From a virus (lineage: Duplodnaviria > Heunggongvirae > Uroviricota > Caudoviricetes): a stretch of 27,982 nt of DNA. Shown here piece by piece: positions 1-27,982 of this stretch. The stretch lies in the IMG/VR virus record IMGVR_UViG_2850808358_000003. One strand, written 5' to 3'. The notes below the pieces were generated by a model. It worked only from the letters and a program-made list of their open reading frames with translations. It was not told the DNA's origin and did no database searches. Both the position numbers and the translations under genes were made by a program. How positions within the stretch are numbered: the first letter of the stretch is position 1; the number at the start of each line of letters is the position of its first letter.

Positions 1-288
1 ATGTCAACCGGATTACGTTTCACACTGGAAGTGGACGGCCTGCCACCGGATGCTTTTGCGGTGGTTTCCTTTCATCTCACCCAGTCACTCTCTTCACTTT
101 TTTCCCTCGACCTTTCTCTGGTCAGTCAGCAGTTTCTTTCCCTTGAATTTGCGCAGGTGCTGGACAAAATGGCCTACCTGACGGTATGGCAGGGCGATGA
201 CGTACAGCGGCGGGTGAAAGGTGTGGTGACCTGGTTTGAACTGGGGGAGAACGACAAAAACCAGATACTGTACAGCATGATGAGGTGT
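1..288 (+). pseudogene. vgrG: vgrG-like (T6SS spike / Rhs-associated Vgr) N-terminal fragment, 3' end removed by IS insertion
   Basis: ORF 1..327 translation MSTGLRFTLEVDGLPPDAFAVVSF... matches recalled VgrG N-termini up to ...NQILYSM; the last ~13 codons lie inside the IS inverted repeat starting at 289. Confidence 0.55.
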
Positions 289-323
289 ACTGGCAATAGC
301 GGACACTACCATTTGTTCTTTTT

Positions 324-1142
324 TTAAGCAGCCATCTGATGATATTTTTCCCTGAAGGCTGCCGGGGAGATATTCCCCAGACGAGAGTGACGACGCTGAC
401 GATTGTAGAAAATCTCAATGTATTCCCGTATTACTGAGATGGCTTCATCCCGGTTATTAAAACGATAGTGGCTCAGGCTCTCATTTTTCAGCGTTCCCCA
501 GAAGCTTTCCATCGGAGCGTTGTCGTAACAGTTACCTTTACGCGACATTGATGTTTTCAGACCAAACTGCTCCTGTATGACCCGGTAATCGTATGCGCAG
601 TACTGTGAACCTCGATCAGAGTGGTGGATTAGCCCGGCAGGTGGGCGCTGGCTCCTGAGCGCCATAAACAGGGCTTTACCTGTCAGCTCTTTTGTCATGC
701 GCTCTCCCATGGCGTAGCCGACAATTTCGCACGTATAAACATCTTTGATGCCAGCGAGGTACAACCATCCCTCCTGTGTGGCAACATACGTCAGGTCCGC
801 CACCCAGACCTGATTTGGTGCTGTAGGAGCGAACGTCTGGTTCAGCAGATTTGGCGCAACTGGCAGATTGTGGTTCGGGTTCGTAGTCGCTCTGAACTTG
901 CGTTTCTGCTTACAGCGTAGCCTTAGCTCCTTACGAAGACGTGCCAGTCGGTCACGACCAACGATGATGCCATTCTCTGCCAGCTCCGTCTGGAGCCGCC
1001 GGGTTCCATATGTTTCGCGAGTGCGGATATGTGCCACCTTAATCTCCAGTTTTAGCCGCTCATCACTTTGTTTTCTGTCTGAGGGTTCATGCTGTACCCG
1101 GTTGTAATAACCGCTCCTGGATACACCAAATACCTGACACAT
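324..1142 (-). CDS. IS3-family transposase OrfB (DDE integrase domain); normally made as OrfAB transframe fusion
   Basis: 272-aa ORF with ...HHSDRGSQY...CYDNAPMESFW... DDE-type motifs; the -1 frame from the OrfA A-run reads into this frame. Confidence 0.9.
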   Translation of the reverse strand: MCQVFGVSRSGYYNRVQHEPSDRKQSDERLKLEIKVAHIRTRETYGTRRLQTELAENGIIVGRDRLARLRKELRLRCKQKRKFRATTNPNHNLPVAPNLLNQTFAPTAPNQVWVADLTYVATQEGWLYLAGIKDVYTCEIVGYAMGERMTKELTGKALFMALRSQRPPAGLIHHSDRGSQYCAYDYRVIQEQFGLKTSMSRKGNCYDNAPMESFWGTLKNESLSHYRFNNRDEAISVIREYIEIFYNRQRRHSRLGNISPAAFREKYHQMAA

Positions 1143-1177
1143 CGCTTCAATGGGAAATTGTTGTCGCCATTGTTCGA

Positions 1178-1480
1178 TTAACGCGTATTTTTCAGCGACT
1201 CCTGTGCAAAATACGCTGTTGCTTTTTTTAATATATCTCGCTCAAGGCGAGCTTCATTTAACGCCTTACGCAGTTGCAGAATTTCAGATTCCAGTTCAGC
1301 CACCGTGCGGGAACCAGGAGTACCGAGCCCTTTTCTGGCGGCGGTAACCCATTGTCCTAAAGTGCCTTCAGGAAGGGATAATCGGGAAGCGCCTTCACTG
1401 ATCGAAAGTTGATTTTCAAGAACCGTTCTGACAGCTTCGGCTTTGAACTCTTTAGAGTAACGTTGGGTTTTTCTGCTCAT
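1178..1480 (-). CDS. IS3-family transposase OrfA (HTH), 100 aa
   Basis: Translation MSRKTQRYSKEFKAEAVRTV... as recalled for IS600 OrfA; A7G slippery run at 1222..1229 (T7 on plus strand) typical of IS3-family -1 frameshifting. Confidence 0.9.
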   Translation of the reverse strand: MSRKTQRYSKEFKAEAVRTVLENQLSISEGASRLSLPEGTLGQWVTAARKGLGTPGSRTVAELESEILQLRKALNEARLERDILKKATAYFAQESLKNTR

Positions 1481-1545
1481 TATTAGCTCCTTCTGATGCC
1501 ATTCTATTTCAGGAAGGAGTGTCCGTTAAACTCAGGCTACCTCAT

Positions 1546-1899
1546 CTACCCCAGATGAGTAATCCGAAGTTCATCCATACCACAGGTCCTGGCTATTCTG
1601 TTGTACTCCTGAACAAGAGCAAATAATTCTGAATTAGCAACCATGAACTCATCGCAAACCCTCTGTATAGCATCACTATTCAGAATAATAACGTCTCTTC
1701 CCGAAAGACGATCAGGAGTACAGAACAAAACTGTCAAACGGCTGAAGGCCTTTGCTCGTGCTGCATTGACTATATCAATACGCTGCCTAAGGATGAAACA
1801 CCCCGACGCCTCATCAATATTCACTCTACCCGCACCATATGAATGATAAATATTTAATGCTGAAAAAACCATTAGACCGTATAACAAATACTCAATCAA
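1546..1899 (-). CDS. hypothetical protein, 117 aa, AT-rich moron-position ORF downstream of phage tRNAs
   Basis: Intact ORF in AT-rich DNA where random ORFs are rare; co-directional with Q and tRNAs; stop codon 2 nt from IS end; no family recognised. Confidence 0.4.
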   Translation of the reverse strand: MIEYLLYGLMVFSALNIYHSYGAGRVNIDEASGCFILRQRIDIVNAARAKAFSRLTVLFCTPDRLSGRDVIILNSDAIQRVCDEFMVANSELFALVQEYNRIARTCGMDELRITHLG

Positions 1900-2009
1900 T
1901 ACTTAACAGAACTTTTATTTTTGACAAACATATAATATTTTCAACAATATCCTGAGCCAAGTATATTTCAGTATAAGGCTCTGCCGGAAGGAATCTGGAA
2001 GAATGAATA

Positions 2010-2086
2010 TGGCGCGCTGTACTGGATTCGAACCAGTGACCGATTGCTTAGAAGGCAATTGCTCTGTCCGGCTGAGCTAACAACGC
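2010..2086 (-). tRNA. tRNA-Arg (anticodon UCU), phage-borne
   Basis: Minus-strand 77 nt GCGTTGTTAGCTCAGCCGGACAGAGCAATTGCCTTCTAAGCAATCGGTCACTGGTTCGAATCCAGTACAGCGCGCCA; cloverleaf with 7-bp acceptor, GGTTCGAATCC T-loop, anticodon loop CTTCTAA, encoded CCA. Confidence 0.85.
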
Positions 2087-2186
2087 TGAATACCGATAAT
2101 GGACCGCCATCGGGGACCCGCCCCCGCACCAACAACCCTGTTATCGTGTCGTCTGCTCTTCCTGATAAGCTAATGCCGGTTTGTGA

Positions 2187-2262
2187 TGGTGGCCCTTGCT
2201 GGATTTGAACCAGCGACCTGGCGATTATGAGTCGCTCGCTCTCACCACTGAGCTAAAGGGCC
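2187..2262 (-). tRNA. tRNA with anticodon CAU, tRNA-Ile2 (lysidine)-like, alternatively elongator Met
   Basis: Minus-strand 76 nt GGCCCTTTAGCTCAGTGGTGAGAGCGAGCGACTCATAATCGCCAGGTCGCTGGTTCAAATCCAGCAAGGGCCACCA; close to recalled E. coli ileX; anticodon loop CTCATAA. Confidence 0.8.
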
Positions 2263-2288
2263 GGGAGCAGAATAATAACGGTCCGTAA

Positions 2289-2313
2289 TTAATTTCGCAA
2301 TAAAAAATCCGCT
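2289..2313 (-). terminator. short GC hairpin plus U-tract (tR'-like) downstream of late promoter
   Basis: Minus strand CCCGCCGCTGAGCGGATTTTTTATT; short stem CCGC/GCGG then T6. Confidence 0.35.
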
Positions 2314-2362
2314 CAGCGGCGGGTTGTAGAAACTCTTCTAACGTCAGGCATAAAACGCCCAT

Positions 2363-2390
2363 CGTTATGACGAATTTACCACAGATTCCG
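2363..2390 (-). promoter_or_regulatory. candidate late promoter (pR'-like) immediately downstream of Q-like gene
   Basis: Minus strand TTGATT (2385..2390) - 16 nt - TAAATT (2363..2368); position matches pR' in lambdoid phages. Confidence 0.35.
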
Positions 2391-2416
2391 GAAAAATCAA
2401 CCTTGTTACCTTGTTA
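2391..2416. repeat. three tandem 8-bp direct repeats TTGTTACC / TTGTTACC / TAGTTACC overlapping the Q-like stop codon
   Basis: Plus strand ccTTGTTACCTTGTTACCTAGTTACC directly read. Confidence 0.5.
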
Positions 2417-3235
2417 CCTAGTTACCTTTTTTAACTGCCGCTCAGCCCATGCTTCTTCAATATCAAACCGGGTCACCAGCGCATCATAAAATTTCTTAAC
2501 TGTTTTTTCCCATGACGCGCGTGTTATCTGGTTTGTCACCTCGCATATAGCATTAAATGCCTCCGTTGATGGTAGTCTTTCATAGCCACGACCACCACAA
2601 CGCTGGCAGTCTCTGATAACAGGCATACCACGTTTTACCGACTCTTCACGATGAATGGCGACACCACGCCCACGGCAATCCTTACAGGCGGTGGAAACCT
2701 CACCCTTTCCGCCACACTCCGGACAGGCAACTTTTACCACCTCCCTGACTTTTTTCCATTCTTCCCAGTAAGACGGATACACACCTTTCGTACACTTTGC
2801 CCATACCGGCGGCTTACCATCCGGATACTGGACCTTGTTTGTAAAAACTATGCTTTCAATAAATTTTTCCCCATAGCAACAAGGGCACTGCTTTTTACTC
2901 GCTGCGCTGCGGGCATAATCCTCAAAAGCGTACGAAGCCATAATGCGCATCACTACCGGTTTTATTTCTGCCGGAAGTTTTCTCAACGCCGCCACACGAT
3001 CGCACCGACTGAGTGCATAATCTGCCAGTAATTCTGTTGCCCGCGCCCTGTCATTCATACTGATGCCCATTTTCCCCAGGAACGCAGAAAAACCCATCTC
3101 AGCCCGATTCTGTGTCATGCCCTGCGCGGCCATCACATCAGTGATACTCAGCGCATCTTTTGACGTTGAGGCCGATGCATCGGTCAGGCCAGGGGATTTT
3201 GGGGAGTAGTATTTCGGTAAATCTTCCAGTTTCAT
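2414..3235 (-). CDS. Q-like late antiterminator candidate with four CxxCxGxG zinc-finger repeats (273-aa ORF; true start may be downstream)
   Basis: Position between rusA and the pR'-like promoter/tRNAs; CPCCYGEK, CPECGGKG, CKDCRGRG, CQRCGGRG motifs; family assignment by position, not verified. Confidence 0.5.
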   Translation of the reverse strand: MKLEDLPKYYSPKSPGLTDASASTSKDALSITDVMAAQGMTQNRAEMGFSAFLGKMGISMNDRARATELLADYALSRCDRVAALRKLPAEIKPVVMRIMASYAFEDYARSAASKKQCPCCYGEKFIESIVFTNKVQYPDGKPPVWAKCTKGVYPSYWEEWKKVREVVKVACPECGGKGEVSTACKDCRGRGVAIHREESVKRGMPVIRDCQRCGGRGYERLPSTEAFNAICEVTNQITRASWEKTVKKFYDALVTRFDIEEAWAERQLKKVTR

Positions 3236-3249
3236 TTTTTGACCTGCTC

Positions 3250-3607
3250 TTAATGCATTATGGGGTAAATCTTCACCCCCAGACGTCCACCAGATACTGG
3301 CTGACCACGAACGATATTGATTTCATCAAACTGCTCATCGTCCATTAACACTCCCGCATGCGTCAGCGCATCCAGCGGTGCTTTCAGGATATTGTCGCAG
3401 GTCGCGACGACGCTTATCCGGTGGCTCTGCAATCACCTTTATCGCCAGCCTTCCGGACAGGCTTAATTTCAGCCGCTGCTGGCGAACAATAAGCGCCACA
3501 GCCCGGCGATAACGCTTTCCCTCCTCCGAGATAAAATATGTGCTGCCACGGCGTCGCCAGTAAGTGTTCACCGTCGGCGGGTAAGGTAAAACCAAATCTA
3601 TGAGCAT
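3250..3607 (-). pseudogene. rusA: rusA Holliday-junction resolvase, frameshifted
   Basis: ORF 3335..3607 carries the RusA N-terminal part (...PPDKRRRDL) and ORF 3250..3432 the C-terminal part (DNILKAPLDALTHAGVLMDDEQF...) in another frame; extra C near 3396..3400. Confidence 0.75.
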
Positions 3608-3619
3608 CAGTCACCTCTT

Positions 3620-4669
3620 TTACCCAAGCACGCCAGTTGCAAAGGCGTGATCAAGAAAACGAAAAATTAAATCAACCTGAGAACCATGCTTTTCTTCGAA
3701 CGCCAGAGGATCCGCATGAAGCTCGTTGTGATGCTCCCGACACAGCGGTAGCGTGAAAATATCGTGAGATTTTGTCCCCATTCCGCCCTGACCATGACCA
3801 ATCAGGTGATGGGGATCGTCGGCTGGCTTACCACAACACGCACACGGCTGTGTCTTCACCCAGCGTTTGTATTTCTCGTTAACCCAGCGGCGACGTTTAG
3901 GTCGTTTCATGAAAGATTCCGGAGACTCAGGATCAACGGCAATGCTGACCACCGTCTTTTCCTGTGGTGGGTTCTGTTGCTGGTGGGCGTGAGGCAGCGG
4001 CGCAAGATTTTTTGTGCGCTGTTTCAGTATGCTGGTGGCGGTCTGCTCTCCCGGTACGATGTCGCTTTCACGGTACATTGAGCGGATTTTTTCCGCACGC
4101 AACCCCAGCGAACGACGTAATACCGCTTCCGGTAGCGCGTCCGCCACCTGATTGCGGACCGCCCACCAGGATAATTCAGCCAGAGATAGTTCACGCTCCT
4201 GCGTACCGCTTATTGCGTGACCGATGACGTCAATCATCCATGCTGACAGGTTTTGATGAGCAAGTTGCTCGAGTGATTCGGATGTCTGGTCACGCAGCTG
4301 GTTGTCGCAGTGCCAGCACAACACCATTGCGCCGGTACCATAACGGTGAATGACGGTTTCGCTGTGATGATAATCGCCGTGTGGCCACTGGCAGGATTTA
4401 ATATGGCGCAACAGCCAGTCAGACAATGCACCAGCACCACCAGCAGCACGAATCACCCGTGCGTTACTGAAAAACGGCAGCAATGTTTTGTCTTCCACCA
4501 GCGGCTGGCGAGCGGCAGGAACGACCCCGGACGGCAGATTACGCATGCTTTTCGGTTCCGGCTCCACCAGTAACCGGGTATTGTGGAATACCGGCATGGA
4601 TTCACGACCGGGCTTAAGGACCACCAGCCCGAGTTCCGGAACCAGAACAGGTCGAAGTAATACCCGCAC
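3620..4669 (-). CDS. ydfU: DUF968-family prophage protein (YdfU-like) with C-terminal HNH-like Cys/His motif
   Basis: 349-aa ORF; C-terminus CACCGKPADDPHHLIGHG...LCREHHNELH; GTG start as predicted; frame remains open ~75 nt upstream. Confidence 0.6.
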   Translation of the reverse strand: MRVLLRPVLVPELGLVVLKPGRESMPVFHNTRLLVEPEPKSMRNLPSGVVPAARQPLVEDKTLLPFFSNARVIRAAGGAGALSDWLLRHIKSCQWPHGDYHHSETVIHRYGTGAMVLCWHCDNQLRDQTSESLEQLAHQNLSAWMIDVIGHAISGTQERELSLAELSWWAVRNQVADALPEAVLRRSLGLRAEKIRSMYRESDIVPGEQTATSILKQRTKNLAPLPHAHQQQNPPQEKTVVSIAVDPESPESFMKRPKRRRWVNEKYKRWVKTQPCACCGKPADDPHHLIGHGQGGMGTKSHDIFTLPLCREHHNELHADPLAFEEKHGSQVDLIFRFLDHAFATGVLG

Positions 4670-4670
4670 G

Positions 4671-4949
4671 TTACCTCCAGATCCGTTGCTGGAATGTGCG
4701 GGACGGACGCGGTGGCTGTTCGGAGTAAGGGAGCCTGACGGAGATTATCCAGTGACGGTAGTCGAGGCTAAGGGCTTTTTTAACCTCGCATCCGCGCCTG
4801 CGGTAACACTGAATGAGCCATTCGGCCTGTTCTTCAGTGCATGAGGGATGCTGGTACCAGTCTGACTTAAATGCGTGAGAATACCGCTCGTGCGTGTGGG
4901 CAAGAACGGTCGAATTATCATGATTGTAATATTTTGCGTTGCGTGCCAT
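4671..4949 (-). CDS. hypothetical protein, 92 aa, immediately upstream of ydfU-like gene
   Basis: ORF MARNAKYYNHDNSTVLAHTHERYSH...; may be the 5' part of a frameshifted longer DUF968 gene. Confidence 0.35.
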   Translation of the reverse strand: MARNAKYYNHDNSTVLAHTHERYSHAFKSDWYQHPSCTEEQAEWLIQCYRRRGCEVKKALSLDYRHWIISVRLPYSEQPPRPSRTFQQRIWR

Positions 4950-5015
4950 CGGTTTTCTCCGGTGGCACGGTGTTACTCAGCGGGAGTTCAGCCCCGCGCA
5001 AGATTGTAGATGAGT

Positions 5016-5267
5016 TTATTCTTCTGAAAAAGCAGAAAAGCCAGCTTTTATTCCGATCTCTTTCAATGCCTGTAATGAAGTGACAAACTCACCGTCGCGC
5101 AAGATAAATCCGTCCGTCACTCGGGCATCCACAAAATTAATTAACGCAGCCCCATTTTTTTGCAAACACACAATGCGGTAATGACTAACAATATTTCCAT
5201 TTTCAACGCACACAGCATAGAGGCCATCTTCACAAAAAATTTTACGCAGTTCTTCGATGTTCATCAT
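5016..5267 (-). CDS. rem: Rem-like small prophage protein, 83 aa
   Basis: Translation MMNIEELRKIFCEDGLYAVCVENG... as recalled for K-12 Qin rem; position between hokD and ydfU as in Qin. Confidence 0.7.
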   Translation of the reverse strand: MMNIEELRKIFCEDGLYAVCVENGNIVSHYRIVCLQKNGAALINFVDARVTDGFILRDGEFVTSLQALKEIGIKAGFSAFSEE

Positions 5268-5389
5268 CAGAATCCTTCCAGATAAATAGCACTCCCCTGT
5301 TCGGGGTCCATCCCTCTTATCCCTGCGCGCTACTTAAGTATTTTTGATTCTATTCCGGCACCATCCAGAACTTCAAATGCGTTGAAAAT

Positions 5390-5414
5390 AAAAACAAAAA
5401 CCCGCCGAAGCGGG
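5390..5414 (-). terminator. intrinsic terminator after relB-relE-hokD operon
   Basis: Minus strand CCCGCTTCGGCGGG hairpin (UUCG loop) followed by TTTTTGTTTTT. Confidence 0.6.
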
Positions 5415-5484
5415 TTAAGTGCGGGTGCGTTGAGGATGCCTGCCACATCAGAGGTGGCGAGGGATTTCTCACTCGCCGGGTCTC

Positions 5485-5640
5485 TTACTCCTCAGGTTCG
5501 TAAGCTGTGAAGACAGCGACCTCCGTCTGGCCGGTTCGGATTCGTACCTCGCAGAGGTCTTTCCTCGTTACCAGTGCCGTCACTATGACGGTTAAACAGA
5601 TGACGATCAGGGCGATTAACATCGCCTTTTGCTGCTTCAT
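5485..5640 (-). CDS. hokD: HokD/RelF type I toxin, 51 aa (not in ORF track, below length cutoff)
   Basis: Manual translation of minus strand: MKQQKAMLIALIVICLTVIVTALVTRKDLCEVRIRTGQTEVAVFTAYEPEE*. Confidence 0.85.
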   Translation of the reverse strand: MKQQKAMLIALIVICLTVIVTALVTRKDLCEVRIRTGQTEVAVFTAYEPEE

Positions 5641-5711
5641 AGCCTGCTTCTCCTGTCAACGCAAAGCAGAAGTGTCACCTTCGGTGCGAAACAGAGATGT
5701 CATGCTTTGGT

Positions 5712-5999
5712 TCAGAGAATGCGTTTGACCGCCTCGCTATATACTTCCGAGCGTTCTCTTTTCCCAACAGAAATCACGAAAACGACAACTTTCTCGTCTA
5801 TAACCTGGTATACAAGGCGATAGCCTGAAGACCGGAGCTTAATCTTGTAACAATCAGGCATACCACGGAGCTTGTTTGCTTCAATCCGGGGTGACTCAAG
5901 TACTTCAACCAGCTTCTTTTTCAACTGTTCACGTACCGTCGAGCCCAGCTTTCGCCATTCCTTTAGTGCCCGCTCGTCAAAATCCAGAAAATACGCCAT
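5712..5999 (-). CDS. relE: RelE mRNA-interferase toxin
   Basis: 95-aa translation matches recalled K-12 RelE essentially end to end. Confidence 0.95.
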   Translation of the reverse strand: MAYFLDFDERALKEWRKLGSTVREQLKKKLVEVLESPRIEANKLRGMPDCYKIKLRSSGYRLVYQVIDEKVVVFVISVGKRERSEVYSEAVKRIL

Positions 6000-6238
6000 C
6001 AGAGTTCATCCAGCGTCACACGTACTGGCTTAGGATTACGAAGCCGTTCTTTCACTATCTCCACAAGTTCAGCATCTTCATCACTCAGGAGTGTCTGTTT
6101 GAACGGCAAGCGTTCATTGTCAGCGATATACTCGAGCATGAGACGAAGCGCTTCAGAAGGAGTTACACCCATTTTTTCAAGCGCGGCGTAAGAACGCGCT
6201 TTAAGTTCATCGTCAATACGCAGGTTAATGCTACCCAT
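5999..6238 (-). CDS. relB: RelB antitoxin
   Basis: 79-aa translation MGSINLRIDDELKARSYA... matches recalled RelB; stop overlaps relE start. Confidence 0.95.
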   Translation of the reverse strand: MGSINLRIDDELKARSYAALEKMGVTPSEALRLMLEYIADNERLPFKQTLLSDEDAELVEIVKERLRNPKPVRVTLDEL

Positions 6239-6239
6239 G

Positions 6240-6300
6240 TCTTACACCTCTTGTAATTACAAATGTCATTACAAGTATCGCACTACAACATGCTTAGGGC
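6240..6300 (-). promoter_or_regulatory. relBE promoter/operator region with palindromic TTGTAAT repeats
   Basis: TTGTAATTACAAATGTCATTACAA at 6251..6274, 13 bp upstream of relB start. Confidence 0.5.
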
Positions 6301-6453
6301 AAGTCACGAAGGAAGTCAGAAAGTAGTCGTAAGAACGGTGATCACTGTCCGCTTTGTGCCAGGAGCAGCCATTGCTAAGTCCATCCTGTTGAGGTAGCCT
6401 GAGTTTAACGGACACTCCTTCCTGAAATAGAATGGCATCAGAAGGAGCTAATA

Positions 6454-6756
6454 ATGAGCAGAAAAACCCAACGTTACTCTAAAGAGTTCAAAGCCGAAGC
6501 TGTCAGAACGGTTCCTGAAAATCAACTTTCGATCAGTGAAGGCGCTTCCCGATTATCCCTTCCTGAAGGCACTTTAGGACAATGGGTTACCGCCGCCAGA
6601 AAAGGGCTCGGTACTCCTGGTTCCCGCACGGTGGCTGAACTGGAATCTGAAATTCTGCGACTGCGTAAGGCGTTAAATGAAGCTCGCCTTGAGCGAGATA
6701 TATTAAAAAAAGCAACAGCGTATTTTGCACAGGAGTCGCTGAAAAATACGCGTTAA
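6454..6756 (+). CDS. IS3-family transposase OrfA (copy 2; L28P and Q68R relative to copy 1)
   Basis: Same 100-aa protein as 1178..1480 with two substitutions. Confidence 0.9.
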   Translation: MSRKTQRYSKEFKAEAVRTVPENQLSISEGASRLSLPEGTLGQWVTAARKGLGTPGSRTVAELESEILRLRKALNEARLERDILKKATAYFAQESLKNTR

Positions 6757-6791
6757 TCGAACAATGGCGACAACAATTTCCCATTGAAGCG

Positions 6792-7211
6792 ATGTGTCAG
6801 GTATTTGGTGTATCCAGGAGCGGTTATTACAACCGGGTACAGCATGAACCCTCAGACAGAAAACAAAGTGATGAGCGGCTAAAACTGGAGATTAAGGTGG
6901 CACATATCCGCACTCGCGAAACATATGGAACCCGGCGGCTCCAGACGGAGCTGGCAGAGAATGGCATCATCGTTGGTCGTGACCGACTGGCACGTCTTCG
7001 TAAGGAGCTAAGGCTACGCTGTAAGCAGAAACGCAAGTTCAGAGCGACTACGAACCCGAACCACAATCTGCCAGTTGCGCCAAATCTGCTGAACCAGACG
7101 TTCGCTCCTACAGCACCAAATCAGGTCTGGGTGGCGGACCTGACGTATGTTGCCACACAGGAGGGATGGTTGTACCTCGCTGGCATCAAAGATGTTTATA
7201 CGTGCGAAATT
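6792..7211 (+). pseudogene. IS3-family transposase OrfB, 3'-truncated at codon ~140
   Basis: Identical to copy 1 OrfB through ...GIKDVYTCEI, then diverges at the junction. Confidence 0.85.
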
Positions 7212-8494
7212 TTTCCCGCGAGGTTGAAGCGGCATGGAAAGAGTTTGCCGAGGATGACTGCTGCTGCATTGACGTTGAGCGGAAACGCACGTTTACCATG
7301 ATGATTCGGGAAGGTGTGGCCATGCACGCCTTTAACGGTGAACTGTTCGTTCAGGCCACCTGGGATACCAGTCCCTCGCGACTGTTCCGGACACAGTTCC
7401 GGATGGTCAGCCCGAAGCGCATCAGCAACCCGAACAATACCGGCGACAGCCGGAACTGCCGTGCCGGTGTGCAGATTAATGACAGCGGTGCGGCGTTGGG
7501 ATATTACGTCAGCGAGGACGGCTATCCTGGCTGGATGCCGCAGAAATGGACATGGATACCCCGTGAGTTACCCGGCGGGCGCGCCTCGTTCATTCACGTT
7601 TTTGAACCCGTGGAGGACGGGCAGACCCGCGGTGCAAATGTGTTTTACAGCGTGATGGAGCAGATGAAGATGCTCGACACACTGCAGAACACGCAGCTGC
7701 AGAGCGCCATTGTGAAGGCGATGTATGTCGCCACCATTGAGAGTGAGCTGGATACGCAGTCAGCGATGGATTTTATTCTGGGCGCGAACAGTAAGGAGCA
7801 GCGGGACAAGCTGACCGGCTGGATTGGTGAAATTGCCGCGTATTACGCCGCAGCACCGGTCCGTCTGGGAGGCGCAAAAGTGCCGCACCTGATGCCGGGG
7901 GACTCACTGAACCTGCAGACGGCTCAGGACACGGATAACGGCTACTCCGTGTTTGAGCAGTCACTGTTGCGGTATATCGCTGCCGGGCTGGGTGTCTCGT
8001 ATGAGCAGCTTTCCCGGAATTACGCCCAGATGAGCTACTCCACGGCACGGGCCAGTGCGAACGAGTCGTGGGCGTACTTTATGGGGCGGCGAAAATTCGT
8101 CGCATCCCGTCAGGCGAGCCAGATGTTTCTGTGCTGGCTGGAAGAGGCCATCGTTCGCCGCGTGGTGACGTTACCTTCAAAAGCGCGTTTCAGCTTTCAG
8201 GAAGCCCGCAGCGCCTGGGGGAACTGTGACTGGATAGGCTCCGGTCGTATGGCCATCGATGGTCTGAAAGAAGTACAGGAAGCGGTGATGCTGATAGAAG
8301 CCGGACTGAGTACCTACGAGAAAGAGTGCGCAAAACGCGGTGACGACTATCAGGAAATTTTTGCCCAGCAGGTCCGTGAAACGATGGAGCGCCGTGCAGC
8401 CGGTCTTAAACCGCCCGCCTGGGCGGCTGCGGCATTTGAATCCGGACTGCGACAATCAACAGAGGAGGAGAAGAGTGACAGCAGAGCTGCGTAA
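7212..8494 (+). pseudogene. B: lambda portal protein B, lacking roughly the first 107 codons
   Basis: ORF 7166..8494 from residue ~16 onward matches recalled lambda gpB C-terminal ~426 aa; first 15 residues are IS-derived. Confidence 0.9.
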
Positions 8495-9794
8495 TCTCCC
8501 GCATATTGCCAGCATGGCTTTTAATGAGCCGCTGATGCTTGAACCCGCCTATGCGCGGGTTTTCTTTTGTGCGCTTGCAGGCCAGCTTGGGATCAGCCGC
8601 CTGACGGATGCGGTGTCCGGTGACAGCCTGACTGCCGGAGAGGCACCCGCGACGCTGGCGTTATCCGTTAATGATGACGGACCACGACAGGCCCGCAGTT
8701 ATCAGGTCATGAACGGCATCGCCGTGCTGCCGGTTTCCGGCACGCTGGTCAGCCGGACGCGGGCGCTGCAGCCGTATTCGGGGATGACCGGTTACAACGG
8801 CATTATCGCCCGTCTGCAACAGGCTGCCAGCGACCCGATGGTGGACGGCATTCTGCTGGATATGGACACGCCCGGCGGAATGGTGGCAGGGGCATTTGAC
8901 TGCGCTGACATCATCGCCCGTGTGCGTGACATAAAGCCGGTATGGGCGCTGGCCAATGACATGAACTGCAGCGCAGGTCAGCTGCTTGCCAGTGCCGCCT
9001 CCCGGCGTCTGGTCACGCAGACCGCCCGGACAGGCTCCATCGGCGTCATGATGGCTCACAGTAATTACGGTGCTGCGCTGGAGAAACAGGGCGTGGAAAT
9101 CACGCTGATTTACAGCGGCAGCCATAAGGTGGATGGCAACCCCTACAGCCATCTACCGGATGATGTCCGGGAAACACTGCAGTCCCGGATGGATGCAACC
9201 CGCCGGATGTTTGCACAGAAGGTGTCGGCATATACCGGCCTGTCCGTGCAGGCTGTGCTGGATACCGAGGCTGCAGTGTACAGCGGTCAGGAGGCCATTG
9301 ATGCCGGACTGGCTGATGAACTTGTTAACAGTACCGATGCGATCACCGTCATGCGTGATGCACTGGATGCACGTAAATCCCGTCTCTCAGGAGGGCGAAT
9401 GACCAAAGAGACTCAATCAACAACTGTTTCAGCCACTGCTTCGCAGGCTGACGTTACTGGCGTGGTGCAAGCGACGGAGGGCGAGAACGCCAGCGCTGCG
9501 CAGCCGGACGTGAACGCGCAGATCACCGCAGCGGTTGCGGCAGAAAACAGTCGCATTATGGGGATCCTCAACTGTGAGGAGGCTCACGGACGCGAAGAAC
9601 AGGCACGCGTGCTGGCCGAAACCCCTGGTATGACCGTGGAAACGGCCCGCCGCATTCTGGCAGCTGCACCACAGAGTGCACAGGCGCGCAGTGACACTGC
9701 GCTGGATCGTCTGATGCAGGGGGCACCGGCACCGCTGGCTGCAGGTAACCCGGCATCTGATGCCGTTAACGATTTGCTGAACACACCAGTGTAA
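8475..9794 (+). CDS. C: lambda C, prohead protease / minor capsid protein (S49 family); GTG start
   Basis: Translation from GTG at 8475 (VTAELRNLPHIASMAFNEPLMLEP...) matches recalled lambda gpC; start overlaps B stop. Confidence 0.9.
   Translation: MTAELRNLPHIASMAFNEPLMLEPAYARVFFCALAGQLGISRLTDAVSGDSLTAGEAPATLALSVNDDGPRQARSYQVMNGIAVLPVSGTLVSRTRALQPYSGMTGYNGIIARLQQAASDPMVDGILLDMDTPGGMVAGAFDCADIIARVRDIKPVWALANDMNCSAGQLLASAASRRLVTQTARTGSIGVMMAHSNYGAALEKQGVEITLIYSGSHKVDGNPYSHLPDDVRETLQSRMDATRRMFAQKVSAYTGLSVQAVLDTEAAVYSGQEAIDAGLADELVNSTDAITVMRDALDARKSRLSGGRMTKETQSTTVSATASQADVTGVVQATEGENASAAQPDVNAQITAAVAAENSRIMGILNCEEAHGREEQARVLAETPGMTVETARRILAAAPQSAQARSDTALDRLMQGAPAPLAAGNPASDAVNDLLNTPV
9189..9794 (+). 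CDS. Nu3: Nu3 scaffolding protein (in-frame internal start within C)
   Basis: In-frame ATG at 9189 (MDATRRMFAQ...) 606 nt before the C stop, as recalled for lambda Nu3. Confidence 0.6.
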   Translation: MDATRRMFAQKVSAYTGLSVQAVLDTEAAVYSGQEAIDAGLADELVNSTDAITVMRDALDARKSRLSGGRMTKETQSTTVSATASQADVTGVVQATEGENASAAQPDVNAQITAAVAAENSRIMGILNCEEAHGREEQARVLAETPGMTVETARRILAAAPQSAQARSDTALDRLMQGAPAPLAAGNPASDAVNDLLNTPV

Positions 9795-9803
9795 GGGATG
9801 TTT

Positions 9804-10136
9804 ATGACGAGCAAAGAAACCTTTACCCATTACCAGCCGCTGGGCAACAGTGACCCGGCTCATACCGCAACCGCGCCCGGCGGATTGAGTGCGAAAGCGC
9901 CTGCAATGACCCCGCTGATGCCGGACACCTCCACCCGTAAGCTGGTTGCGTGGGATGGCACCACCGACGGTGCTGCCGTTGGCATTCTTGCGGTTGCTGC
10001 TGACCAGACCAGCACCACGCTGACGTTCTACAAGTCCGGCACGTTCCGTTATGAGGATGTGCTCTGGCCGGAGGCTGCTAGCGATGAGACGAAAAAACGG
10101 ACCGCGTTTGCCGGAACGGCAATCAGCATCCTTTAA
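9804..10136 (+). CDS. D: lambda D head decoration protein
   Basis: [27 protein letters not shown]... matches lambda gpD. Confidence 0.9.
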
Positions 10137-10153
10137 CCTTACCCTTCATCACT

Positions 10154-10178
10154 AAAGGCCGCCTGTGCGGCTTTTTTT
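10154..10178 (+). terminator. D-E intergenic GC hairpin with T7 tract (terminator-like / mRNA structure)
   Basis: GCCGC-CTGT-GCGGC followed by TTTTTTT. Confidence 0.4.
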
Positions 10179-10191
10179 ACGGGATTTTTTT

Positions 10192-11217
10192 ATGTCGATG
10201 TACACAACCGCCCAGCTGCTGGCGGCAAATGAGCAGAAATTTAAGTTTGATCCGCTGTTTCTGCGTCTCTTTTTCCGTGAGAGCTATCCCTTCACCACGG
10301 AGAAAGTCTATCTCTCACAAATTCCGGGACTGGTAAACATGGCGCTGTACGTTTCGCCGATTGTTTCCGGTGAGGTTATCCGTTCCCGTGGCGGATCCAC
10401 CTCTGAATTTACACCGGGATATGTCAAGCCCAAGCATGAGGTGAATCCGCAGATGACCCTGCGTCGCCTGCCGGATGAAGATCCGCAGAATCTGGCGGAC
10501 CCGGCTTACCGCCGCCGTCGCATCATCCTGCAGAACATGCGAGACGAAGAGCTGGCCATTGCTCAGGTCGAAGAGATGCAGGCCGTTTCTGCCGTGCTCA
10601 AGGGCAAATACACCATGACCGGTGAAGCCTTCGATCCGGTTGAGGTGGATATGGGCCGCAGTGCGGCGAACAACATCACGCAGTCCGGCGGCACGGAGTG
10701 GAGCAAGCGTGACAAGTCCACGTATGACCCGACCGACGATATCGAAGCCTACGCGCTGAACGCCAGCGGCGTGGTGAATATCATCGTGTTTGACCCGAAA
10801 GGCTGGGCGCTGTTCCGTTCCTTCAAAGCCGTCAGGGAGAAGCTGGATACCCGTCGCGGCTCTCATTCCGAACTGGAGACAGCGGTAAAAGACCTGGGCA
10901 AAGCGGTGTCTTATAAGGGAATGTATGGCGATGTGGCCATCGTCGTGTATTCCGGACAGTACGTGGAAAACGGCGTCAAAAAGAACTTCCTGCCGGACAA
11001 CACGATGGTGCTGGGTAACACTCATGCACGCGGTCTGCGCTCCTATGGCTGTATTCAGGATGCGGATGCATTGAGTGAGGGTATTAATGCGTCTCCCCGT
11101 TATCCGAAAAACTGGAAGACATCCGGCGATCCGGCGCGAGAGTTCACCATGATTCAGTCAGCACCGCTGATGCTGCTGGCTGATCCTGATGAGTTCGTGG
11201 CCGTTCAACTGGCGTAA
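10192..11217 (+). CDS. E: lambda E major capsid protein
   Basis: MSMYTTAQLLAANEQKFKFDPLFLRLFF... matches lambda gpE. Confidence 0.95.
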   Translation: MSMYTTAQLLAANEQKFKFDPLFLRLFFRESYPFTTEKVYLSQIPGLVNMALYVSPIVSGEVIRSRGGSTSEFTPGYVKPKHEVNPQMTLRRLPDEDPQNLADPAYRRRRIILQNMRDEELAIAQVEEMQAVSAVLKGKYTMTGEAFDPVEVDMGRSAANNITQSGGTEWSKRDKSTYDPTDDIEAYALNASGVVNIIVFDPKGWALFRSFKAVREKLDTRRGSHSELETAVKDLGKAVSYKGMYGDVAIVVYSGQYVENGVKKNFLPDNTMVLGNTHARGLRSYGCIQDADALSEGINASPRYPKNWKTSGDPAREFTMIQSAPLMLLADPDEFVAVQLA

Positions 11218-11258
11218 TCATGGCCCTTCGGGGCCATTTTCTCTCTGTGGAGGAGTCC

Positions 11259-11654
11259 ATGACGAAAGATGAACTGATTGCCCGTCTTCAGGTGCTGGGT
11301 GAGCAACTGAACCGTGATGTCAGCCTGACGGGGACGAAAGAAGAACTGGCGCTCCGTGTGGCAGAGCTGGAAGAGGAGCTTGATGACACGGATGACGCAG
11401 CCGGTCAGGACACGTCTGTCAGCCCGGAAAATGCGCTGACCGGACATAAAAATGAGGTGGTATCAGAACAGACGGATACCGTGACTGATACGGCTGCTCT
11501 GGTCACGGTCGTGGCACTGGTGACGCTGCATACCGATGCACTTCACGCCACGCGGGATGAACCTGTGGCATTTGTGCTGCCGGGAACGGCGTTTCGTGTC
11601 TCTGCCGGTGTGGCAGCCGAAATGACAGAACGTGGCCTGGCCAGAATGCAATAA
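11259..11654 (+). CDS. FI: lambda FI DNA-packaging protein
   Basis: MTKDELIARLQVLGEQLNRDVSLTGTKEELALRVAEL... matches lambda gpFI. Confidence 0.85.
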   Translation: MTKDELIARLQVLGEQLNRDVSLTGTKEELALRVAELEEELDDTDDAAGQDTSVSPENALTGHKNEVVSEQTDTVTDTAALVTVVALVTLHTDALHATRDEPVAFVLPGTAFRVSAGVAAEMTERGLARMQ

Positions 11655-11665
11655 CGGGAGGCGCT

Positions 11666-12019
11666 GTGGCTGATTTCGATAACCTGTTCGATGCTGCCAT
11701 TGCCCGCGCCGATGAAACGATACGCGGGTACATGGGAACGTCAGCCACCATGACATCCGGTGAGCAGTCCGGCGCAGTAATACGTGGTGTTTTTGATGAC
11801 CCTGAAAATATCAGCTATGCCGGACAGGGCGTGCGCGTTGAAGGCTCCAGCCCGTCCCTGTTTGTCCGGACTGATGATGTGCGGCAACTGCGGCGTGGAG
11901 ACACGCTGACCATCGGTGAGGAAAACTTCTGGATAGACCGGGTTTCGCCGGATGATGGTGGAAGCTGTCATCTCTGGCTTGGGCGGGGCGTACCGCCTGC
12001 CGTTAACCGTCGCCGCTGA
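11666..12019 (+). CDS. FII: lambda FII head-tail joining protein; GTG start
   Basis: MADFDNLFDAAIARADETIRGYMG... matches lambda gpFII. Confidence 0.9.
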   Translation: MADFDNLFDAAIARADETIRGYMGTSATMTSGEQSGAVIRGVFDDPENISYAGQGVRVEGSSPSLFVRTDDVRQLRRGDTLTIGEENFWIDRVSPDDGGSCHLWLGRGVPPAVNRRR

Positions 12020-12030
12020 AAGGGGGATGT

Positions 12031-12579
12031 ATGGCCATAAAAGGTCTTGAGCAGGCCGTTGAAAACCTCAGCCGTATCAGCAAAACGGCGGTGCCTGGTG
12101 CCGCCGCAATGGCCATTAACCGCGTTGCTTCATCCGCGATATCGCAGTCGGCGTCACAGGTTGCCCGTGAGACAAAGGTACGCCGGAAACTGGTAAAGGA
12201 AAGGGCCAGGCTGAAAAGGGCCACGGTAAAAAATCCGCAGGCCAGAATCAAAGTTAACCGGGGGGATTTGCCCGTAATCAGGCTGGTTAACGCGCGGATT
12301 GTCCTGTCCCGACGCAGGCGTCGTAAAAAGGGGCAGCGTTCAGCCCTGAAAGGTGGCGGCAGCGTGCTTGTGGTGGGAAACCGTCGTATTCCCGGCGCGT
12401 TTATTCAGCAACTGAAAAATGGCCGGTGGCATGTCATGCAGCGTGTGGCCGGGAAAAACCGTTACCCCATTGATGTGGTGAAAATCCCGATGGCGGTGCC
12501 GCTGACCACGGCGTTTAAACAGAATATTGAGCGGATACGGCGTGAACGTCTTCCGAAAGCGCTGGACTATGCGCTGTAG
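12031..12579 (+). CDS. Z: lambda Z tail completion protein, ends at in-frame TAG 10 codons before the ancestral stop
   Basis: MAIKGLEQAVENLSRISKTAVPG... matches lambda gpZ; frame continues HQLRMVIKR to TGA at 12607..12609 overlapping the U start. Confidence 0.85.
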   Translation: MAIKGLEQAVENLSRISKTAVPGAAAMAINRVASSAISQSASQVARETKVRRKLVKERARLKRATVKNPQARIKVNRGDLPVIRLVNARIVLSRRRRRKKGQRSALKGGGSVLVVGNRRIPGAFIQQLKNGRWHVMQRVAGKNRYPIDVVKIPMAVPLTTAFKQNIERIRRERLPKALDYAL

Positions 12580-12605
12580 CATCAACTGAGGATGGTAATA
12601 AAGCG

Positions 12606-13001
12606 ATGAAACATACTGAACTCCGTGCAGCCGTACTGGATGCACTGGAGAAGCATGACACCGGGGCGACGTTTTTTGATGGTCGCCCCGCTGTTTTTGA
12701 TGAGGCGGATTTTCCGGCAGTTGCCGTTTATCTCACCGGCGCTGAATACACGGGCGAAGAGCTGGACAGCGATACCTGGCAGGCGGAGCTGCATATCGAA
12801 GTTTTCCTGCCTGCTCAGGTGTCGGATTCAGAGCTGGATGCGTGGATGGAGTCCCGGATTTATCCGGTGATGAGTGATATCCCGGCACTGTCAGATTTGA
12901 TCACCAGTATGGTGGCCAGCGGCTATGACTACCGGCGCGACGATGATGCGGGCCTGTGGAGTTCAGCCGATCTGACTTATGTCATTACCTATGAAATGTG
13001 A
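12606..13001 (+). CDS. U: lambda U tail terminator protein
   Basis: [26 protein letters not shown]... matches lambda gpU. Confidence 0.9.
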
Positions 13002-13008
13002 GGACGAT

Positions 13009-13749
13009 ATGCCAACACCAAATCCTCTGGCACCGGTGAAAGGGGCCGGGACCACCCTGTGGGTTTATAACGGGAGCGGCGACCCTTATGCAAACCCGCT
13101 TTCAGACAATGACTGGTCGCGTCTGGCAAAGGTTAAAGACCTGACGCCCGGCGAACTGACCGCTGAGTCCTATGACGACAGTTATCTCGATGATGAAGAT
13201 GCGGACTGGGCCGCGACCGGACAGGGGCAGAAATCTGCCGGAGATACCAGCTTCACGCTGGCGTGGATGCCCGGAGAGCAGGGGCAGCAGGCGCTGCTGG
13301 CGTGGTTTAATGAAGGTGATACCCGTGCCTATAAAATCCGCTTCCCGAACGGCACGGTCGATGTGTTCCGCGGCTGGGTCAGCAGTATCGGTAAGGCGGT
13401 GACGGCGAAGGAAGTGATCACCCGCACGGTGAAAGTCACCAACGTGGGACGTCCGTCGATGGCAGAAGATCGCAGCACGGTAACAGCGGCAACCGGCATG
13501 ACCGTGACGCCTGCCAGCACCTCGGTGGTGAAAGGACAGAGCACTACGCTGACCGTGGCATTCCAGCCGGAAGGCGCAACCGACAAGAGCTTCCGTGCGG
13601 TGTCTGCGGATAAAACAAAAGCCACCGTGTCGGTCAGTGGTATGACCATCACCGTGAAAGGTGTTGCTGCAGGCAAGGTCAACATTCCGGTCGTATCCGG
13701 TAATGGTGAACTTGCTGCGGTTGCAGAAATCAACGTCACCGCCCGTTAA
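13009..13749 (+). CDS. V: lambda V major tail protein with C-terminal Ig-like domain
   Basis: [33 protein letters not shown]... matches lambda gpV. Confidence 0.9.
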
Positions 13750-13764
13750 TCCGGAGAGTCAGCG

Positions 13765-14188
13765 ATGTTCCTGAAAACCGAATCATTTGAACATAACGGT
13801 GTGACCGTCACGCTTTCTGAACTGTTAGCCCTGCAGCGTATTGAGCATCTTGCCTGGTTGAAAAGAGCAGGAAAAAAAGGCTGAATCCAGTGGCAACCTG
13901 CAGGTGTCTGTAGAGGAGCTTATCAGAGGCGGGGCGTTTCTGGTGGCGATGTCTCTGTGGCATAACCATCCACAGAAGACAAAGCTGCCGTCCATGAATG
14001 AAGCCATTACGCAGATTGAGCAGGAAGTGCTTACCACCTGGCCCACGGAGGCAATTGCTCAGGCTGAAAACGTGGTGTTACGTCTGTCCGGAATGTCTGA
14101 GTTTGTGGTGAATGATGCTCCTGAACAGACAGAGGACGCCGGGCCTGCAGAGCCTGTTTCTGCGGGAAAGTGTTCGACGGTGAGCTGA
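13765..14188 (+). pseudogene. G: lambda G tail assembly chaperone, disrupted by +1 frameshift in an A7 run
   Basis: Frame from ATG 13765 stops at 13882..13884 after MFLKTESFEHNGVTVTLSEL...; rest of G (ORF 13904..14188) is in the +1 frame; A7 at 13872..13878. Confidence 0.8.
14164..14170 (+). promoter_or_regulatory. programmed -1 ribosomal frameshift slippery heptamer G GGA AAG (G to G-T)
   Basis: GGGAAAG near the end of G, in phase with the G frame; T frame is the -1 frame. Confidence 0.75.
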
Positions 14189-14604
14189 GTTTTGCCCTGA
14201 AACTGGCGCGTGAGATGGGGCGACCCGACTGGCGTGCCATGCTTGCCGGGATGTCATCCACGGAGTATGCCGACTGGCACCGCTTTTACAGTACCCATTA
14301 TTTTCATGATGTTCTGCTGGATATGCACTTTTCCGGGCTGACATACACCGTCCTCAGCCTGTTTTTCAGCGATCCGGATATGCATCCGCTGGATTTCAGT
14401 CTGCTTAACCGGCGCGAGGCTGACGAAGAGCCTGAAGATGATGTGCTGATGCAGAAAGCGGCAGGGCTTGCCGGAGGCGTCCGCTTTGGCCCGGACGGGA
14501 ATGAAGTTATCCGCGCTTCCCCGGATGTGGCGGATATGACGGAGGATGACGTAATGCTGATGACAGTATCAGAAGGGATCGCAGGAGGAGTCCGGTATGG
14601 CTGA
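14170..14604 (+). CDS. T: T segment of the G-T tail assembly chaperone (no independent start; made by frameshifting)
   Basis: ORF 14170..14604 translation matches lambda gpT; stop overlaps H start. Confidence 0.75.
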   Translation: MFDGELSFALKLAREMGRPDWRAMLAGMSSTEYADWHRFYSTHYFHDVLLDMHFSGLTYTVLSLFFSDPDMHPLDFSLLNRREADEEPEDDVLMQKAAGLAGGVRFGPDGNEVIRASPDVADMTEDDVMLMTVSEGIAGGVRYG

Positions 14605-14837
14605 ACCGGTAGGCGATCTGGTCGTTGATTTGAGTCTGGATGCGGCCAGATTTGACGAGCAGATGGCCAGAGTCAGGCGTCATTTTTCCGGTACGGAAAG
14701 TGATGCGAAAAAAACAGCGGCAGTCGTTGAACAGTCGCTGAGCCGACAGGCGCTGGCTGCACAGAAAGCGGGGATTTCCGTCGGGCAGTATAAAGCCGCC
14801 ATGCGTATGCTGCCTGCGCAGTTCACCGACGTGGCCA
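14597..14837 (+). pseudogene. H: lambda H tape-measure protein, first ~80 codons only
   Basis: MAEPVGDLVVDLSLDAARFDEQMARVRRHF...AQFTDVAT matches lambda gpH N-terminus, then diverges into I sequence out of frame. Confidence 0.85.
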
Positions 14838-15440
14838 CGCATCTGCCTTTACGGGGATTTACAACGATTTGGCCGCCGCATCGACCTTCGTGTAAAAACG
14901 GGGGCTGAAGCCATCCGGGCGCTGTCCACACAGGTCCCGGCATTTCGTCAGAAACTGAGTGACGGCTGGTATCAGGTACGGATTGCCGGGCGTGATGCAG
15001 GTGAAACCGAATTGTCTGCCCGTCTTAATGAGCCGCTGGCAAATGGTGCCGTGATCCACATCGTGCCGCGTCTGGCGGGAGCTAAAAGCGGCGGTGTGCT
15101 TCAGGTGGTGCTGGGGGCGGCGCTGATTGCGGTGGCATGGTGGAACCCTGTGGGCTGGCTGGGTGCCGCGGCTGTATCGGGCATGTATGCGGCAGGGGCC
15201 AGTATGATCCTGGGCGGAGTGGCGCAGATGCTGGCACCGAAAGCCAGGACGCCCACGGCAGCAAGTACAGATAACGGCAAACAGAACACCTATTTCTCCT
15301 CACTGGATAACATGGTTGCCCAGGGCAATGTTCTGCCTGTTCTGTACGGTGAAATGCGCGTGGGGTCACGCGTGGTTTCTCAGGAGATCAGCACGGCAGA
15401 TGAAGGGGATGGTGGTCAGGTTGTGGTGATTGGTCGTTGA
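14838..15440 (+). pseudogene. I: lambda I tail assembly protein, 5'-truncated (from about codon 15) and joined to H'
   Basis: From ~14838 the frame reads RICLYGDLQRFGRRIDLRVKTGAEAIRAL... matching recalled lambda gpI; no start codon until TTG at 15012. Confidence 0.85.
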
Positions 15441-15458
15441 TGCAAAATGTTTTATGTG

Positions 15459-15479
15459 AAACCGCCTCCGGGCGGTTTT
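15459..15479 (+). terminator. I-J intergenic hairpin (terminator-like)
   Basis: AAACCGCC-TCCG-GGCGGTTTT. Confidence 0.35.
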
Positions 15480-15497
15480 GTCGTTTATGGAGCGTGA

Positions 15498-20336
<4,839 letters not shown>

Positions 20337-20354
20337 ATTTTATAACCCAGAACG

Positions 20355-20381
20355 GGCGTCAGAAATGACGCCTTTTTTATT
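20355..20381 (+). terminator. intrinsic terminator downstream of J
   Basis: GGCGTC-AGAAAT-GACGCC followed by TTTTTTATT. Confidence 0.65.
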
Positions 20382-20402
20382 GCAGAAAAGCGAGAGGTAA
20401 TT

Positions 20403-21002
20403 ATGCGTAAACTTTATGCCGCCATTTTGTCCGCAGCCATTTGTCTGGCCGTATCCGGTGCGCCTGCATGGGCGTCTGAACATCAGTCCACGCTGAGCGC
20501 GGGGTATCTTCATGCCCGGACGAACGTTCCCGGCAGCGATGATCTGAACGGGATTAACGTGAAATACCGTTATGAGTTTACGGACACACTGGGGATGGTG
20601 ACGTCTTTCAGCTATGCAGGAGACAAGAATCGCCAGCTGCCCCATTACAGCGATACCCGCTGGCATGAAGATTCCGTTCGTAACCGCTGGTTCAGCGTGA
20701 TGGCGGGGCCGTCTGTACGCGTGAATGAATGGTTCAGCGCGTATGCGATGGCAGGCGTGGCTTACAGCCGTGTGTCGACTTTCTCCGGGGATTATCTCCG
20801 CGTAACTGACAACAAGGGGAAAACGCACGATGTGCTGACCGGAAGTGATGACGGTCACCACAGCAACACGTCTCTGGCGTGGGGGGCTGGCGTGCAGTTT
20901 AACCCGACCGAATCCGTGGCCATTGATATTGCTTATGAAGGCTCCGGCAGTGGTGACTGGCGCACTGACGGTTTCATCGTGGGTGTCGGTTATAAATTCT
21001 GA
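20403..21002 (+). CDS. lom: Lom-like outer-membrane protein (Ail/Lom/PagC family), moron
   Basis: 199 aa with signal peptide; C-terminus [27 protein letters not shown] as in lambda Lom. Confidence 0.9.
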
Positions 21003-21029
21003 TTAGCCAGGTAACACAGTGTTATGACA

Positions 21030-21055
21030 GCCCGCCGGTTCAGGCGGGCTTTTTT
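21030..21055 (+). terminator. intrinsic terminator downstream of lom
   Basis: GCCCGCC-GGTTCA-GGCGGGC followed by TTTTTT. Confidence 0.65.
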
Positions 21056-21066
21056 GTGGGGTGAAT

Positions 21067-24000
21067 ATGGCAGTAAAGATTTCAGGTGTACTGAAAGACG
21101 GCACAGGAAAACCGGTACAGAACTGCACAATCCAGCTGAAAGCAAAACGTAATAGCACCACGGTGGTGGTGAACACGCTGGCCTCAGAAAATCCGGATGA
21201 AGCCGGGCGTTACAGCATGGACGTTGAGTACGGTCAGTACAGCGTTATTCTGTTGGTGGAAGGATTCCCGCCGTCACATGCCGGGACCATCACCGTGTAT
21301 GAAGATTCCCGACCCGGTACGCTGAATGATTTTCTCGGTGCCATGACGGAGGATGATGCCCGTCCTGAGGCACTGCGCCGTTTTGAACTGATGGTGGAAG
21401 AGGTGGCGCGTAACGCGTCCGCGGTGGCACAGAACACGGCAGCCGCGAAGAAGTCAGCCAGCGATGCCAGCACATCAGCCCGTGAGGCGGCAACCCATGC
21501 GACTGATGCTGCAGGCTCAGCACGCGCAGCCAGCACGTCAGCCGGACAGGCCGCGTCGTCGGCTCAGTCAGCGTCTTCCAGCGCAGGAACGGCATCAACA
21601 AAGGCCACTGAAGCGGAAAAAAGTGCTGCCGCTGCAGAGTCCTCAAAAAGCGCGGCGGCCACCAGTGCCGCTGCGGCGAAAACGTCAGAAACGAATGCGG
21701 CAGCGTCACAACAATCAGCAGCCACTTCAGCATCCACTTCAGCATCCACCGCGACCACGAAAGCGTCAGAAGCTGCCACCTCAGCCCGGGATGCGTCGGC
21801 TTCAAAAGAGGCGGCAAAATCATCAGAAACGAGCGCAGCCTCGAGCGCCAGCAGCGCAGCTTCCTCGGCAACGGCGACAGCAAATTCTGCGAAGGCGGCA
21901 AAAACGTCCGAGACGAACGCCAGGTCTTCTGAAACGGCAGCGGGACAGAGTGCCTCAGCTGCGGCAGGCTCAAAAACAGCGGCTGCGTCGTCTGCCAGTG
22001 CAGCGTCAACAAGTGCCGGGCAGGCCTCAGCCAGTGCTAGCGCCGCCGGAAAATCGGCAGAAAGCGCCGCATCGTCCGCTTCAACAGCCACAACGAAGGC
22101 TGGCGAAGCCACTGAACAGGCCAGCGCAGCAGCGAGGTCTGCTTCCGCAGCGAAGACATCCGAGACGAACGCGAAAGCGTCGGAAACCAGCGCAGAATCC
22201 TCAAAAACGGCTGCCGCATCGTCAGCCAGTTCGGCGGCGTCATCGGCATCATCTGCGTCTGCTTCAAAAGATGAGGCGACCAGACAGGCGTCAGCAGCGA
22301 AGGGCAGCGCCACGACGGCATCCACGAAGGCGACAGAGGCAGCTGGCAGTGCGACGGCGGCAGCACAGAGCAAAAGTACGGCGGAATCCGCGGCAACGCG
22401 CGCCGAGACAGCGGCAAAACGGGCAGAGGATATTGCATCCGCCGTGGCGCTTGAGGATGCGAGCATGACGAAAAAGGGGATAGTCCAGCTCAGTAGTGCA
22501 ACCAACAGCACATCTGAAACGCTTGCCGCGACACCGAAGGCAGTTAAAGCAGCGAATGACAATGCGAATGGCAGGGTACCATCTAACCGAAAAGTTAACG
22601 GGAAAGCACTGACTGCGGATATAACATTAACACCGAAAGATATTGGCACTTTAAATTCAGTAACGATCTCTTTCTCTGGCGGGGCAGGGTGGTTCAAACT
22701 GGCAACGGTTACCATGCCACAAGCGAGTTCCATCGTTTACATCGCATTGATTGGTGGCGCTGGTTACAACGTCGGCTCCCCACAGCAGGCAGGCATTTCA
22801 GAACTGGTTCTACGAGCAGGCAATGGAAACCCCAAAGGGATTACCGGAGCTTTGTGGAAGCGTACAGCCGTCGGATTAACGAATTTCGCCTGGATCAACA
22901 CATCCGGCGATACATATGATATTTACGTTGAGATTGGCAATTATGCGACGAGTGTAAATATCCATTGGGATTGTACTACAAATGCGTCAGTTTCTATTTA
23001 TACCTCGCCAACATATTCAGCGAGTAAGCCTTCCAGCGTTACCGATGGTGTTGTTTATACGATGTATAGCTCACATCAGAAACCTACACCATCAGATATT
23101 GGAGCGCTGCCAACGACTGGAGGGACTATTTCAGGTCCGTTGTCTGTTACTGATGGGATCACCGGGGCACTGAAGGGGAACGCCGATACCGCGACGAAAC
23201 TTGCGGCAGCCCCAAAAATTAACGGTGTTAAGTTTGATGGCTCGGCGGATATTAACCTCACGCCGGAAAATATTGGTGCATTTGCCCGACGTTCGACGGG
23301 GGCTTATGCGGATTCGGATGGAGCCGTTCCCTGGAATGCCGAATCAGGCGCTTACAATGTCCCCCGCTCTGGCGACAGCTATATTCTGGTTAACTTCTAT
23401 ACCGGAGTCGGAAGTTGCCGGACCCTGCAGATGAAGGCGCATTACAGAAATCGTGGTCTGTTCTACCGTTCTTCAAGAGACGGTTATGGTTTTGAGGAAG
23501 ACTGGGCAGAAGTTTATACCTCGAAAAATCTTCCACCAGAAAGCTACCCAGTCGGCGCACCAATCCCGTGGCCATCAGATACCGTTCCGTCTGGTTATGC
23601 CCTGATGCAGGGGCAGACTTTTGACAAATCTGCATACCCGAAACTTGCAGCGGCTTATCCGTCAGGCGTGATCCCTGATATGCGTGGCTGGACGATTAAG
23701 GGCAAACCTGCCAGTGGTCGGGCCGTATTGTCTCAGGAACAGGACGGCATTAAATCGCATACCCACAGCGCCAGCGCATCCAGTACGGATTTGGGGACGA
23801 AAACCACATCGTCGTTTGATTACGGCACTAAATCCACGAATAACACTGGTGCGCATACCCATAGTTTAAGTGGCAGCACGAATGCAGCTGGTAATCACAG
23901 CCATAGAGATGGCCGTCGATTTAACCCCAGTGTTTTTAAAGATACTTATCAATATGGTTATACAAGCTCAGGTCAAAATACCTGGGGTGTACAAGGCTCA

Positions 24001-24234
24001 GCAGGTATGTCTACGGGGTGGTTAGCTAATACCAGTACAGATGGTAATCATAGCCACTCACTGTCCGGCACAGCAGCATCTGCAGGTGCACACGCGCATA
24101 CTGTCGGTATTGGTGCTCATACGCACTCCGTTGCGATTGGTTCACATGGACACACCATCACCGTTAACGCTGCTGGTAACGCGGAAAACACCGTCAAAAA
24201 CATCGCATTTAACTATATTGTGAGGCTTGCATAA
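21067..24234 (+). CDS. stf: side tail fibre protein Stf
   Basis: [26 protein letters not shown]... matches recalled lambda Stf N-terminus; C-terminal His-rich HxH motifs and ...[18 protein letters not shown] end. Confidence 0.9.
21400..22450 (+). repeat. low-complexity Ala/Ser/Thr-rich imperfect tandem repeats inside stf
   Basis: Recurring ...[14 protein letters not shown]... units; region is open in several frames on both strands. Confidence 0.7.
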
Positions 24235-24809
24235 TGGCATTCAGAATGAGTGAACAACCACGGACCATAAAAATTTATAATCTGCTGGCCGGAACTAATG
24301 AATTTATTGGTGAAGGTGATGCATATATTCCGCCTCATACAGGTCTGCCAGCAAACAGTACCGATATTGCACCGCCAGATATTCCGGCTGGCTTCGTGGC
24401 TGTTTTCAACAGTGATGAGTCATCGTGGCATCTCGTTGAAGATCATCGGGGTAAAACAGTTTATGACGTGGCGTCAGGGGACGCGTTATTTATTTCTGAA
24501 CTCGGTCCGTTACCGGAAAATGTTACCTGGTTATCGCCGGAAGGGGAGTTTCAGAAGTGGAACGGCACAGCCTGGGTGAAGGATACGGAAGCAGAAAAAC
24601 TGTTCCGGATCCGGGAGGCGGAAGAAACAAAAAACAACCTGATGCAGGTAGCCAGTGAGCATATTGCGCCGCTTCAGGATGCTGCAGATCTGGAAATTGC
24701 AACGGAGGAAGAAATCTCGTTGCTGGAAGCATGGAAAAAGTATCGGGTATTGCTGAACCGTGTTGATACGTCAACTGCACAGGATATTGAATGGCCAGCA
24801 CTGCCGTAG
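24234..24809 (+). CDS. tfa: tail fibre assembly protein Tfa
   Basis: [37 protein letters not shown]... matches lambda Tfa; start overlaps stf stop. Confidence 0.9.
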
Positions 24810-24889
24810 GGTAAAACATATAAATTCTATAATTAGATGTATCTTTCCATTTACGGCAAGGAAGGGGCTTGGAAGACGTAAAGCATCTC

Positions 24890-25365
24890 ACACCGAGATC
24901 TGTTCTTCATTTAACACAGGTGGTCGACCAAAACGTTTCCCTGCGCCGCGGGCTCTTACTATCCGGAATGAGTGCGTTCAAGTAAAAGGTCTCGTTCAAA
25001 TTCAGCGACTGCTGAAATTACTTGCATCATCATTTTTCCTGTTGGACTGGTCAGGTCAATGCCCCCAATGCTAAGCAATGCACTCTGATACCTGTTTCGG
25101 TCAGTTGTTCCACTGTTTTCCTGATATCCATTGCATTACAACCAAGGCGATCCAGTTTTGTCACAATCAATTGATCACCACATTTCAGGCGAGCAAGCAA
25201 CCGGTTAAAACCAGGACGCTCACTGGTTGCTGCTGAGCCGCTAATGTGTTCTTCGATTATTTGCTGAGGTTTGATTTTAAAACCTGCACTTTCGATTTCC
25301 CGGCGTTGATTTTCGGTGGTCTGATCCAGCGTTGATATCCGACAGTAAGCAAAAATTCGAGACAT
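24890..25365 (-). pseudogene. pin: Pin/Gin/Hin-family serine DNA invertase remnant: intact catalytic N-terminus (25051..25365), frameshifted and lacking the C-terminal HTH
   Basis: [28 protein letters not shown]... stops at 104 aa; recombinase sequence continues in other frames ([34 protein letters not shown], then RARGAGKRFGRPPVLNEEQ) and ends near 24890. Confidence 0.8.
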
Positions 25366-25681
25366 AGTGAGACTCTATACGAAATTGGTGTTCATATCAT
25401 AATGCATCTCAGACAATAATTATGATTATTTTTGTGCATATTTGTATGTACACGTTCGAAAATAAACGAATGCGTATGCAACCCCGTAATTTTGGTGAGA
25501 CCCAAAATCGATTTTGTGAAAAATGGCTTTAACTCGGTTTGTTTTTCGAGTTCCGGGCGGACTCAAGGAAGAAGAATAGTGTTGCGTGTTATTTTAACCA
25601 GATTTCAAGTTGTTTGGTCGTGGAAAAGTGGAGCAAAATGTTGTTAAAGTGGAAAAATGATAAAAAAGTAAGTTTATTATA

Positions 25682-25915
25682 TTACATTTTACCATTTAAA
25701 TTTTGGTTGTCTTTAAGAACTGATATCGCTGTTTGTAATAATTCTTTGTTATCCAGCCATGATTTTTTCTTTATGTTTCCTTCAATGTAATCAAGCAATG
25801 TTCTGGTATTGATAGGTCTTCCCTGTTTTGCTACTTCCACTACAGCATCCCCTAGGATAATTCTTACTTCAGGAAGCTGCGCAGGGAACCACTTTAGGGT
25901 GTCTTTTGATTTCAT
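25682..25915 (-). CDS. ydfK: YdfK/YnaE-like small prophage protein (cold-shock-associated), 77 aa
   Basis: MKSKDTLKWFPAQLPEVRIILGDAVVEVAKQGRPINTRTLLDYIEGNIKKK... as recalled for K-12 ydfK. Confidence 0.7.
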   Translation of the reverse strand: MKSKDTLKWFPAQLPEVRIILGDAVVEVAKQGRPINTRTLLDYIEGNIKKKSWLDNKELLQTAISVLKDNQNLNGKM

Positions 25916-26698
25916 GAAGATATTCCTTAAAATATTATTGATTTTCATTGCGATATTGTATGTCTGATTCAGGATATGTTGACTTATACATCGGTTTTGT
26001 CTGGGTTATTGGATATGCCAATCCCTAATTTTATTAGGGCATGACTAAAAATGCTGAATATGATAAGGAGAGATGTGATTATCAGTATGCTGTTCATATA
26101 GCCTCGAATTAGTAATGTGTTATATATGATATAGTTGACAATTTTTATCTTGGGTATTCTTAAAGTTCGTAGATAAACATTGTCGTTTCAGGTATACAGG
26201 AATGCTAACAGGTGGCAGCAAAAATCAGGCGGTTTATGGCGCAAGCTGAAGCGGCAACTGCAAACTATCTTATGCAGAGACTCTACACGGATTGGGTTTA
26301 AAAGTATACATAGATAAGAGTTTTTATCTGAAAAAGAAAAATATCAAGGTGATATAGCCTATATGCCTTTGATGCGGAGGAATGAATGTGATGGGAGTGA
26401 TGTATCTGAATAGTTGAAAAACCGCAGACACGCCTTATGCAGGAACGTGCTGCGGCTGGCTGATGCACTTTCGAGAGTGCATGTATTGAATTATTTCCAG
26501 CTATTATCGATTTTACGCATAAATCCATGAAAAAACTACTTATCTGTTGGGGAGTTTTTTTGGGGCATATATGGGACAGAAATAGGCCCAGATAGACACT
26601 GAGATCGAACTTAGGATGCTTTTTAAAAAATGCAACTATCTGAAAAAAACTAGAAAACGCCAAGGAAACCACAGGATGGGAAAAAATACCTGTGAATT

Positions 26699-27982
26699 AT
26701 GGATTTCCAGTTATATTCGCTCGGCGCAGCGTTAGTGTTTCATGAAATATTTTTTCCTGAATCATCAACGGCAATGGCGTTAATTCTGGCAATGGGAACC
26801 TATGGTGCAGGTTATGTGGCGCGTATTGTCGGAGCATTTATTTTCGGCAAAATGGGCGACAGAATAGGGCGTAAAAAAGTGCTCTTTATTACCATCACCA
26901 TGATGGGGATCTGTACCACCTTAATTGGAGTGTTACCGACCTATGCACAGATTGGTGTTTTTGCCCCCATCTTGCTGGTGACGCTGCGTATTATTCAGGG
27001 GTTGGGTGCAGGTGCGGAAATTTCCGGTGCCGGTACGATGCTGGCGGAATATGCGCCAAAAGGTAAGCGCGGAATTATCTCCTCATTTGTAGCTATGGGA
27101 ACTAACTGCGGAACCTTGAGCGCAACGGCAATCTGGGCCTTTATGTTCTTCATTCTCAGTAAAGAGGAACTGCTGGCGTGGGGATGGCGTATACCGTTCC
27201 TGGCGAGCGTTGTCGTGATGGTCTTTGCTATCTGGTTGCGTATGAATCTGAAAGAAAGCCCGGTCTTTGAGAAGGTTAACGACAGCAACCAACCGACAGC
27301 AAAACCTGCACCTGCTGGTAGCATGTTCCAGAGCAAATCCTTCTGGCTGGCAACAGGGCTGCGTTTTGGTCAGGCGGGTAACTCCGGGTTAATTCAGACT
27401 TTCCTTGCAGGCTATTTAGTACAGACGTTATTGTTTAACAAAGCAATTCCAACAGATGCATTGATGATCAGTTCGATTCTCGGCTTTATGACCATTCCGT
27501 TCCTTGGTTGGTTATCCGATAAAATTGGTCGCCGGATCCCGTATATTATTATGAATACCTCTGCGATTGTGCTGGCATGGCCAATGCTTTCTATCATCGT
27601 AGATAAAAGCTATGCCCCGAGCACCATTATGGTTGCACTGATTGTGATTCATAACTGTGCGGTGCTGGGATTATTTGCTCTGGAAAATATTACCATGGCA
27701 GAAATGTTCGGCTGTAAAAACAGCTTTACCCGGATGGCTATTTCTAAAGAAATTGGTGGTCTTATCGCTTCCGGTTTTGGTCCTATCCTTGCGGGTATTT
27801 TCTGCACCATGACGGAATCCTGGTATCCGATCGCCATTATGATCATGGCATATTCAGTGATTGGTTTAATCTCTGCGCTGAAAATGCCAGAAGTGAAAGA
27901 CCGTGATTTAAGTGCGCTGGAAGACGCTGCGGAAGAACAACCGCGTGTTGTAAGAGCTGCGCAACCTTCCAGAAGTCTGTAA
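26699..27982 (+). CDS. ydfJ: MFS transporter YdfJ-like, apparently 5'-truncated host gene at the prophage junction
   Basis: 427-aa ORF with MFS motifs (GKMGDRIGRKK, multiple TM segments); begins mid-TM1 relative to ProP-like transporters; in-frame stop 2 codons upstream of ATG. Confidence 0.8.
   Translation: MDFQLYSLGAALVFHEIFFPESSTAMALILAMGTYGAGYVARIVGAFIFGKMGDRIGRKKVLFITITMMGICTTLIGVLPTYAQIGVFAPILLVTLRIIQGLGAGAEISGAGTMLAEYAPKGKRGIISSFVAMGTNCGTLSATAIWAFMFFILSKEELLAWGWRIPFLASVVVMVFAIWLRMNLKESPVFEKVNDSNQPTAKPAPAGSMFQSKSFWLATGLRFGQAGNSGLIQTFLAGYLVQTLLFNKAIPTDALMISSILGFMTIPFLGWLSDKIGRRIPYIIMNTSAIVLAWPMLSIIVDKSYAPSTIMVALIVIHNCAVLGLFALENITMAEMFGCKNSFTRMAISKEIGGLIASGFGPILAGIFCTMTESWYPIAIMIMAYSVIGLISALKMPEVKDRDLSALEDAAEEQPRVVRAAQPSRSL

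Follow-up and report, generated by a model that had tools for sequence, protein, structure and literature searches.

The stretch of DNA analysed here (27,982 nucleotides, referred to as the window) is probably the remnant of one lambdoid prophage at the ydfJ/rspB (Qin) site, rearranged at three IS600 sites through a history of three events. The host chromosome is IS-rich and E. coli/Shigella-like. Around the window, the source record CP026877.1 was examined over positions 653660-697893, and the flank orientations were read over 10 kb to the left and 6 kb to the right.

An earlier note on this DNA had described the same IS3-family element twice, in opposite orientation and with two SNPs in orfA, and the alignment bears this out. 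The inverted repeat (723-1544 and 6390-7211) spans 822 nt, the arms lie 4845 nt apart with their IRL ends pointing inward, and 820/822 positions are identical. The two mismatches are at IS nt 126 (window 1419 T / 6515 C; OrfA L21P) and IS nt 270 (window 1275 A / 6659 G; OrfA Q69R). Judged by their sequence, both elements are IS600 of the IS3 family. Comparison with 44 full-length IS600 copies from S. flexneri SFBU1023 and ECMA0423 gave 95.9-99.8% identity (99.4-99.8% for most S. flexneri copies), and E. coli records label the matching sequence as "IS3-like element IS600 family" transposase. IS600 is expected to be about 1264 bp long. The left element resembles IS600 (IS3 family, IS3 group) in its 1264 bp and its termini, TGAGGTAGCC... 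and TGAGGTGTAC..., which begin with TGAGGT, share the first 6 nt and match in part further on. The resemblance extends to its two reading frames: a 100-aa orfA with HTH_Tnp_1 (PF01527) and a 272-aa orfB with rve (PF00665 and others), overlapping at an A-rich slippery sequence, the A7G run TTAAAAAAAG near the orfA 3' end. Unlike a simple IS600 insertion, the left copy has no target duplication, and the right copy, a dead stub of 822 nt, departs from the consensus at two OrfA residues.

The window begins in chromosomal DNA. Positions 1-280 (plus strand) are the 5' end of the T6SS gene vgrG (codons 1-93 plus 1 nt), cut by IS600, and not phage DNA; this fragment had been overlooked in the earlier note. 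Its translation, MSTGLRFTLEVDGLPPDAF..., matches Pfam Phage_GPD, members of its cluster carry the name VgrG, and it is 93.9% identical to nt 1-280 of vgrG in GB089, where the native continuation is AGGTGTGCC. In the source record the fragment is preceded by ydcZ-mnaT-curA-mcbR-yncD-yncE-ansP-yncG-yncH in reference orientation, and in reference genomes vgrG lies about 160 kb from the Qin-site prophage. The left IS600 is complete and begins at 281 rather than 289 (281-1544, minus strand; orfA 1178-1480, orfB 324-1142), with its IRR end toward vgrG and its IRL end toward the phage block. At nt 126 and 270 its alleles agree with the consensus. No target-site duplication, defined as a short (3-5 bp) duplication around a simple insertion, was found at its flanks (..GTAGA / TCATG.. 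in IS orientation). In two Shigella-type genomes, 14 of the 32 full IS600 copies still have such a duplication, so that recombinant copies lacking it are routine in such genomes. We therefore regard the left element as a recombinant copy, which is compatible with its identity as IS600.

The early/late-regulatory block of a Qin-site lambdoid prophage follows at 1545-6389 (4.8 kb, minus strand), colinear with GB089 1970718-1975553 at 97.3% identity, and each of its ends meets an IS600 IRL end exactly. On the minus strand it holds tRNA-Arg(tct) (2010-2086), tRNA(cat) (2187-2262), the Q antiterminator (2414-3235), rusA' (RusA, 3335-3607), ydfU/DUF968 (3620-4669, Pfam), orf92 (4671-4949), rem (5016-5267), hokD (Hok, 5485-5640), relE (RelE/ParE fold, 5712-5999) and relB (5999-6238). 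The window thus matches Qin-site prophages in carrying the relB-relE-hokD-rem-ydfU-Q module beside ydfV/flxA. The claim that everything between the copies is on the minus strand holds from relB to the tRNAs and fails for a 127-nt 5' stub of ydfV (6263-6389), the only plus-strand piece there. Further, rusA is present as claimed, but frameshifted by an additional G near 3397, one of the indels in the block, and "ORF117" (1546-1899, minus strand) is dubious as a gene, having no family match and no annotation in relatives.

The right IS600 copy (6390-7211, plus strand; orfA 6454-6756) has the bounds assigned to it previously. It comprises IS nt 1-822, lies in ydfV after ...CATCCTGT and cuts this gene at codon 42. 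Its orfA alleles, L21P and Q69R, are derived and occur in 1/42 and 0/43 other IS600 copies, respectively. The outer end of the element is deleted. Its orfB ends at about codon 140 and continues into portal DNA as a 169-aa chimeric ORF (6792-7301), whose product occurs solely in CP026877.1. At 7210-7212 an illegitimate junction joins IS600 nt 821/822 to portal nt 319/320, which places the fusion to the portal gene, correctly recognised before, at codon 107 instead of about codon 108. The window reads GCGAAATTTTTCCCGCG at this point, against GCGAAATT/GTCGG in the IS and CGTGCC/TTTTCCCGCG in the B379 portal (slashes mark the joint), and the BLAST map agrees. The joint shows 1-2 nt of T microhomology, and 442 nt of IS600 (nt 823-1264) were removed there.

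Downstream, a lambda-type morphogenesis block (7212-24809, plus strand) aligns colinearly, apart from gaps, with the prophage of B379 (about 96.7% identity). Both the gene calls and the BLAST map place the head and tail genes on the plus strand, as had been stated: portal without codons 1-106, C, D, E, FI, FII, Z, U, V, a split G, T, H', I', J with an IS4 inside (about 18035-19462), lom, stf and tfa. Comparison with B379 revealed a deletion junction from H' to I (about 14823-14841) at which 4 kb were lost. The native tail-end boundary of the prophage (24899-27982, plus strand) consists of pinQ' (25051-25365, minus strand), ydfK and chromosomal ydfJ' (26699-27982, plus strand). Positions 21067-27982 are colinear with B379 and STEC17-190, with stf-tfa-pinQ-ydfK abutting the truncated ydfJ, and the stretch from portal through tail to ydfJ is contiguous in 382 E. 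coli genomes. Beyond ydfJ' the source record continues with ydfI, ydfZ, ydfH, ydfG and dcp. The lysis genes, cos, Nu1, A, W and the portal 5' end were not found within the window, in agreement with the earlier reading, and about 9 kb are missing from the locus.

Both blocks are co-directional in the GB089, B379 and STEC17-190 prophages and in mEp460, as had been expected for lambdoid relatives, and we saw no IS-free relative with the orientation found here. Intact prophages at the same site read relBE-hokD-rem-ydfU-Q, lysis, Nu1-A-W-B-C-D-E...J-stf-tfa-pinQ-ydfK, ydfJ', all in one direction. The idea that the block is a mirror image of the K-12 Qin order proved wrong when judged against the chromosome. 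With the ydcZ...yncH-vgrG flank as reference, the 4.8-kb block lies on its native strand, as in GB089, and it is the portal-tail-ydfJ'-ydfI-ydfZ-ydfH-ydfG-dcp side that reverses GB089 exactly, in both order and strands. Relatives have unbroken sequence at the three IS600 target sites, and no IS600 was found at the same sites there. None of the four junctions was present among 5,426 complete E. coli genomes; all are confined to CP026877.1, their junction-specific proteins are unique to one assembly, and no sibling genome with an intermediate state was found.

For the proposed history we divided the reference chromosome into segment A (..yncH vgrG5'), B (vgrG3' .. dif .. ydfI ydfJ'), C (tail to portal codon 107), D (portal 5', terminase, cos, lysis, tolA-like, DUF3927), S (tRNAs, Q .. 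relB, ydfV5') and E (ydfV3', flxA .. int, rspB). In these terms, the order in the source genome is A-IS600-S-IS600'-C(rc)-B(rc). It most likely arose from IS600 insertions inside vgrG, at the boundary between ORF117 and DUF3927 downstream of Q, and inside ydfV. In one event, the IS600 copies in vgrG and ydfV, in inverted orientation to each other, would have undergone RecA-type recombination and so inverted about 160 kb across dif; mapped on GB089, dif is 75 kb from one outer breakpoint and 84 kb from the other. In another, the inverted copies around S would have recombined and flipped the 4.8-kb block, the event envisaged in the earlier note. An illegitimate deletion from IS600 nt 823 to portal codon 107, with 1-2 nt of microhomology, would have removed the roughly 9 kb of D. 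The model leaves the order of these three events free. The number of events, the loss of D and a far junction, vgrG3'(rc)-IS600-ydfV3', are inferred. Three events on top of three IS600 insertions make a long chain, and an alternative with two events exists.

That alternative involves no deletion and no separate flip of the small block: a reciprocal illegitimate inversion, with one end at portal codon 107 and the other at nt 822/823 of the ydfV IS600, would be followed by a homologous inversion between the IS600 in vgrG and that at the ORF117/DUF3927 boundary. Only two rearrangements would be needed to reproduce both observed junctions, and 1-2 nt of microhomology would suit any illegitimate joint. 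Illegitimate inversions are, however, much rarer than illegitimate deletions. Additionally, the scheme predicts that a segment vgrG3'(rc)-IS600-D(rc)-IS600(823-1264)-ydfV3' survives, encoding a 121-aa chimera of portal residues 1-106 and CRLRHGRAHDKRADR. This chimera is absent among 174 portal N-terminal proteins, and 0/174 come from the 5,129,092-bp source chromosome, although other proteins of the source are present in the collection. We consider this course of events unlikely.

About equally unlikely is an origin of the two halves from different lambdoid prophages that were never contiguous, with the relBE-Q block brought in by IS600 recombination. The best relative of the Q block is GB089 (97.3%), which has a non-lambda head module, while the heads and tails are closest to B379/STEC17-190 (about 96-97%), which have a different Q module; the free phage mEp460 carries the same Q block. 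Lambdoid mosaicism accounts for such differing best hits, and relBE-hokD-rem-ydfU with ydfV/flxA is the signature of the ydfJ/rspB site in every reference examined. The strand of the block relative to vgrG is also the native one for this site, and a single ydfJ-site prophage accommodates both halves. A relative pairing the exact rusA-Q-tRNA module with lambda-type B-C-D-E heads was not found, and a single-prophage origin is therefore parsimonious rather than proven.

Somewhat less probable again is an assembly artefact or a mixed population, in which the orientation of 1545-6389 was mis-set or both orientations were present in the culture. The restriction of every junction to one assembly would suit this explanation, and with the block flipped one inversion fewer would be needed. 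Against it, the repeats are just 0.8-1.3 kb long and differ by two distinguishing SNPs, and since the 5.13-Mb chromosome is finished, long reads crossing the 4.8-kb block are implied. The vgrG-IS600 and IS600(822)-portal joints would stand regardless.

The explanation given in the earlier note, one local IS600 x IS600 flip plus an IS-mediated adjacent deletion with the prophage otherwise in place, is very improbable as a complete account. The 822-nt inverted homology does bracket the block, and the block does oppose the head and tail genes that run with it in relatives. A local flip should have exchanged the flanks, but the sequence outside the left copy is vgrG and not ydfV3'/flxA, the ydfV 3' sequence broken off at 6389, and no phage-borne vgrG-like sequence beside ydfV was seen in relatives. 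A single local flip is thus insufficient, whereas nested inversions are compatible with this flank. Additionally, the left IS600 has no target-site duplication, the block keeps its native orientation with respect to the left backbone, against which the tail-ydfJ-dcp side is inverted, and the deletion ends inside the IS at nt 822 and not at an IS end. Together these findings require at least one further large inversion, two nested inversions being the least that the layout demands, one of about 160 kb from vgrG to ydfV and one of the 4.8-kb block. Two parts of the explanation survive: the block flip as one likely step, and the probable deletion of about 9 kb, the latter as an illegitimate joint that also consumed IS nt 823-1264 and not as an event at an IS end.

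Least credible is the entry of IS600-block-IS600 into vgrG as a composite transposon: two copies do surround a discrete 4.8-kb segment and the left joint is at a precise IS end, but both outward ends would be IRR, the right one is missing so that a flanking duplication is undemonstrable, and inverted tail-ydfJ DNA instead of vgrG 3' after the right copy would stay unexplained.

The preferred three-event history has a parallel in Shigella and enteroinvasive E. coli (EIEC), where inverted IS copies recombining with each other were given as the cause of the many inversions in Shigella lineages (Seferbekova et al. 2021, PMC8072062). The likeness includes an abundant IS whose inverted copies recombine, breakpoints that fall within pseudogenised genes, recombinant IS copies without target-site duplications, a defective prophage and a roughly symmetric inversion spanning dif. 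In contrast to those cases, the vgrG/IS600/ORF117 side and the ydfV/IS600(1-822)/portal codon 107 joint occur in one record only, and one joint is a non-homologous truncation inside the IS. With K-12 Qin and the intact relatives (GB089, B379, STEC17-190, mEp460) the window shares the ydfJ' neighbour, relBE-hokD-rem-ydfU with ydfV, Q, a lambda-type tail ending in stf-tfa-pinQ-ydfK, and decay via deletion and IS insertion. It differs from them in that its regulatory and morphogenesis blocks point in opposite directions, with the former joined to vgrG, that lysis genes, cos and terminase are missing at the locus, and that the int-dicB side lies outside the window.

The 4.8-kb block between inverted IS600 arms of 99.8% identity could conceivably act as a reversible recombination switch with both orientations coexisting, which we regard as highly unlikely. 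If so, late transcription dependent on Q would, in the deposited orientation, enter the intact IS600 transposase genes co-directionally and vgrG' in antisense, and in the other orientation it would enter the head/tail remnant, and the intact relBE and hokD addiction modules would favour keeping the block.

For the prophage, the rearrangements mean that it is dead: Q and the tRNAs downstream of it have lost their coupling to lysis and morphogenesis, cos and terminase are lacking, and none of portal, H, M, L, K and J is intact, while the relBE and hokD toxin-antitoxin modules are intact in the remnant. We conclude that IS600-driven scrambling of a decayed lambda-like prophage, as seen here, is real, ordinary and known biology.

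The window carries two IS600 copies in opposite orientation, and their inverted repeat arms (723-1544 and 6390-7211, 822 nt each) are identical at 820 of 822 positions in a direct comparison. Copy 1 is a complete element of 1264 bp on the minus strand, running from 281 (TGAGGTGTAC...) to 1544 (...GGCTACCTCA), with an A7G run in the overlap of orfA (1178-1480) and orfB (324-1142); the start at 289 given in the earlier note was 8 nt off. Copy 2, on the plus strand, is truncated and retains IS nt 1-822. The two orfA SNPs described in that note were confirmed as the only differences over the 822 nt: IS nt 126 is T in copy 1 and C in copy 2 (OrfA L21P), and IS nt 270 is A in copy 1 and G in copy 2 (OrfA Q69R). 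Copy 1 has the consensus alleles at both sites (as in 41/42 and 43/43 other copies) and copy 2 the rare ones. The element showed 95.9-99.8% identity to 44 full-length IS600 copies of S. flexneri SFBU1023 and E. coli ECMA0423, and the matching sequence carries the IS600 label in E. coli record annotation. No target-site duplication surrounds copy 1, which is flanked, in IS orientation, by ..AGA and TCA... In two Shigella-type genomes such a duplication is kept by 14 of 32 full IS600 copies, indicating that recombinant copies are common in genomes of this kind. Copy 1 is a recombinant IS600 copy.

The DNA to the left of copy 1 is not phage DNA, which the earlier note had overlooked. Translation, a Phage_GPD match and cluster names identify 1-280 as the 5' end of the T6SS gene vgrG, with 93.9% identity to vgrG nt 1-280 of E. 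coli GB089. An exact match of the chimeric VgrG' ORF placed the window in CP026877.1, a 5.13-Mb chromosome of assembly GCA_002950035.1. Upstream of the window, this source record continues with ydcZ, mnaT, curA, mcbR, yncD (split), yncE, ansP, yncG and yncH. The window opens precisely with the vgrG ATG and closes with the stop codon of ydfJ', the chromosomal neighbor of the prophage tail end; its bounds were therefore set by gene calls rather than by arbitrary coordinates. In 382 complete E. coli genomes, portal, tail and ydfJ form one contiguous stretch. When vgrG nt 271-290 of GB089 are compared with positions 271-290 of the window, the target just past the insertion point (AGGTGT...) is similar to the inserted IS600 end (TGAGGTGT...). 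This likeness may be fortuitous, or it may mean that IS3-family elements target sequences similar to their own ends.

The block bracketed by the two copies (1545-6389) is colinear with the GB089 prophage at 97.3% identity. Its minus strand encodes two tRNAs (Arg-tct and a cat-anticodon tRNA, annotated as Ile in GB089), Q, rusA, ydfU/DUF968, a 92-aa ORF, rem, hokD, relE and relB, and the block also contains the first 127 nt of ydfV, on the plus strand. "ORF117" had no Pfam match and is unannotated in both GB089 and mEp460, a phage carrying the same Q block, and was therefore not counted as a gene. An extra G near 3397 relative to GB089 causes a frameshift in rusA (3335-3607, minus), leaving 90 aa instead of 118 aa. 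GB089 also lacks an 8-nt insertion (TGTTACCT) at ~2412, beside the Q stop codon, and a further single G in the rem-hokD interval (~5299). Copy 2 is inserted inside ydfV (native sequence ...CATCCTGT/ATTGTGCAGG). The IRL end of copy 1 lies exactly at a boundary (native sequence ...GATATGTA/TCTACCCC) that continues into DUF3927, tolA-like and lysis genes in GB089 and ECMA0423.

On its right side, copy 2 is joined to the portal gene at nt 319/320 (codon 107). The joint reads GCGAAATTTTTCCCGCG, where intact IS600 has GCGAAATT/GTCGG and the portal gene has CGTGCC/TTTTCCCGCG. Microhomology is limited to 1-2 T residues and 442 nt of the element are lost, so that the joint is illegitimate and not a transposase-made adjacent deletion. 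The IS-portal ORF starting at 7166 does not correspond to a called gene. From 7212 onward, the right-hand block is colinear with the lambda-type morphogenesis genes that the E. coli B379 and STEC17-190 prophages carry, and it shows further decay. Gene G is split, and a ~4-kb deletion at 14823-14841 leaves the first ~100 codons of H, the tape-measure gene, fused to the 3' portion of I, with loss of M, L and K. At this H'/I joint the BLAST segments share 19 nt, suggestive of a short repeat. The tail-tip gene, J, contains an IS4 (~18035-19462) with 99% identity to the one that STEC17-190 carries at a different site; the transposase of the inserted copy is broken into three ORFs of 52, 119 and 277 aa. 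pinQ is frameshifted. An Rfam scan detected the two tRNAs and IS009 only, the latter (RF02111) as a full-length match of 220.9 bits at 24577-24775 on the plus strand, where it overlaps tfa, the tail-fibre assembly gene, in its 3' part.

All reference orientations were taken from one record, GB089. There, ydcZ(-) ... yncH(+) is followed by vgrG(+) at 1,815,886, by ~120 kb of backbone with dif at 1,891,568, and by dgcZ(-), dcp(-), ydfG(+), ydfI(-) and ydfJ'(-); the prophage then reads tail(-) ... portal(-) ... lysis(-) ... tRNAs(-), Q(-) ... relB(-), ydfV(+) ... int(+) and is followed by rspB. In the source genome, read within 653,660-697,893 of CP026877.1, vgrG'(+) is followed by IS600, tRNAs(-), Q(-) ... 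relB(-), ydfV'(+) and IS600', and then by portal'(+) ... tail(+), ydfJ'(+), ydfI(+), ydfZ(-), ydfH(-), ydfG(-) and dcp(+). Relative to the left backbone, the bracketed block is in its native strand, and the head-tail-ydfJ-dcp side is flipped. The block does oppose the morphogenesis genes, but its description as a mirror image of K-12 Qin does not hold in the chromosomal frame. Seen locally, an IS pair around an inverted block can look neat and still be misleading unless the outer flanks are examined.

We labeled the native segments, in order, A (vgrG 5' side), B (vgrG 3' to ydfJ'), C (from the tail to portal codon 107), D (from portal 5' to DUF3927), S (the block between the IS600 copies) and E (from ydfV 3' on). 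The source genome has them as A-IS-S-IS'-C(rc)-B(rc), in which four native adjacencies are broken, so that at least two inversions are required. The history we favor, and hold to be reasonably probable, consists of three IS600 insertions followed by three events that may have come in any order. In one, the vgrG and ydfV copies would have recombined homologously and inverted ~160 kb on the GB089 map, with dif 75 kb from one end of the segment and 84 kb from the other. Inversions that span dif roughly symmetrically are of the tolerated kind. In another, S would have been flipped by homologous recombination between the IS600 copies on either side, and the third would be a microhomology deletion of D (~9 kb) along with IS nt 823-1264. 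Under this history the vgrG 3' part would abut the IRL end of an IS600, with the joint ...AACTCAGGCTACCTCA/TGA/AGGTGTGCC... in vgrG orientation, and ydfV 3'/flxA would show the joint ...GCCAGTACACCTCA/(TGT)/ATTGTGCAGGTCAGC. A ~160-kb dif-spanning inversion with one endpoint at this locus is probable in the source strain.

An alternative without any deletion, in which a reciprocal illegitimate portal/IS inversion was followed by one homologous inversion, appears improbable. Its predicted product, a 121-aa chimera joining the portal N-terminus to out-of-frame IS600 sequence, was absent from a collection of 5.8 billion protein clusters that includes the proteins of the source genome. An origin of the two halves from two prophages is just as doubtful. 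We consider an artefact of assembly or of population orientation slightly less likely still. None of the four junctions occurred in 5,426 complete E. coli genomes, and the proteins specific to the junctions (VgrG' 108 aa, OrfB'-portal 169 aa, J' 846 aa and Stf 1055 aa) were confined to CP026877.1 throughout the assembly collection; the arrangement is private to one strain or assembly. The TfaQ and pinQ' sequences are too common to be informative, and their exact protein matches came only from unrelated genomes. What the earlier note observed is largely correct, and its interpretation has partial support. The single local flip that it put forward survives in the favored history as one step, the flip of S, and is very unlikely to be the complete account. 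Composite transposition of an IS600-block-IS600 unit is the least credible of these readings.

In addition, 75 IS600 loci of S. flexneri SFBU1023 and ECMA0423 were compared by BLAST with all junction flanks. The IS600-rich ECMA0423 (CP178302.1, 4.44 Mb) carries the same prophage type with IS600 at other positions, one copy 134 bp further into ydfV and another ~1.3 kb beyond DUF3927, and had no junction in common with the window. These copies represent separate IS600 insertions into this prophage region.

The IS load and the pseudogenes suggest a Shigella-like host. Outside the window, yncD/pqqU is split into two ORFs (2992-5092 of stretch L003 of the source record), and in a second stretch, L098, ydeJ is shortened to 100 aa compared with 172 aa in relatives (22630-22932) and the gene call for ydfH/rspR gives 263 aa instead of 228 aa (18882-19673). 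These backbone genes look pseudogenised, which fits a decaying genome of the Shigella type. A survey assigned 103 of 114 reconstructed inversions to Shigella branches and gave recombination between inverted repeats as their cause (PMC8072062). We found no publication that mentions CP026877.1, and the supplements of that survey do not list it.

The locus holds what is left of a Qin-site prophage, dead and scrambled by IS600. The type of event is well known, namely ordinary IS600-driven scrambling and decay, and implies no new mechanism or gene family. It serves as an object lesson in checking the outer flanks of IS-bracketed inverted blocks and, while of little import beyond annotation, is useful for rebuilding the rearrangement histories of Shigella-type genomes.

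What the first reader, a model, noticed from the sequence alone, without database searches (positions are those of the whole stretch)
1546..2009. Uncharacterised AT-rich ORF (117 aa) in the classic moron slot downstream of Q and the phage tRNAs
In lambdoid phages the slot right after Q-pR'-tRNAs is where cargo such as stx sits. Here an intact 117-aa ORF occupies it, co-directional with the late transcript and in markedly AT-rich DNA. I cannot assign it to any family from sequence. Its stop codon lies 2 nt from the IS end, so it may be either complete or the 5' part of a larger gene.
Basis: partly seen in the sequence, partly recalled or inferred. Interest (0 to 1): 0.5.

Follow-up and report, generated by a model that had tools for sequence, protein, structure and literature searches.

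The report
Overlooked small prophage moron gene
The ORF is a real, complete but usually unannotated small prophage accessory gene of about 92 codons (not 117); it encodes a two-helix hairpin protein of unknown function, so it is an ordinary uncharacterised "moron", not a toxin or a truncated gene.

Summary
On the minus strand the order is Q antiterminator (3235-2414), tRNA-Ile2(CAU), tRNA-Arg(UCU), an AT-rich spacer, an open frame 1899-1546, then IS600 starting 1 nt after the stop.

- **Complete gene.** 81 of 81 related loci, most of them IS-free, have the same stop codon and an intact frame.
- **Length is 92 codons, not 117.** The real gene is most likely 1824-1546, starting at a GTG. Two diverged E. 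coli alleles (60-63% aa identity) begin at the same GTG. More distant relatives have ATG plus a Shine-Dalgarno sequence at the equivalent place.
- **Coding signal.** dN/dS is about 0.26 between alleles. Within the allele, the 25 extra upstream codons vary like non-coding DNA.
- **Distribution.** It is present in 1183 of 5426 complete E. coli genomes. No CDS was annotated under the match in any of the 36 listed A-type hits.
- **Family.** It matches PHROG 2873 (unknown function), with no Pfam, NCBIfam, PADLOC or PDB match. Only 22 relatives exist among 1.84 billion representative proteins. All sit on mobile DNA: the Q-to-lysis slot of prophages, fimbrial plasmids, a type IV pilus island.
- **Structure.** AlphaFold gives a soluble helix / beta-hairpin / helix coiled-coil hairpin (pLDDT 88). 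Fold matches are non-specific.

Function is unknown. My best guess, at low confidence, is a stoichiometric protein-binding modulator. Interest is low to moderate.

The parts
1546..1824 (-). Protein-coding gene, 92 codons plus TAG stop, GTG start. Product is 10.4 kDa, pI 5.7, with no Trp and no signal peptide or transmembrane segment by inspection. The predicted fold is helix(3-35) / beta-hairpin(39-46) / helix(50-81).
   Evidence: Diverged alleles start at the same GTGAATATTGAT and have exactly 92 codons. NG86 dN/dS is 0.26 and third-position differences are twice those at positions 1 and 2 (Fisher p about 1e-6). The frame is intact in 81 of 81 A-type loci, and SNP density is 0.032 against 0.10 in the upstream DNA (p=0.002). 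AlphaFold pLDDT is 88. PHROG 2873 match E=5.6e-58.
1825..1899 (-). The 25 in-frame codons that extend the mechanical ORF to 117 aa. Most likely 5' untranslated leader or promoter-proximal DNA, not coding.
   Evidence: Within-allele polymorphism is 6 sites in 75 nt, 5 non-synonymous to 1 synonymous, 4 of them at codon position 2. The extension is closed by a stop in allele B of L005 and absent in allele C. Distant relatives have ATG plus Shine-Dalgarno at the position equivalent to the GTG.
1900..2009 (-). AT-rich spacer (GC about 0.34) between tRNA-Arg and the gene. It contains sigma-70-like hexamer pairs, which are candidates for the gene's own promoter.
   Evidence: Composition. Promoter-like sites on the minus strand at 1960..1932 (TTGGCT-17-TATTAT) and 1944..1917. 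These are consensus matches only. SNP density here is the highest of the three regions (0.118).
2010..2086 (-). Phage tRNA-Arg (anticodon UCU), which reads AGA and AGG.
   Evidence: ARAGORN. Rfam tRNA 68 bits. 5 of the gene's 10 Arg codons are AGA or AGG.
2187..2262 (-). Phage tRNA with CAU anticodon, annotated tRNA-Ile by PGAP in relatives (lysidine type, reads AUA).
   Evidence: 3 of the gene's 9 Ile codons are ATA.
2414..3235 (-). Q-type late antiterminator (273 aa). It drives read-through of the late transcript that covers the tRNAs and the gene.
   Evidence: PF03589 E=6e-55. Annotated 'antitermination protein' in relatives.
2308..2400 (-). Inferred pR' (TTGATT at 2400-2395, 16-nt spacer, TAAATT at 2378-2373) and tR' hairpin (about 2327-2308), followed by a second promoter-like site at 2300..2272.
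   Evidence: The promoter is my own reading of the sequence; it scores below the scanner's threshold. The terminator is called in relative L001 at 6095-6114, and the window copy has one G-to-A change in the stem. TTGCGA-17-TATTAT at 2300..2272 comes. All of this is inference only.
281..1544 (-). Complete IS600 inserted 1 nt after the gene's stop codon. It replaces the native downstream DNA (DUF3927 gene and STnc100 sRNA in relatives).
   Evidence: 1264 bp, 100% identical to IS600 copies. orfA and orfB domains. Intact relatives.

Best explanation
Shown: window 1824-1546 (minus strand) is a genuine, complete, selectively maintained gene of 92 codons. It is a moron-type accessory cassette in the late region of a Qin/mEp460-like lambdoid prophage. 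It lies downstream of Q, pR'/tR' and two phage tRNAs that decode its rare AGA, AGG and ATA codons. It should therefore be transcribed with the late operon when Q antiterminates. It may also be transcribed from promoters in the AT-rich DNA just upstream. Its product is a small (10.4 kDa), mildly acidic protein with no signal peptide or transmembrane segment by inspection, so probably cytoplasmic. The predicted fold is an antiparallel coiled-coil hairpin whose tip is a short, highly conserved beta-hairpin (FSRLTVLFCTPDRxSG...V.ILN). Inferred, at low confidence: a protein of this size and shape has no room for a catalytic site. It most likely acts stoichiometrically, by oligomerising and binding a partner protein, in the way small helical anti-activators and adaptors do (TraM, ANR/Aar, IraP, Hha). 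The best available hint for the partner class is a transcription regulator of horizontally acquired, AT-rich virulence or fimbrial loci. This rests on family members lying next to an AraC-type regulator, a PapB/FocB regulator, a small LuxR/GerE regulator plus an ANR-like gene, and a BFP-like type IV pilus operon. My probability that it is a real 92-aa moron gene is about 0.9. My probability that it is a protein-binding regulatory modulator is about 0.3.
For: Gene reality: the three alleles align without gaps over exactly 92 codons, with a shared GTG start and the same stop position. dN/dS is 0.26-0.27 in the sense frame and about 1 in most other frames. One antisense frame is equally low only because it shares wobble positions, and it carries stops in alleles A and B. 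pS exceeds pN with p about 1e-6. The core is intact in 81 of 81 loci and 3-4 times less polymorphic than the upstream DNA. Distant relatives of 91-95 aa have ATG starts preceded by GAAGGG, GGGAG or GAGGGG. PGAP itself calls the C-type and plasmid-type members as 92-aa and 91-aa hypothetical proteins. Completeness: the same stop is seen in IS-free prophages. Moron character: GC is 0.34-0.44 in all family genes against about 0.5 in the flanks. Intrinsic terminators lie just downstream in the C, Citrobacter and P0024 alleles, and also just upstream in the latter two. The tRNA-Arg and tolA-like genes are 311 nt apart in L005 but 1120 nt apart in phage mEp460, where the extra DNA holds this gene plus the DUF3927 gene. 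Upstream neighbours differ completely between alleles: tRNA-Arg, an AraC-like gene, a DNA methyltransferase. Fold: AlphaFold pLDDT 88.2, pTM 0.75, H3-35 / E39-41 / E44-46 / H50-81. Contexts with regulators. Rare codons matching the adjacent tRNAs.
Confidence: 0.55

Rival explanations
1. The frame is a chance ORF in non-coding AT-rich late-region DNA. This is the implicit view of PGAP and RAST, which leave it unannotated. Any function of the DNA would be as spacer, promoter or RNA.
For: No CDS lies under the match in any of the 36 listed A-type hits, in a search where 1183 complete E. coli genomes hold at least 80% of the query. In mEp460 only a 38-aa antisense ORF was called. The Shine-Dalgarno sequence is weak and the start is GTG.
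Against: dN/dS is 0.26, with p about 1e-6 for pS>pN. The three alleles at 67-72% nucleotide identity show no indels and no stops. The frame is intact in 81 of 81 loci. Relatives at 32-41% identity keep the same length and have good ribosome-binding sites. There is no Rfam match in the region.
Confidence: 0.04
2. The product is the longer 117-aa (TTG start) or 108-aa (ATG at codon 10) protein, as read by the first-stage reader and as modelled in PHROG 2873.
For: The frame stays open over the extension in all 81 A-type loci. The PHROG 2873 profile is 108 positions long and matches residues 10-117. Alleles A and B share some upstream similarity (MIEYLLYGLMVFS against MIDCIRYSLNVFS).
Against: The extension carries 5 non-synonymous changes to 1 synonymous, at near-intergenic SNP density. 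It is interrupted in allele B of L005 and absent in allele C. All distant relatives start at the position of the GTG. No Shine-Dalgarno sequence precedes the TTG or the ATG.
Confidence: 0.1
3. The ORF is the 5' remnant of a larger gene cut by the IS600 insertion.
For: The stop codon lies only 1 nt from the IS end.
Against: Prophages without the IS have the identical C-terminus ...RITHLG followed by TAG. Alleles B and C stop at the same codon.
Confidence: 0.01
4. It is a phage-conflict gene: a superinfection-exclusion or defence factor, or an anti-defence protein, expressed from the prophage. Many small morons are of this kind (for example HK97 gp15, from my own knowledge).
For: It has moron architecture and sits on prophages and plasmids. 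It is small, acidic and helical. The family is very narrow and patchy, with 22 hits among 1.84e9 representatives, which is typical of arms-race genes.
Against: There is no PADLOC hit. There is no membrane segment of the kind usual in exclusion proteins. It lies in the late operon rather than in the early or immunity region where anti-defence genes usually sit. Purifying rather than diversifying selection is seen.
Confidence: 0.15
5. It is a prefoldin-like or gp57A-like coiled-coil assembly chaperone for phage or pilus fibres.
Against: The fold match is generic, and many designed hairpins score equally. The Q-to-lysis slot is far from the virion genes. The gene is absent from most related lambdoid phages, so it cannot be an essential assembly factor.
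Confidence: 0.1
6. It is a virulence effector or toxin cargo, analogous to stx in the same slot.
For: Position only: stx occupies the homologous slot after Q and the tRNAs in Stx phages (PMC4104026, PMC8065619).
Against: There is no signal peptide by inspection, no toxin or enzyme domain and no Pfam hit. The gene is present in 22% of E. coli complete genomes, including isolates from pig, cattle and other animals, river water and wastewater.
Confidence: 0.03

Closest known systems
PHROG 2873 (and the related PHROG 4827), phage protein families of unknown function
   Same: Direct sequence membership. The window protein matches phrog_2873 at E=5.6e-58 over its full length. All 10 diverse family members match phrog_2873, and 9 of 10 also match phrog_4827.
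   Different: The PHROG model is 108 positions long and includes 16 N-terminal positions that the comparative data here indicate are not translated. The family carries no functional annotation.
Morons of lambdoid phages (Juhala et al. 2000 concept; examples are lambda bor and lom, HK97 gp15, and stx in the pR' slot, as described in PMC4104026)
   Same: It is a single small gene of deviant (AT-rich) composition inserted in the late operon between Q/pR' and the lysis genes. It is present or absent among otherwise related prophages. In several alleles it is bracketed by intrinsic terminators.
   Different: An own promoter is not demonstrated. In the A allele no terminator follows the gene, and it travels together with a DUF3927 gene. 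The function and any benefit to the host are unknown.
Small helical anti-activators and adaptors: ANR/Aar (PMC4983702), TraM (PDB 2q0o), IraP, Hha
   Different: There is no sequence similarity. The ANR signature (A10, E14, A22, W26, A29, W43, R47) is absent, and the family has no Trp apart from one in the weak relative P0035. The model has two helices, not three. The structural match is generic. No binding data exist.
Prefoldin beta-class subunit (PDB 1fxk_A)
   Different: Sequence identity is 3%. There is no evidence of hexamer formation. Prefoldins are archaeal and eukaryotic.

Membership tests
Moron (independent accessory cassette in a phage late operon) | Lies between genes that are adjacent in related phages (presence/absence polymorphism) | tested here: met
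   The tRNA block and the tolA-like gene are separated by 311 nt in L005 but by 1120 nt in mEp460 (L007), where the extra DNA holds this gene and the DUF3927 gene. The Q-tRNA DNA occurs in 3115 genomes, but the full query including the ORF occurs in only 1181.
Moron (independent accessory cassette in a phage late operon) | Base composition distinct from the surrounding phage genes | tested here: met
   GC is 0.34-0.44 for the gene and its upstream spacer, against 0.49 for Q and 0.50-0.56 for the flanks.
Moron (independent accessory cassette in a phage late operon) | Own sigma-70 promoter | tested here: inconclusive
   Promoter-like hexamers occur at 1960..1932 and 1944..1917 on the minus strand. 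A TTAT(C/A)AT motif about 20 nt upstream of the GTG is shared by alleles A, B and C (my reading). These are consensus matches only, in AT-rich DNA.
Moron (independent accessory cassette in a phage late operon) | Own factor-independent terminator | tested here: inconclusive
   Met in relatives: L006 5334-5351, L010 6316-6335, and upstream terminators at L010 5914-5933 and L091 3234-3255. In L091 the downstream hairpin is my own reading. None was found after the A allele in L001. In the window the downstream DNA is replaced by IS600.
PHROG 2873 | Significant match to the family HMM over most of its length | tested here: met
   E=1.9e-69 for the 117-aa form (residues 10-117 against profile 1-108). 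E=5.6e-58 for the 92-aa form.
ANR (AraC negative regulator) family | Family signature with conserved A10, E14, A22, W26, A29, W43, R47 across three helices, and mass below 10 kDa (PMC4983702) | tested here: not met
   No tryptophan occurs in the family apart from one in the weak relative P0035. The model has two long helices, not three. The mass is 10.4 kDa. No Pfam or HMM similarity was found.
ANR (AraC negative regulator) family | Binds and inhibits an AraC/XylS partner | not testable with these tools
   Only gene-neighbourhood hints exist: an AraC-like gene upstream of allele B and an ANR-like ORF beside P0028.
Prefoldin-like fold | Two long coiled-coil helices joined by a beta-hairpin | tested here: met
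Prefoldin-like fold | Oligomerises through the beta-hairpins into a jellyfish-like chaperone | not testable with these tools
   No multimer prediction or experiment was available.
Any curated protein family (Pfam-A, NCBIfam, PADLOC) or solved structure by sequence | HMM match at or near the curated threshold | tested here: not met
   Zero Pfam families at E<=1 for the window protein, and only scattered single-member noise at E<=10 for 10 members. No NCBIfam hit. No PADLOC hit. The best PDB sequence profile hit has E=0.31.

The most novel reading that the evidence does not exclude
The 92-aa protein founds an unrecognised family of coiled-coil hairpin anti-activators or co-regulators carried by prophages, fimbrial plasmids and pilus islands of Enterobacteriaceae. 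On this reading it binds AraC-, PapB- or LuxR-type regulators, or nucleoid proteins, and so tunes expression of horizontally acquired virulence or adhesin loci. It would be a functional analogue of ANR/TraM with no sequence relationship to them, and it goes unannotated in the listed hits from more than 1000 complete E. coli genomes.
Probability: 0.12. Interest if true: 0.6.

Novelty: new member of a known kind. Interest (0 to 1): 0.3.

Why it matters
Practically, this is an annotation gap. A gene under clear purifying selection is present in about 22% of complete E. coli genomes, yet no CDS was annotated under the match in any of the 36 listed A-type RefSeq hits. Where it is called in phage databases, it is probably called too long. 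Biologically, it adds one more uncharacterised cargo gene to the pR' moron slot that elsewhere holds stx. The family is restricted to mobile elements that also carry adhesin and virulence regulators. If it proves to be a regulator-binding protein, it would link prophage induction or lysogeny to the control of such loci. Without experiments it remains an ordinary hypothetical moron.

Tried and rejected
- **Curated libraries and sequence search of PDB:** Pfam, NCBIfam and PADLOC gave no hit. PDB sequence-profile searches gave nothing below E=0.3.
- **Rfam on the region and on relatives:** there is no RNA family inside the ORF, so an sRNA explanation was dropped.
- **Antisense ORFs:** the 67-aa ORF at 1643-1846 (+) and the 38-aa ORF at 1839-1955 (+), the latter called in mEp460, were rejected. 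The antisense frame with low dN/dS merely shares wobble positions, and it has stops in alleles A and B.
- **ANR membership:** considered because of the AraC neighbour, and rejected on the signature residues.
- **PerC/Pch, Hha and IraP relatedness:** no Pfam similarity at E<=10.
- **Truncation by IS600:** rejected.
- **Locus search with the 10-member alignment:** it failed for lack of a conserved stretch. A narrower alignment found only 3 species genomes.
- **tblastn against phage records:** only one record, mEp460_ev081, has the gene. P0030 has no plasmid match.
- **Literature:** searches for the accessions and PHROG ids found nothing.

Full report
**1. What is at the coordinates**

The reported frame is on the minus strand: 1546..1899, 117 aa, TTG start. 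Positions 1900-2009 are the spacer up to tRNA-Arg. Reading the minus strand in the direction of phage late transcription, the order is:

| Feature | Window coordinates | Evidence |
|---|---|---|
| Q-family antiterminator | 3235-2414 | PF03589, E=6e-55 |
| CAU-anticodon tRNA (PGAP: tRNA-Ile) | 2262-2187 | |
| tRNA-Arg(UCU) | 2086-2010 | |
| AT-rich spacer | 2009-1900 | |
| The ORF | 1899-1546 | |
| Complete 1264-bp IS600 | 1544-281 | |

- GC is 0.41 over the ORF and 0.34 just upstream, against 0.50-0.56 around it.
- The TAG stop occupies 1548-1546, so a single base separates it from the IS end.

**2. Is the ORF complete?**

Yes. A megablast of the Q-tRNA-ORF segment finds the whole segment in 1181 complete E. 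coli genomes. The ORF plus spacer alone occurs in 1183 of 5426.

In IS-free prophages (L001, L002) the frame is the same 117 codons and ends ...RITHLG-TAG. It is followed by a small DUF3927 gene. Across 81 gapless full-length copies (the window, IMG/VR loci and E. coli loci) the stop is unchanged. IS600 landed one base after the native stop, so nothing is truncated.

**3. Is it a gene, and how long?**

No CDS was annotated under the match in any of the 36 listed A-type hits. The mEp460 annotators called only a 38-aa antisense ORF. Coding therefore had to be tested.

*Diverged alleles.* Two diverged alleles exist in E. coli prophages:
- Allele B (L005 5071-5349) lies next to an AraC-like gene.
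- Allele C (L006 5032-5310) is annotated by PGAP as the 92-aa hypothetical protein WP_001017777.1.
- A, B and C align without a single gap over exactly 92 codons. All three start at an identical GTGAATATTGAT and stop at the same codon. Nucleotide identity is 67-72% and amino-acid identity is 60-65%.

*Selection between alleles.*
- Differences at third codon positions are about twice those at positions 1 and 2.
- Nei-Gojobori dN/dS is 0.26-0.27 in this frame and about 1 in most others.
- pS exceeds pN with Fisher p about 1e-6 in each pair.
- The one antisense frame with equally low dN/dS only shares the wobble positions. It contains stops in alleles A and B.

*Polymorphism within the A allele.*

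| Region | Length (nt) | Polymorphic sites | Density | Non-syn : syn |
|---|---|---|---|---|
| Intergenic spacer | 110 | 13 | 0.118 | not applicable |
| 25-codon N-terminal extension | 75 | 6 | 0.080 | 5 : 1 |
| 92-codon core | 279 | 9 | 0.032 | 5 : 5 |

- The core is less polymorphic than the upstream DNA (p=0.002).
- The extension is closed by a stop in allele B of L005 and is absent in allele C.

*Distant relatives.* Members of 91-95 aa start with ATG, preceded by GAAGGG, GGGAG or GAGGGG, at the equivalent position.

I conclude that the gene is 1824-1546, has 92 codons and starts at a GTG. The 117-aa reading, and the 108-aa model behind PHROG 2873, are probably over-extensions.

**4. Family and distribution**

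- The protein matches PHROG 2873 (unknown function; E=2e-69 for the long form and 6e-58 for the short form). It matches PHROG 4827 more weakly.
- It has no Pfam, NCBIfam or PADLOC match and no sequence relative in the PDB.
- The word-indexed search of 5.8 billion proteins found 17 clusters, nearly all E. coli or Shigella.
- An exhaustive profile search of 1.84 billion representatives found only 22 hits. This is a very narrow family.

| Member | Identity to A (aa) | Context |
|---|---|---|
| Allele A | reference | After tRNA-Arg in a Qin/mEp460-like prophage |
| Allele B | 60% | 89 nt after an AraC-like gene in the Q-to-lysis region |
| Allele C | 63% | After a DNA methyltransferase in the same region |
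| P0023 | 39% | Between Q and the lysis genes of a Citrobacter braakii prophage |
| P0024 | 41% | About 1 kb downstream of a DUF1133 Q-like gene |
| P0027 | 34% | IncF plasmids of pig and cattle E. coli, divergent from a PapB/FocB regulator of a chaperone-usher operon; PGAP calls it WP_029488779.1 |
| P0028 | 33% | Near a small GerE/LuxR gene and an ORF with the ANR signature |
| P0030 | 33% | Immediately after a BFP-like type IV pilus operon |
| P0034, P0035 | 22-23% (E about 1e-4) | Phage tail modules |

Only one of 50,697 phage records carries the gene: mEp460_ev081.

**5. Moron anatomy**

- All family genes are AT-rich, with GC 0.34-0.44.
- In the C allele and the Citrobacter allele the scanner calls an intrinsic terminator 25-45 nt after the stop. 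The P0024 allele has an equivalent hairpin by my reading.
- The Citrobacter and P0024 alleles also have a terminator about 55-60 nt before the start.
- Upstream neighbours differ completely between alleles.
- The tRNA block and the tolA-like gene are 311 nt apart in L005 and 1120 nt apart in mEp460. The extra DNA in mEp460 is this gene plus the DUF3927 gene.
- Promoter-like hexamers exist upstream of the window copy. A TTAT(C/A)AT motif about 20 nt before the GTG is shared by alleles A, B and C (my reading). None of these is validated.
- Tree et al. describe the DNA downstream of the Q-antiterminated pR' as the moron insertion site that holds stx2 in Sp5 (PMC4104026).
- By my own reading of the sequence, pR' is TTGATT-16-TAAATT at 2400-2373. 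A tR'-type hairpin follows, called in L001 at 6095-6114.
- The gene should therefore at least be expressed when Q antiterminates.
- Eight of its 92 codons are AGA, AGG or ATA, the rare codons read by the two adjacent phage tRNAs.

**6. The protein**

- It is 10.4 kDa with pI 5.7. It has no Trp, and no signal peptide or transmembrane segment by inspection of the sequence.
- With a 9-sequence alignment, AlphaFold gives pLDDT 88.2 and pTM 0.75. The model is helix 3-35, a short beta-hairpin (39-41 and 44-46), helix 50-81 and a loose C-terminal tail. A 5-sequence alignment gave the same hairpin at pLDDT 82.
- The most conserved stretch, AFSRLTVLFCTPDRxSG..V.ILN, forms the end of helix 1 and the beta-hairpin tip. 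R23, P37, N64, Y74 and N75 are invariant or nearly invariant.

**7. How it most likely works**

*Shown.* It is a maintained, mobile, late-operon accessory gene that encodes a small coiled-coil hairpin.

*Inferred.* Such a protein is too small and too simple to be an enzyme. It most plausibly works by oligomerising and binding a partner. The recurring neighbours are an AraC-like regulator, a PapB/FocB regulator, a GerE regulator plus an ANR-like gene, and a BFP-like pilus operon. They suggest, weakly, a modulator of regulators of horizontally acquired loci, in the manner of ANR, TraM, Hha or IraP.

Membership in ANR was tested and fails. The signature tryptophans and the three-helix layout are absent.

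The rivals are a phage-conflict function, a prefoldin- or gp57A-like assembly chaperone, and the largely excluded non-coding, truncated or toxin readings. They are weighed in the structured fields.

**8. Verdict**

It resolves into an ordinary case: a catalogued but functionally unknown prophage moron (PHROG 2873). The gene is complete, is probably 92 aa long, and went unannotated in every listed A-type E. coli hit. In novelty it is a new member of a known kind. Interest is about 0.3.

Noticed in passing
window 281-1544 and 6390-7211: Two inverted IS600 copies bracket the Q-containing prophage segment 1545-6389. One is complete (minus strand). The other is truncated to its first 822 nt (plus strand, 99.8% identical) and fused to a 5'-truncated lambda-type portal gene at 7166-8494. 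The bracketed segment is inverted relative to the head/tail module (7166 to about 24800, plus strand). The lysis and terminase genes are missing. The bases flanking the complete copy (TGA at 278-280, TCT at 1545-1547) are not a target duplication. This points to IS-mediated inversion or deletion, typical of Shigella-like genomes.
   Followed up: partly
window 1-280 (+): An N-terminal fragment of a VgrG-like (Phage_GPD) type VI secretion gene is cut off by the IS600 end. The prophage late region is therefore now joined to unrelated chromosomal DNA.
   Followed up: no
window 3250-3607 (-): The rusA-like Holliday-junction resolvase gene is split into two overlapping ORFs of 90 aa and 60 aa. Related prophages have a single gene of 118-124 aa. 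This looks like a frameshift pseudogene and is another sign that the prophage is defective.
   Followed up: no
window 5488-6241 (-): A relB/relE-type toxin-antitoxin pair (ParE_toxin hit for 5712-5999) lies next to a hok-type toxin ORF, by my own reading, at about 5488-5640. Together with DUF968, rusA and Q, this recalls the Qin prophage layout.
   Followed up: no
L001 7108-7297 (+), downstream of the gene in intact relatives: A strong match to the sRNA family STnc100 (RF02076, 123 bits) follows the gene and the DUF3927 ORF in IS-free prophages. PGAP places a partial 'hypothetical protein' pseudogene on the opposite strand there. This sRNA is absent from the window because of the IS600 junction.
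   Followed up: partly
window about 2308-2327 (-): The tR'-like terminator hairpin between Q and the tRNAs has one G-to-A change in its stem relative to L001 (AACCCGC...GCGGATT against GCGGGTT). The terminator scanner no longer calls it in the window. Read-through into the tRNAs and the gene might therefore be higher in this copy.
   Followed up: no
L093 3031-3204 (-): A 57-aa ORF (MKYNFHYYSQLAAIAEIARDYENAAIFWGKASLLARKLQNIDWAITRKTFCLKQLPP) appears to fit the published ANR (AraC negative regulator) signature, by my own reading: A..E, A...W..A, W...R..FC. It lies about 650 nt downstream of, and convergent with, family member P0028, on a metagenomic contig.
   Followed up: no
window 1546-1824 with tRNAs at 2010-2086 and 2187-2262: 5 of the gene's 10 Arg codons are AGA or AGG, and 3 of its 9 Ile codons are ATA. 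These are the rare codons decoded by the two phage tRNAs immediately upstream.
   Followed up: partly
L006 5334-5351, L010 6316-6335 and the DNA just after them: After the terminator that follows the C-type and Citrobacter alleles comes a conserved stretch (...gcgcacatcaaaaacacagagcctttc...) shared between E. coli and Citrobacter braakii. It may be one of the short convergent prophage sRNAs described at moron sites (PMC4104026). No Rfam family matched in L006.
   Followed up: partly
window 1921-1948 (+): The best sigma-70 consensus match in the region (TTGACA-16-AACAAT, 10 of 12) is on the strand opposite to the gene and points into the antisense of tRNA-Arg. It is probably a chance match in AT-rich DNA.
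   Followed up: no

Follow-up and report, generated by a model that had tools for sequence, protein, structure and literature searches.

The two tRNA genes of the window, by which we mean the whole stretch of 27,982 nt analysed here, are the well-known ileZ and argO rare-codon tRNA genes of lambda-like E. coli phages, Stx phages included. We consider it highly probable (roughly 0.88) that the module to which they belong is the standard ileZ/argN/argO set carried by lambdoid prophages between Q and the late genes, in its common two-tRNA form; the window is assigned to this variant because argN is present in it only as a relic. As such the feature is already known and ordinary. ileZ and argO have long been annotated in lambdoid and Stx prophages and are present in most complete E. 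coli genomes, so that the pair matters little beyond annotation. What can be added to the GenBank annotation is modest, namely the reading of the gap between the two genes as an argN pseudogene and the recognition of a conserved promoter-like element in front of ileZ.

In the window ARAGORN calls two tRNA genes and no more, each of them on the minus strand: argO, a tRNA-Arg(UCU) gene with the anticodon tct, at 2010..2086, and ileZ, a CAU tRNA gene that we assign to the tRNA-Ile2 type, at 2187..2262. The interval between them measures exactly 100 nt (2087..2186). A preliminary description of this DNA had claimed a tRNA pair at precisely these positions and on this strand, and had made the claim depend on covariance-model scores. 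Against the Rfam tRNA model RF00005, which has a gathering score of 29 bits, argO scores 68.0 bits (E-value 4.7e-13) and ileZ 72.5 bits (E-value 2.7e-14), each as a full-length cloverleaf covering model positions 1-71 of 71. The two genes are therefore confirmed as real, far beyond chance. As orthologues of ileZ and argO they lie in the ileZ-argN-argO order downstream of Q, a pR'-like promoter and a tR'-like terminator; the intact argN that belongs between them in the full cluster is absent from the window.

The phage 933W is a further Stx phage with an ileZ-argN-argO cluster. In GenBank, ileZ, argN and argO are annotated in AP012540.1 (Stx2a_WGPS8) and AM072972.1 (phage Lahn2), and ileZ and argO in phiP27 (AJ298298.1). 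Homology with this cluster, which the preliminary description had put forward, is borne out by alignment: the ~300-nt stretch compared with the phage clusters (window 1995..2302) aligns as a whole at 87.5% with Stx2 phages, 91.6% with phiP27 and 98% with mEp460 (LR597641.1). The Stx-phage cluster has the same order, the same spacing and the same position downstream of Q as the module of the window, and the same promoter-like element before ileZ. ileZ is identical to that of Stx2a_WGPS8 at 76/76 positions, and argO to that of the Stx2 phages at 76/77. Then again, argN (UCG) is an intact gene in the Stx-phage cluster and a pseudogene in the window, the 144-aa Q of the Stx2 phages is replaced in the window by a Q of a different type (273 aa, PF03589), and the stx genes that follow the tRNAs in Stx phages are not found directly downstream of the tRNA cluster in the window, where instead of stxA/stxB there are 465 nt and then an IS600 element. 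Both phiP27 and mEp460 show the same two-tRNA form as the window, and in their argN relics the anticodon arm has been replaced in the same way. In phiP27 the relic keeps a TTCGAGT T loop and stx2e lies downstream; in mEp460 the homologue is unannotated, the Q, RusA and DUF968 genes upstream are the same as in the window, and lysis genes follow. The window differs from both by an extra acceptor-stem mutation in the relic, by a weakened terminator and by the IS600 element downstream. A full-text literature search on ileZ/argN/argO returned nothing relevant, and the prior knowledge cited here is that of GenBank annotations; among papers on Stx phages, one mentions only "two tRNA-Arg and one tRNA-Met" (PMC7946995), and others do not mention these tRNAs.

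But is the CAU tRNA not simply an elongator tRNA-Met? ARAGORN calls it Met, from the CAU anticodon alone, and several GenBank phage records carry that label. Beyond its anticodon, however, the tRNA body is clearly nearer to tRNA-Ile2 than to either tRNA-Met, being identical to K-12 MG1655 ileY at 70/76 positions (92.1%) and to ileX at 68/76 (89.5%) as compared with 69.2% identity to the elongator metT and 62.8% to the initiator metZ. E. coli TilS distinguishes tRNA-Ile2 from tRNA-Met by the acceptor pairs 4:69 and 5:68 (PMC11947777). At these positions the window ileZ has C4:G69 and C5:G68, the same as ileX and ileY, whereas metT has U4:A69 and A5:U68. Moreover, near-identical loci are labelled tRNA-Ile by PGAP, whose tRNA calls are made with tRNAscan-SE. 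A tRNA-Met, to which we give next to no credence, is thus already disfavoured, and an assignment of the window gene to the tRNA-Ile2 type, as implied by the earlier label "Ile2-like", is supported by its sequence. We suggest that CAU tRNAs at such loci be annotated as tRNA-Ile2 and not as tRNA-Met.

The identity of argO is more straightforward. ArgRS identity elements are A20, C35 and a purine at position 73. The window argO carries A20 in the D loop (GCCGGACA), C35, the discriminator G73 and the UCU anticodon, which places it among the tRNA-Arg(UCU) genes, and it would be predicted to read AGA (and AGG). The sole change relative to Stx2 phage argO, A69->G, gives a U4.G69 wobble pair, and the window form is also the commonest argO haplotype among the loci that bear the argN relic. 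K-12 argU, in contrast, agrees with it at only 57/77 positions (74.0%). The acceptor, anticodon and T stems account for 16 of the 20 differences, in line with the earlier claim that the Arg tRNA diverges from argU across its stems, and the anticodon loop, CUUCUAA, is that of argU. The window ileZ departs from ileY and ileX at 6 and 8 positions, respectively, among them the A27.C43 found in all ileZ copies in place of the G27.U43 of the host genes; its anticodon loop too is that of ileX and ileY. Identity with the chromosomal genes, which would have spoken against a separate phage copy, was thus not found with K-12 ileX, ileY or argU, even though anticodons, anticodon loops and TilS identity pairs are shared. 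Unlike these K-12 genes, those of the window sit in a prophage and follow a late promoter that depends on Q. Compared with K-12, the notion that the phage tRNAs form a line of their own, separate from the host genes, therefore holds.

According to the preliminary description the interval between the two genes contains no recognisable third tRNA. With respect to detection this stands, as in 2087..2186 no tRNA match is given by ARAGORN, nor by Rfam even at E<=10 (1900..2420 scanned). The weak matches that the Rfam scan of this region did return at that cut-off (Plastid-ycf2, SNORD103, YrlA and SAM_alpha) are below gathering and were rejected as antisense or overlapping echoes of the tRNAs. Yet the interval is not featureless DNA. 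Judged by its alignment to argN of Stx2a_WGPS8 it is an argN pseudogene, with an 80-nt relic of tRNA-Arg(UCG) at 2100..2179 (minus strand), and we propose to annotate the 100-nt gap in this way. The relic matches argN base for base in two parts, of which the first comprises the 5' acceptor strand with the D arm and the second the T stem together with the 3' acceptor strand and the CCA. In place of the anticodon arm there is an unrelated stretch, longer by 4 nt and lacking a 7-nt anticodon loop, and the T loop consists of the 6 nt GCGGGT, without TTC. In the predicted cloverleaf-like fold, the position of the anticodon arm is taken by a stem of 7 bp with a loop of 3 nt, and the relic is hence unable to decode. 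C4->G at 2176 additionally breaks an acceptor pair, among the sampled copies in the window only. This window-specific variant has no exact match in species-representative genomes, and a looser relic pattern is found in the E. coli representative only, among 185,579 such genomes.

In a survey of 108 IMG/VR contigs with the ileZ 3' end, about 56 have the order ileZ-argN(UCG)-argO and about 27 have ileZ, ~100 nt and argO; 26 loci, the window included, possess the relic sequence described above. A few surveyed contigs contain an independent relic in the form of an 80-nt deletion (L022/L075/L083), and one locus (L092) represents an intermediate in which the anticodon arm is intact and the T-loop lesion is already present. 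It is against this background that one has to consider whether the interval has a function, as a tRNA-like RNA or as a processing scaffold, and is kept under selection. The cloverleaf-like fold with its acceptor and T stems might be taken to suggest so, as might the observation that among relic-bearing loci the interval is about as variable as ileZ (pi 0.011 vs 0.008); however, this class of loci was chosen by the relic's own sequence and low diversity is expected from recent shared ancestry, so that per-segment diversity is confounded here and is not evidence for function. As to the fold, it is about as stable as that of shuffled sequence (z -0.34); MFE folding misses the cloverleaf of argO, ileZ and intact argN and is informative only for the shape of the relic. 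Furthermore, of the five substitutions observed between relics, three break stem pairs and are uncompensated (C4->G of the window, G->A in the 3' acceptor strand, G->C in the new stem). The T loop has a run of 5, 6 or 12 G depending on the copy, and the deletion forms and the intermediate with only the T-loop lesion exist alongside. A selected function of the interval therefore seems very improbable to us, and we prefer to regard it as decayed argN.

Across the surveyed loci, argO and argN have also changed in different ways. In argO, compensatory double changes are found at 7 of 21 pairs, and only 6 of 86 loci have broken pairs. In argN, 0 of 21 pairs show compensatory changes even among the "intact" haplotypes, and frequent variants have two mismatches in their stems as well as altered T loops. 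From this contrast we conclude that ileZ and argO are maintained while argN decays repeatedly; throughout the family, constraint on argN appears to be relaxed. Some argN copies have variant anticodon loops, with TCT for TCG (L038), a Lys-TTT according to ARAGORN (L023/L076) or A37->G (L067), which could be anticodon shifts or further decay. In at least 12 IMG/VR contigs ileZ is followed by tRNA-Lys(TTT), tRNA-Thr(TGT) and tRNA-Gly(TCC) in place of argN and argO, and ileZ would thus seem to head several alternative tRNA cassettes. Among complete E. coli genomes, 3115 of 5426 match the region, 1190 of them with at least 80% of it covered; the best match is at 99.2%, and PGAP annotates tRNA-Ile and tRNA-Arg at the matching loci.

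Upstream of the tRNAs the preliminary description had noted a Q-like gene and a pR'-like promoter, and both were recovered. The gene at 2414..3235 (minus strand) encodes a QuuQ-like Q-type late antiterminator of 273 aa that matches Pfam Antiterm PF03589 in two stretches (E 6.3e-55). The exact protein occurs in 3347 blocks of the public collection, and RusA and DUF968 genes precede it in all eight places listed. The pR'-like late promoter (2361..2400, minus strand), read from the sequence and compared with lambda pR', consists of a -35 TTGATT (2400..2395), a 16-nt spacer, TGg-TAAATT with the -10 at 2378..2373 and a -10-like pause element, AACGAT (2366..2361), followed by GGG. Lambda pR' reads TTGACT-17-TAAATT-tgactc-AACGATGGG, with which the window agrees in the -10, in the 6-nt gap and in AACGATGGG. 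The element is missing from the list produced by a consensus scan because only 8/12 hexamer positions match; its function as a promoter is inferred. The hairpin of a tR'-like intrinsic terminator, obtained by RNA folding, lies ~40 nt beyond the pR' elements at 2302..2323 (minus strand). It has the form CCGC-CGCUGA-GCGG followed by U6 and also aligns to the terminator part of the Trp-leader model. Its stem, GCGGG with 5 bp in relatives, is left with 4 bp in the window by an A at 2308.

Two minor features accompany these elements. Transcription of the pR'-to-tR' interval (2290..2372, minus strand) would give a leader RNA of ~65-75 nt, analogous to lambda 6S RNA; pR' leader transcripts are regulatory sRNAs in Stx phages. 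In addition, three direct GGTAAC repeats (GGTAACtagGTAACaaGGTAACaagg) at 2405..2426 (minus strand) overlap the Q stop codon directly upstream of the pR' -35 and might be a binding element for Q or another regulator.

Directly in front of ileZ, a scan detects a promoter-like element, TTGCGA-17-TATTAT (2272..2300, minus strand; 9/12 matches), with only nine bases, including the GC-rich TCTGCTCCC, between TATTAT and the ileZ 5' end. Hexamers, 17-nt spacing and GC-rich stretch are kept upstream of ileZ in 48 haplotypes from IMG/VR loci with at least five unrelated upstream contexts, while the sequence of the spacer and everything further upstream differ among these haplotypes. A similar layout, TTGCGT...GTTATT, is present upstream of K-12 ileY. 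This conservation points to a putative dedicated tRNA promoter which would act besides Q-dependent read-through, and Q-independent expression of this kind would bear on whether lysogens benefit from prophage tRNAs. One may go further and view the tRNA module as a self-contained unit with its own promoter, of a type known from tRNA and rRNA genes with a GC-rich discriminator, from which ileZ and argO would be expressed constitutively in lysogens, as lysogenic-conversion genes. If true, the two tRNAs would help the host to translate horizontally acquired genes rich in AGA, AGG and AUA, and this would explain why ileZ and argO stay intact even in a dead prophage scrambled by IS elements, whereas argN has decayed repeatedly. 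We regard this extension as speculative and rather doubtful. On the opposite side of the cluster, just downstream of argO, lies the strongest sigma-70-like match of the region, TTGACA-16-AACAAT (10/12; 1921..1948, plus strand), which points antisense into the tRNA genes.

How would the two tRNAs act? In a working phage, Q would let polymerase from pR' pass tR' and the tRNAs would be transcribed, and ileZ and argO would probably be transcribed also from their own promoter just upstream of ileZ. The conserved identity elements lead one to expect that RNase P and 3' exonucleases free the tRNAs from the precursor and that TilS converts C34 of ileZ to lysidine, upon which the tRNA would be charged with Ile and read AUA. 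Charging of argO by ArgRS would allow AGA and AGG to be read. Together, ileZ and argO would raise the supply of scarce tRNAs for genes that use these codons at two to three times the rate of core genes.

The codon use of the window is in keeping with such a role. In its long ORFs (6.7k codons), compared with ORFs obtained by the same procedure from one K-12 region (100-150 kb), AGA and AGG together amount to 8.9 as against 3.6 per 1000 codons (OR 2.5, p 1e-6) and AUA to 6.1 as against 2.9 (OR 2.1, p 8e-4). A UCU argO and an Ile2-type CAU ileZ agree with the earlier proposal of tRNAs for the rare codons AGA and probably AUA, and the enrichment accords with the classical idea that such tRNAs make up for scarce host isoacceptors when phage genes are expressed. 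As evidence for a benefit from codon supply it is a correlation, from a 6.7k-codon sample set against a single 50-kb region of K-12. Moreover, CGG, a codon of the lost argN, is as enriched as AGA/AGG (12.2 versus 4.5 per 1000; OR 2.7, p 1e-9), so demand alone fails to explain which tRNAs stay, and the enrichment leaves unexplained why argN, which would read CGA and CGG, is dispensable. Nor are the late genes to be served adjacent to the tRNAs in the window, where the structural genes are on the other strand beyond IS600.

An anti-defence role of phage tRNAs is known in other systems, and ileZ and argO might likewise be spares for host tRNAs cut by anticodon nucleases, for instance of the colicin D type that acts on tRNA-Arg. 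That argO differs from argU in all three long stems would be compatible with this idea. The anticodon loops, however, are the same as those of the host tRNAs (argU for argO, ileX and ileY for ileZ) and hence show no loop change of the nuclease-evading kind, and the isoacceptors carried are exactly the readers of rare codons that are enriched in the prophage genes. We therefore think it very unlikely that the pair serves as spares, and favour codon supply as the role of the tRNAs in a working phage.

The phage in question, though, is no longer a working one. "Phage-borne", as the preliminary description had it, says too much, the module being part of a defective prophage remnant rearranged by IS600. 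The number of IS600 copies suggests Shigella or an IS-rich E. coli as the source. A copy of this IS3-family element occupies 281..1544 (minus strand; Pfam HTH_Tnp_1 and rve on ORFs 1178..1480 and 324..1142) and is 99% identical to annotated IS600 elements, its left boundary being approximate. It begins 465 nt downstream of argO, at the point where homologous prophages run into late genes, and the 465 nt themselves are sequence common to non-Stx prophages. A 117-aa ORF downstream of argO (1546..1899, minus strand) was dismissed as spurious, as it has no Pfam match and is non-coding in the annotation of relatives. A partial second IS600 at 6390..7211 (plus strand), with HTH_Tnp_1 and a truncated rve in Pfam, has a length of 822 nt and repeats window 723..1544, inverted, at 99.76% identity. 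Directly next to it comes a gene for a lambda-type portal protein that lacks its N-terminal part, the portal match starting at profile position 73. The inverted copies bracket a Q–tRNA segment of 4845 bp (1545..6389), and homology to intact Qin-like prophages is likewise confined to the stretch from window 6389 down to 1544. The arrangement looks like the product of an IS-mediated deletion followed by an inversion, or else like a composite-transposon-like unit.

In relatives the gene order is relB/parE, hokD, rem, DUF968, rusA, Q, tRNAs, DUF3927, TolA-like genes, holin and lysozyme. The rusA gene of the window (3250..3607, minus strand) has a 1-nt insertion, CCTGCGACAA for the CCTG-GACAA of an E. 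coli prophage copy, which splits the frame and makes it a probable pseudogene. Lysis and terminase genes are absent from the window, and its structural genes occupy the plus strand beyond IS600 up to the window end. Bracketed by inverted IS600 copies, with a frameshifted rusA and with no lysis or terminase genes, the module is stranded, and any role that it has at present would be for the host, or there is none.

Have ileZ and argO, then, become functionless passengers, which persist only because the remnant died recently and contribute nothing in this genome? The insertion in rusA, the tR' stem that is one pair short, the extra mutation that only the window has in pseudo-argN, and the IS600 bracketing together with the missing lysis and terminase genes would all be consistent with this. 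Against it, ileZ is unchanged with respect to Stx2a_WGPS8, the single change in argO still allows pairing (U4.G69), and the promoter-like element is intact; moreover, the compensatory substitutions in argO across loci argue for long-term selection on the family. We consider passengers a real possibility, albeit on balance an unlikely one.

The early region of the bracketed segment contains toxin-antitoxin genes at 5485..6238 (minus strand), which encode a hokD-like protein (HOK_GEF, E 1e-23), a ParE-family toxin of 95 aa and a RelB of 79 aa; hokD-like, ParE-family and RelB genes are likewise found in the Qin prophage. To the left of IS600, on the strand opposite to the tRNA module, an ORF of 108 aa with an ATG start (1..327, plus strand) at the edge of the window corresponds to the beginning of gpD, the baseplate hub of P2 type (E 2e-7 over positions 2-66 of 305 in Pfam Phage_GPD), and probably stems from a different prophage, juxtaposed by the IS element. 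Finally, Rfam IS009 has a full-length match at 24577..24775 (plus strand; 220.9 bits, gathering 117) inside the tail-fibre-assembly gene at 24234..24809.

Follow-up and report, generated by a model that had tools for sequence, protein, structure and literature searches.

Very probably, with the mechanism proposed below included, the interval from 3620 to 4949 holds two separate and intact genes of the nin-like (delayed-early) region of a Qin-type lambdoid prophage. Both lie on the minus strand of the window, i.e., the whole stretch of 27,982 nucleotides that was analysed. Based on homology, selection and conserved motifs, ORF92 and ydfU are ordinary neighbours: a small conserved gene is followed by the gene of a known nuclease of the YdfU/DUF968 HNH type. 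The former, 92 codons long, conserved and clearly under coding constraint, is missing between rem and ydfU in the reference annotation of Escherichia coli K-12 MG1655.

Locus and coding status of ORF92

The gene order on the minus strand is relB-relE-hokD-rem-ORF92-ydfU-rusA (pseudogene)-Q. The main features are the following.

2414..3235, minus strand: Q-type late antiterminator gene, closing the nin-like region (Pfam Antiterm, E 6.3e-55)
3250..3607, minus strand: rusA-like Holliday-junction resolvase gene downstream of ydfU, a pseudogene (Pfam RusA matches a 90-aa fragment)
3620..4669, minus strand: ydfU-like gene, intact, 349 aa, DUF968 family (Pfam DUF968, PHROG 96)
4671..4949, minus strand: ORF92, small protein gene, 92 aa, member of PHROG 1212 (homologues, pN/pS)
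4674..4871, minus strand: conserved core of ORF92, codons 27-92, a predicted β-α-β-β mini-domain and then a basic tail PRPSRTFQQRIWR
4872..4949, minus strand: N-terminal extension of ORF92, codons 1-26, found in Escherichia/Shigella only
4957..4960, minus strand: Shine-Dalgarno-like GGAG, 7 nt upstream of the ORF92 ATG, as read from the sequence
5016..5267, minus strand: rem, the upstream neighbour of ORF92 in the prophage

ORF92 runs from an ATG at 4949-4947 to a TAA at 4673-4671. After one spacer base (C, 4670), ydfU extends from a GTG at 4669-4667 to 3620. An earlier sequence-only reading of the interval had given coordinates for ORF92, the ydfU GTG and an upstream stop at 4745..4747, all of which proved exact on re-reading. 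The region was matched in 4562 of 5426 complete E. coli genomes; the gene pair is a standard component of Qin-type prophages and is present in most E. coli genomes. Some phages with the ORF92-ydfU pair lack rem. RusA and Q lie downstream here and also in 55989, MLI110 and phage vB_EcoS-813R8, and Q genes directly follow distant YdfU homologues too. Aligned to the intact E. coli 55989 and MLI110 genes, rusA bears two lesions: one nucleotide is inserted near 3397, and GAA is changed to TAA at 3252-3250. With a rusA pseudogene and IS elements nearby, the prophage is decaying, and ORF92 and ydfU may therefore have no expression at all.

Over the whole of ORF92, pN/pS is 0.229 in its own frame, while the other two frames give 1.37 and 1.46. 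Values for the core are 0.106 (codons 27-67) and 0.125 (codons 68-92). The N-terminal extension is hypervariable (variable sites by codon position 12/11/10, pN/pS 2.05) and predicted to be disordered (pLDDT ~45), and it stays in frame, its indels being of 2 aa. Homologues of ORF92 number 514 across Enterobacterales; those outside Escherichia/Shigella are 66-69 aa long and have no such extension, and the PHROG 1212 profile matches ORF92 residues 27-92 over positions 1-66 of 66 (E 3.5e-35). Conserved positions of the PHROG 1212 alignment are W31, T38, A42, L45, Y49, G53, D63, L73-P74 and W91. The AF2 model reaches a mean pLDDT of 92-94 in blocks of residues 31-70, with 39 residues at 90 or above, and according to this model the core is a confidently predicted βαββ fold of a generic type.

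ORF92 did not match any Pfam or NCBIfam family, the PADLOC defence models matched none of ORF92, YdfU and Rem, and the NCBIfam search returned no match. Three phage records label ORF92 as a 'toxin to Rem'; we found no support for this label and treat it as an annotation artefact.

The annotation of K-12 MG1655 (NC_000913.3), where ORF92 is intact and nevertheless unannotated, implies that the spacer between rem and ydfU is non-coding and ORF92 spurious. The absence of a Pfam or NCBIfam family and the lack of coding constraint over the first 26 codons would agree with this. However, the low pN/pS of the core is seen in this frame only, the ORF is kept intact among its Enterobacterales homologues, and its predicted fold is confident. 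Moreover, the Shine-Dalgarno-like GGAG and the ATG are kept in 84 of 85 loci, the indels of the extension preserve the frame, a PHROG family exists, and PGAP annotates ORF92 as a 'hypothetical protein' in other RefSeq genomes. A spurious ORF is consequently most improbable; judging from its pattern of substitutions and conservation, ORF92 genuinely codes for a protein and has a Shine-Dalgarno sequence and an ATG of its own.

The ORF92-ydfU junction

Two further features concern the boundary between the genes.

4667..4679, minus strand: putative coupling junction TGGAGG-TAA-C-GTG, with the ydfU Shine-Dalgarno sequence GGAGG at 4678-4674
4670..4747, minus strand: 25 stop-free codons in the ydfU frame with the bounding TGA (4747-4745), non-coding in that frame

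The last two codons of ORF92 (TGG AGG) contain the ydfU Shine-Dalgarno sequence, and the junction TGGAGGTAACGTG, a 13-nt core, is identical across 85 of 85 related loci. The 66-aa homologues of ORF92 have TGGGGGTGAnnATG as an equivalent junction, and an analogous W-G/R-stop-nn-ATG junction is found upstream of NinG, YbcO and RusA genes. Junction geometry thus varies among homologues, some having overlapping ATGA/TGATGA, and is still of the classical coupling arrangement. Such geometry suggests that ydfU translation would depend on ribosomes finishing ORF92 (termination-reinitiation coupling), which could keep a potentially harmful nuclease at low expression.

As the sequence-only reading had said, the ydfU frame is open upstream of its GTG, for 25 codons (4744-4670) back to the TGA at 4747-4745. 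At least 25 stop-free codons occur in the ydfU frame in 90% of codon-shuffled versions of ORF92 (P=0.90), so that the open stretch is what chance would give; no ATG, GTG or TTG occurs within it in the ydfU frame. In the 75-nt overlap pN/pS is 0.125 in the ORF92 frame versus 1.56 in the ydfU frame, and on these ratios it is solely as ORF92 codons that the overlap is under purifying selection. The more upstream ydfU starts that gene callers sometimes choose, which give 362-377 aa, are unsupported.

That same reading had also offered, as the first of two alternatives, a single frameshifted gene. On that view a frameshift would have broken an ancestral gene into ORF92 and ydfU, leaving a pseudogene; the open codons overlapping the end of ORF92, the true frameshift of the neighbouring rusA in the window and one fused database protein, P0156 (438 aa), lend it some colour. 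We reject it as exceedingly improbable because the junction is invariant, YdfU homologues start at residue 1 and ORF92 homologues stand alone. The open stretch is of chance length, without a start codon, and selected in the ORF92 frame instead; full-length YdfU homologues, even distant ones (28-52% identity, 320-370 aa), begin at query residue 1 without any N-terminal extra. ORF92 homologues occur as genes in their own right, 66-92 aa long and often beside unrelated nucleases, the independent 66-aa ones adjoining NinG, YbcO or RusA, and RefSeq annotates two genes. The hunt for longer single-ORF homologues, a check proposed with the frameshift idea, covered the best 120 of 127 ORF92 matches (E <= 0.001) and the best 120 of 1441 YdfU matches. 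Short stand-alone proteins made up all but one of these best 120 of 127 ORF92 matches, and P0156, which came from the YdfU search, is the sole ORF92-YdfU fusion among the matches listed. It is known from one contig and, comparing the two sequences, fits a 13-nt deletion creating an ATG.

A programmed +1 ribosomal frameshift near the ORF92 stop, adding an ORF92-YdfU fusion to the two separate products, appears hardly credible either. The Shine-Dalgarno-like GGAGG directly before the stop, with ydfU in the +1 frame, superficially recalls prfB. The site nevertheless has no slippery codon, AGG precedes the stop and re-pairing on GGT is disfavoured, as we read the sequence, and GGAGG overlaps the P-site codon rather than lying ~3 nt upstream of it. 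Homologous junctions vary yet stay of the classical coupling type, and the 75-nt overlap is without constraint in the ydfU frame. Two separate genes remain the preferred reading.

The predicted His-Me finger core of YdfU

Within YdfU three regions can be delineated.

4199..4669, minus strand: N-terminal domain, about residues 1-157, without a Pfam family
3632..4192, minus strand: region matched by Pfam DUF968, residues 160-346, including a linker (~198-263)
3704..3856, minus strand: predicted His-Me finger (HNH, ββα-metal) core, residues 272-322 (hhalign to the YbcO family, conserved columns)

YdfU matches Pfam DUF968 (PF06147) over model positions 1-171 of 171 (E 2.6e-76, 255.9 bits, gathering cutoff 27.8) and, over its full length, PHROG 96 'HNH endonuclease' (E 3.9e-174); several other HNH PHROGs match as well. 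YdfU shares 98% identity with cluster P0123, likewise 349 aa long, and 3068 homologues were found. The N-terminal domain, of which residues 2-135 are matched by PHROG 11007, contains, according to the family alignment, two invariant Cys residues (C93, C118) and an L-C-W-H-x-D-N motif. The linker at about residues 198-263 is variable and predicted to be disordered.

The C-terminal Cys/His cluster to which the sequence-only reading had drawn attention is real and constitutes the conserved core of the family. A 28-sequence alignment reveals conservation of C276, C279, D285-P-H287-H288, D303, C310, H313-H314 and H318. D285-P-H287-H288 and H314/H318, which lie in conserved columns and align with A-H32 and C57-H58...D62 of YbcO/3g27, provide the residues expected of the superfamily, a catalytic His where β1 ends and a metal-binding one (His or Asn) in the α-helix. 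C276-x2-C279 together with C310-x2-H313 gives the zinc site of the zinc-finger HNH subclass, the fourth Zn ligand being Cys in most YdfU homologues and His in the Escherichia clade. Profile comparison of the C-terminal domain, which had been suggested along with the cluster, bore it out: hhalign aligned residues 272-322 with the YbcO family including PDB 3g27 (YbcO 9-66) with a probability of 91.5% (E 8.8e-7), the zinc ligands and the HH/H motif being preserved. The match to HNHc_6 is weak (E 1.1e-4, score 22.3, under the gathering score of 26.6).

The AF2 model of YdfU, built with 59 close homologues, places strands at 285-288 and 306-309 and a helix at 311-319, with a whole-model pLDDT of 54.6 (~80 for residues 271-280 and 311-349, 64 for 281-290 and <50 for 290-304). 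Foldseek of this poor model against the PDB gave nothing with E<1, and searches of the PDB sequences with the single YdfU sequence and with the 28-sequence profile HMM gave no match even at E<=10. Consequently, the fold assignment rests on the profile-profile comparison and on motif conservation. By these, YdfU belongs, within the His-Me finger (HNH, ββα-metal) nucleases, to the DUF968 branch, and its predicted catalytic and zinc residues are intact. The earlier proposal of two genes with an HNH-like motif is upheld by the separate ORF92 and YdfU homologues, and its HNH part is already in the literature rather than new, YdfU having been classed in His-Me finger group 7 (Jablonska et al. 2017, PMC5714182).

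Two other leads on the N-terminal domain were pursued. Its C93...HH...LCWHCDN was considered as a duplicated degenerate HNH and rejected (hhalign of the N- versus the C-terminal part, probability 0.6%). YdfU 'fusions' of 400-800 aa are uninformative; judged by their C-terminal sequences, they look like chimeras with structural proteins of phages (tail fibre, host-specificity or portal-like) that probably arose by prophage deletion. We found no experimental work on YdfU or ORF92 in the literature. A paper dealing with the poorly characterised 'y-ome' of E. coli reportedly mentions YdfU.

In the mechanism that we propose, the zinc site C276/C279/C310/H313 would hold the ββα fold, H288 would be the general base and H318 (with D303/H314) would hold the metal, while the N-terminal domain of ~155 aa would supply DNA-substrate binding or oligomerisation. 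YdfU would cut branched recombination/replication intermediates in phage growth, a substrate suggested by gene position and by λ Rap/NinG. It would thus fill the NinG/Rap or YbcO slot of other lambdoid phages, beside RusA and just before Q.

Junction nucleases beside ORF92 homologues and known systems

Directly after the small gene comes a junction nuclease gene in 47 of 51 species-level loci: NinG in 21 (plus one starting ~230 nt further downstream), DUF968 in 8, YbcO in 6, YbcO-like in 5 and RusA in 7. The small gene hence stands with NinG, YbcO or RusA instead of YdfU in ~40 of the 51. Within 2 kb of distant YdfU homologues it was found at 0 of 105 loci, the positive control giving 55 of 55, and the ORF92-YdfU pairing is consequently positional, not obligate. 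These loci do not display the co-occurrence of an obligate nuclease-partner pair of the toxin-immunity kind. Of the 'two-gene module' put forward earlier, the two genes stand, but 'module' is overstated.

A true two-gene module would make ORF92 a dedicated nuclease partner (an inhibitor/immunity protein, a chaperone or a DNA-targeting subunit). This is suggested by the nuclease that directly follows the small gene in those 47 loci of different species, by coupling-type junctions, by an upstream neighbour that varies (Rem, hok, DUF1367/NinB-like, exonuclease) over a constant downstream nuclease slot, and by two in-frame natural fusions, P0156 (YdfU) and L037 (YbcO). We nonetheless consider it unlikely. 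The small gene is missing at the distant YdfU loci, and co-evolution with any single nuclease family is not seen, as one consensus type of small protein is found paired with NinG, YbcO or RusA. λ is absent from the 59 phage records matching ORF92, DLP12 has NinE and not an ORF92-type protein upstream of YbcO, and Erwinia phage vB_EhrS_59 has ninF and a gene for a methyltransferase separating the small gene from ninG. Lambdoid nin regions keep their gene order in any case, both fusions are known from one contig each (that of L037 being one extra G in a G-run), no PADLOC model matches, and the βαββ fold is generic.

As an ordinary neighbour of ydfU, ORF92 would be a small βαββ protein with a basic tail within the same recombination-gene block, probably a non-essential accessory factor (DNA-binding or nuclease-modulating). 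That PHROG 1212 proteins are general accessory factors for the junction nucleases NinG, YbcO, YdfU and RusA of enterobacterial lambdoid phages is a tentative and rather doubtful extension; they might bind branched DNA or tune nuclease activity or dosage. If true, such a role would explain why the small gene is almost always immediately upstream of a nuclease with a coupling junction. For the recombination-gene block of phages, the family thus offers a candidate accessory protein that could readily be tested.

Several known systems invite comparison. The Orf-HNH fusions of Gram-positive phages (Listeria, φETA Orf20), now Pfam HNHc_6 (Curtis et al. 2014, PMC4118853), share with YdfU a C-terminal zinc-finger HNH motif, though the HNHc_6 match is below its cutoff, and the general concept, in which an HNH with a link to recombination is coupled to a DNA-handling domain at the N-terminus; unlike theirs, the N-terminal domain of YdfU has no Orf/NinB similarity detectable in the searches run. 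The best functional analogy is λ NinG/Rap (PF05766), a structure-specific recombination endonuclease and His-Me finger nuclease of the nin region encoded just before Q (PMC5714182, PMC4118853). In Gifsy-2, as in many prophages of enterobacteria, an ORF92 homologue lies ahead of NinG. YdfU does not match the NinG profile at E<=0.1, and genuine NinG neighbours of ORF92 homologues match it at E 4e-83. By analogy YdfU may work like Rap, but it is not a member of the NinG/Rap family, and the known biochemical activity is that of Rap.

ORF92 residues 27-92 are homologous (33-48% identity) to Gifsy-2 STM1021.1n, mEp237_051, phiES15 gp17, PY54 ORF47 and N15 Orf QD1, the last being the only significant structural match to the ORF92 model. 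These nin-region proteins of PHROG 1212 share the W, T, A, L, Y, G, D, LP and W positions with ORF92; the difference is that ORF92 adds a 26-residue unconstrained N-terminal extension to the 66-69 aa of its relatives. Like NinE (PF05322) of λ and DLP12, ORF92 is a small gene of the kind found between an Orf/NinB-like gene and a nuclease gene. An identity with NinE was considered and rejected, the two not being homologous (hhalign probability 0.13%, no Pfam match).

YbcO (DUF1364, PF07102; PDB 3g27) of DLP12 and phage 82 has a homologous Zn-stabilised ββα-metal core, a connection that plain HMM searches did not find, and YdfU occupies the same slot before rusA and Q. In mEp237 and phiES15 YbcO is also preceded by an ORF92 homologue. 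Unlike YbcO, which at 96 aa consists of the nuclease core only, YdfU adds the ~155-aa N-terminal domain and a long linker. Closest of all is YdfU of the K-12 prophage Qin (b1560), with the same length of 349 aa, the same motifs, ~86% identity to K-12-type sequences and the same order rem-(ORF92)-ydfU-Q. K-12 Qin has no rusA between ydfU and Q, whereas here rusA is present but inactivated. Judged by sequence and gene order, the ydfU described here is the K-12 Qin ydfU gene in a sister prophage.

Gene order and the ORF92-ydfU junction

The segment under study belongs to a Qin-type lambdoid prophage carried on the minus strand, organized as follows.

Genes of the prophage segment
6238-5999, minus strand: relB
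5999-5712, minus strand: relE
5640-5485, minus strand: hokD
5267-5016, minus strand: rem
4949-4671, minus strand: ORF92, with a 26-codon N-terminal extension (4872-4949)
4669-3620, minus strand: ydfU-like gene
3607-3250, minus strand: rusA-like gene, disrupted
3235-2414, minus strand: Q antiterminator
2010-2086 and 2187-2262, minus strand: tRNA-Arg(TCT) and a CAT-anticodon tRNA, just downstream of Q

Positions 3300-5300 share 98-98.6% identity with the closest complete E. coli genomes, in which the RefSeq annotation runs from 'protein Rem' through a 'hypothetical protein' of 92 aa and a 'DUF968 domain-containing protein' of 349 aa to RusA and an antitermination protein. At the protein level, the best matches carry the name Shigella flexneri. 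K-12 MG1655 (NC_000913.3, 1644306-1644584; 4307-4585, minus strand, of our locus L003) also has an intact 92-codon ORF92 homologue in the interval from rem to ydfU; the reference record leaves it unannotated, and PGAP-annotated genomes list it as a 'hypothetical protein'. The tRNA arrangement downstream of Q is that of related prophages, the CAT-anticodon tRNA being Met according to ARAGORN and its E. coli 55989 equivalent being annotated tRNA-Ile.

The sequence-only reading proposed that ORF92 and ydfU could be one frameshifted gene. Its coordinates proved exact: the ORF92 TAA (4673-4671) is followed by a single C and the ydfU GTG (4669), and upstream of this GTG the ydfU frame meets no stop for 25 codons, until a TGA at 4747-4745. 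This open stretch is a genuine observation but an uninformative one. It contains no ATG, GTG or TTG, and it is not unusual, since the ydfU frame is free of stops over 25 or more codons in 90% of ORF92 codon shuffles.

ORF92 and ydfU are two genes, and five independent lines agree on this. All 85 related loci, drawn from genomes of E. coli, from phages and from viral contigs, share one and the same junction, TGGAGG-TAA-C-GTG, in which the ydfU Shine-Dalgarno sequence lies within the 3' end of ORF92. Among 33 distinct ORF92 alleles, pN/pS over the last 25 codons, which form the overlap, is 0.125 in the ORF92 frame versus 1.56 in the ydfU frame (0.106 versus 3.6 for codons 27-67); the frame in use across the overlap is therefore that of ORF92. 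YdfU relatives numbered 3068 in an exhaustive profile-free search; those of full length (320-370 aa, at least 28% identity) align their own residue 1 with that of the query, conserve an M-[RK]-x-L-L start and carry no additional N-terminal sequence of ~90 residues. Nearly all of the 127 ORF92 relatives measure 90-92 aa, and a profile search gave 514 across Enterobacterales, mostly of 66-69 aa. With an invariant junction, constraint in the ORF92 frame only, relatives starting at residue 1 and stand-alone ORF92 relatives, the single-gene idea is wrong.

Longer homologues were sought among the best 120 matches of each search (127 for ORF92 and 1441 for YdfU in all). The sole ORF92-YdfU fusion among them is protein cluster P0156 (438 aa), known from one contig and the fifth line for two genes: its sequence across the join, ...TFQQR-MRVLL..., fits the product expected from a 13-nt deletion spanning the junction. 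Of the other longer 'YdfU' proteins, some (362-377 aa) owe their extra length to gene callers running on into the open stretch, others contain internal duplications, and a third group looks chimeric, joined to phage structural genes such as those for tail fibre or portal. A programmed +1 frameshift at the junction is unlikely: by our own reading the junction has no slippery codon, and its geometry varies among homologues while the coupling arrangement is kept throughout. We propose that transcription arrives from upstream as part of a delayed-early nin-type operon and that ribosomes ending ORF92 would reinitiate at the ydfU GTG. A strong intrinsic-terminator-like hairpin (AACCCGC-TTCG-GCGGGTT, then a T-run) lies between hokD and rem (5399-5416, minus strand), and a weak promoter-like site precedes rem (5376-5347, minus strand).

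A separate YdfU variant, P0140 (441 aa, two contigs), has its first ~13 residues swapped for a ~100-aa HTH-containing part matching Pfam Sigma70_r4_2; in some prophages ydfU is thus preceded by, or fused to, another gene.

The two proteins

The HNH-like motif noticed in the YdfU C-terminus is right, and its nature was already known: DUF968 has been grouped with DUF1364/YbcO in His-Me finger group 7, where Qin YdfU is named and RusA and Q are noted as its neighbours (PMC5714182). Residues 160-346 match Pfam DUF968 (E 2.6e-76) and the full length matches PHROG 96 'HNH endonuclease'. Alignment of 28 diverse full-length homologues gives the conserved core ...QPCxxCG..ADDPHHxIGHGxGGMGxKAHDLFxxPLCRxCHxELH..., which is intact in the window protein (C276, C279, H287, H288, D303, C310, H313, H314 and H318; position 313 is Cys in most relatives). 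Profile-profile comparison of residues 272-322 retrieved the YbcO family (probability 91.5%, E 8.8e-7), which takes in the solved structure 3g27, near-identical to mEp237_052; the alignment pairs the zinc ligands and the catalytic His, reproducing the published grouping (PMC5714182). Since the AlphaFold model is poor (pLDDT 54.6) and fold and PDB-sequence searches with YdfU gave no matches, support for the fold comes from homology instead of from a good model. A second conserved region, separate from this core, spans the N-terminal ~155 residues (invariant C93 and C118, L-C-W-H-x-D-N motif) and could be assigned to no family; a test for an internal duplicate of the HNH unit there was negative. 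YdfU would cut DNA by a zinc-braced ββα-metal site, and by analogy with Rap/NinG and from its position beside RusA and before Q, it probably acts on branched intermediates of recombination or replication.

Residues 27-92 of ORF92 match PHROG 1212 (E 3.5e-35), and ORF92 belongs to no family in Pfam, NCBIfam or PADLOC. From a 106-sequence alignment, AlphaFold2 predicts a confident core (mean pLDDT 92-94, residues 31-70) in the order β28-33, α39-52, β55-60, β67-75, and a low-confidence basic tail, ...PRPSRTFQQRIWR. The protein would be a small accessory, one that probably binds nucleic acid or protein. Its residues 1-26, predicted to be disordered, are present in Escherichia/Shigella only; their codons tolerate 2-aa indels with the frame kept, vary about equally at the three codon positions (12/11/10 sites) and have a pN/pS of 2.05, indicating a leader without coding constraint. 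A GGAG lies 7 nt upstream of the ATG in 84 of 85 loci. Most simply, the ancestral start would have been lost and translation would now begin at an ATG further upstream, which added this leader, in what looks like a start codon migration of the Escherichia/Shigella lineage.

Two phage records (ON470619.1 and ON470583.1; matches H37 and H39) label ORF92 homologues 'toxin to Rem'. We found no source backing this label, which looks like an annotation artefact as rem is absent from ON470619.1, the record checked.

Decay of the window prophage

Comparison with E. coli 55989 and MLI110, whose intact genes encode 124 aa, shows that the rusA-like gene for a Holliday-junction resolvase is a pseudogene: it has gained a C near 3397 (GACCTG-C-GACAA) and ends in a premature stop (GAA to TAA, 3252-3250); the block is thus decaying here. 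A 100-aa ORF adjoining relB (6454-6756, plus strand) is presumably an IS3-family transposase orfA, and 24577-24775 (plus strand) matches the Rfam IS009 RNA (220.9 bits). Insertion sequences of this sort would be in keeping with a decaying prophage of Shigella-like type.

A conserved position rather than an obligate module

The same type of small protein is paired with different nucleases. It lies directly upstream of NinG in Gifsy-2 and Edwardsiella GF-2, of YbcO in mEp237 and phiES15, and of YdfU in E. coli phages and one Klebsiella genome.

Gene following the small gene in 51 loci from different species genomes
NinG: 21 loci, plus one starting ~230 nt further downstream
DUF968: 8 loci
RusA: 7 loci, with DUF968 next in 3 of them
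YbcO: 6 loci
YbcO-like: 5 loci
Unknown: 1 locus
Q: 1 locus
Nothing: 1 locus

The gene upstream varies and is often DUF1367 (NinB/Orf-like). Where the downstream gene starts with ATG, the junction is of the coupling type TGGGGG-TGA-nn-ATG, the conserved terminal Trp-Gly/Arg codons of the small protein being also the Shine-Dalgarno sequence of the next gene. In L004, L005, L007 and L210-L251, the junction TGGGGGTGA-nn-ATG recurs at position ~2690-2710 before NinG, YbcO, YbcO-like and RusA genes (GTG instead for rusA), the ATG-started nuclease genes running on as ATGGC. It could act as an SD/coupling signal and, at the same time, as a common joint at which mosaic nin modules recombine.

Locus L037 (IMGVR_UViG_2657245512_000007, 2501-3000) encodes a 166-aa protein in which the small protein and a YbcO-type nuclease are fused in frame. 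A single additional G in the junction G-run causes the fusion, and this G is either a true mutation or a sequencing error in the homopolymer. In L220-L222, L225 and L247, a 93-97-aa Cys/His protein (…CVLCG…AHRNEG…C..CH…) directly follows the small gene; it aligns with YbcO, matches Pfam YbcO below threshold only (E 3.4e-4, 21 bits, cutoff 29.9) and seems to represent a divergent YbcO-like HNH subfamily that is as yet unclassified.

Of the two-gene module suggested from sequence, the two genes hold, given the invariant junction and frame-specific constraint, but the obligate link does not: an HMM that recovered the small gene in 55/55 control loci found it within 2 kb in none of 105 viral loci with distant YdfU homologues, where YdfU follows antirepressor-like, methyltransferase or RusA genes and directly precedes Q. 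A direct functional partnership of small protein and nuclease is improbable in our estimation. The ORF92-ydfU pair is ordinary, and is best read as a conserved position, with translational coupling, in the recombination-gene block of enterobacterial lambdoid phages. The varied nucleases downstream and the missing reverse association argue for such positional pairing, as does DLP12, where the same slot is occupied by NinE, which is unrelated to the small protein.

Follow-up and report, generated by a model that had tools for sequence, protein, structure and literature searches.

The tail assembly gene G of the prophage analysed here is broken by a single extra A in a short adenine run, which alignment with intact relatives shows to be a change from A3 to A4 at positions 13861-13864, and the longer A7 run that precedes the stop codon is native. 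Positions are those of the window, that is, the whole stretch of viral DNA analysed (27,982 nucleotides), which holds a prophage at the Qin locus, adjoining ydfJ. Comparison with other assembled sequences has shown the extra base to be private to one assembly, CP026877.1. It is probably a homopolymer consensus error, with an intact G in the real bacterium, although we infer this error rather than see it in reads. The frameshift is harmless whether it is an error or a mutation, in a prophage that is already dead, and there is nothing new in it: the extra A is an error of the assembly or else an ordinary frameshift in a prophage that no longer works.

The G–T locus and the extra base

The ATG at 13765 opens a 39-codon reading frame (MFLKTESFEHNGVTVTLSELLALQRIEHLAWLKRAGKKG), which is ended by the in-frame TGA at 13882-13884, with the A7 tract lying within the frame just ahead of the stop codon. 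The position of this stop, right after A7, can be read directly off the sequence, as it was in an earlier note on this DNA, which also held correctly that the remainder of G, the GGGAAAG heptamer, and the T frame are intact downstream. The 3' part of G is open to 14188, and T runs for 144 codons. Its description of G as interrupted holds for the deposited sequence, in which the gene is divided into the 39-aa ORF and a separate 94-aa ORF assigned by Pfam to the lambda tail assembly chaperone G (PF06894, Phage_TAC_2).

The features of a lambda-type G/GT chaperone locus are otherwise all present, including the G domain in both fragments, the T domain in the -1 frame, which overlaps G at its 3' end, and the slippery heptamer in phase shortly before the stop of G. 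The G/T pair also lies in the expected position, between V, upstream, and the truncated remnant of H, downstream (Table 1), and the GGGAAAG stretch is invariant in lambda and in every aligned relative (five aligned sequences). In sequence and position, and by its slip site and T frame, the locus belongs to the lambda G/GT family, and its sole failing is the interruption of G, whose ORF is stopped by the TGA between the start codon and the slip site in the deposited sequence. In the protein collection, the exact 144-aa T sequence is found on 42 contigs, annotated as phage tail assembly protein T, and the 39-aa G product on one contig only, CP026877.1 (GCA_002950035.1, 5,129,092 bp). The exact V, Z, and U proteins are recorded under Shigella boydii.

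Table 1. Coordinates of the features in and around the G–T region of the window.
Feature	Position	Strand	Evidence or remarks
Major tail protein V, 246 aa as called	13009..13749	+	Directly upstream of G; Pfam Phage_TTP_12 + Big_2
5' fragment of G, 39-aa ORF	13765..13884	+	PF06894 positions 1-35, E=1.3e-14
Lesion: A4 run, A3 in every relative (one extra A)	13861..13864	+	Alignments; repair restores the 140-aa S. boydii G
3' part of G	13865..14188	+	Open in the +1 frame relative to ATG 13765; PF06894 positions 49-125, E=4.3e-29
A7 run, native, unmutated	13872..13878	+	GAA AAA AAG = Glu-Lys-Lys in the intact frame; same in intact G genes
Slippery heptamer G_GGA_AAG (GGGAAAG)	14164..14170	+	Programmed -1 shift from G to T; phase verified
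T reading frame, 144 codons, intact	14170..14604	+	PF06223 (minor tail protein T); -1 relative to the 3' part of G
Tape measure gene H remnant, about 81 of 859 codons, then out-of-frame K-end sequence	14597..14908	+	PF06791 positions 2-31 only
H-to-K deletion junction, imperfect repeat of ~19 nt (TCACCGACGTGGCCACGCA in H, TCACCGGGAATGGCACGCA in K)	14822..14841	+	Colinearity break relative to L001
IS4 in J, 13-bp target duplication, transposase itself frameshifted	18039..19462	+	

The lesion was mapped by aligning the window with the intact G of the E. coli O22:H8 strain 154 prophage, phage Turner, and phage PhiR46_1, and with lambda. The stretch GGAAAAAAAGG is common to the window and the intact G genes of strain 154, Turner, and PhiR46_1, and the sole difference in length is TTGAAAAGAG in the window versus TTGAAAGAG in these relatives, which is the extra A of the A4 run. 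This gap is the only one; it is found 8 nt upstream of the A7 run (window TTGAAAAGAGCAGG, relatives TTGAAAGAGCAGG) and falls at 13861 in every pairwise comparison. The intact frame crosses the A7 run as CAG GAA AAA AAG GCT (Gln-Glu-Lys-Lys-Ala). With the extra A, the ribosome would read GCA GGA AAA AAA GGC TGA and then stop, and the A7 run would be merely the first stretch read out of frame.

Of the 5,426 complete E. coli genomes, 3,509 contain a relative of the G–T region, as do 81 phage records, and the best of these relatives are 98% identical and one base shorter. The exact A3+A7 pattern is present in 43 viral contigs and 20 metagenome contigs, and an intact 140-aa G ORF, with GGGAAAG in place, is found at 53 of the 57 complete loci that carry it. 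As the close intact relatives have the same A7, and most of the complete loci with A3+A7 have an intact G, the A7 run is native. When one A is removed from the A4 run, the sequence becomes ...LAWLKEQEKKAESSGN... (KEQEKK) and encodes a 140-aa protein, which is an exact match to a protein on 24 contigs, all of them named Shigella boydii.

The earlier note had placed the frameshift in the A7 run, which does not agree with the alignments, given that the relatives with an intact G keep A7 and the extra A is found at 13861-13864. It had proposed that the length of this run be compared in related prophages, and the comparison returns A7 in the intact G genes and no A6 ancestor in the collections searched. 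Its further suggestion, that reads with A6 would overturn the frameshift, targets the wrong run, as the relevant contrast is A3 versus A4 at 13861-13864, with A7 unchanged. A stop codon right after a long homopolymer does not, then, prove that the homopolymer has mutated, and it was only the relatives that located the lesion, 8 nt upstream.

Decay of the prophage

The module to which G belongs carries other inactivating lesions, namely, the H-to-K deletion, the IS4 copy in J, and an IS3-family element. The window is colinear with an intact relative (L001) up to 14841, and then again within the last 60 nt of K, so that the deletion, of approximately 4 kb, takes out M and L entirely and the greater part of both H and K. 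The same deletion was sought among E. coli genomes, and none was found with it. In the sister lineages, the place of this junction is taken by a different fusion, between H and L, with a 715-aa product. Upstream, a partial IS3-family element stands in for the terminase, W, and the 5' end of the portal gene.

The IS4 copy in J is old and diverged. Including the target duplication, it spans 18026-19475 of the window (9001-10497 in L069), and an IS4 is inserted at the same site in E. coli FDAARGOS_536, 21AR0173, and AREA_492. In FDAARGOS_536, the remnant that bears the IS4 is found beside sitABCD and icd instead of at the Qin locus, pointing to an old insertion that has been moved between loci or lineages by recombination.

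The deletion of H has a direct bearing on G. The gpG and gpGT proteins work by coating gpH, the tape measure protein, and bringing in gpV, the tail tube protein (PMC5009743, PMC3296357), and with H cut to some 81 codons, they would have no client. As H is deleted, the state of G is therefore without consequence for the cell or for phage production. The earlier note overlooked the deletion in the tape measure gene, which makes the state of G functionally irrelevant. The biological weight of the frameshift is thus small, in a gene of a dead prophage whose partner protein is gone.

A number of other features of the window are recorded here in their own right. In positions 1-7212, two inverted IS3-family copies are found (one at approximately 290-1544 on the minus strand, the other partial and on the plus strand, at 6390-7212), and the segment between them carries minus-strand prophage genes, which run against the direction of the late genes. 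These include a rusA-like gene (3335-3607), tRNA-Arg(tct) and tRNA-Met(cat) (2010-2262), and a gene for a ParE-like toxin (5712-5999). This arrangement has the appearance of an inversion mediated by IS elements. An N-terminal fragment of VgrG is located at 1-327.

At the other end of the window, a pinQ-like invertase (25051-25365 on the minus strand, and 24899) is present as a frameshifted allele with a 104-aa fragment. As this allele is present in 332 collection blocks, it is a real and common pseudogene allele. Relative to L001, approximately 128 bp are missing from the window in the interval from pin to the tail fibre assembly gene, and an Rfam match to IS009 (220.9 bits) lies inside this gene, at 24577-24775 on the plus strand. 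Two proteins were considered as lineage markers and rejected. The tail fibre protein was set aside as a marker of the pin region, given that the gene with a GTG start is not on record and the product of the ATG start is found on this contig only, and the tfa protein is far too widespread.

Assembly error or mutation

Whether the frameshift reflects decay or a sequencing error is the right question, as the earlier note put it, and the distribution of the extra base among other sequences bears on it directly. For the 80-base stretch around the lesion, neither the 5,426 complete E. coli genomes nor the plasmid collection contained a match of at least 99% identity, and the exact A4+A7 pattern has no match in the GTDB representative genomes, the metagenome contigs, or the viral contigs. 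The close relatives, which were sampled as contigs found through look-ups of exact proteins, include three independent assemblies that encode exactly the same V protein, and each of these is identical to the window save for one A. The first (L083, Logan SRR6049580) is identical over 7765-14893 of the window (7.1 kb), except for the extra A, and diverges after 14893. The second (L072, QWSJ01000267.1) has no mismatches in 4,028 bases apart from the extra A, and ends at 14037 of the window, before the H-to-K junction, and the third (L073, Logan DRR015988) has none in 2,209 bases, again apart from the extra A. Both L083 and L073 span the H-to-K deletion junction and share it.

As a heritable lesion, the extra A would be expected in relatives, and it is reproduced in none of these three assemblies and in none of the 24 contigs with the same G allele. 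The S. boydii assemblies of the sister lineage also have A3, and are set apart from the window by 4-6 substitutions and, in V, an in-frame indel of 9 bp. This indel, at 13277-13285 of the window, splits two S. boydii sublineages, with V proteins of 246 aa and 243 aa.

What was found here is a homopolymer that differs by one base in length in a single assembly, which otherwise agrees with independent ones, and this is the form that a consensus error takes. From its accession range, CP026877.1 is probably a PacBio-only assembly of an S. boydii chromosome. Another record of this series, CP026832, appears in PMC10132075 as PacBio data of Kim et al. 2018. The window contains three further private 1-nt deletions, at 24868 (G5 to G4), 24965 (C3 to C2), and 26590 (C4 to C3), which are absent from all seven comparators, including one (L106) with only four substitutions in 3.9 kb, and the deletion at 26590 is also missing from two sister-lineage assemblies (L096 and L097). 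On the basis of these comparisons, all three are likely consensus errors. The deletion at 24965 falls inside the pin remnant. The window thus has four private homopolymer indels versus about four private substitutions in roughly 11.5 kb, a ratio typical of consensus error, and not of mutation.

The pattern is stronger still in the sister assembly CP026845.1 (L095), of the same accession series, where comparison with L097, a draft of the same lineage, shows six 1-nt deletions private to CP026845.1 in 15.7 kb, and five of the six fall in G or C runs. These deletions sit in the protease gene, Z, K, and ydfI, and beside the start of J, and they split the protease gene, Z, and chromosomal genes such as ydfI. 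The terminase and ydfJ of this assembly are fragmented too, outside the stretch aligned to L097. The extra A in G is likewise comparable to the known homopolymer indel errors of long-read-only assemblies, being a one-base, private change with further private homopolymer indels alongside it, both in this assembly and in its sister.

Some of the observations stand against an artefact, however. The event in G is an insertion in a short A run, whereas every other suspected long-read error, in this assembly or its sister, is a deletion, and only one of these lies outside a G or C run. No G/C-run deletion is found in the 7.6 kb around G (7213-14841 of the window), and the assemblies used for comparison come from other isolates, rather than from the same strain. 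In addition, the 104-aa pin allele, which is an apparent homopolymer frameshift in the same window, is real and widespread.

Some of these observations also speak for the main alternative, that the extra A is a genuine and very recent private +1 insertion, which would represent the neutral decay of a chaperone gene following the loss of its client through the H-to-K deletion. The decaying state of the prophage, described above, is in keeping with this alternative. Short homopolymers are the usual sites of spontaneous frameshifts, and the location of the extra A fits such an event, which is also unlike the error-like deletions in G and C runs. Set against this are the absence of the extra A from the relatives with the same G allele or the same V, the other private homopolymer indels of the assembly, and the lack of any private substitutions in 7.1 kb, because of which a real private indel is unlikely a priori. 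A genuine insertion is, then, a possible but distinctly less likely origin for the extra A than an error in the consensus sequence.

A third possibility is that the frameshift is real but partly compensated by slippage of the RNA polymerase on A7, or by +1 slippage of the ribosome, as a leaky “savior” indel. Compensated indels in homopolymers are known (PMC5009743), and either the +1 re-pairing of the tRNA-Lys in AAA AAA G or a transcript with A6 would give the downstream frame of G. If this were true, a small share of the transcripts or ribosomes would make a full-length G variant (KRAGKK) from a pseudogene of a Shigella prophage remnant. This is very improbable, nevertheless, given the setting of the A7 run, which has no hungry codon or stop codon in the A site and no slow codon after it. 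The local RNA fold is not significant (z = -1.37), and no Rfam family matches at G. Efficient transcriptional slippage needs runs of about nine or more, and A7 is shorter; neither a long run (approximately nine or more A/T) nor a stimulatory element was found. The arrangement is a singleton, and is not conserved, and G has no tape measure protein left as a partner. Slippage by -1 on A_AAA_AAA, in turn, would enter the third frame, which closes quickly.

The least credible account, with next to no chance of being correct, is that of the earlier note, in which A7 is an expanded A6 and the expansion is the frameshift: the loss of one A from A7 does restore the reading frame, as the note had claimed, but the resulting protein (...LKRAGKKAESS..., KRAGKK) is nowhere among approximately 15 billion sequences, the A4+A6 DNA pattern has no match in the viral contigs, all of the intact relatives have A7, the gap aligns at 13861 in each comparison, and two events (A3 to A4 and A6 to A7) would be needed, rather than one, so that this reading was ruled out.

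With a consensus error as the preferred reading, the practical lesson is that lone homopolymer frameshifts in this long-read-only accession series should not be taken for pseudogenes without read support. The pseudogene counts derived from the series may be inflated, which affects the counts used to describe genome decay in Shigella.

Comparison with lambda and with intact S. boydii prophages

The programmed -1 frameshift of lambda G/G-T was described by Levin et al. 1993, and is reviewed in PMC5009743 and PMC3296357. In a G gene of the lambda type, a frameshift frequency of approximately 4% yields gpGT, which is required in tail assembly (PMC3296357, PMC5009743). Lambda is 93.7% identical to the window at the DNA level from the end of V, through G and T, to the start of H, and shares with it the order V-G-T-H, the G_GGA_AAG heptamer in the same phase, and the same T frame. 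The window differs from lambda in the G ORF, which is interrupted from codon 34 onward by the one extra A, and in the deletion of the client gene, H. The central part of the G allele is also different, being KEQEKKAESSGNLQVSVEE in the window and KRQAEQAESDSNRKFTVED in lambda.

The intact allele has a further feature in this part of the gene, where the A7 run gives rise to a heptamer, A_AAA_AAG, in phase (GA A AAA AAG), at the place of 13872-13879 of the window and at the same position in L001, L003, L004, and L006-L068. Lambda does not have this heptamer, and reads GCA GAA CAG at the same place. The A_AAA_AAG sequence is of the dnaX type, the most shift-prone -1 site in E. coli (PMC5009743), and a -1 slip on it in the intact allele would read GGC TGA, giving a 39-aa peptide that ends at the same TGA as that of the window. 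The effect of this heptamer in the intact allele is probably marginal.

Other close counterparts are the S. boydii prophages with an intact G at the same locus (P0107; for example, CP026845.1, AAVBZG010000068.1, and SRR6049580). Their flanking DNA is identical to that of the window, and their G protein is identical to that of the window once one A is removed. Unlike the window, these prophages have A3 at the position of 13861-13864, and encode the 140-aa G.

Follow-up and report, generated by a model that had tools for sequence, protein, structure and literature searches.

How did a lambda-like prophage come to carry a tape measure gene (H) that breaks off after some 80 codons and runs straight into the tail gene I, and does the joint belong to the chromosome or only to its assembly? 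The window in which this question arises, by which we mean the whole stretch of DNA analysed here (27,982 nucleotides, IMG/VR record IMGVR_UViG_2850808358_000003), had been interpreted in a preliminary description as carrying an internal deletion that joins the 5' end of H to I. Alignments with phage lambda (J02459) bear this interpretation out, with I resuming at about codon 16, and we regard it as highly probable that the loss of tail genes, on a scale of 4 kb, is a genuine inherited chromosomal deletion in a lambda-like prophage that was already defective.

Extent of the deletion

Comparison of the whole window with lambda by BLAST yielded two collinear blocks, and the sequence past 14838 is indeed I: window 7211-14844 follows lambda 3154-10789 at 96.3% identity, and window 14838-18038 follows lambda 14818-18042 at 92.3%, with no match anywhere in the window to lambda 10790-14817. 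In lambda coordinates the absent segment amounts to 4,035 bp (lambda ~10787-14821), in agreement with the earlier estimate of roughly 4 kb, and it comprises H codons 82-853, M, L, K minus its last 58 nt and I codons 1-15. On either side of the joint the order of the lambda genes G-T-H-M-L-K-I-J is kept and the sequence is near-identical to that of lambda, with protein identities of 100% for H 1-81, 99% for T and 97% for J 1-846, but the window differs in that only 81 codons of H remain, M, L and K have gone and codons 1-15 of I are missing. The I gene of the window shares only 76% identity with lambda I overall and is of the mEp460/cdtI-type allele (96% DNA identity).

The features at the joint are as follows:

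14170 to 14604, plus strand: T (tail assembly chaperone frame), intact and directly upstream of H'; matches lambda T 1-144 at 99.3% identity (tblastn) and is annotated as Pfam Phage_tail_T
14597 to 14841, plus strand: H' remnant, tape-measure codons 1-81 plus 2 nt; protein identical to lambda H 1-81
14597 to 14908, plus strand: chimeric 103-aa ORF, H 1-81 followed by 22 out-of-frame codons from I DNA (HLPLRGFTTIWPPHRPSCKNGG, then stop); from the ORF list and tblastn
14836 to 14841, no strand assigned: deletion joint CACGCA, one copy here and one per breakpoint in undeleted relatives; from three-way alignments with L014 and L004-L007
14838 to 14895, plus strand: last 58 nt of K, codons about 181-199 plus stop; from tblastn with lambda K
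14838 to 15440, plus strand: I' remnant, codon R16 to stop; Pfam Lambda_tail_I, E = 7e-24
15501 to 18038, plus strand: J' codons 1-846, interrupted by IS4; matches lambda J 1-846 at 97.4% identity (tblastn)

Protein-level searches agree with this picture. No tblastn match to lambda M or L was obtained in the window, nor any match to lambda H past about residue 81-90, as the preliminary description had supposed when it reported no tape-measure body, M, L or K; for K this has to be amended, since its last 58 nt are kept. The only match to lambda K covers residues 177-199, at window 14824-14892, in the part of K that overlaps I (in the lambda reference, K spans 14276-14875 and I 14773-15444), and it is because of this overlap that a 3' stub of K survives. 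Lambda I is matched from residue 10/16 to residue 223.

The remnants of H and I

The ORF in the H frame begins at 14597 (MAEPVGDL...AQFTDVAT) with 81 residues identical to lambda H, in line with the roughly 80 codons noticed earlier, and then continues for 22 non-H codons after base 14841 up to a stop codon at 14906-14908. Gene I lies in another frame than H', with (14838-14597) mod 3 = 1, which the preliminary description had also recognised; the point of resumption, which it gave as about residue 15, is R16 by tblastn (RICLYGDLQRFGRRIDLRV...), the I frame from 14838 reading RICLYGDLQRFGRRIDLRVKTGAEAIRAL... up to ...GGQVVVIGR and a stop.

While both remnants are recognisably homologous to their full-length counterparts, neither forms an intact full-length ORF, and they are thus pseudogene remnants. 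The Pfam TMP_2 profile matches H' over residues 54-83 only (36.6 bits against a cut-off of 30.2; profile positions 2-31 of 208), and an ORF of 103 aa that has the N-terminal homology of gpH but falls far short of its full length (~850 aa with a C-terminal tape-measure domain) is a gene fragment and no member protein of the lambda-type tape measure family. For I', the translation of 14838-15437 matches PF06805 (Lambda_tail_I) over profile positions 4-83 of 83 with E = 7e-24, and homology to gpI is therefore clear, yet an intact ORF with its own start (which lies inside K) is missing: codons 1-15 and the upstream K sequence are gone, and with them the start codon and ribosome-binding site. Open from 14742, the I frame offers as its earliest ATG, GTG or TTG a TTG at 15012 that would give 142 aa. 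This 142-aa ORF also occurs in Shigella boydii ATCC 9905 and another draft, within an intact HK97-type tail module, and is thus not diagnostic of the deletion. The exact 846-aa J' protein is found on the source contig only.

Short homology at the joint

We inspected the joint by three-way alignment of the window, the H side and the I side, using lambda and the related loci L014 and L004-L007. The H side reads GTGGCCACGCA|GCT. The I side reads ATGGCGCGCA|TCT in lambda, with 4 bp in common (CGCA, 14838-14841), and ATGGCACGCA|TCT in the closest relatives, with 6 bp in common (CACGCA, window 14836-14841). The aligned rows are:

H side: ...TTCACCGACGTGGCCACGCA|GCTTGCAGG
I side of lambda: ...GTCACCGGGCATGGCGCGCA|TCTGCCTTT
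I side of all closer relatives inspected (L004-L007, L014): ...GGCATGGCACGCA|TCTGCCTTT
Window: ...GACGTGGCCACGCATCTGCCTTT

CACGCA is thus present at both breakpoints in L014 and L004-L007 and once in the window, which is the pattern of a microhomology deletion, and it sits in a 22-nt patch with 13 matching positions, TCACCG included. An earlier suggestion of microhomology at a GCCCGCA-like stretch was right about the presence of short homology and slightly off in its letters, the shared motif being CACGCA when the relatives are used. The three-way alignments revealed neither filler DNA nor an IS end at the joint, and an Rfam scan returned nothing there. When 200,000 random deletion joints were simulated for each of two related loci, at least 6 bp of microhomology arose with p ~0.002 (~0.2%) and at least 4 bp with p ~0.02 (~2%); the short homology at the joint exceeds chance.

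The joint in independent data

Window 4597-24908 is 100% identical to positions 668256-688567 of CP026877.1 (GCA_002950035.1). A 201-bp junction query found no spanning record in 5,426 complete E. coli genomes (megablast), and exact-pattern scans for a junction 41-mer, and then for a 22-mer, found neither in species-representative (GTDB) genomes, metagenome contigs or viral contigs, the species-representative set being one that merges Shigella into E. coli, so that a negative there says little.

Carriers of the joint were found through two lineage-specific alleles, a Z of 182 aa and a V of 246 aa. One Logan short-read assembly, L019 (SRR6049580, 7,866 bp), crosses the identical joint and differs from window 7211-14893 by zero base substitutions and one 1-nt indel; another, L023 (DRR015988, 2,209 bp), reads ...GTGGCCACGCATCTGCCTTTACGG... 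and extends 53 nt past the joint. The junction 22-mer and its flanks are present in both. Both contigs end or begin varying at 14894, the first site at which several copies of I differ, as is expected of de Bruijn assemblies. It follows that the deletion is genuine and is carried by at least two further data sets, which may represent different isolates or one strain re-sequenced; a contiguous H, which would have spoken against a deletion, finds no support in these assemblies. The fusion ORF of L019 measures 121 aa.

An intact module, on the other hand, is common: 3,386 complete E. coli genomes cover at least 80% of a 7.2-kb query that crosses the joint, and in all 20 of the matches listed the query aligns in two pieces whose span exceeds its own length by 3.95-4.05 kb, with annotations of the tape measure, L and K (C40 peptidase) inside the matched region. 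L004 and L005 were among the loci inspected.

The prophage and its other lesions

The element is a lambdoid prophage at the Qin (ydfJ) locus, a placement that follows from tfaQ-pinQ-ydfK-ydfJ on its right flank and ydfU, rem, hokD, relE and relB, together with a Q-type antiterminator and rusA, in its left part. The E. coli K-12 Qin prophage is likewise a defective lambdoid remnant at the ydfJ locus, with the same ydfJ, ydfK, pinQ and tfaQ on the right and ydfU, rem, hokD, relE and relB on the left. K-12 Qin has lost its head and tail genes, whereas the copy in the window keeps most of them (B' to T and I' to tfa) and has lesions of its own. With lambdoid genes at the ydfJ locus, Nu1, A, W, the N-terminus of B, the H body, M, L and K absent and J interrupted, it is a cryptic prophage. 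By the names of the source proteins, its host lineage is Shigella boydii: for both the Z (182 aa) and the V (246 aa) alleles the sources name this species only.

Two insertion sequences interrupt the structural genes:

6390 to 7211, plus strand: partial IS600, 822 bp, adjoining the portal gene B at lambda 3154 (BLAST)
18039 to 19462, plus strand: IS4 in J after codon 846, with the 13-bp target duplication CAGCAGACTGGAG (18026-18038 and 19463-19475)

At the partial IS600 the prophage lacks Nu1, A and W as well as the first ~104 codons of B, and the same B breakpoint is found in sister loci. The IS4 transposase is split into three ORFs by two 1-nt deletions (at 18270, C4 to C3, and at 18558, where an A is lost). 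Z (12031-12579) carries a nonsense change and stops 10 codons early, at 182 aa vs 192 aa in lambda, and this allele marks the lineage. G (13765-14190) is split into ORFs of 39 aa and 81 aa by an extra A at 13861 (GAAAAG vs GAAAG); the short-read contigs L019, L022 and L023 of the same sublineage are without it and have an intact 140-aa G, and the extra A probably reflects a long-read error at this homopolymer in CP026877.1, if it is not a mutation private to that genome.

Several further observations concern the architecture of the locus. A complete IS600 at ~283-1546 (minus strand) and the partial IS600 at 6390-7211 (plus strand) are inverted relative to each other and flank a Qin-type block (Q antiterminator, rusA, ydfU, rem, hokD, relE, relB) encoded on the minus strand, in inverted orientation to the structural genes. 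This arrangement suggests that IS600 mediated an inversion and that the lysis genes, Nu1, A, W and the 5' end of B were lost along with it. The IS600 at the window's left edge cuts off an N-terminal fragment of Phage_GPD (baseplate hub; 1-327, plus strand). The late-regulatory region has two tRNA genes (2013-2086 and 2190-2262, minus strand) immediately downstream of the Q-type antiterminator (2414-3235, minus strand). Towards the right end, a full-length match to Rfam IS009 (220.9 bits, 24577-24775, plus strand) sits inside tfa (24234-24809), and a pinQ-type invertase (25051-25365, minus strand) is truncated to 104 aa, the window being about 134 bp shorter at this point than the E. coli reference loci, against which it aligns in two pieces. 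Complete E. coli genomes such as 21AR0173 share the J::IS4 joint, which there belongs to another prophage remnant, one that adjoins sitABCD and has its own deletion from the lysis genes to J.

Sister loci in Shigella boydii

Sister copies of the prophage share the left flank of the window. Seven loci (L011 and L013-L018) have the same Z allele and are 99.8% identical to window 7211-14841, and four of these (L011 and L013-L015) are also 100% identical over I (window 14836-15467); a match of both flanks to a single sister lineage speaks for an intramolecular deletion. The same four loci carry another lesion, an in-frame H-L fusion in which lambda 12186 is joined to 13638 with the loss of 1.46 kb, so that H to about residue 549 continues into L from about residue 70 (L014 7375-9522). 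The resulting 715-aa protein (EAA4815990.1 etc.) is annotated as 'phage minor tail protein L', and its sources name only S. boydii. In L016-L018 the match to lambda ends at 12186 too, and these contigs stop ~90-130 nt later, so that they show the breakpoint on the H side only.

The sister deletion resembles that of the window in its prophage lineage, with the same B::IS600 breakpoint and Z nonsense allele, in starting within H and in a short joint overlap (5 nt in BLAST coordinates), but it differs in its endpoints, in being in frame and in keeping K and I. The H region has been deleted twice independently in this S. boydii prophage lineage, as H-L in most strains and as H-I here, each time with the 5' end of H and G/T kept.

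Over 15468-18038, J is a mosaic when compared with L011 and L014, with about 3-4% divergence in patches as against 0-0.2% in I and leftward; this points to homologous exchange with another lambdoid prophage.

Alternative origins of the joint

The joint could in principle be an artefact, if the long-read CP026877.1 assembly had collapsed or mis-joined the tail region of a chromosome with an intact H-M-L-K-I. That assembly does have single-base indels that resemble long-read errors, namely the extra A in G and the two 1-nt deletions in IS4, and the exact 103-aa fusion protein is recorded on this one contig only. Nevertheless, L019 and L023 share the joint, the unique sequence on its H side and at least 53 nt of I, and assemblers collapse long repeats, not 6-bp repeats; these two contigs essentially refute an artefact, to which we assign next to no probability. 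A deletion made by a neighbouring IS600 or IS4, or by a site-specific recombinase, might be thought of in a prophage so rich in insertion sequences (IS600 at ~283-1546 and 6390-7211, IS4 at 18039-19462) and with the remnant of the pinQ invertase nearby. However, the joint is flanked left and right by plain phage coding sequence, 3.2 kb separate it from the nearest IS, and no IS end, inverted repeat or recombinase site is present at or near 14836-14841; as the joint is without an IS or recombination site, we reject an origin of this kind as extremely improbable.

Whether a genuine deletion arose in one step or in two is a much closer matter. If the ancestor already carried the 1.46-kb H-L fusion, a second deletion from H codon 81 to I codon 16 would have erased it, and the length removed may then be 2,598 bp, not 4,035 bp. 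We give this two-step history a chance only a little short of even: L011, L013, L014 and L015 combine the Z allele and the 99.8% identical left flank with the H-L joint, and the B::IS600 breakpoint common to all shows common descent, but the sublineage of the window has a distinct V allele (246 aa vs 243 aa) and may have branched off before the H-L deletion, and the H-I deletion erases any trace either way. A crossover between two lambdoid prophages or phages, one contributing the H side and the other the I-J side, with short homology at the point of joining, is by comparison quite improbable. In its favour are the divergence of the mosaic J from the sister loci (about 3-4% from 15468 on, as against 0.2% in the left flank), the presence of several lambdoid prophages with near-identical I genes in Shigella and E. 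coli genomes, and the fact that L009 and L010 have the same C-terminal protein of I in another prophage, one of HK97 type. Against it, the 630 bp to the right of the joint (14836-15467, all of I) are 100% identical to the very sister lineage that has the 99.8% left flank, and the right end is still the tfaQ-pinQ-ydfK-ydfJ of the Qin locus; an intramolecular deletion is more parsimonious, and the mosaicism of J possibly reflects a separate homologous exchange.

Mechanism of the deletion

In the most probable reading, an intramolecular deletion had as its endpoints the two copies of CACGCA, at H codon 80-82 and I codon 15-17, and removed one copy together with all the intervening DNA. The two copies are separated by 4,035 bp in an intact lambda-type tail module, and by 2,598 bp if the H-L fusion was already there. 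The most likely route is short-homology recombination that is independent of RecA, which would proceed by replication slippage or by template switching in a post-replication gap. We infer independence from RecA from the 6-bp length of the repeat, as 6 bp is far below the homology length used by RecA. Short-homology deletions of this type were reportedly described in lacI by Albertini et al. in 1982. The deletion in the window resembles the spontaneous short-homology deletions of E. coli in the length (a few bp) and spacing (a few kb) of its direct repeats, in the single copy retained and in the absence of filler, and differs in that its RecA-independence and replicative origin are deduced from the joint. 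In E. coli, deletions that arise without RecA between short direct repeats separated by a few kb are well established as a class (PMC7145654).

A caveat applies to the pathway: slippage, template switching and end-joining at a break are not distinguishable by sequence. Moreover, at 6 bp the repeat is near the lower limit for such events and the region contains many other pairs of hexamers, and the repeat therefore explains the position of the joint, not its cause.

Consequences and significance

The product of the deletion has no function. With H cut to 81 residues and a frameshifted end, M, L and K gone and I without a start codon, no tail can be built. We infer that the deletion most likely reflects neutral decay of a cryptic prophage, given that the terminase and part of the portal gene had already been lost and that it is one of several independent lesions (B::IS600, J::IS4, the Z nonsense change and the truncated pinQ). 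That the two deletions in the H region instead reflect selection, whether against the expression of tail-tip genes or for an N-terminal fragment of H, appears very improbable to us.

In annotations of the locus, the ORFs named 'tape measure' (103 aa) and 'tail assembly protein I' (142 aa) are to be flagged as fragments of pseudogenes, and the whole element as a prophage that is defective and unable to build tails; the import of the finding past annotation is small. The lesion belongs to the classic class of short-homology deletions and is nothing new in kind. The joint also provides a clean lineage marker for a subclade of Shigella boydii. Overall, the locus is a textbook case of how short-homology deletion adds to the decay of prophages beside the insertion of IS elements.
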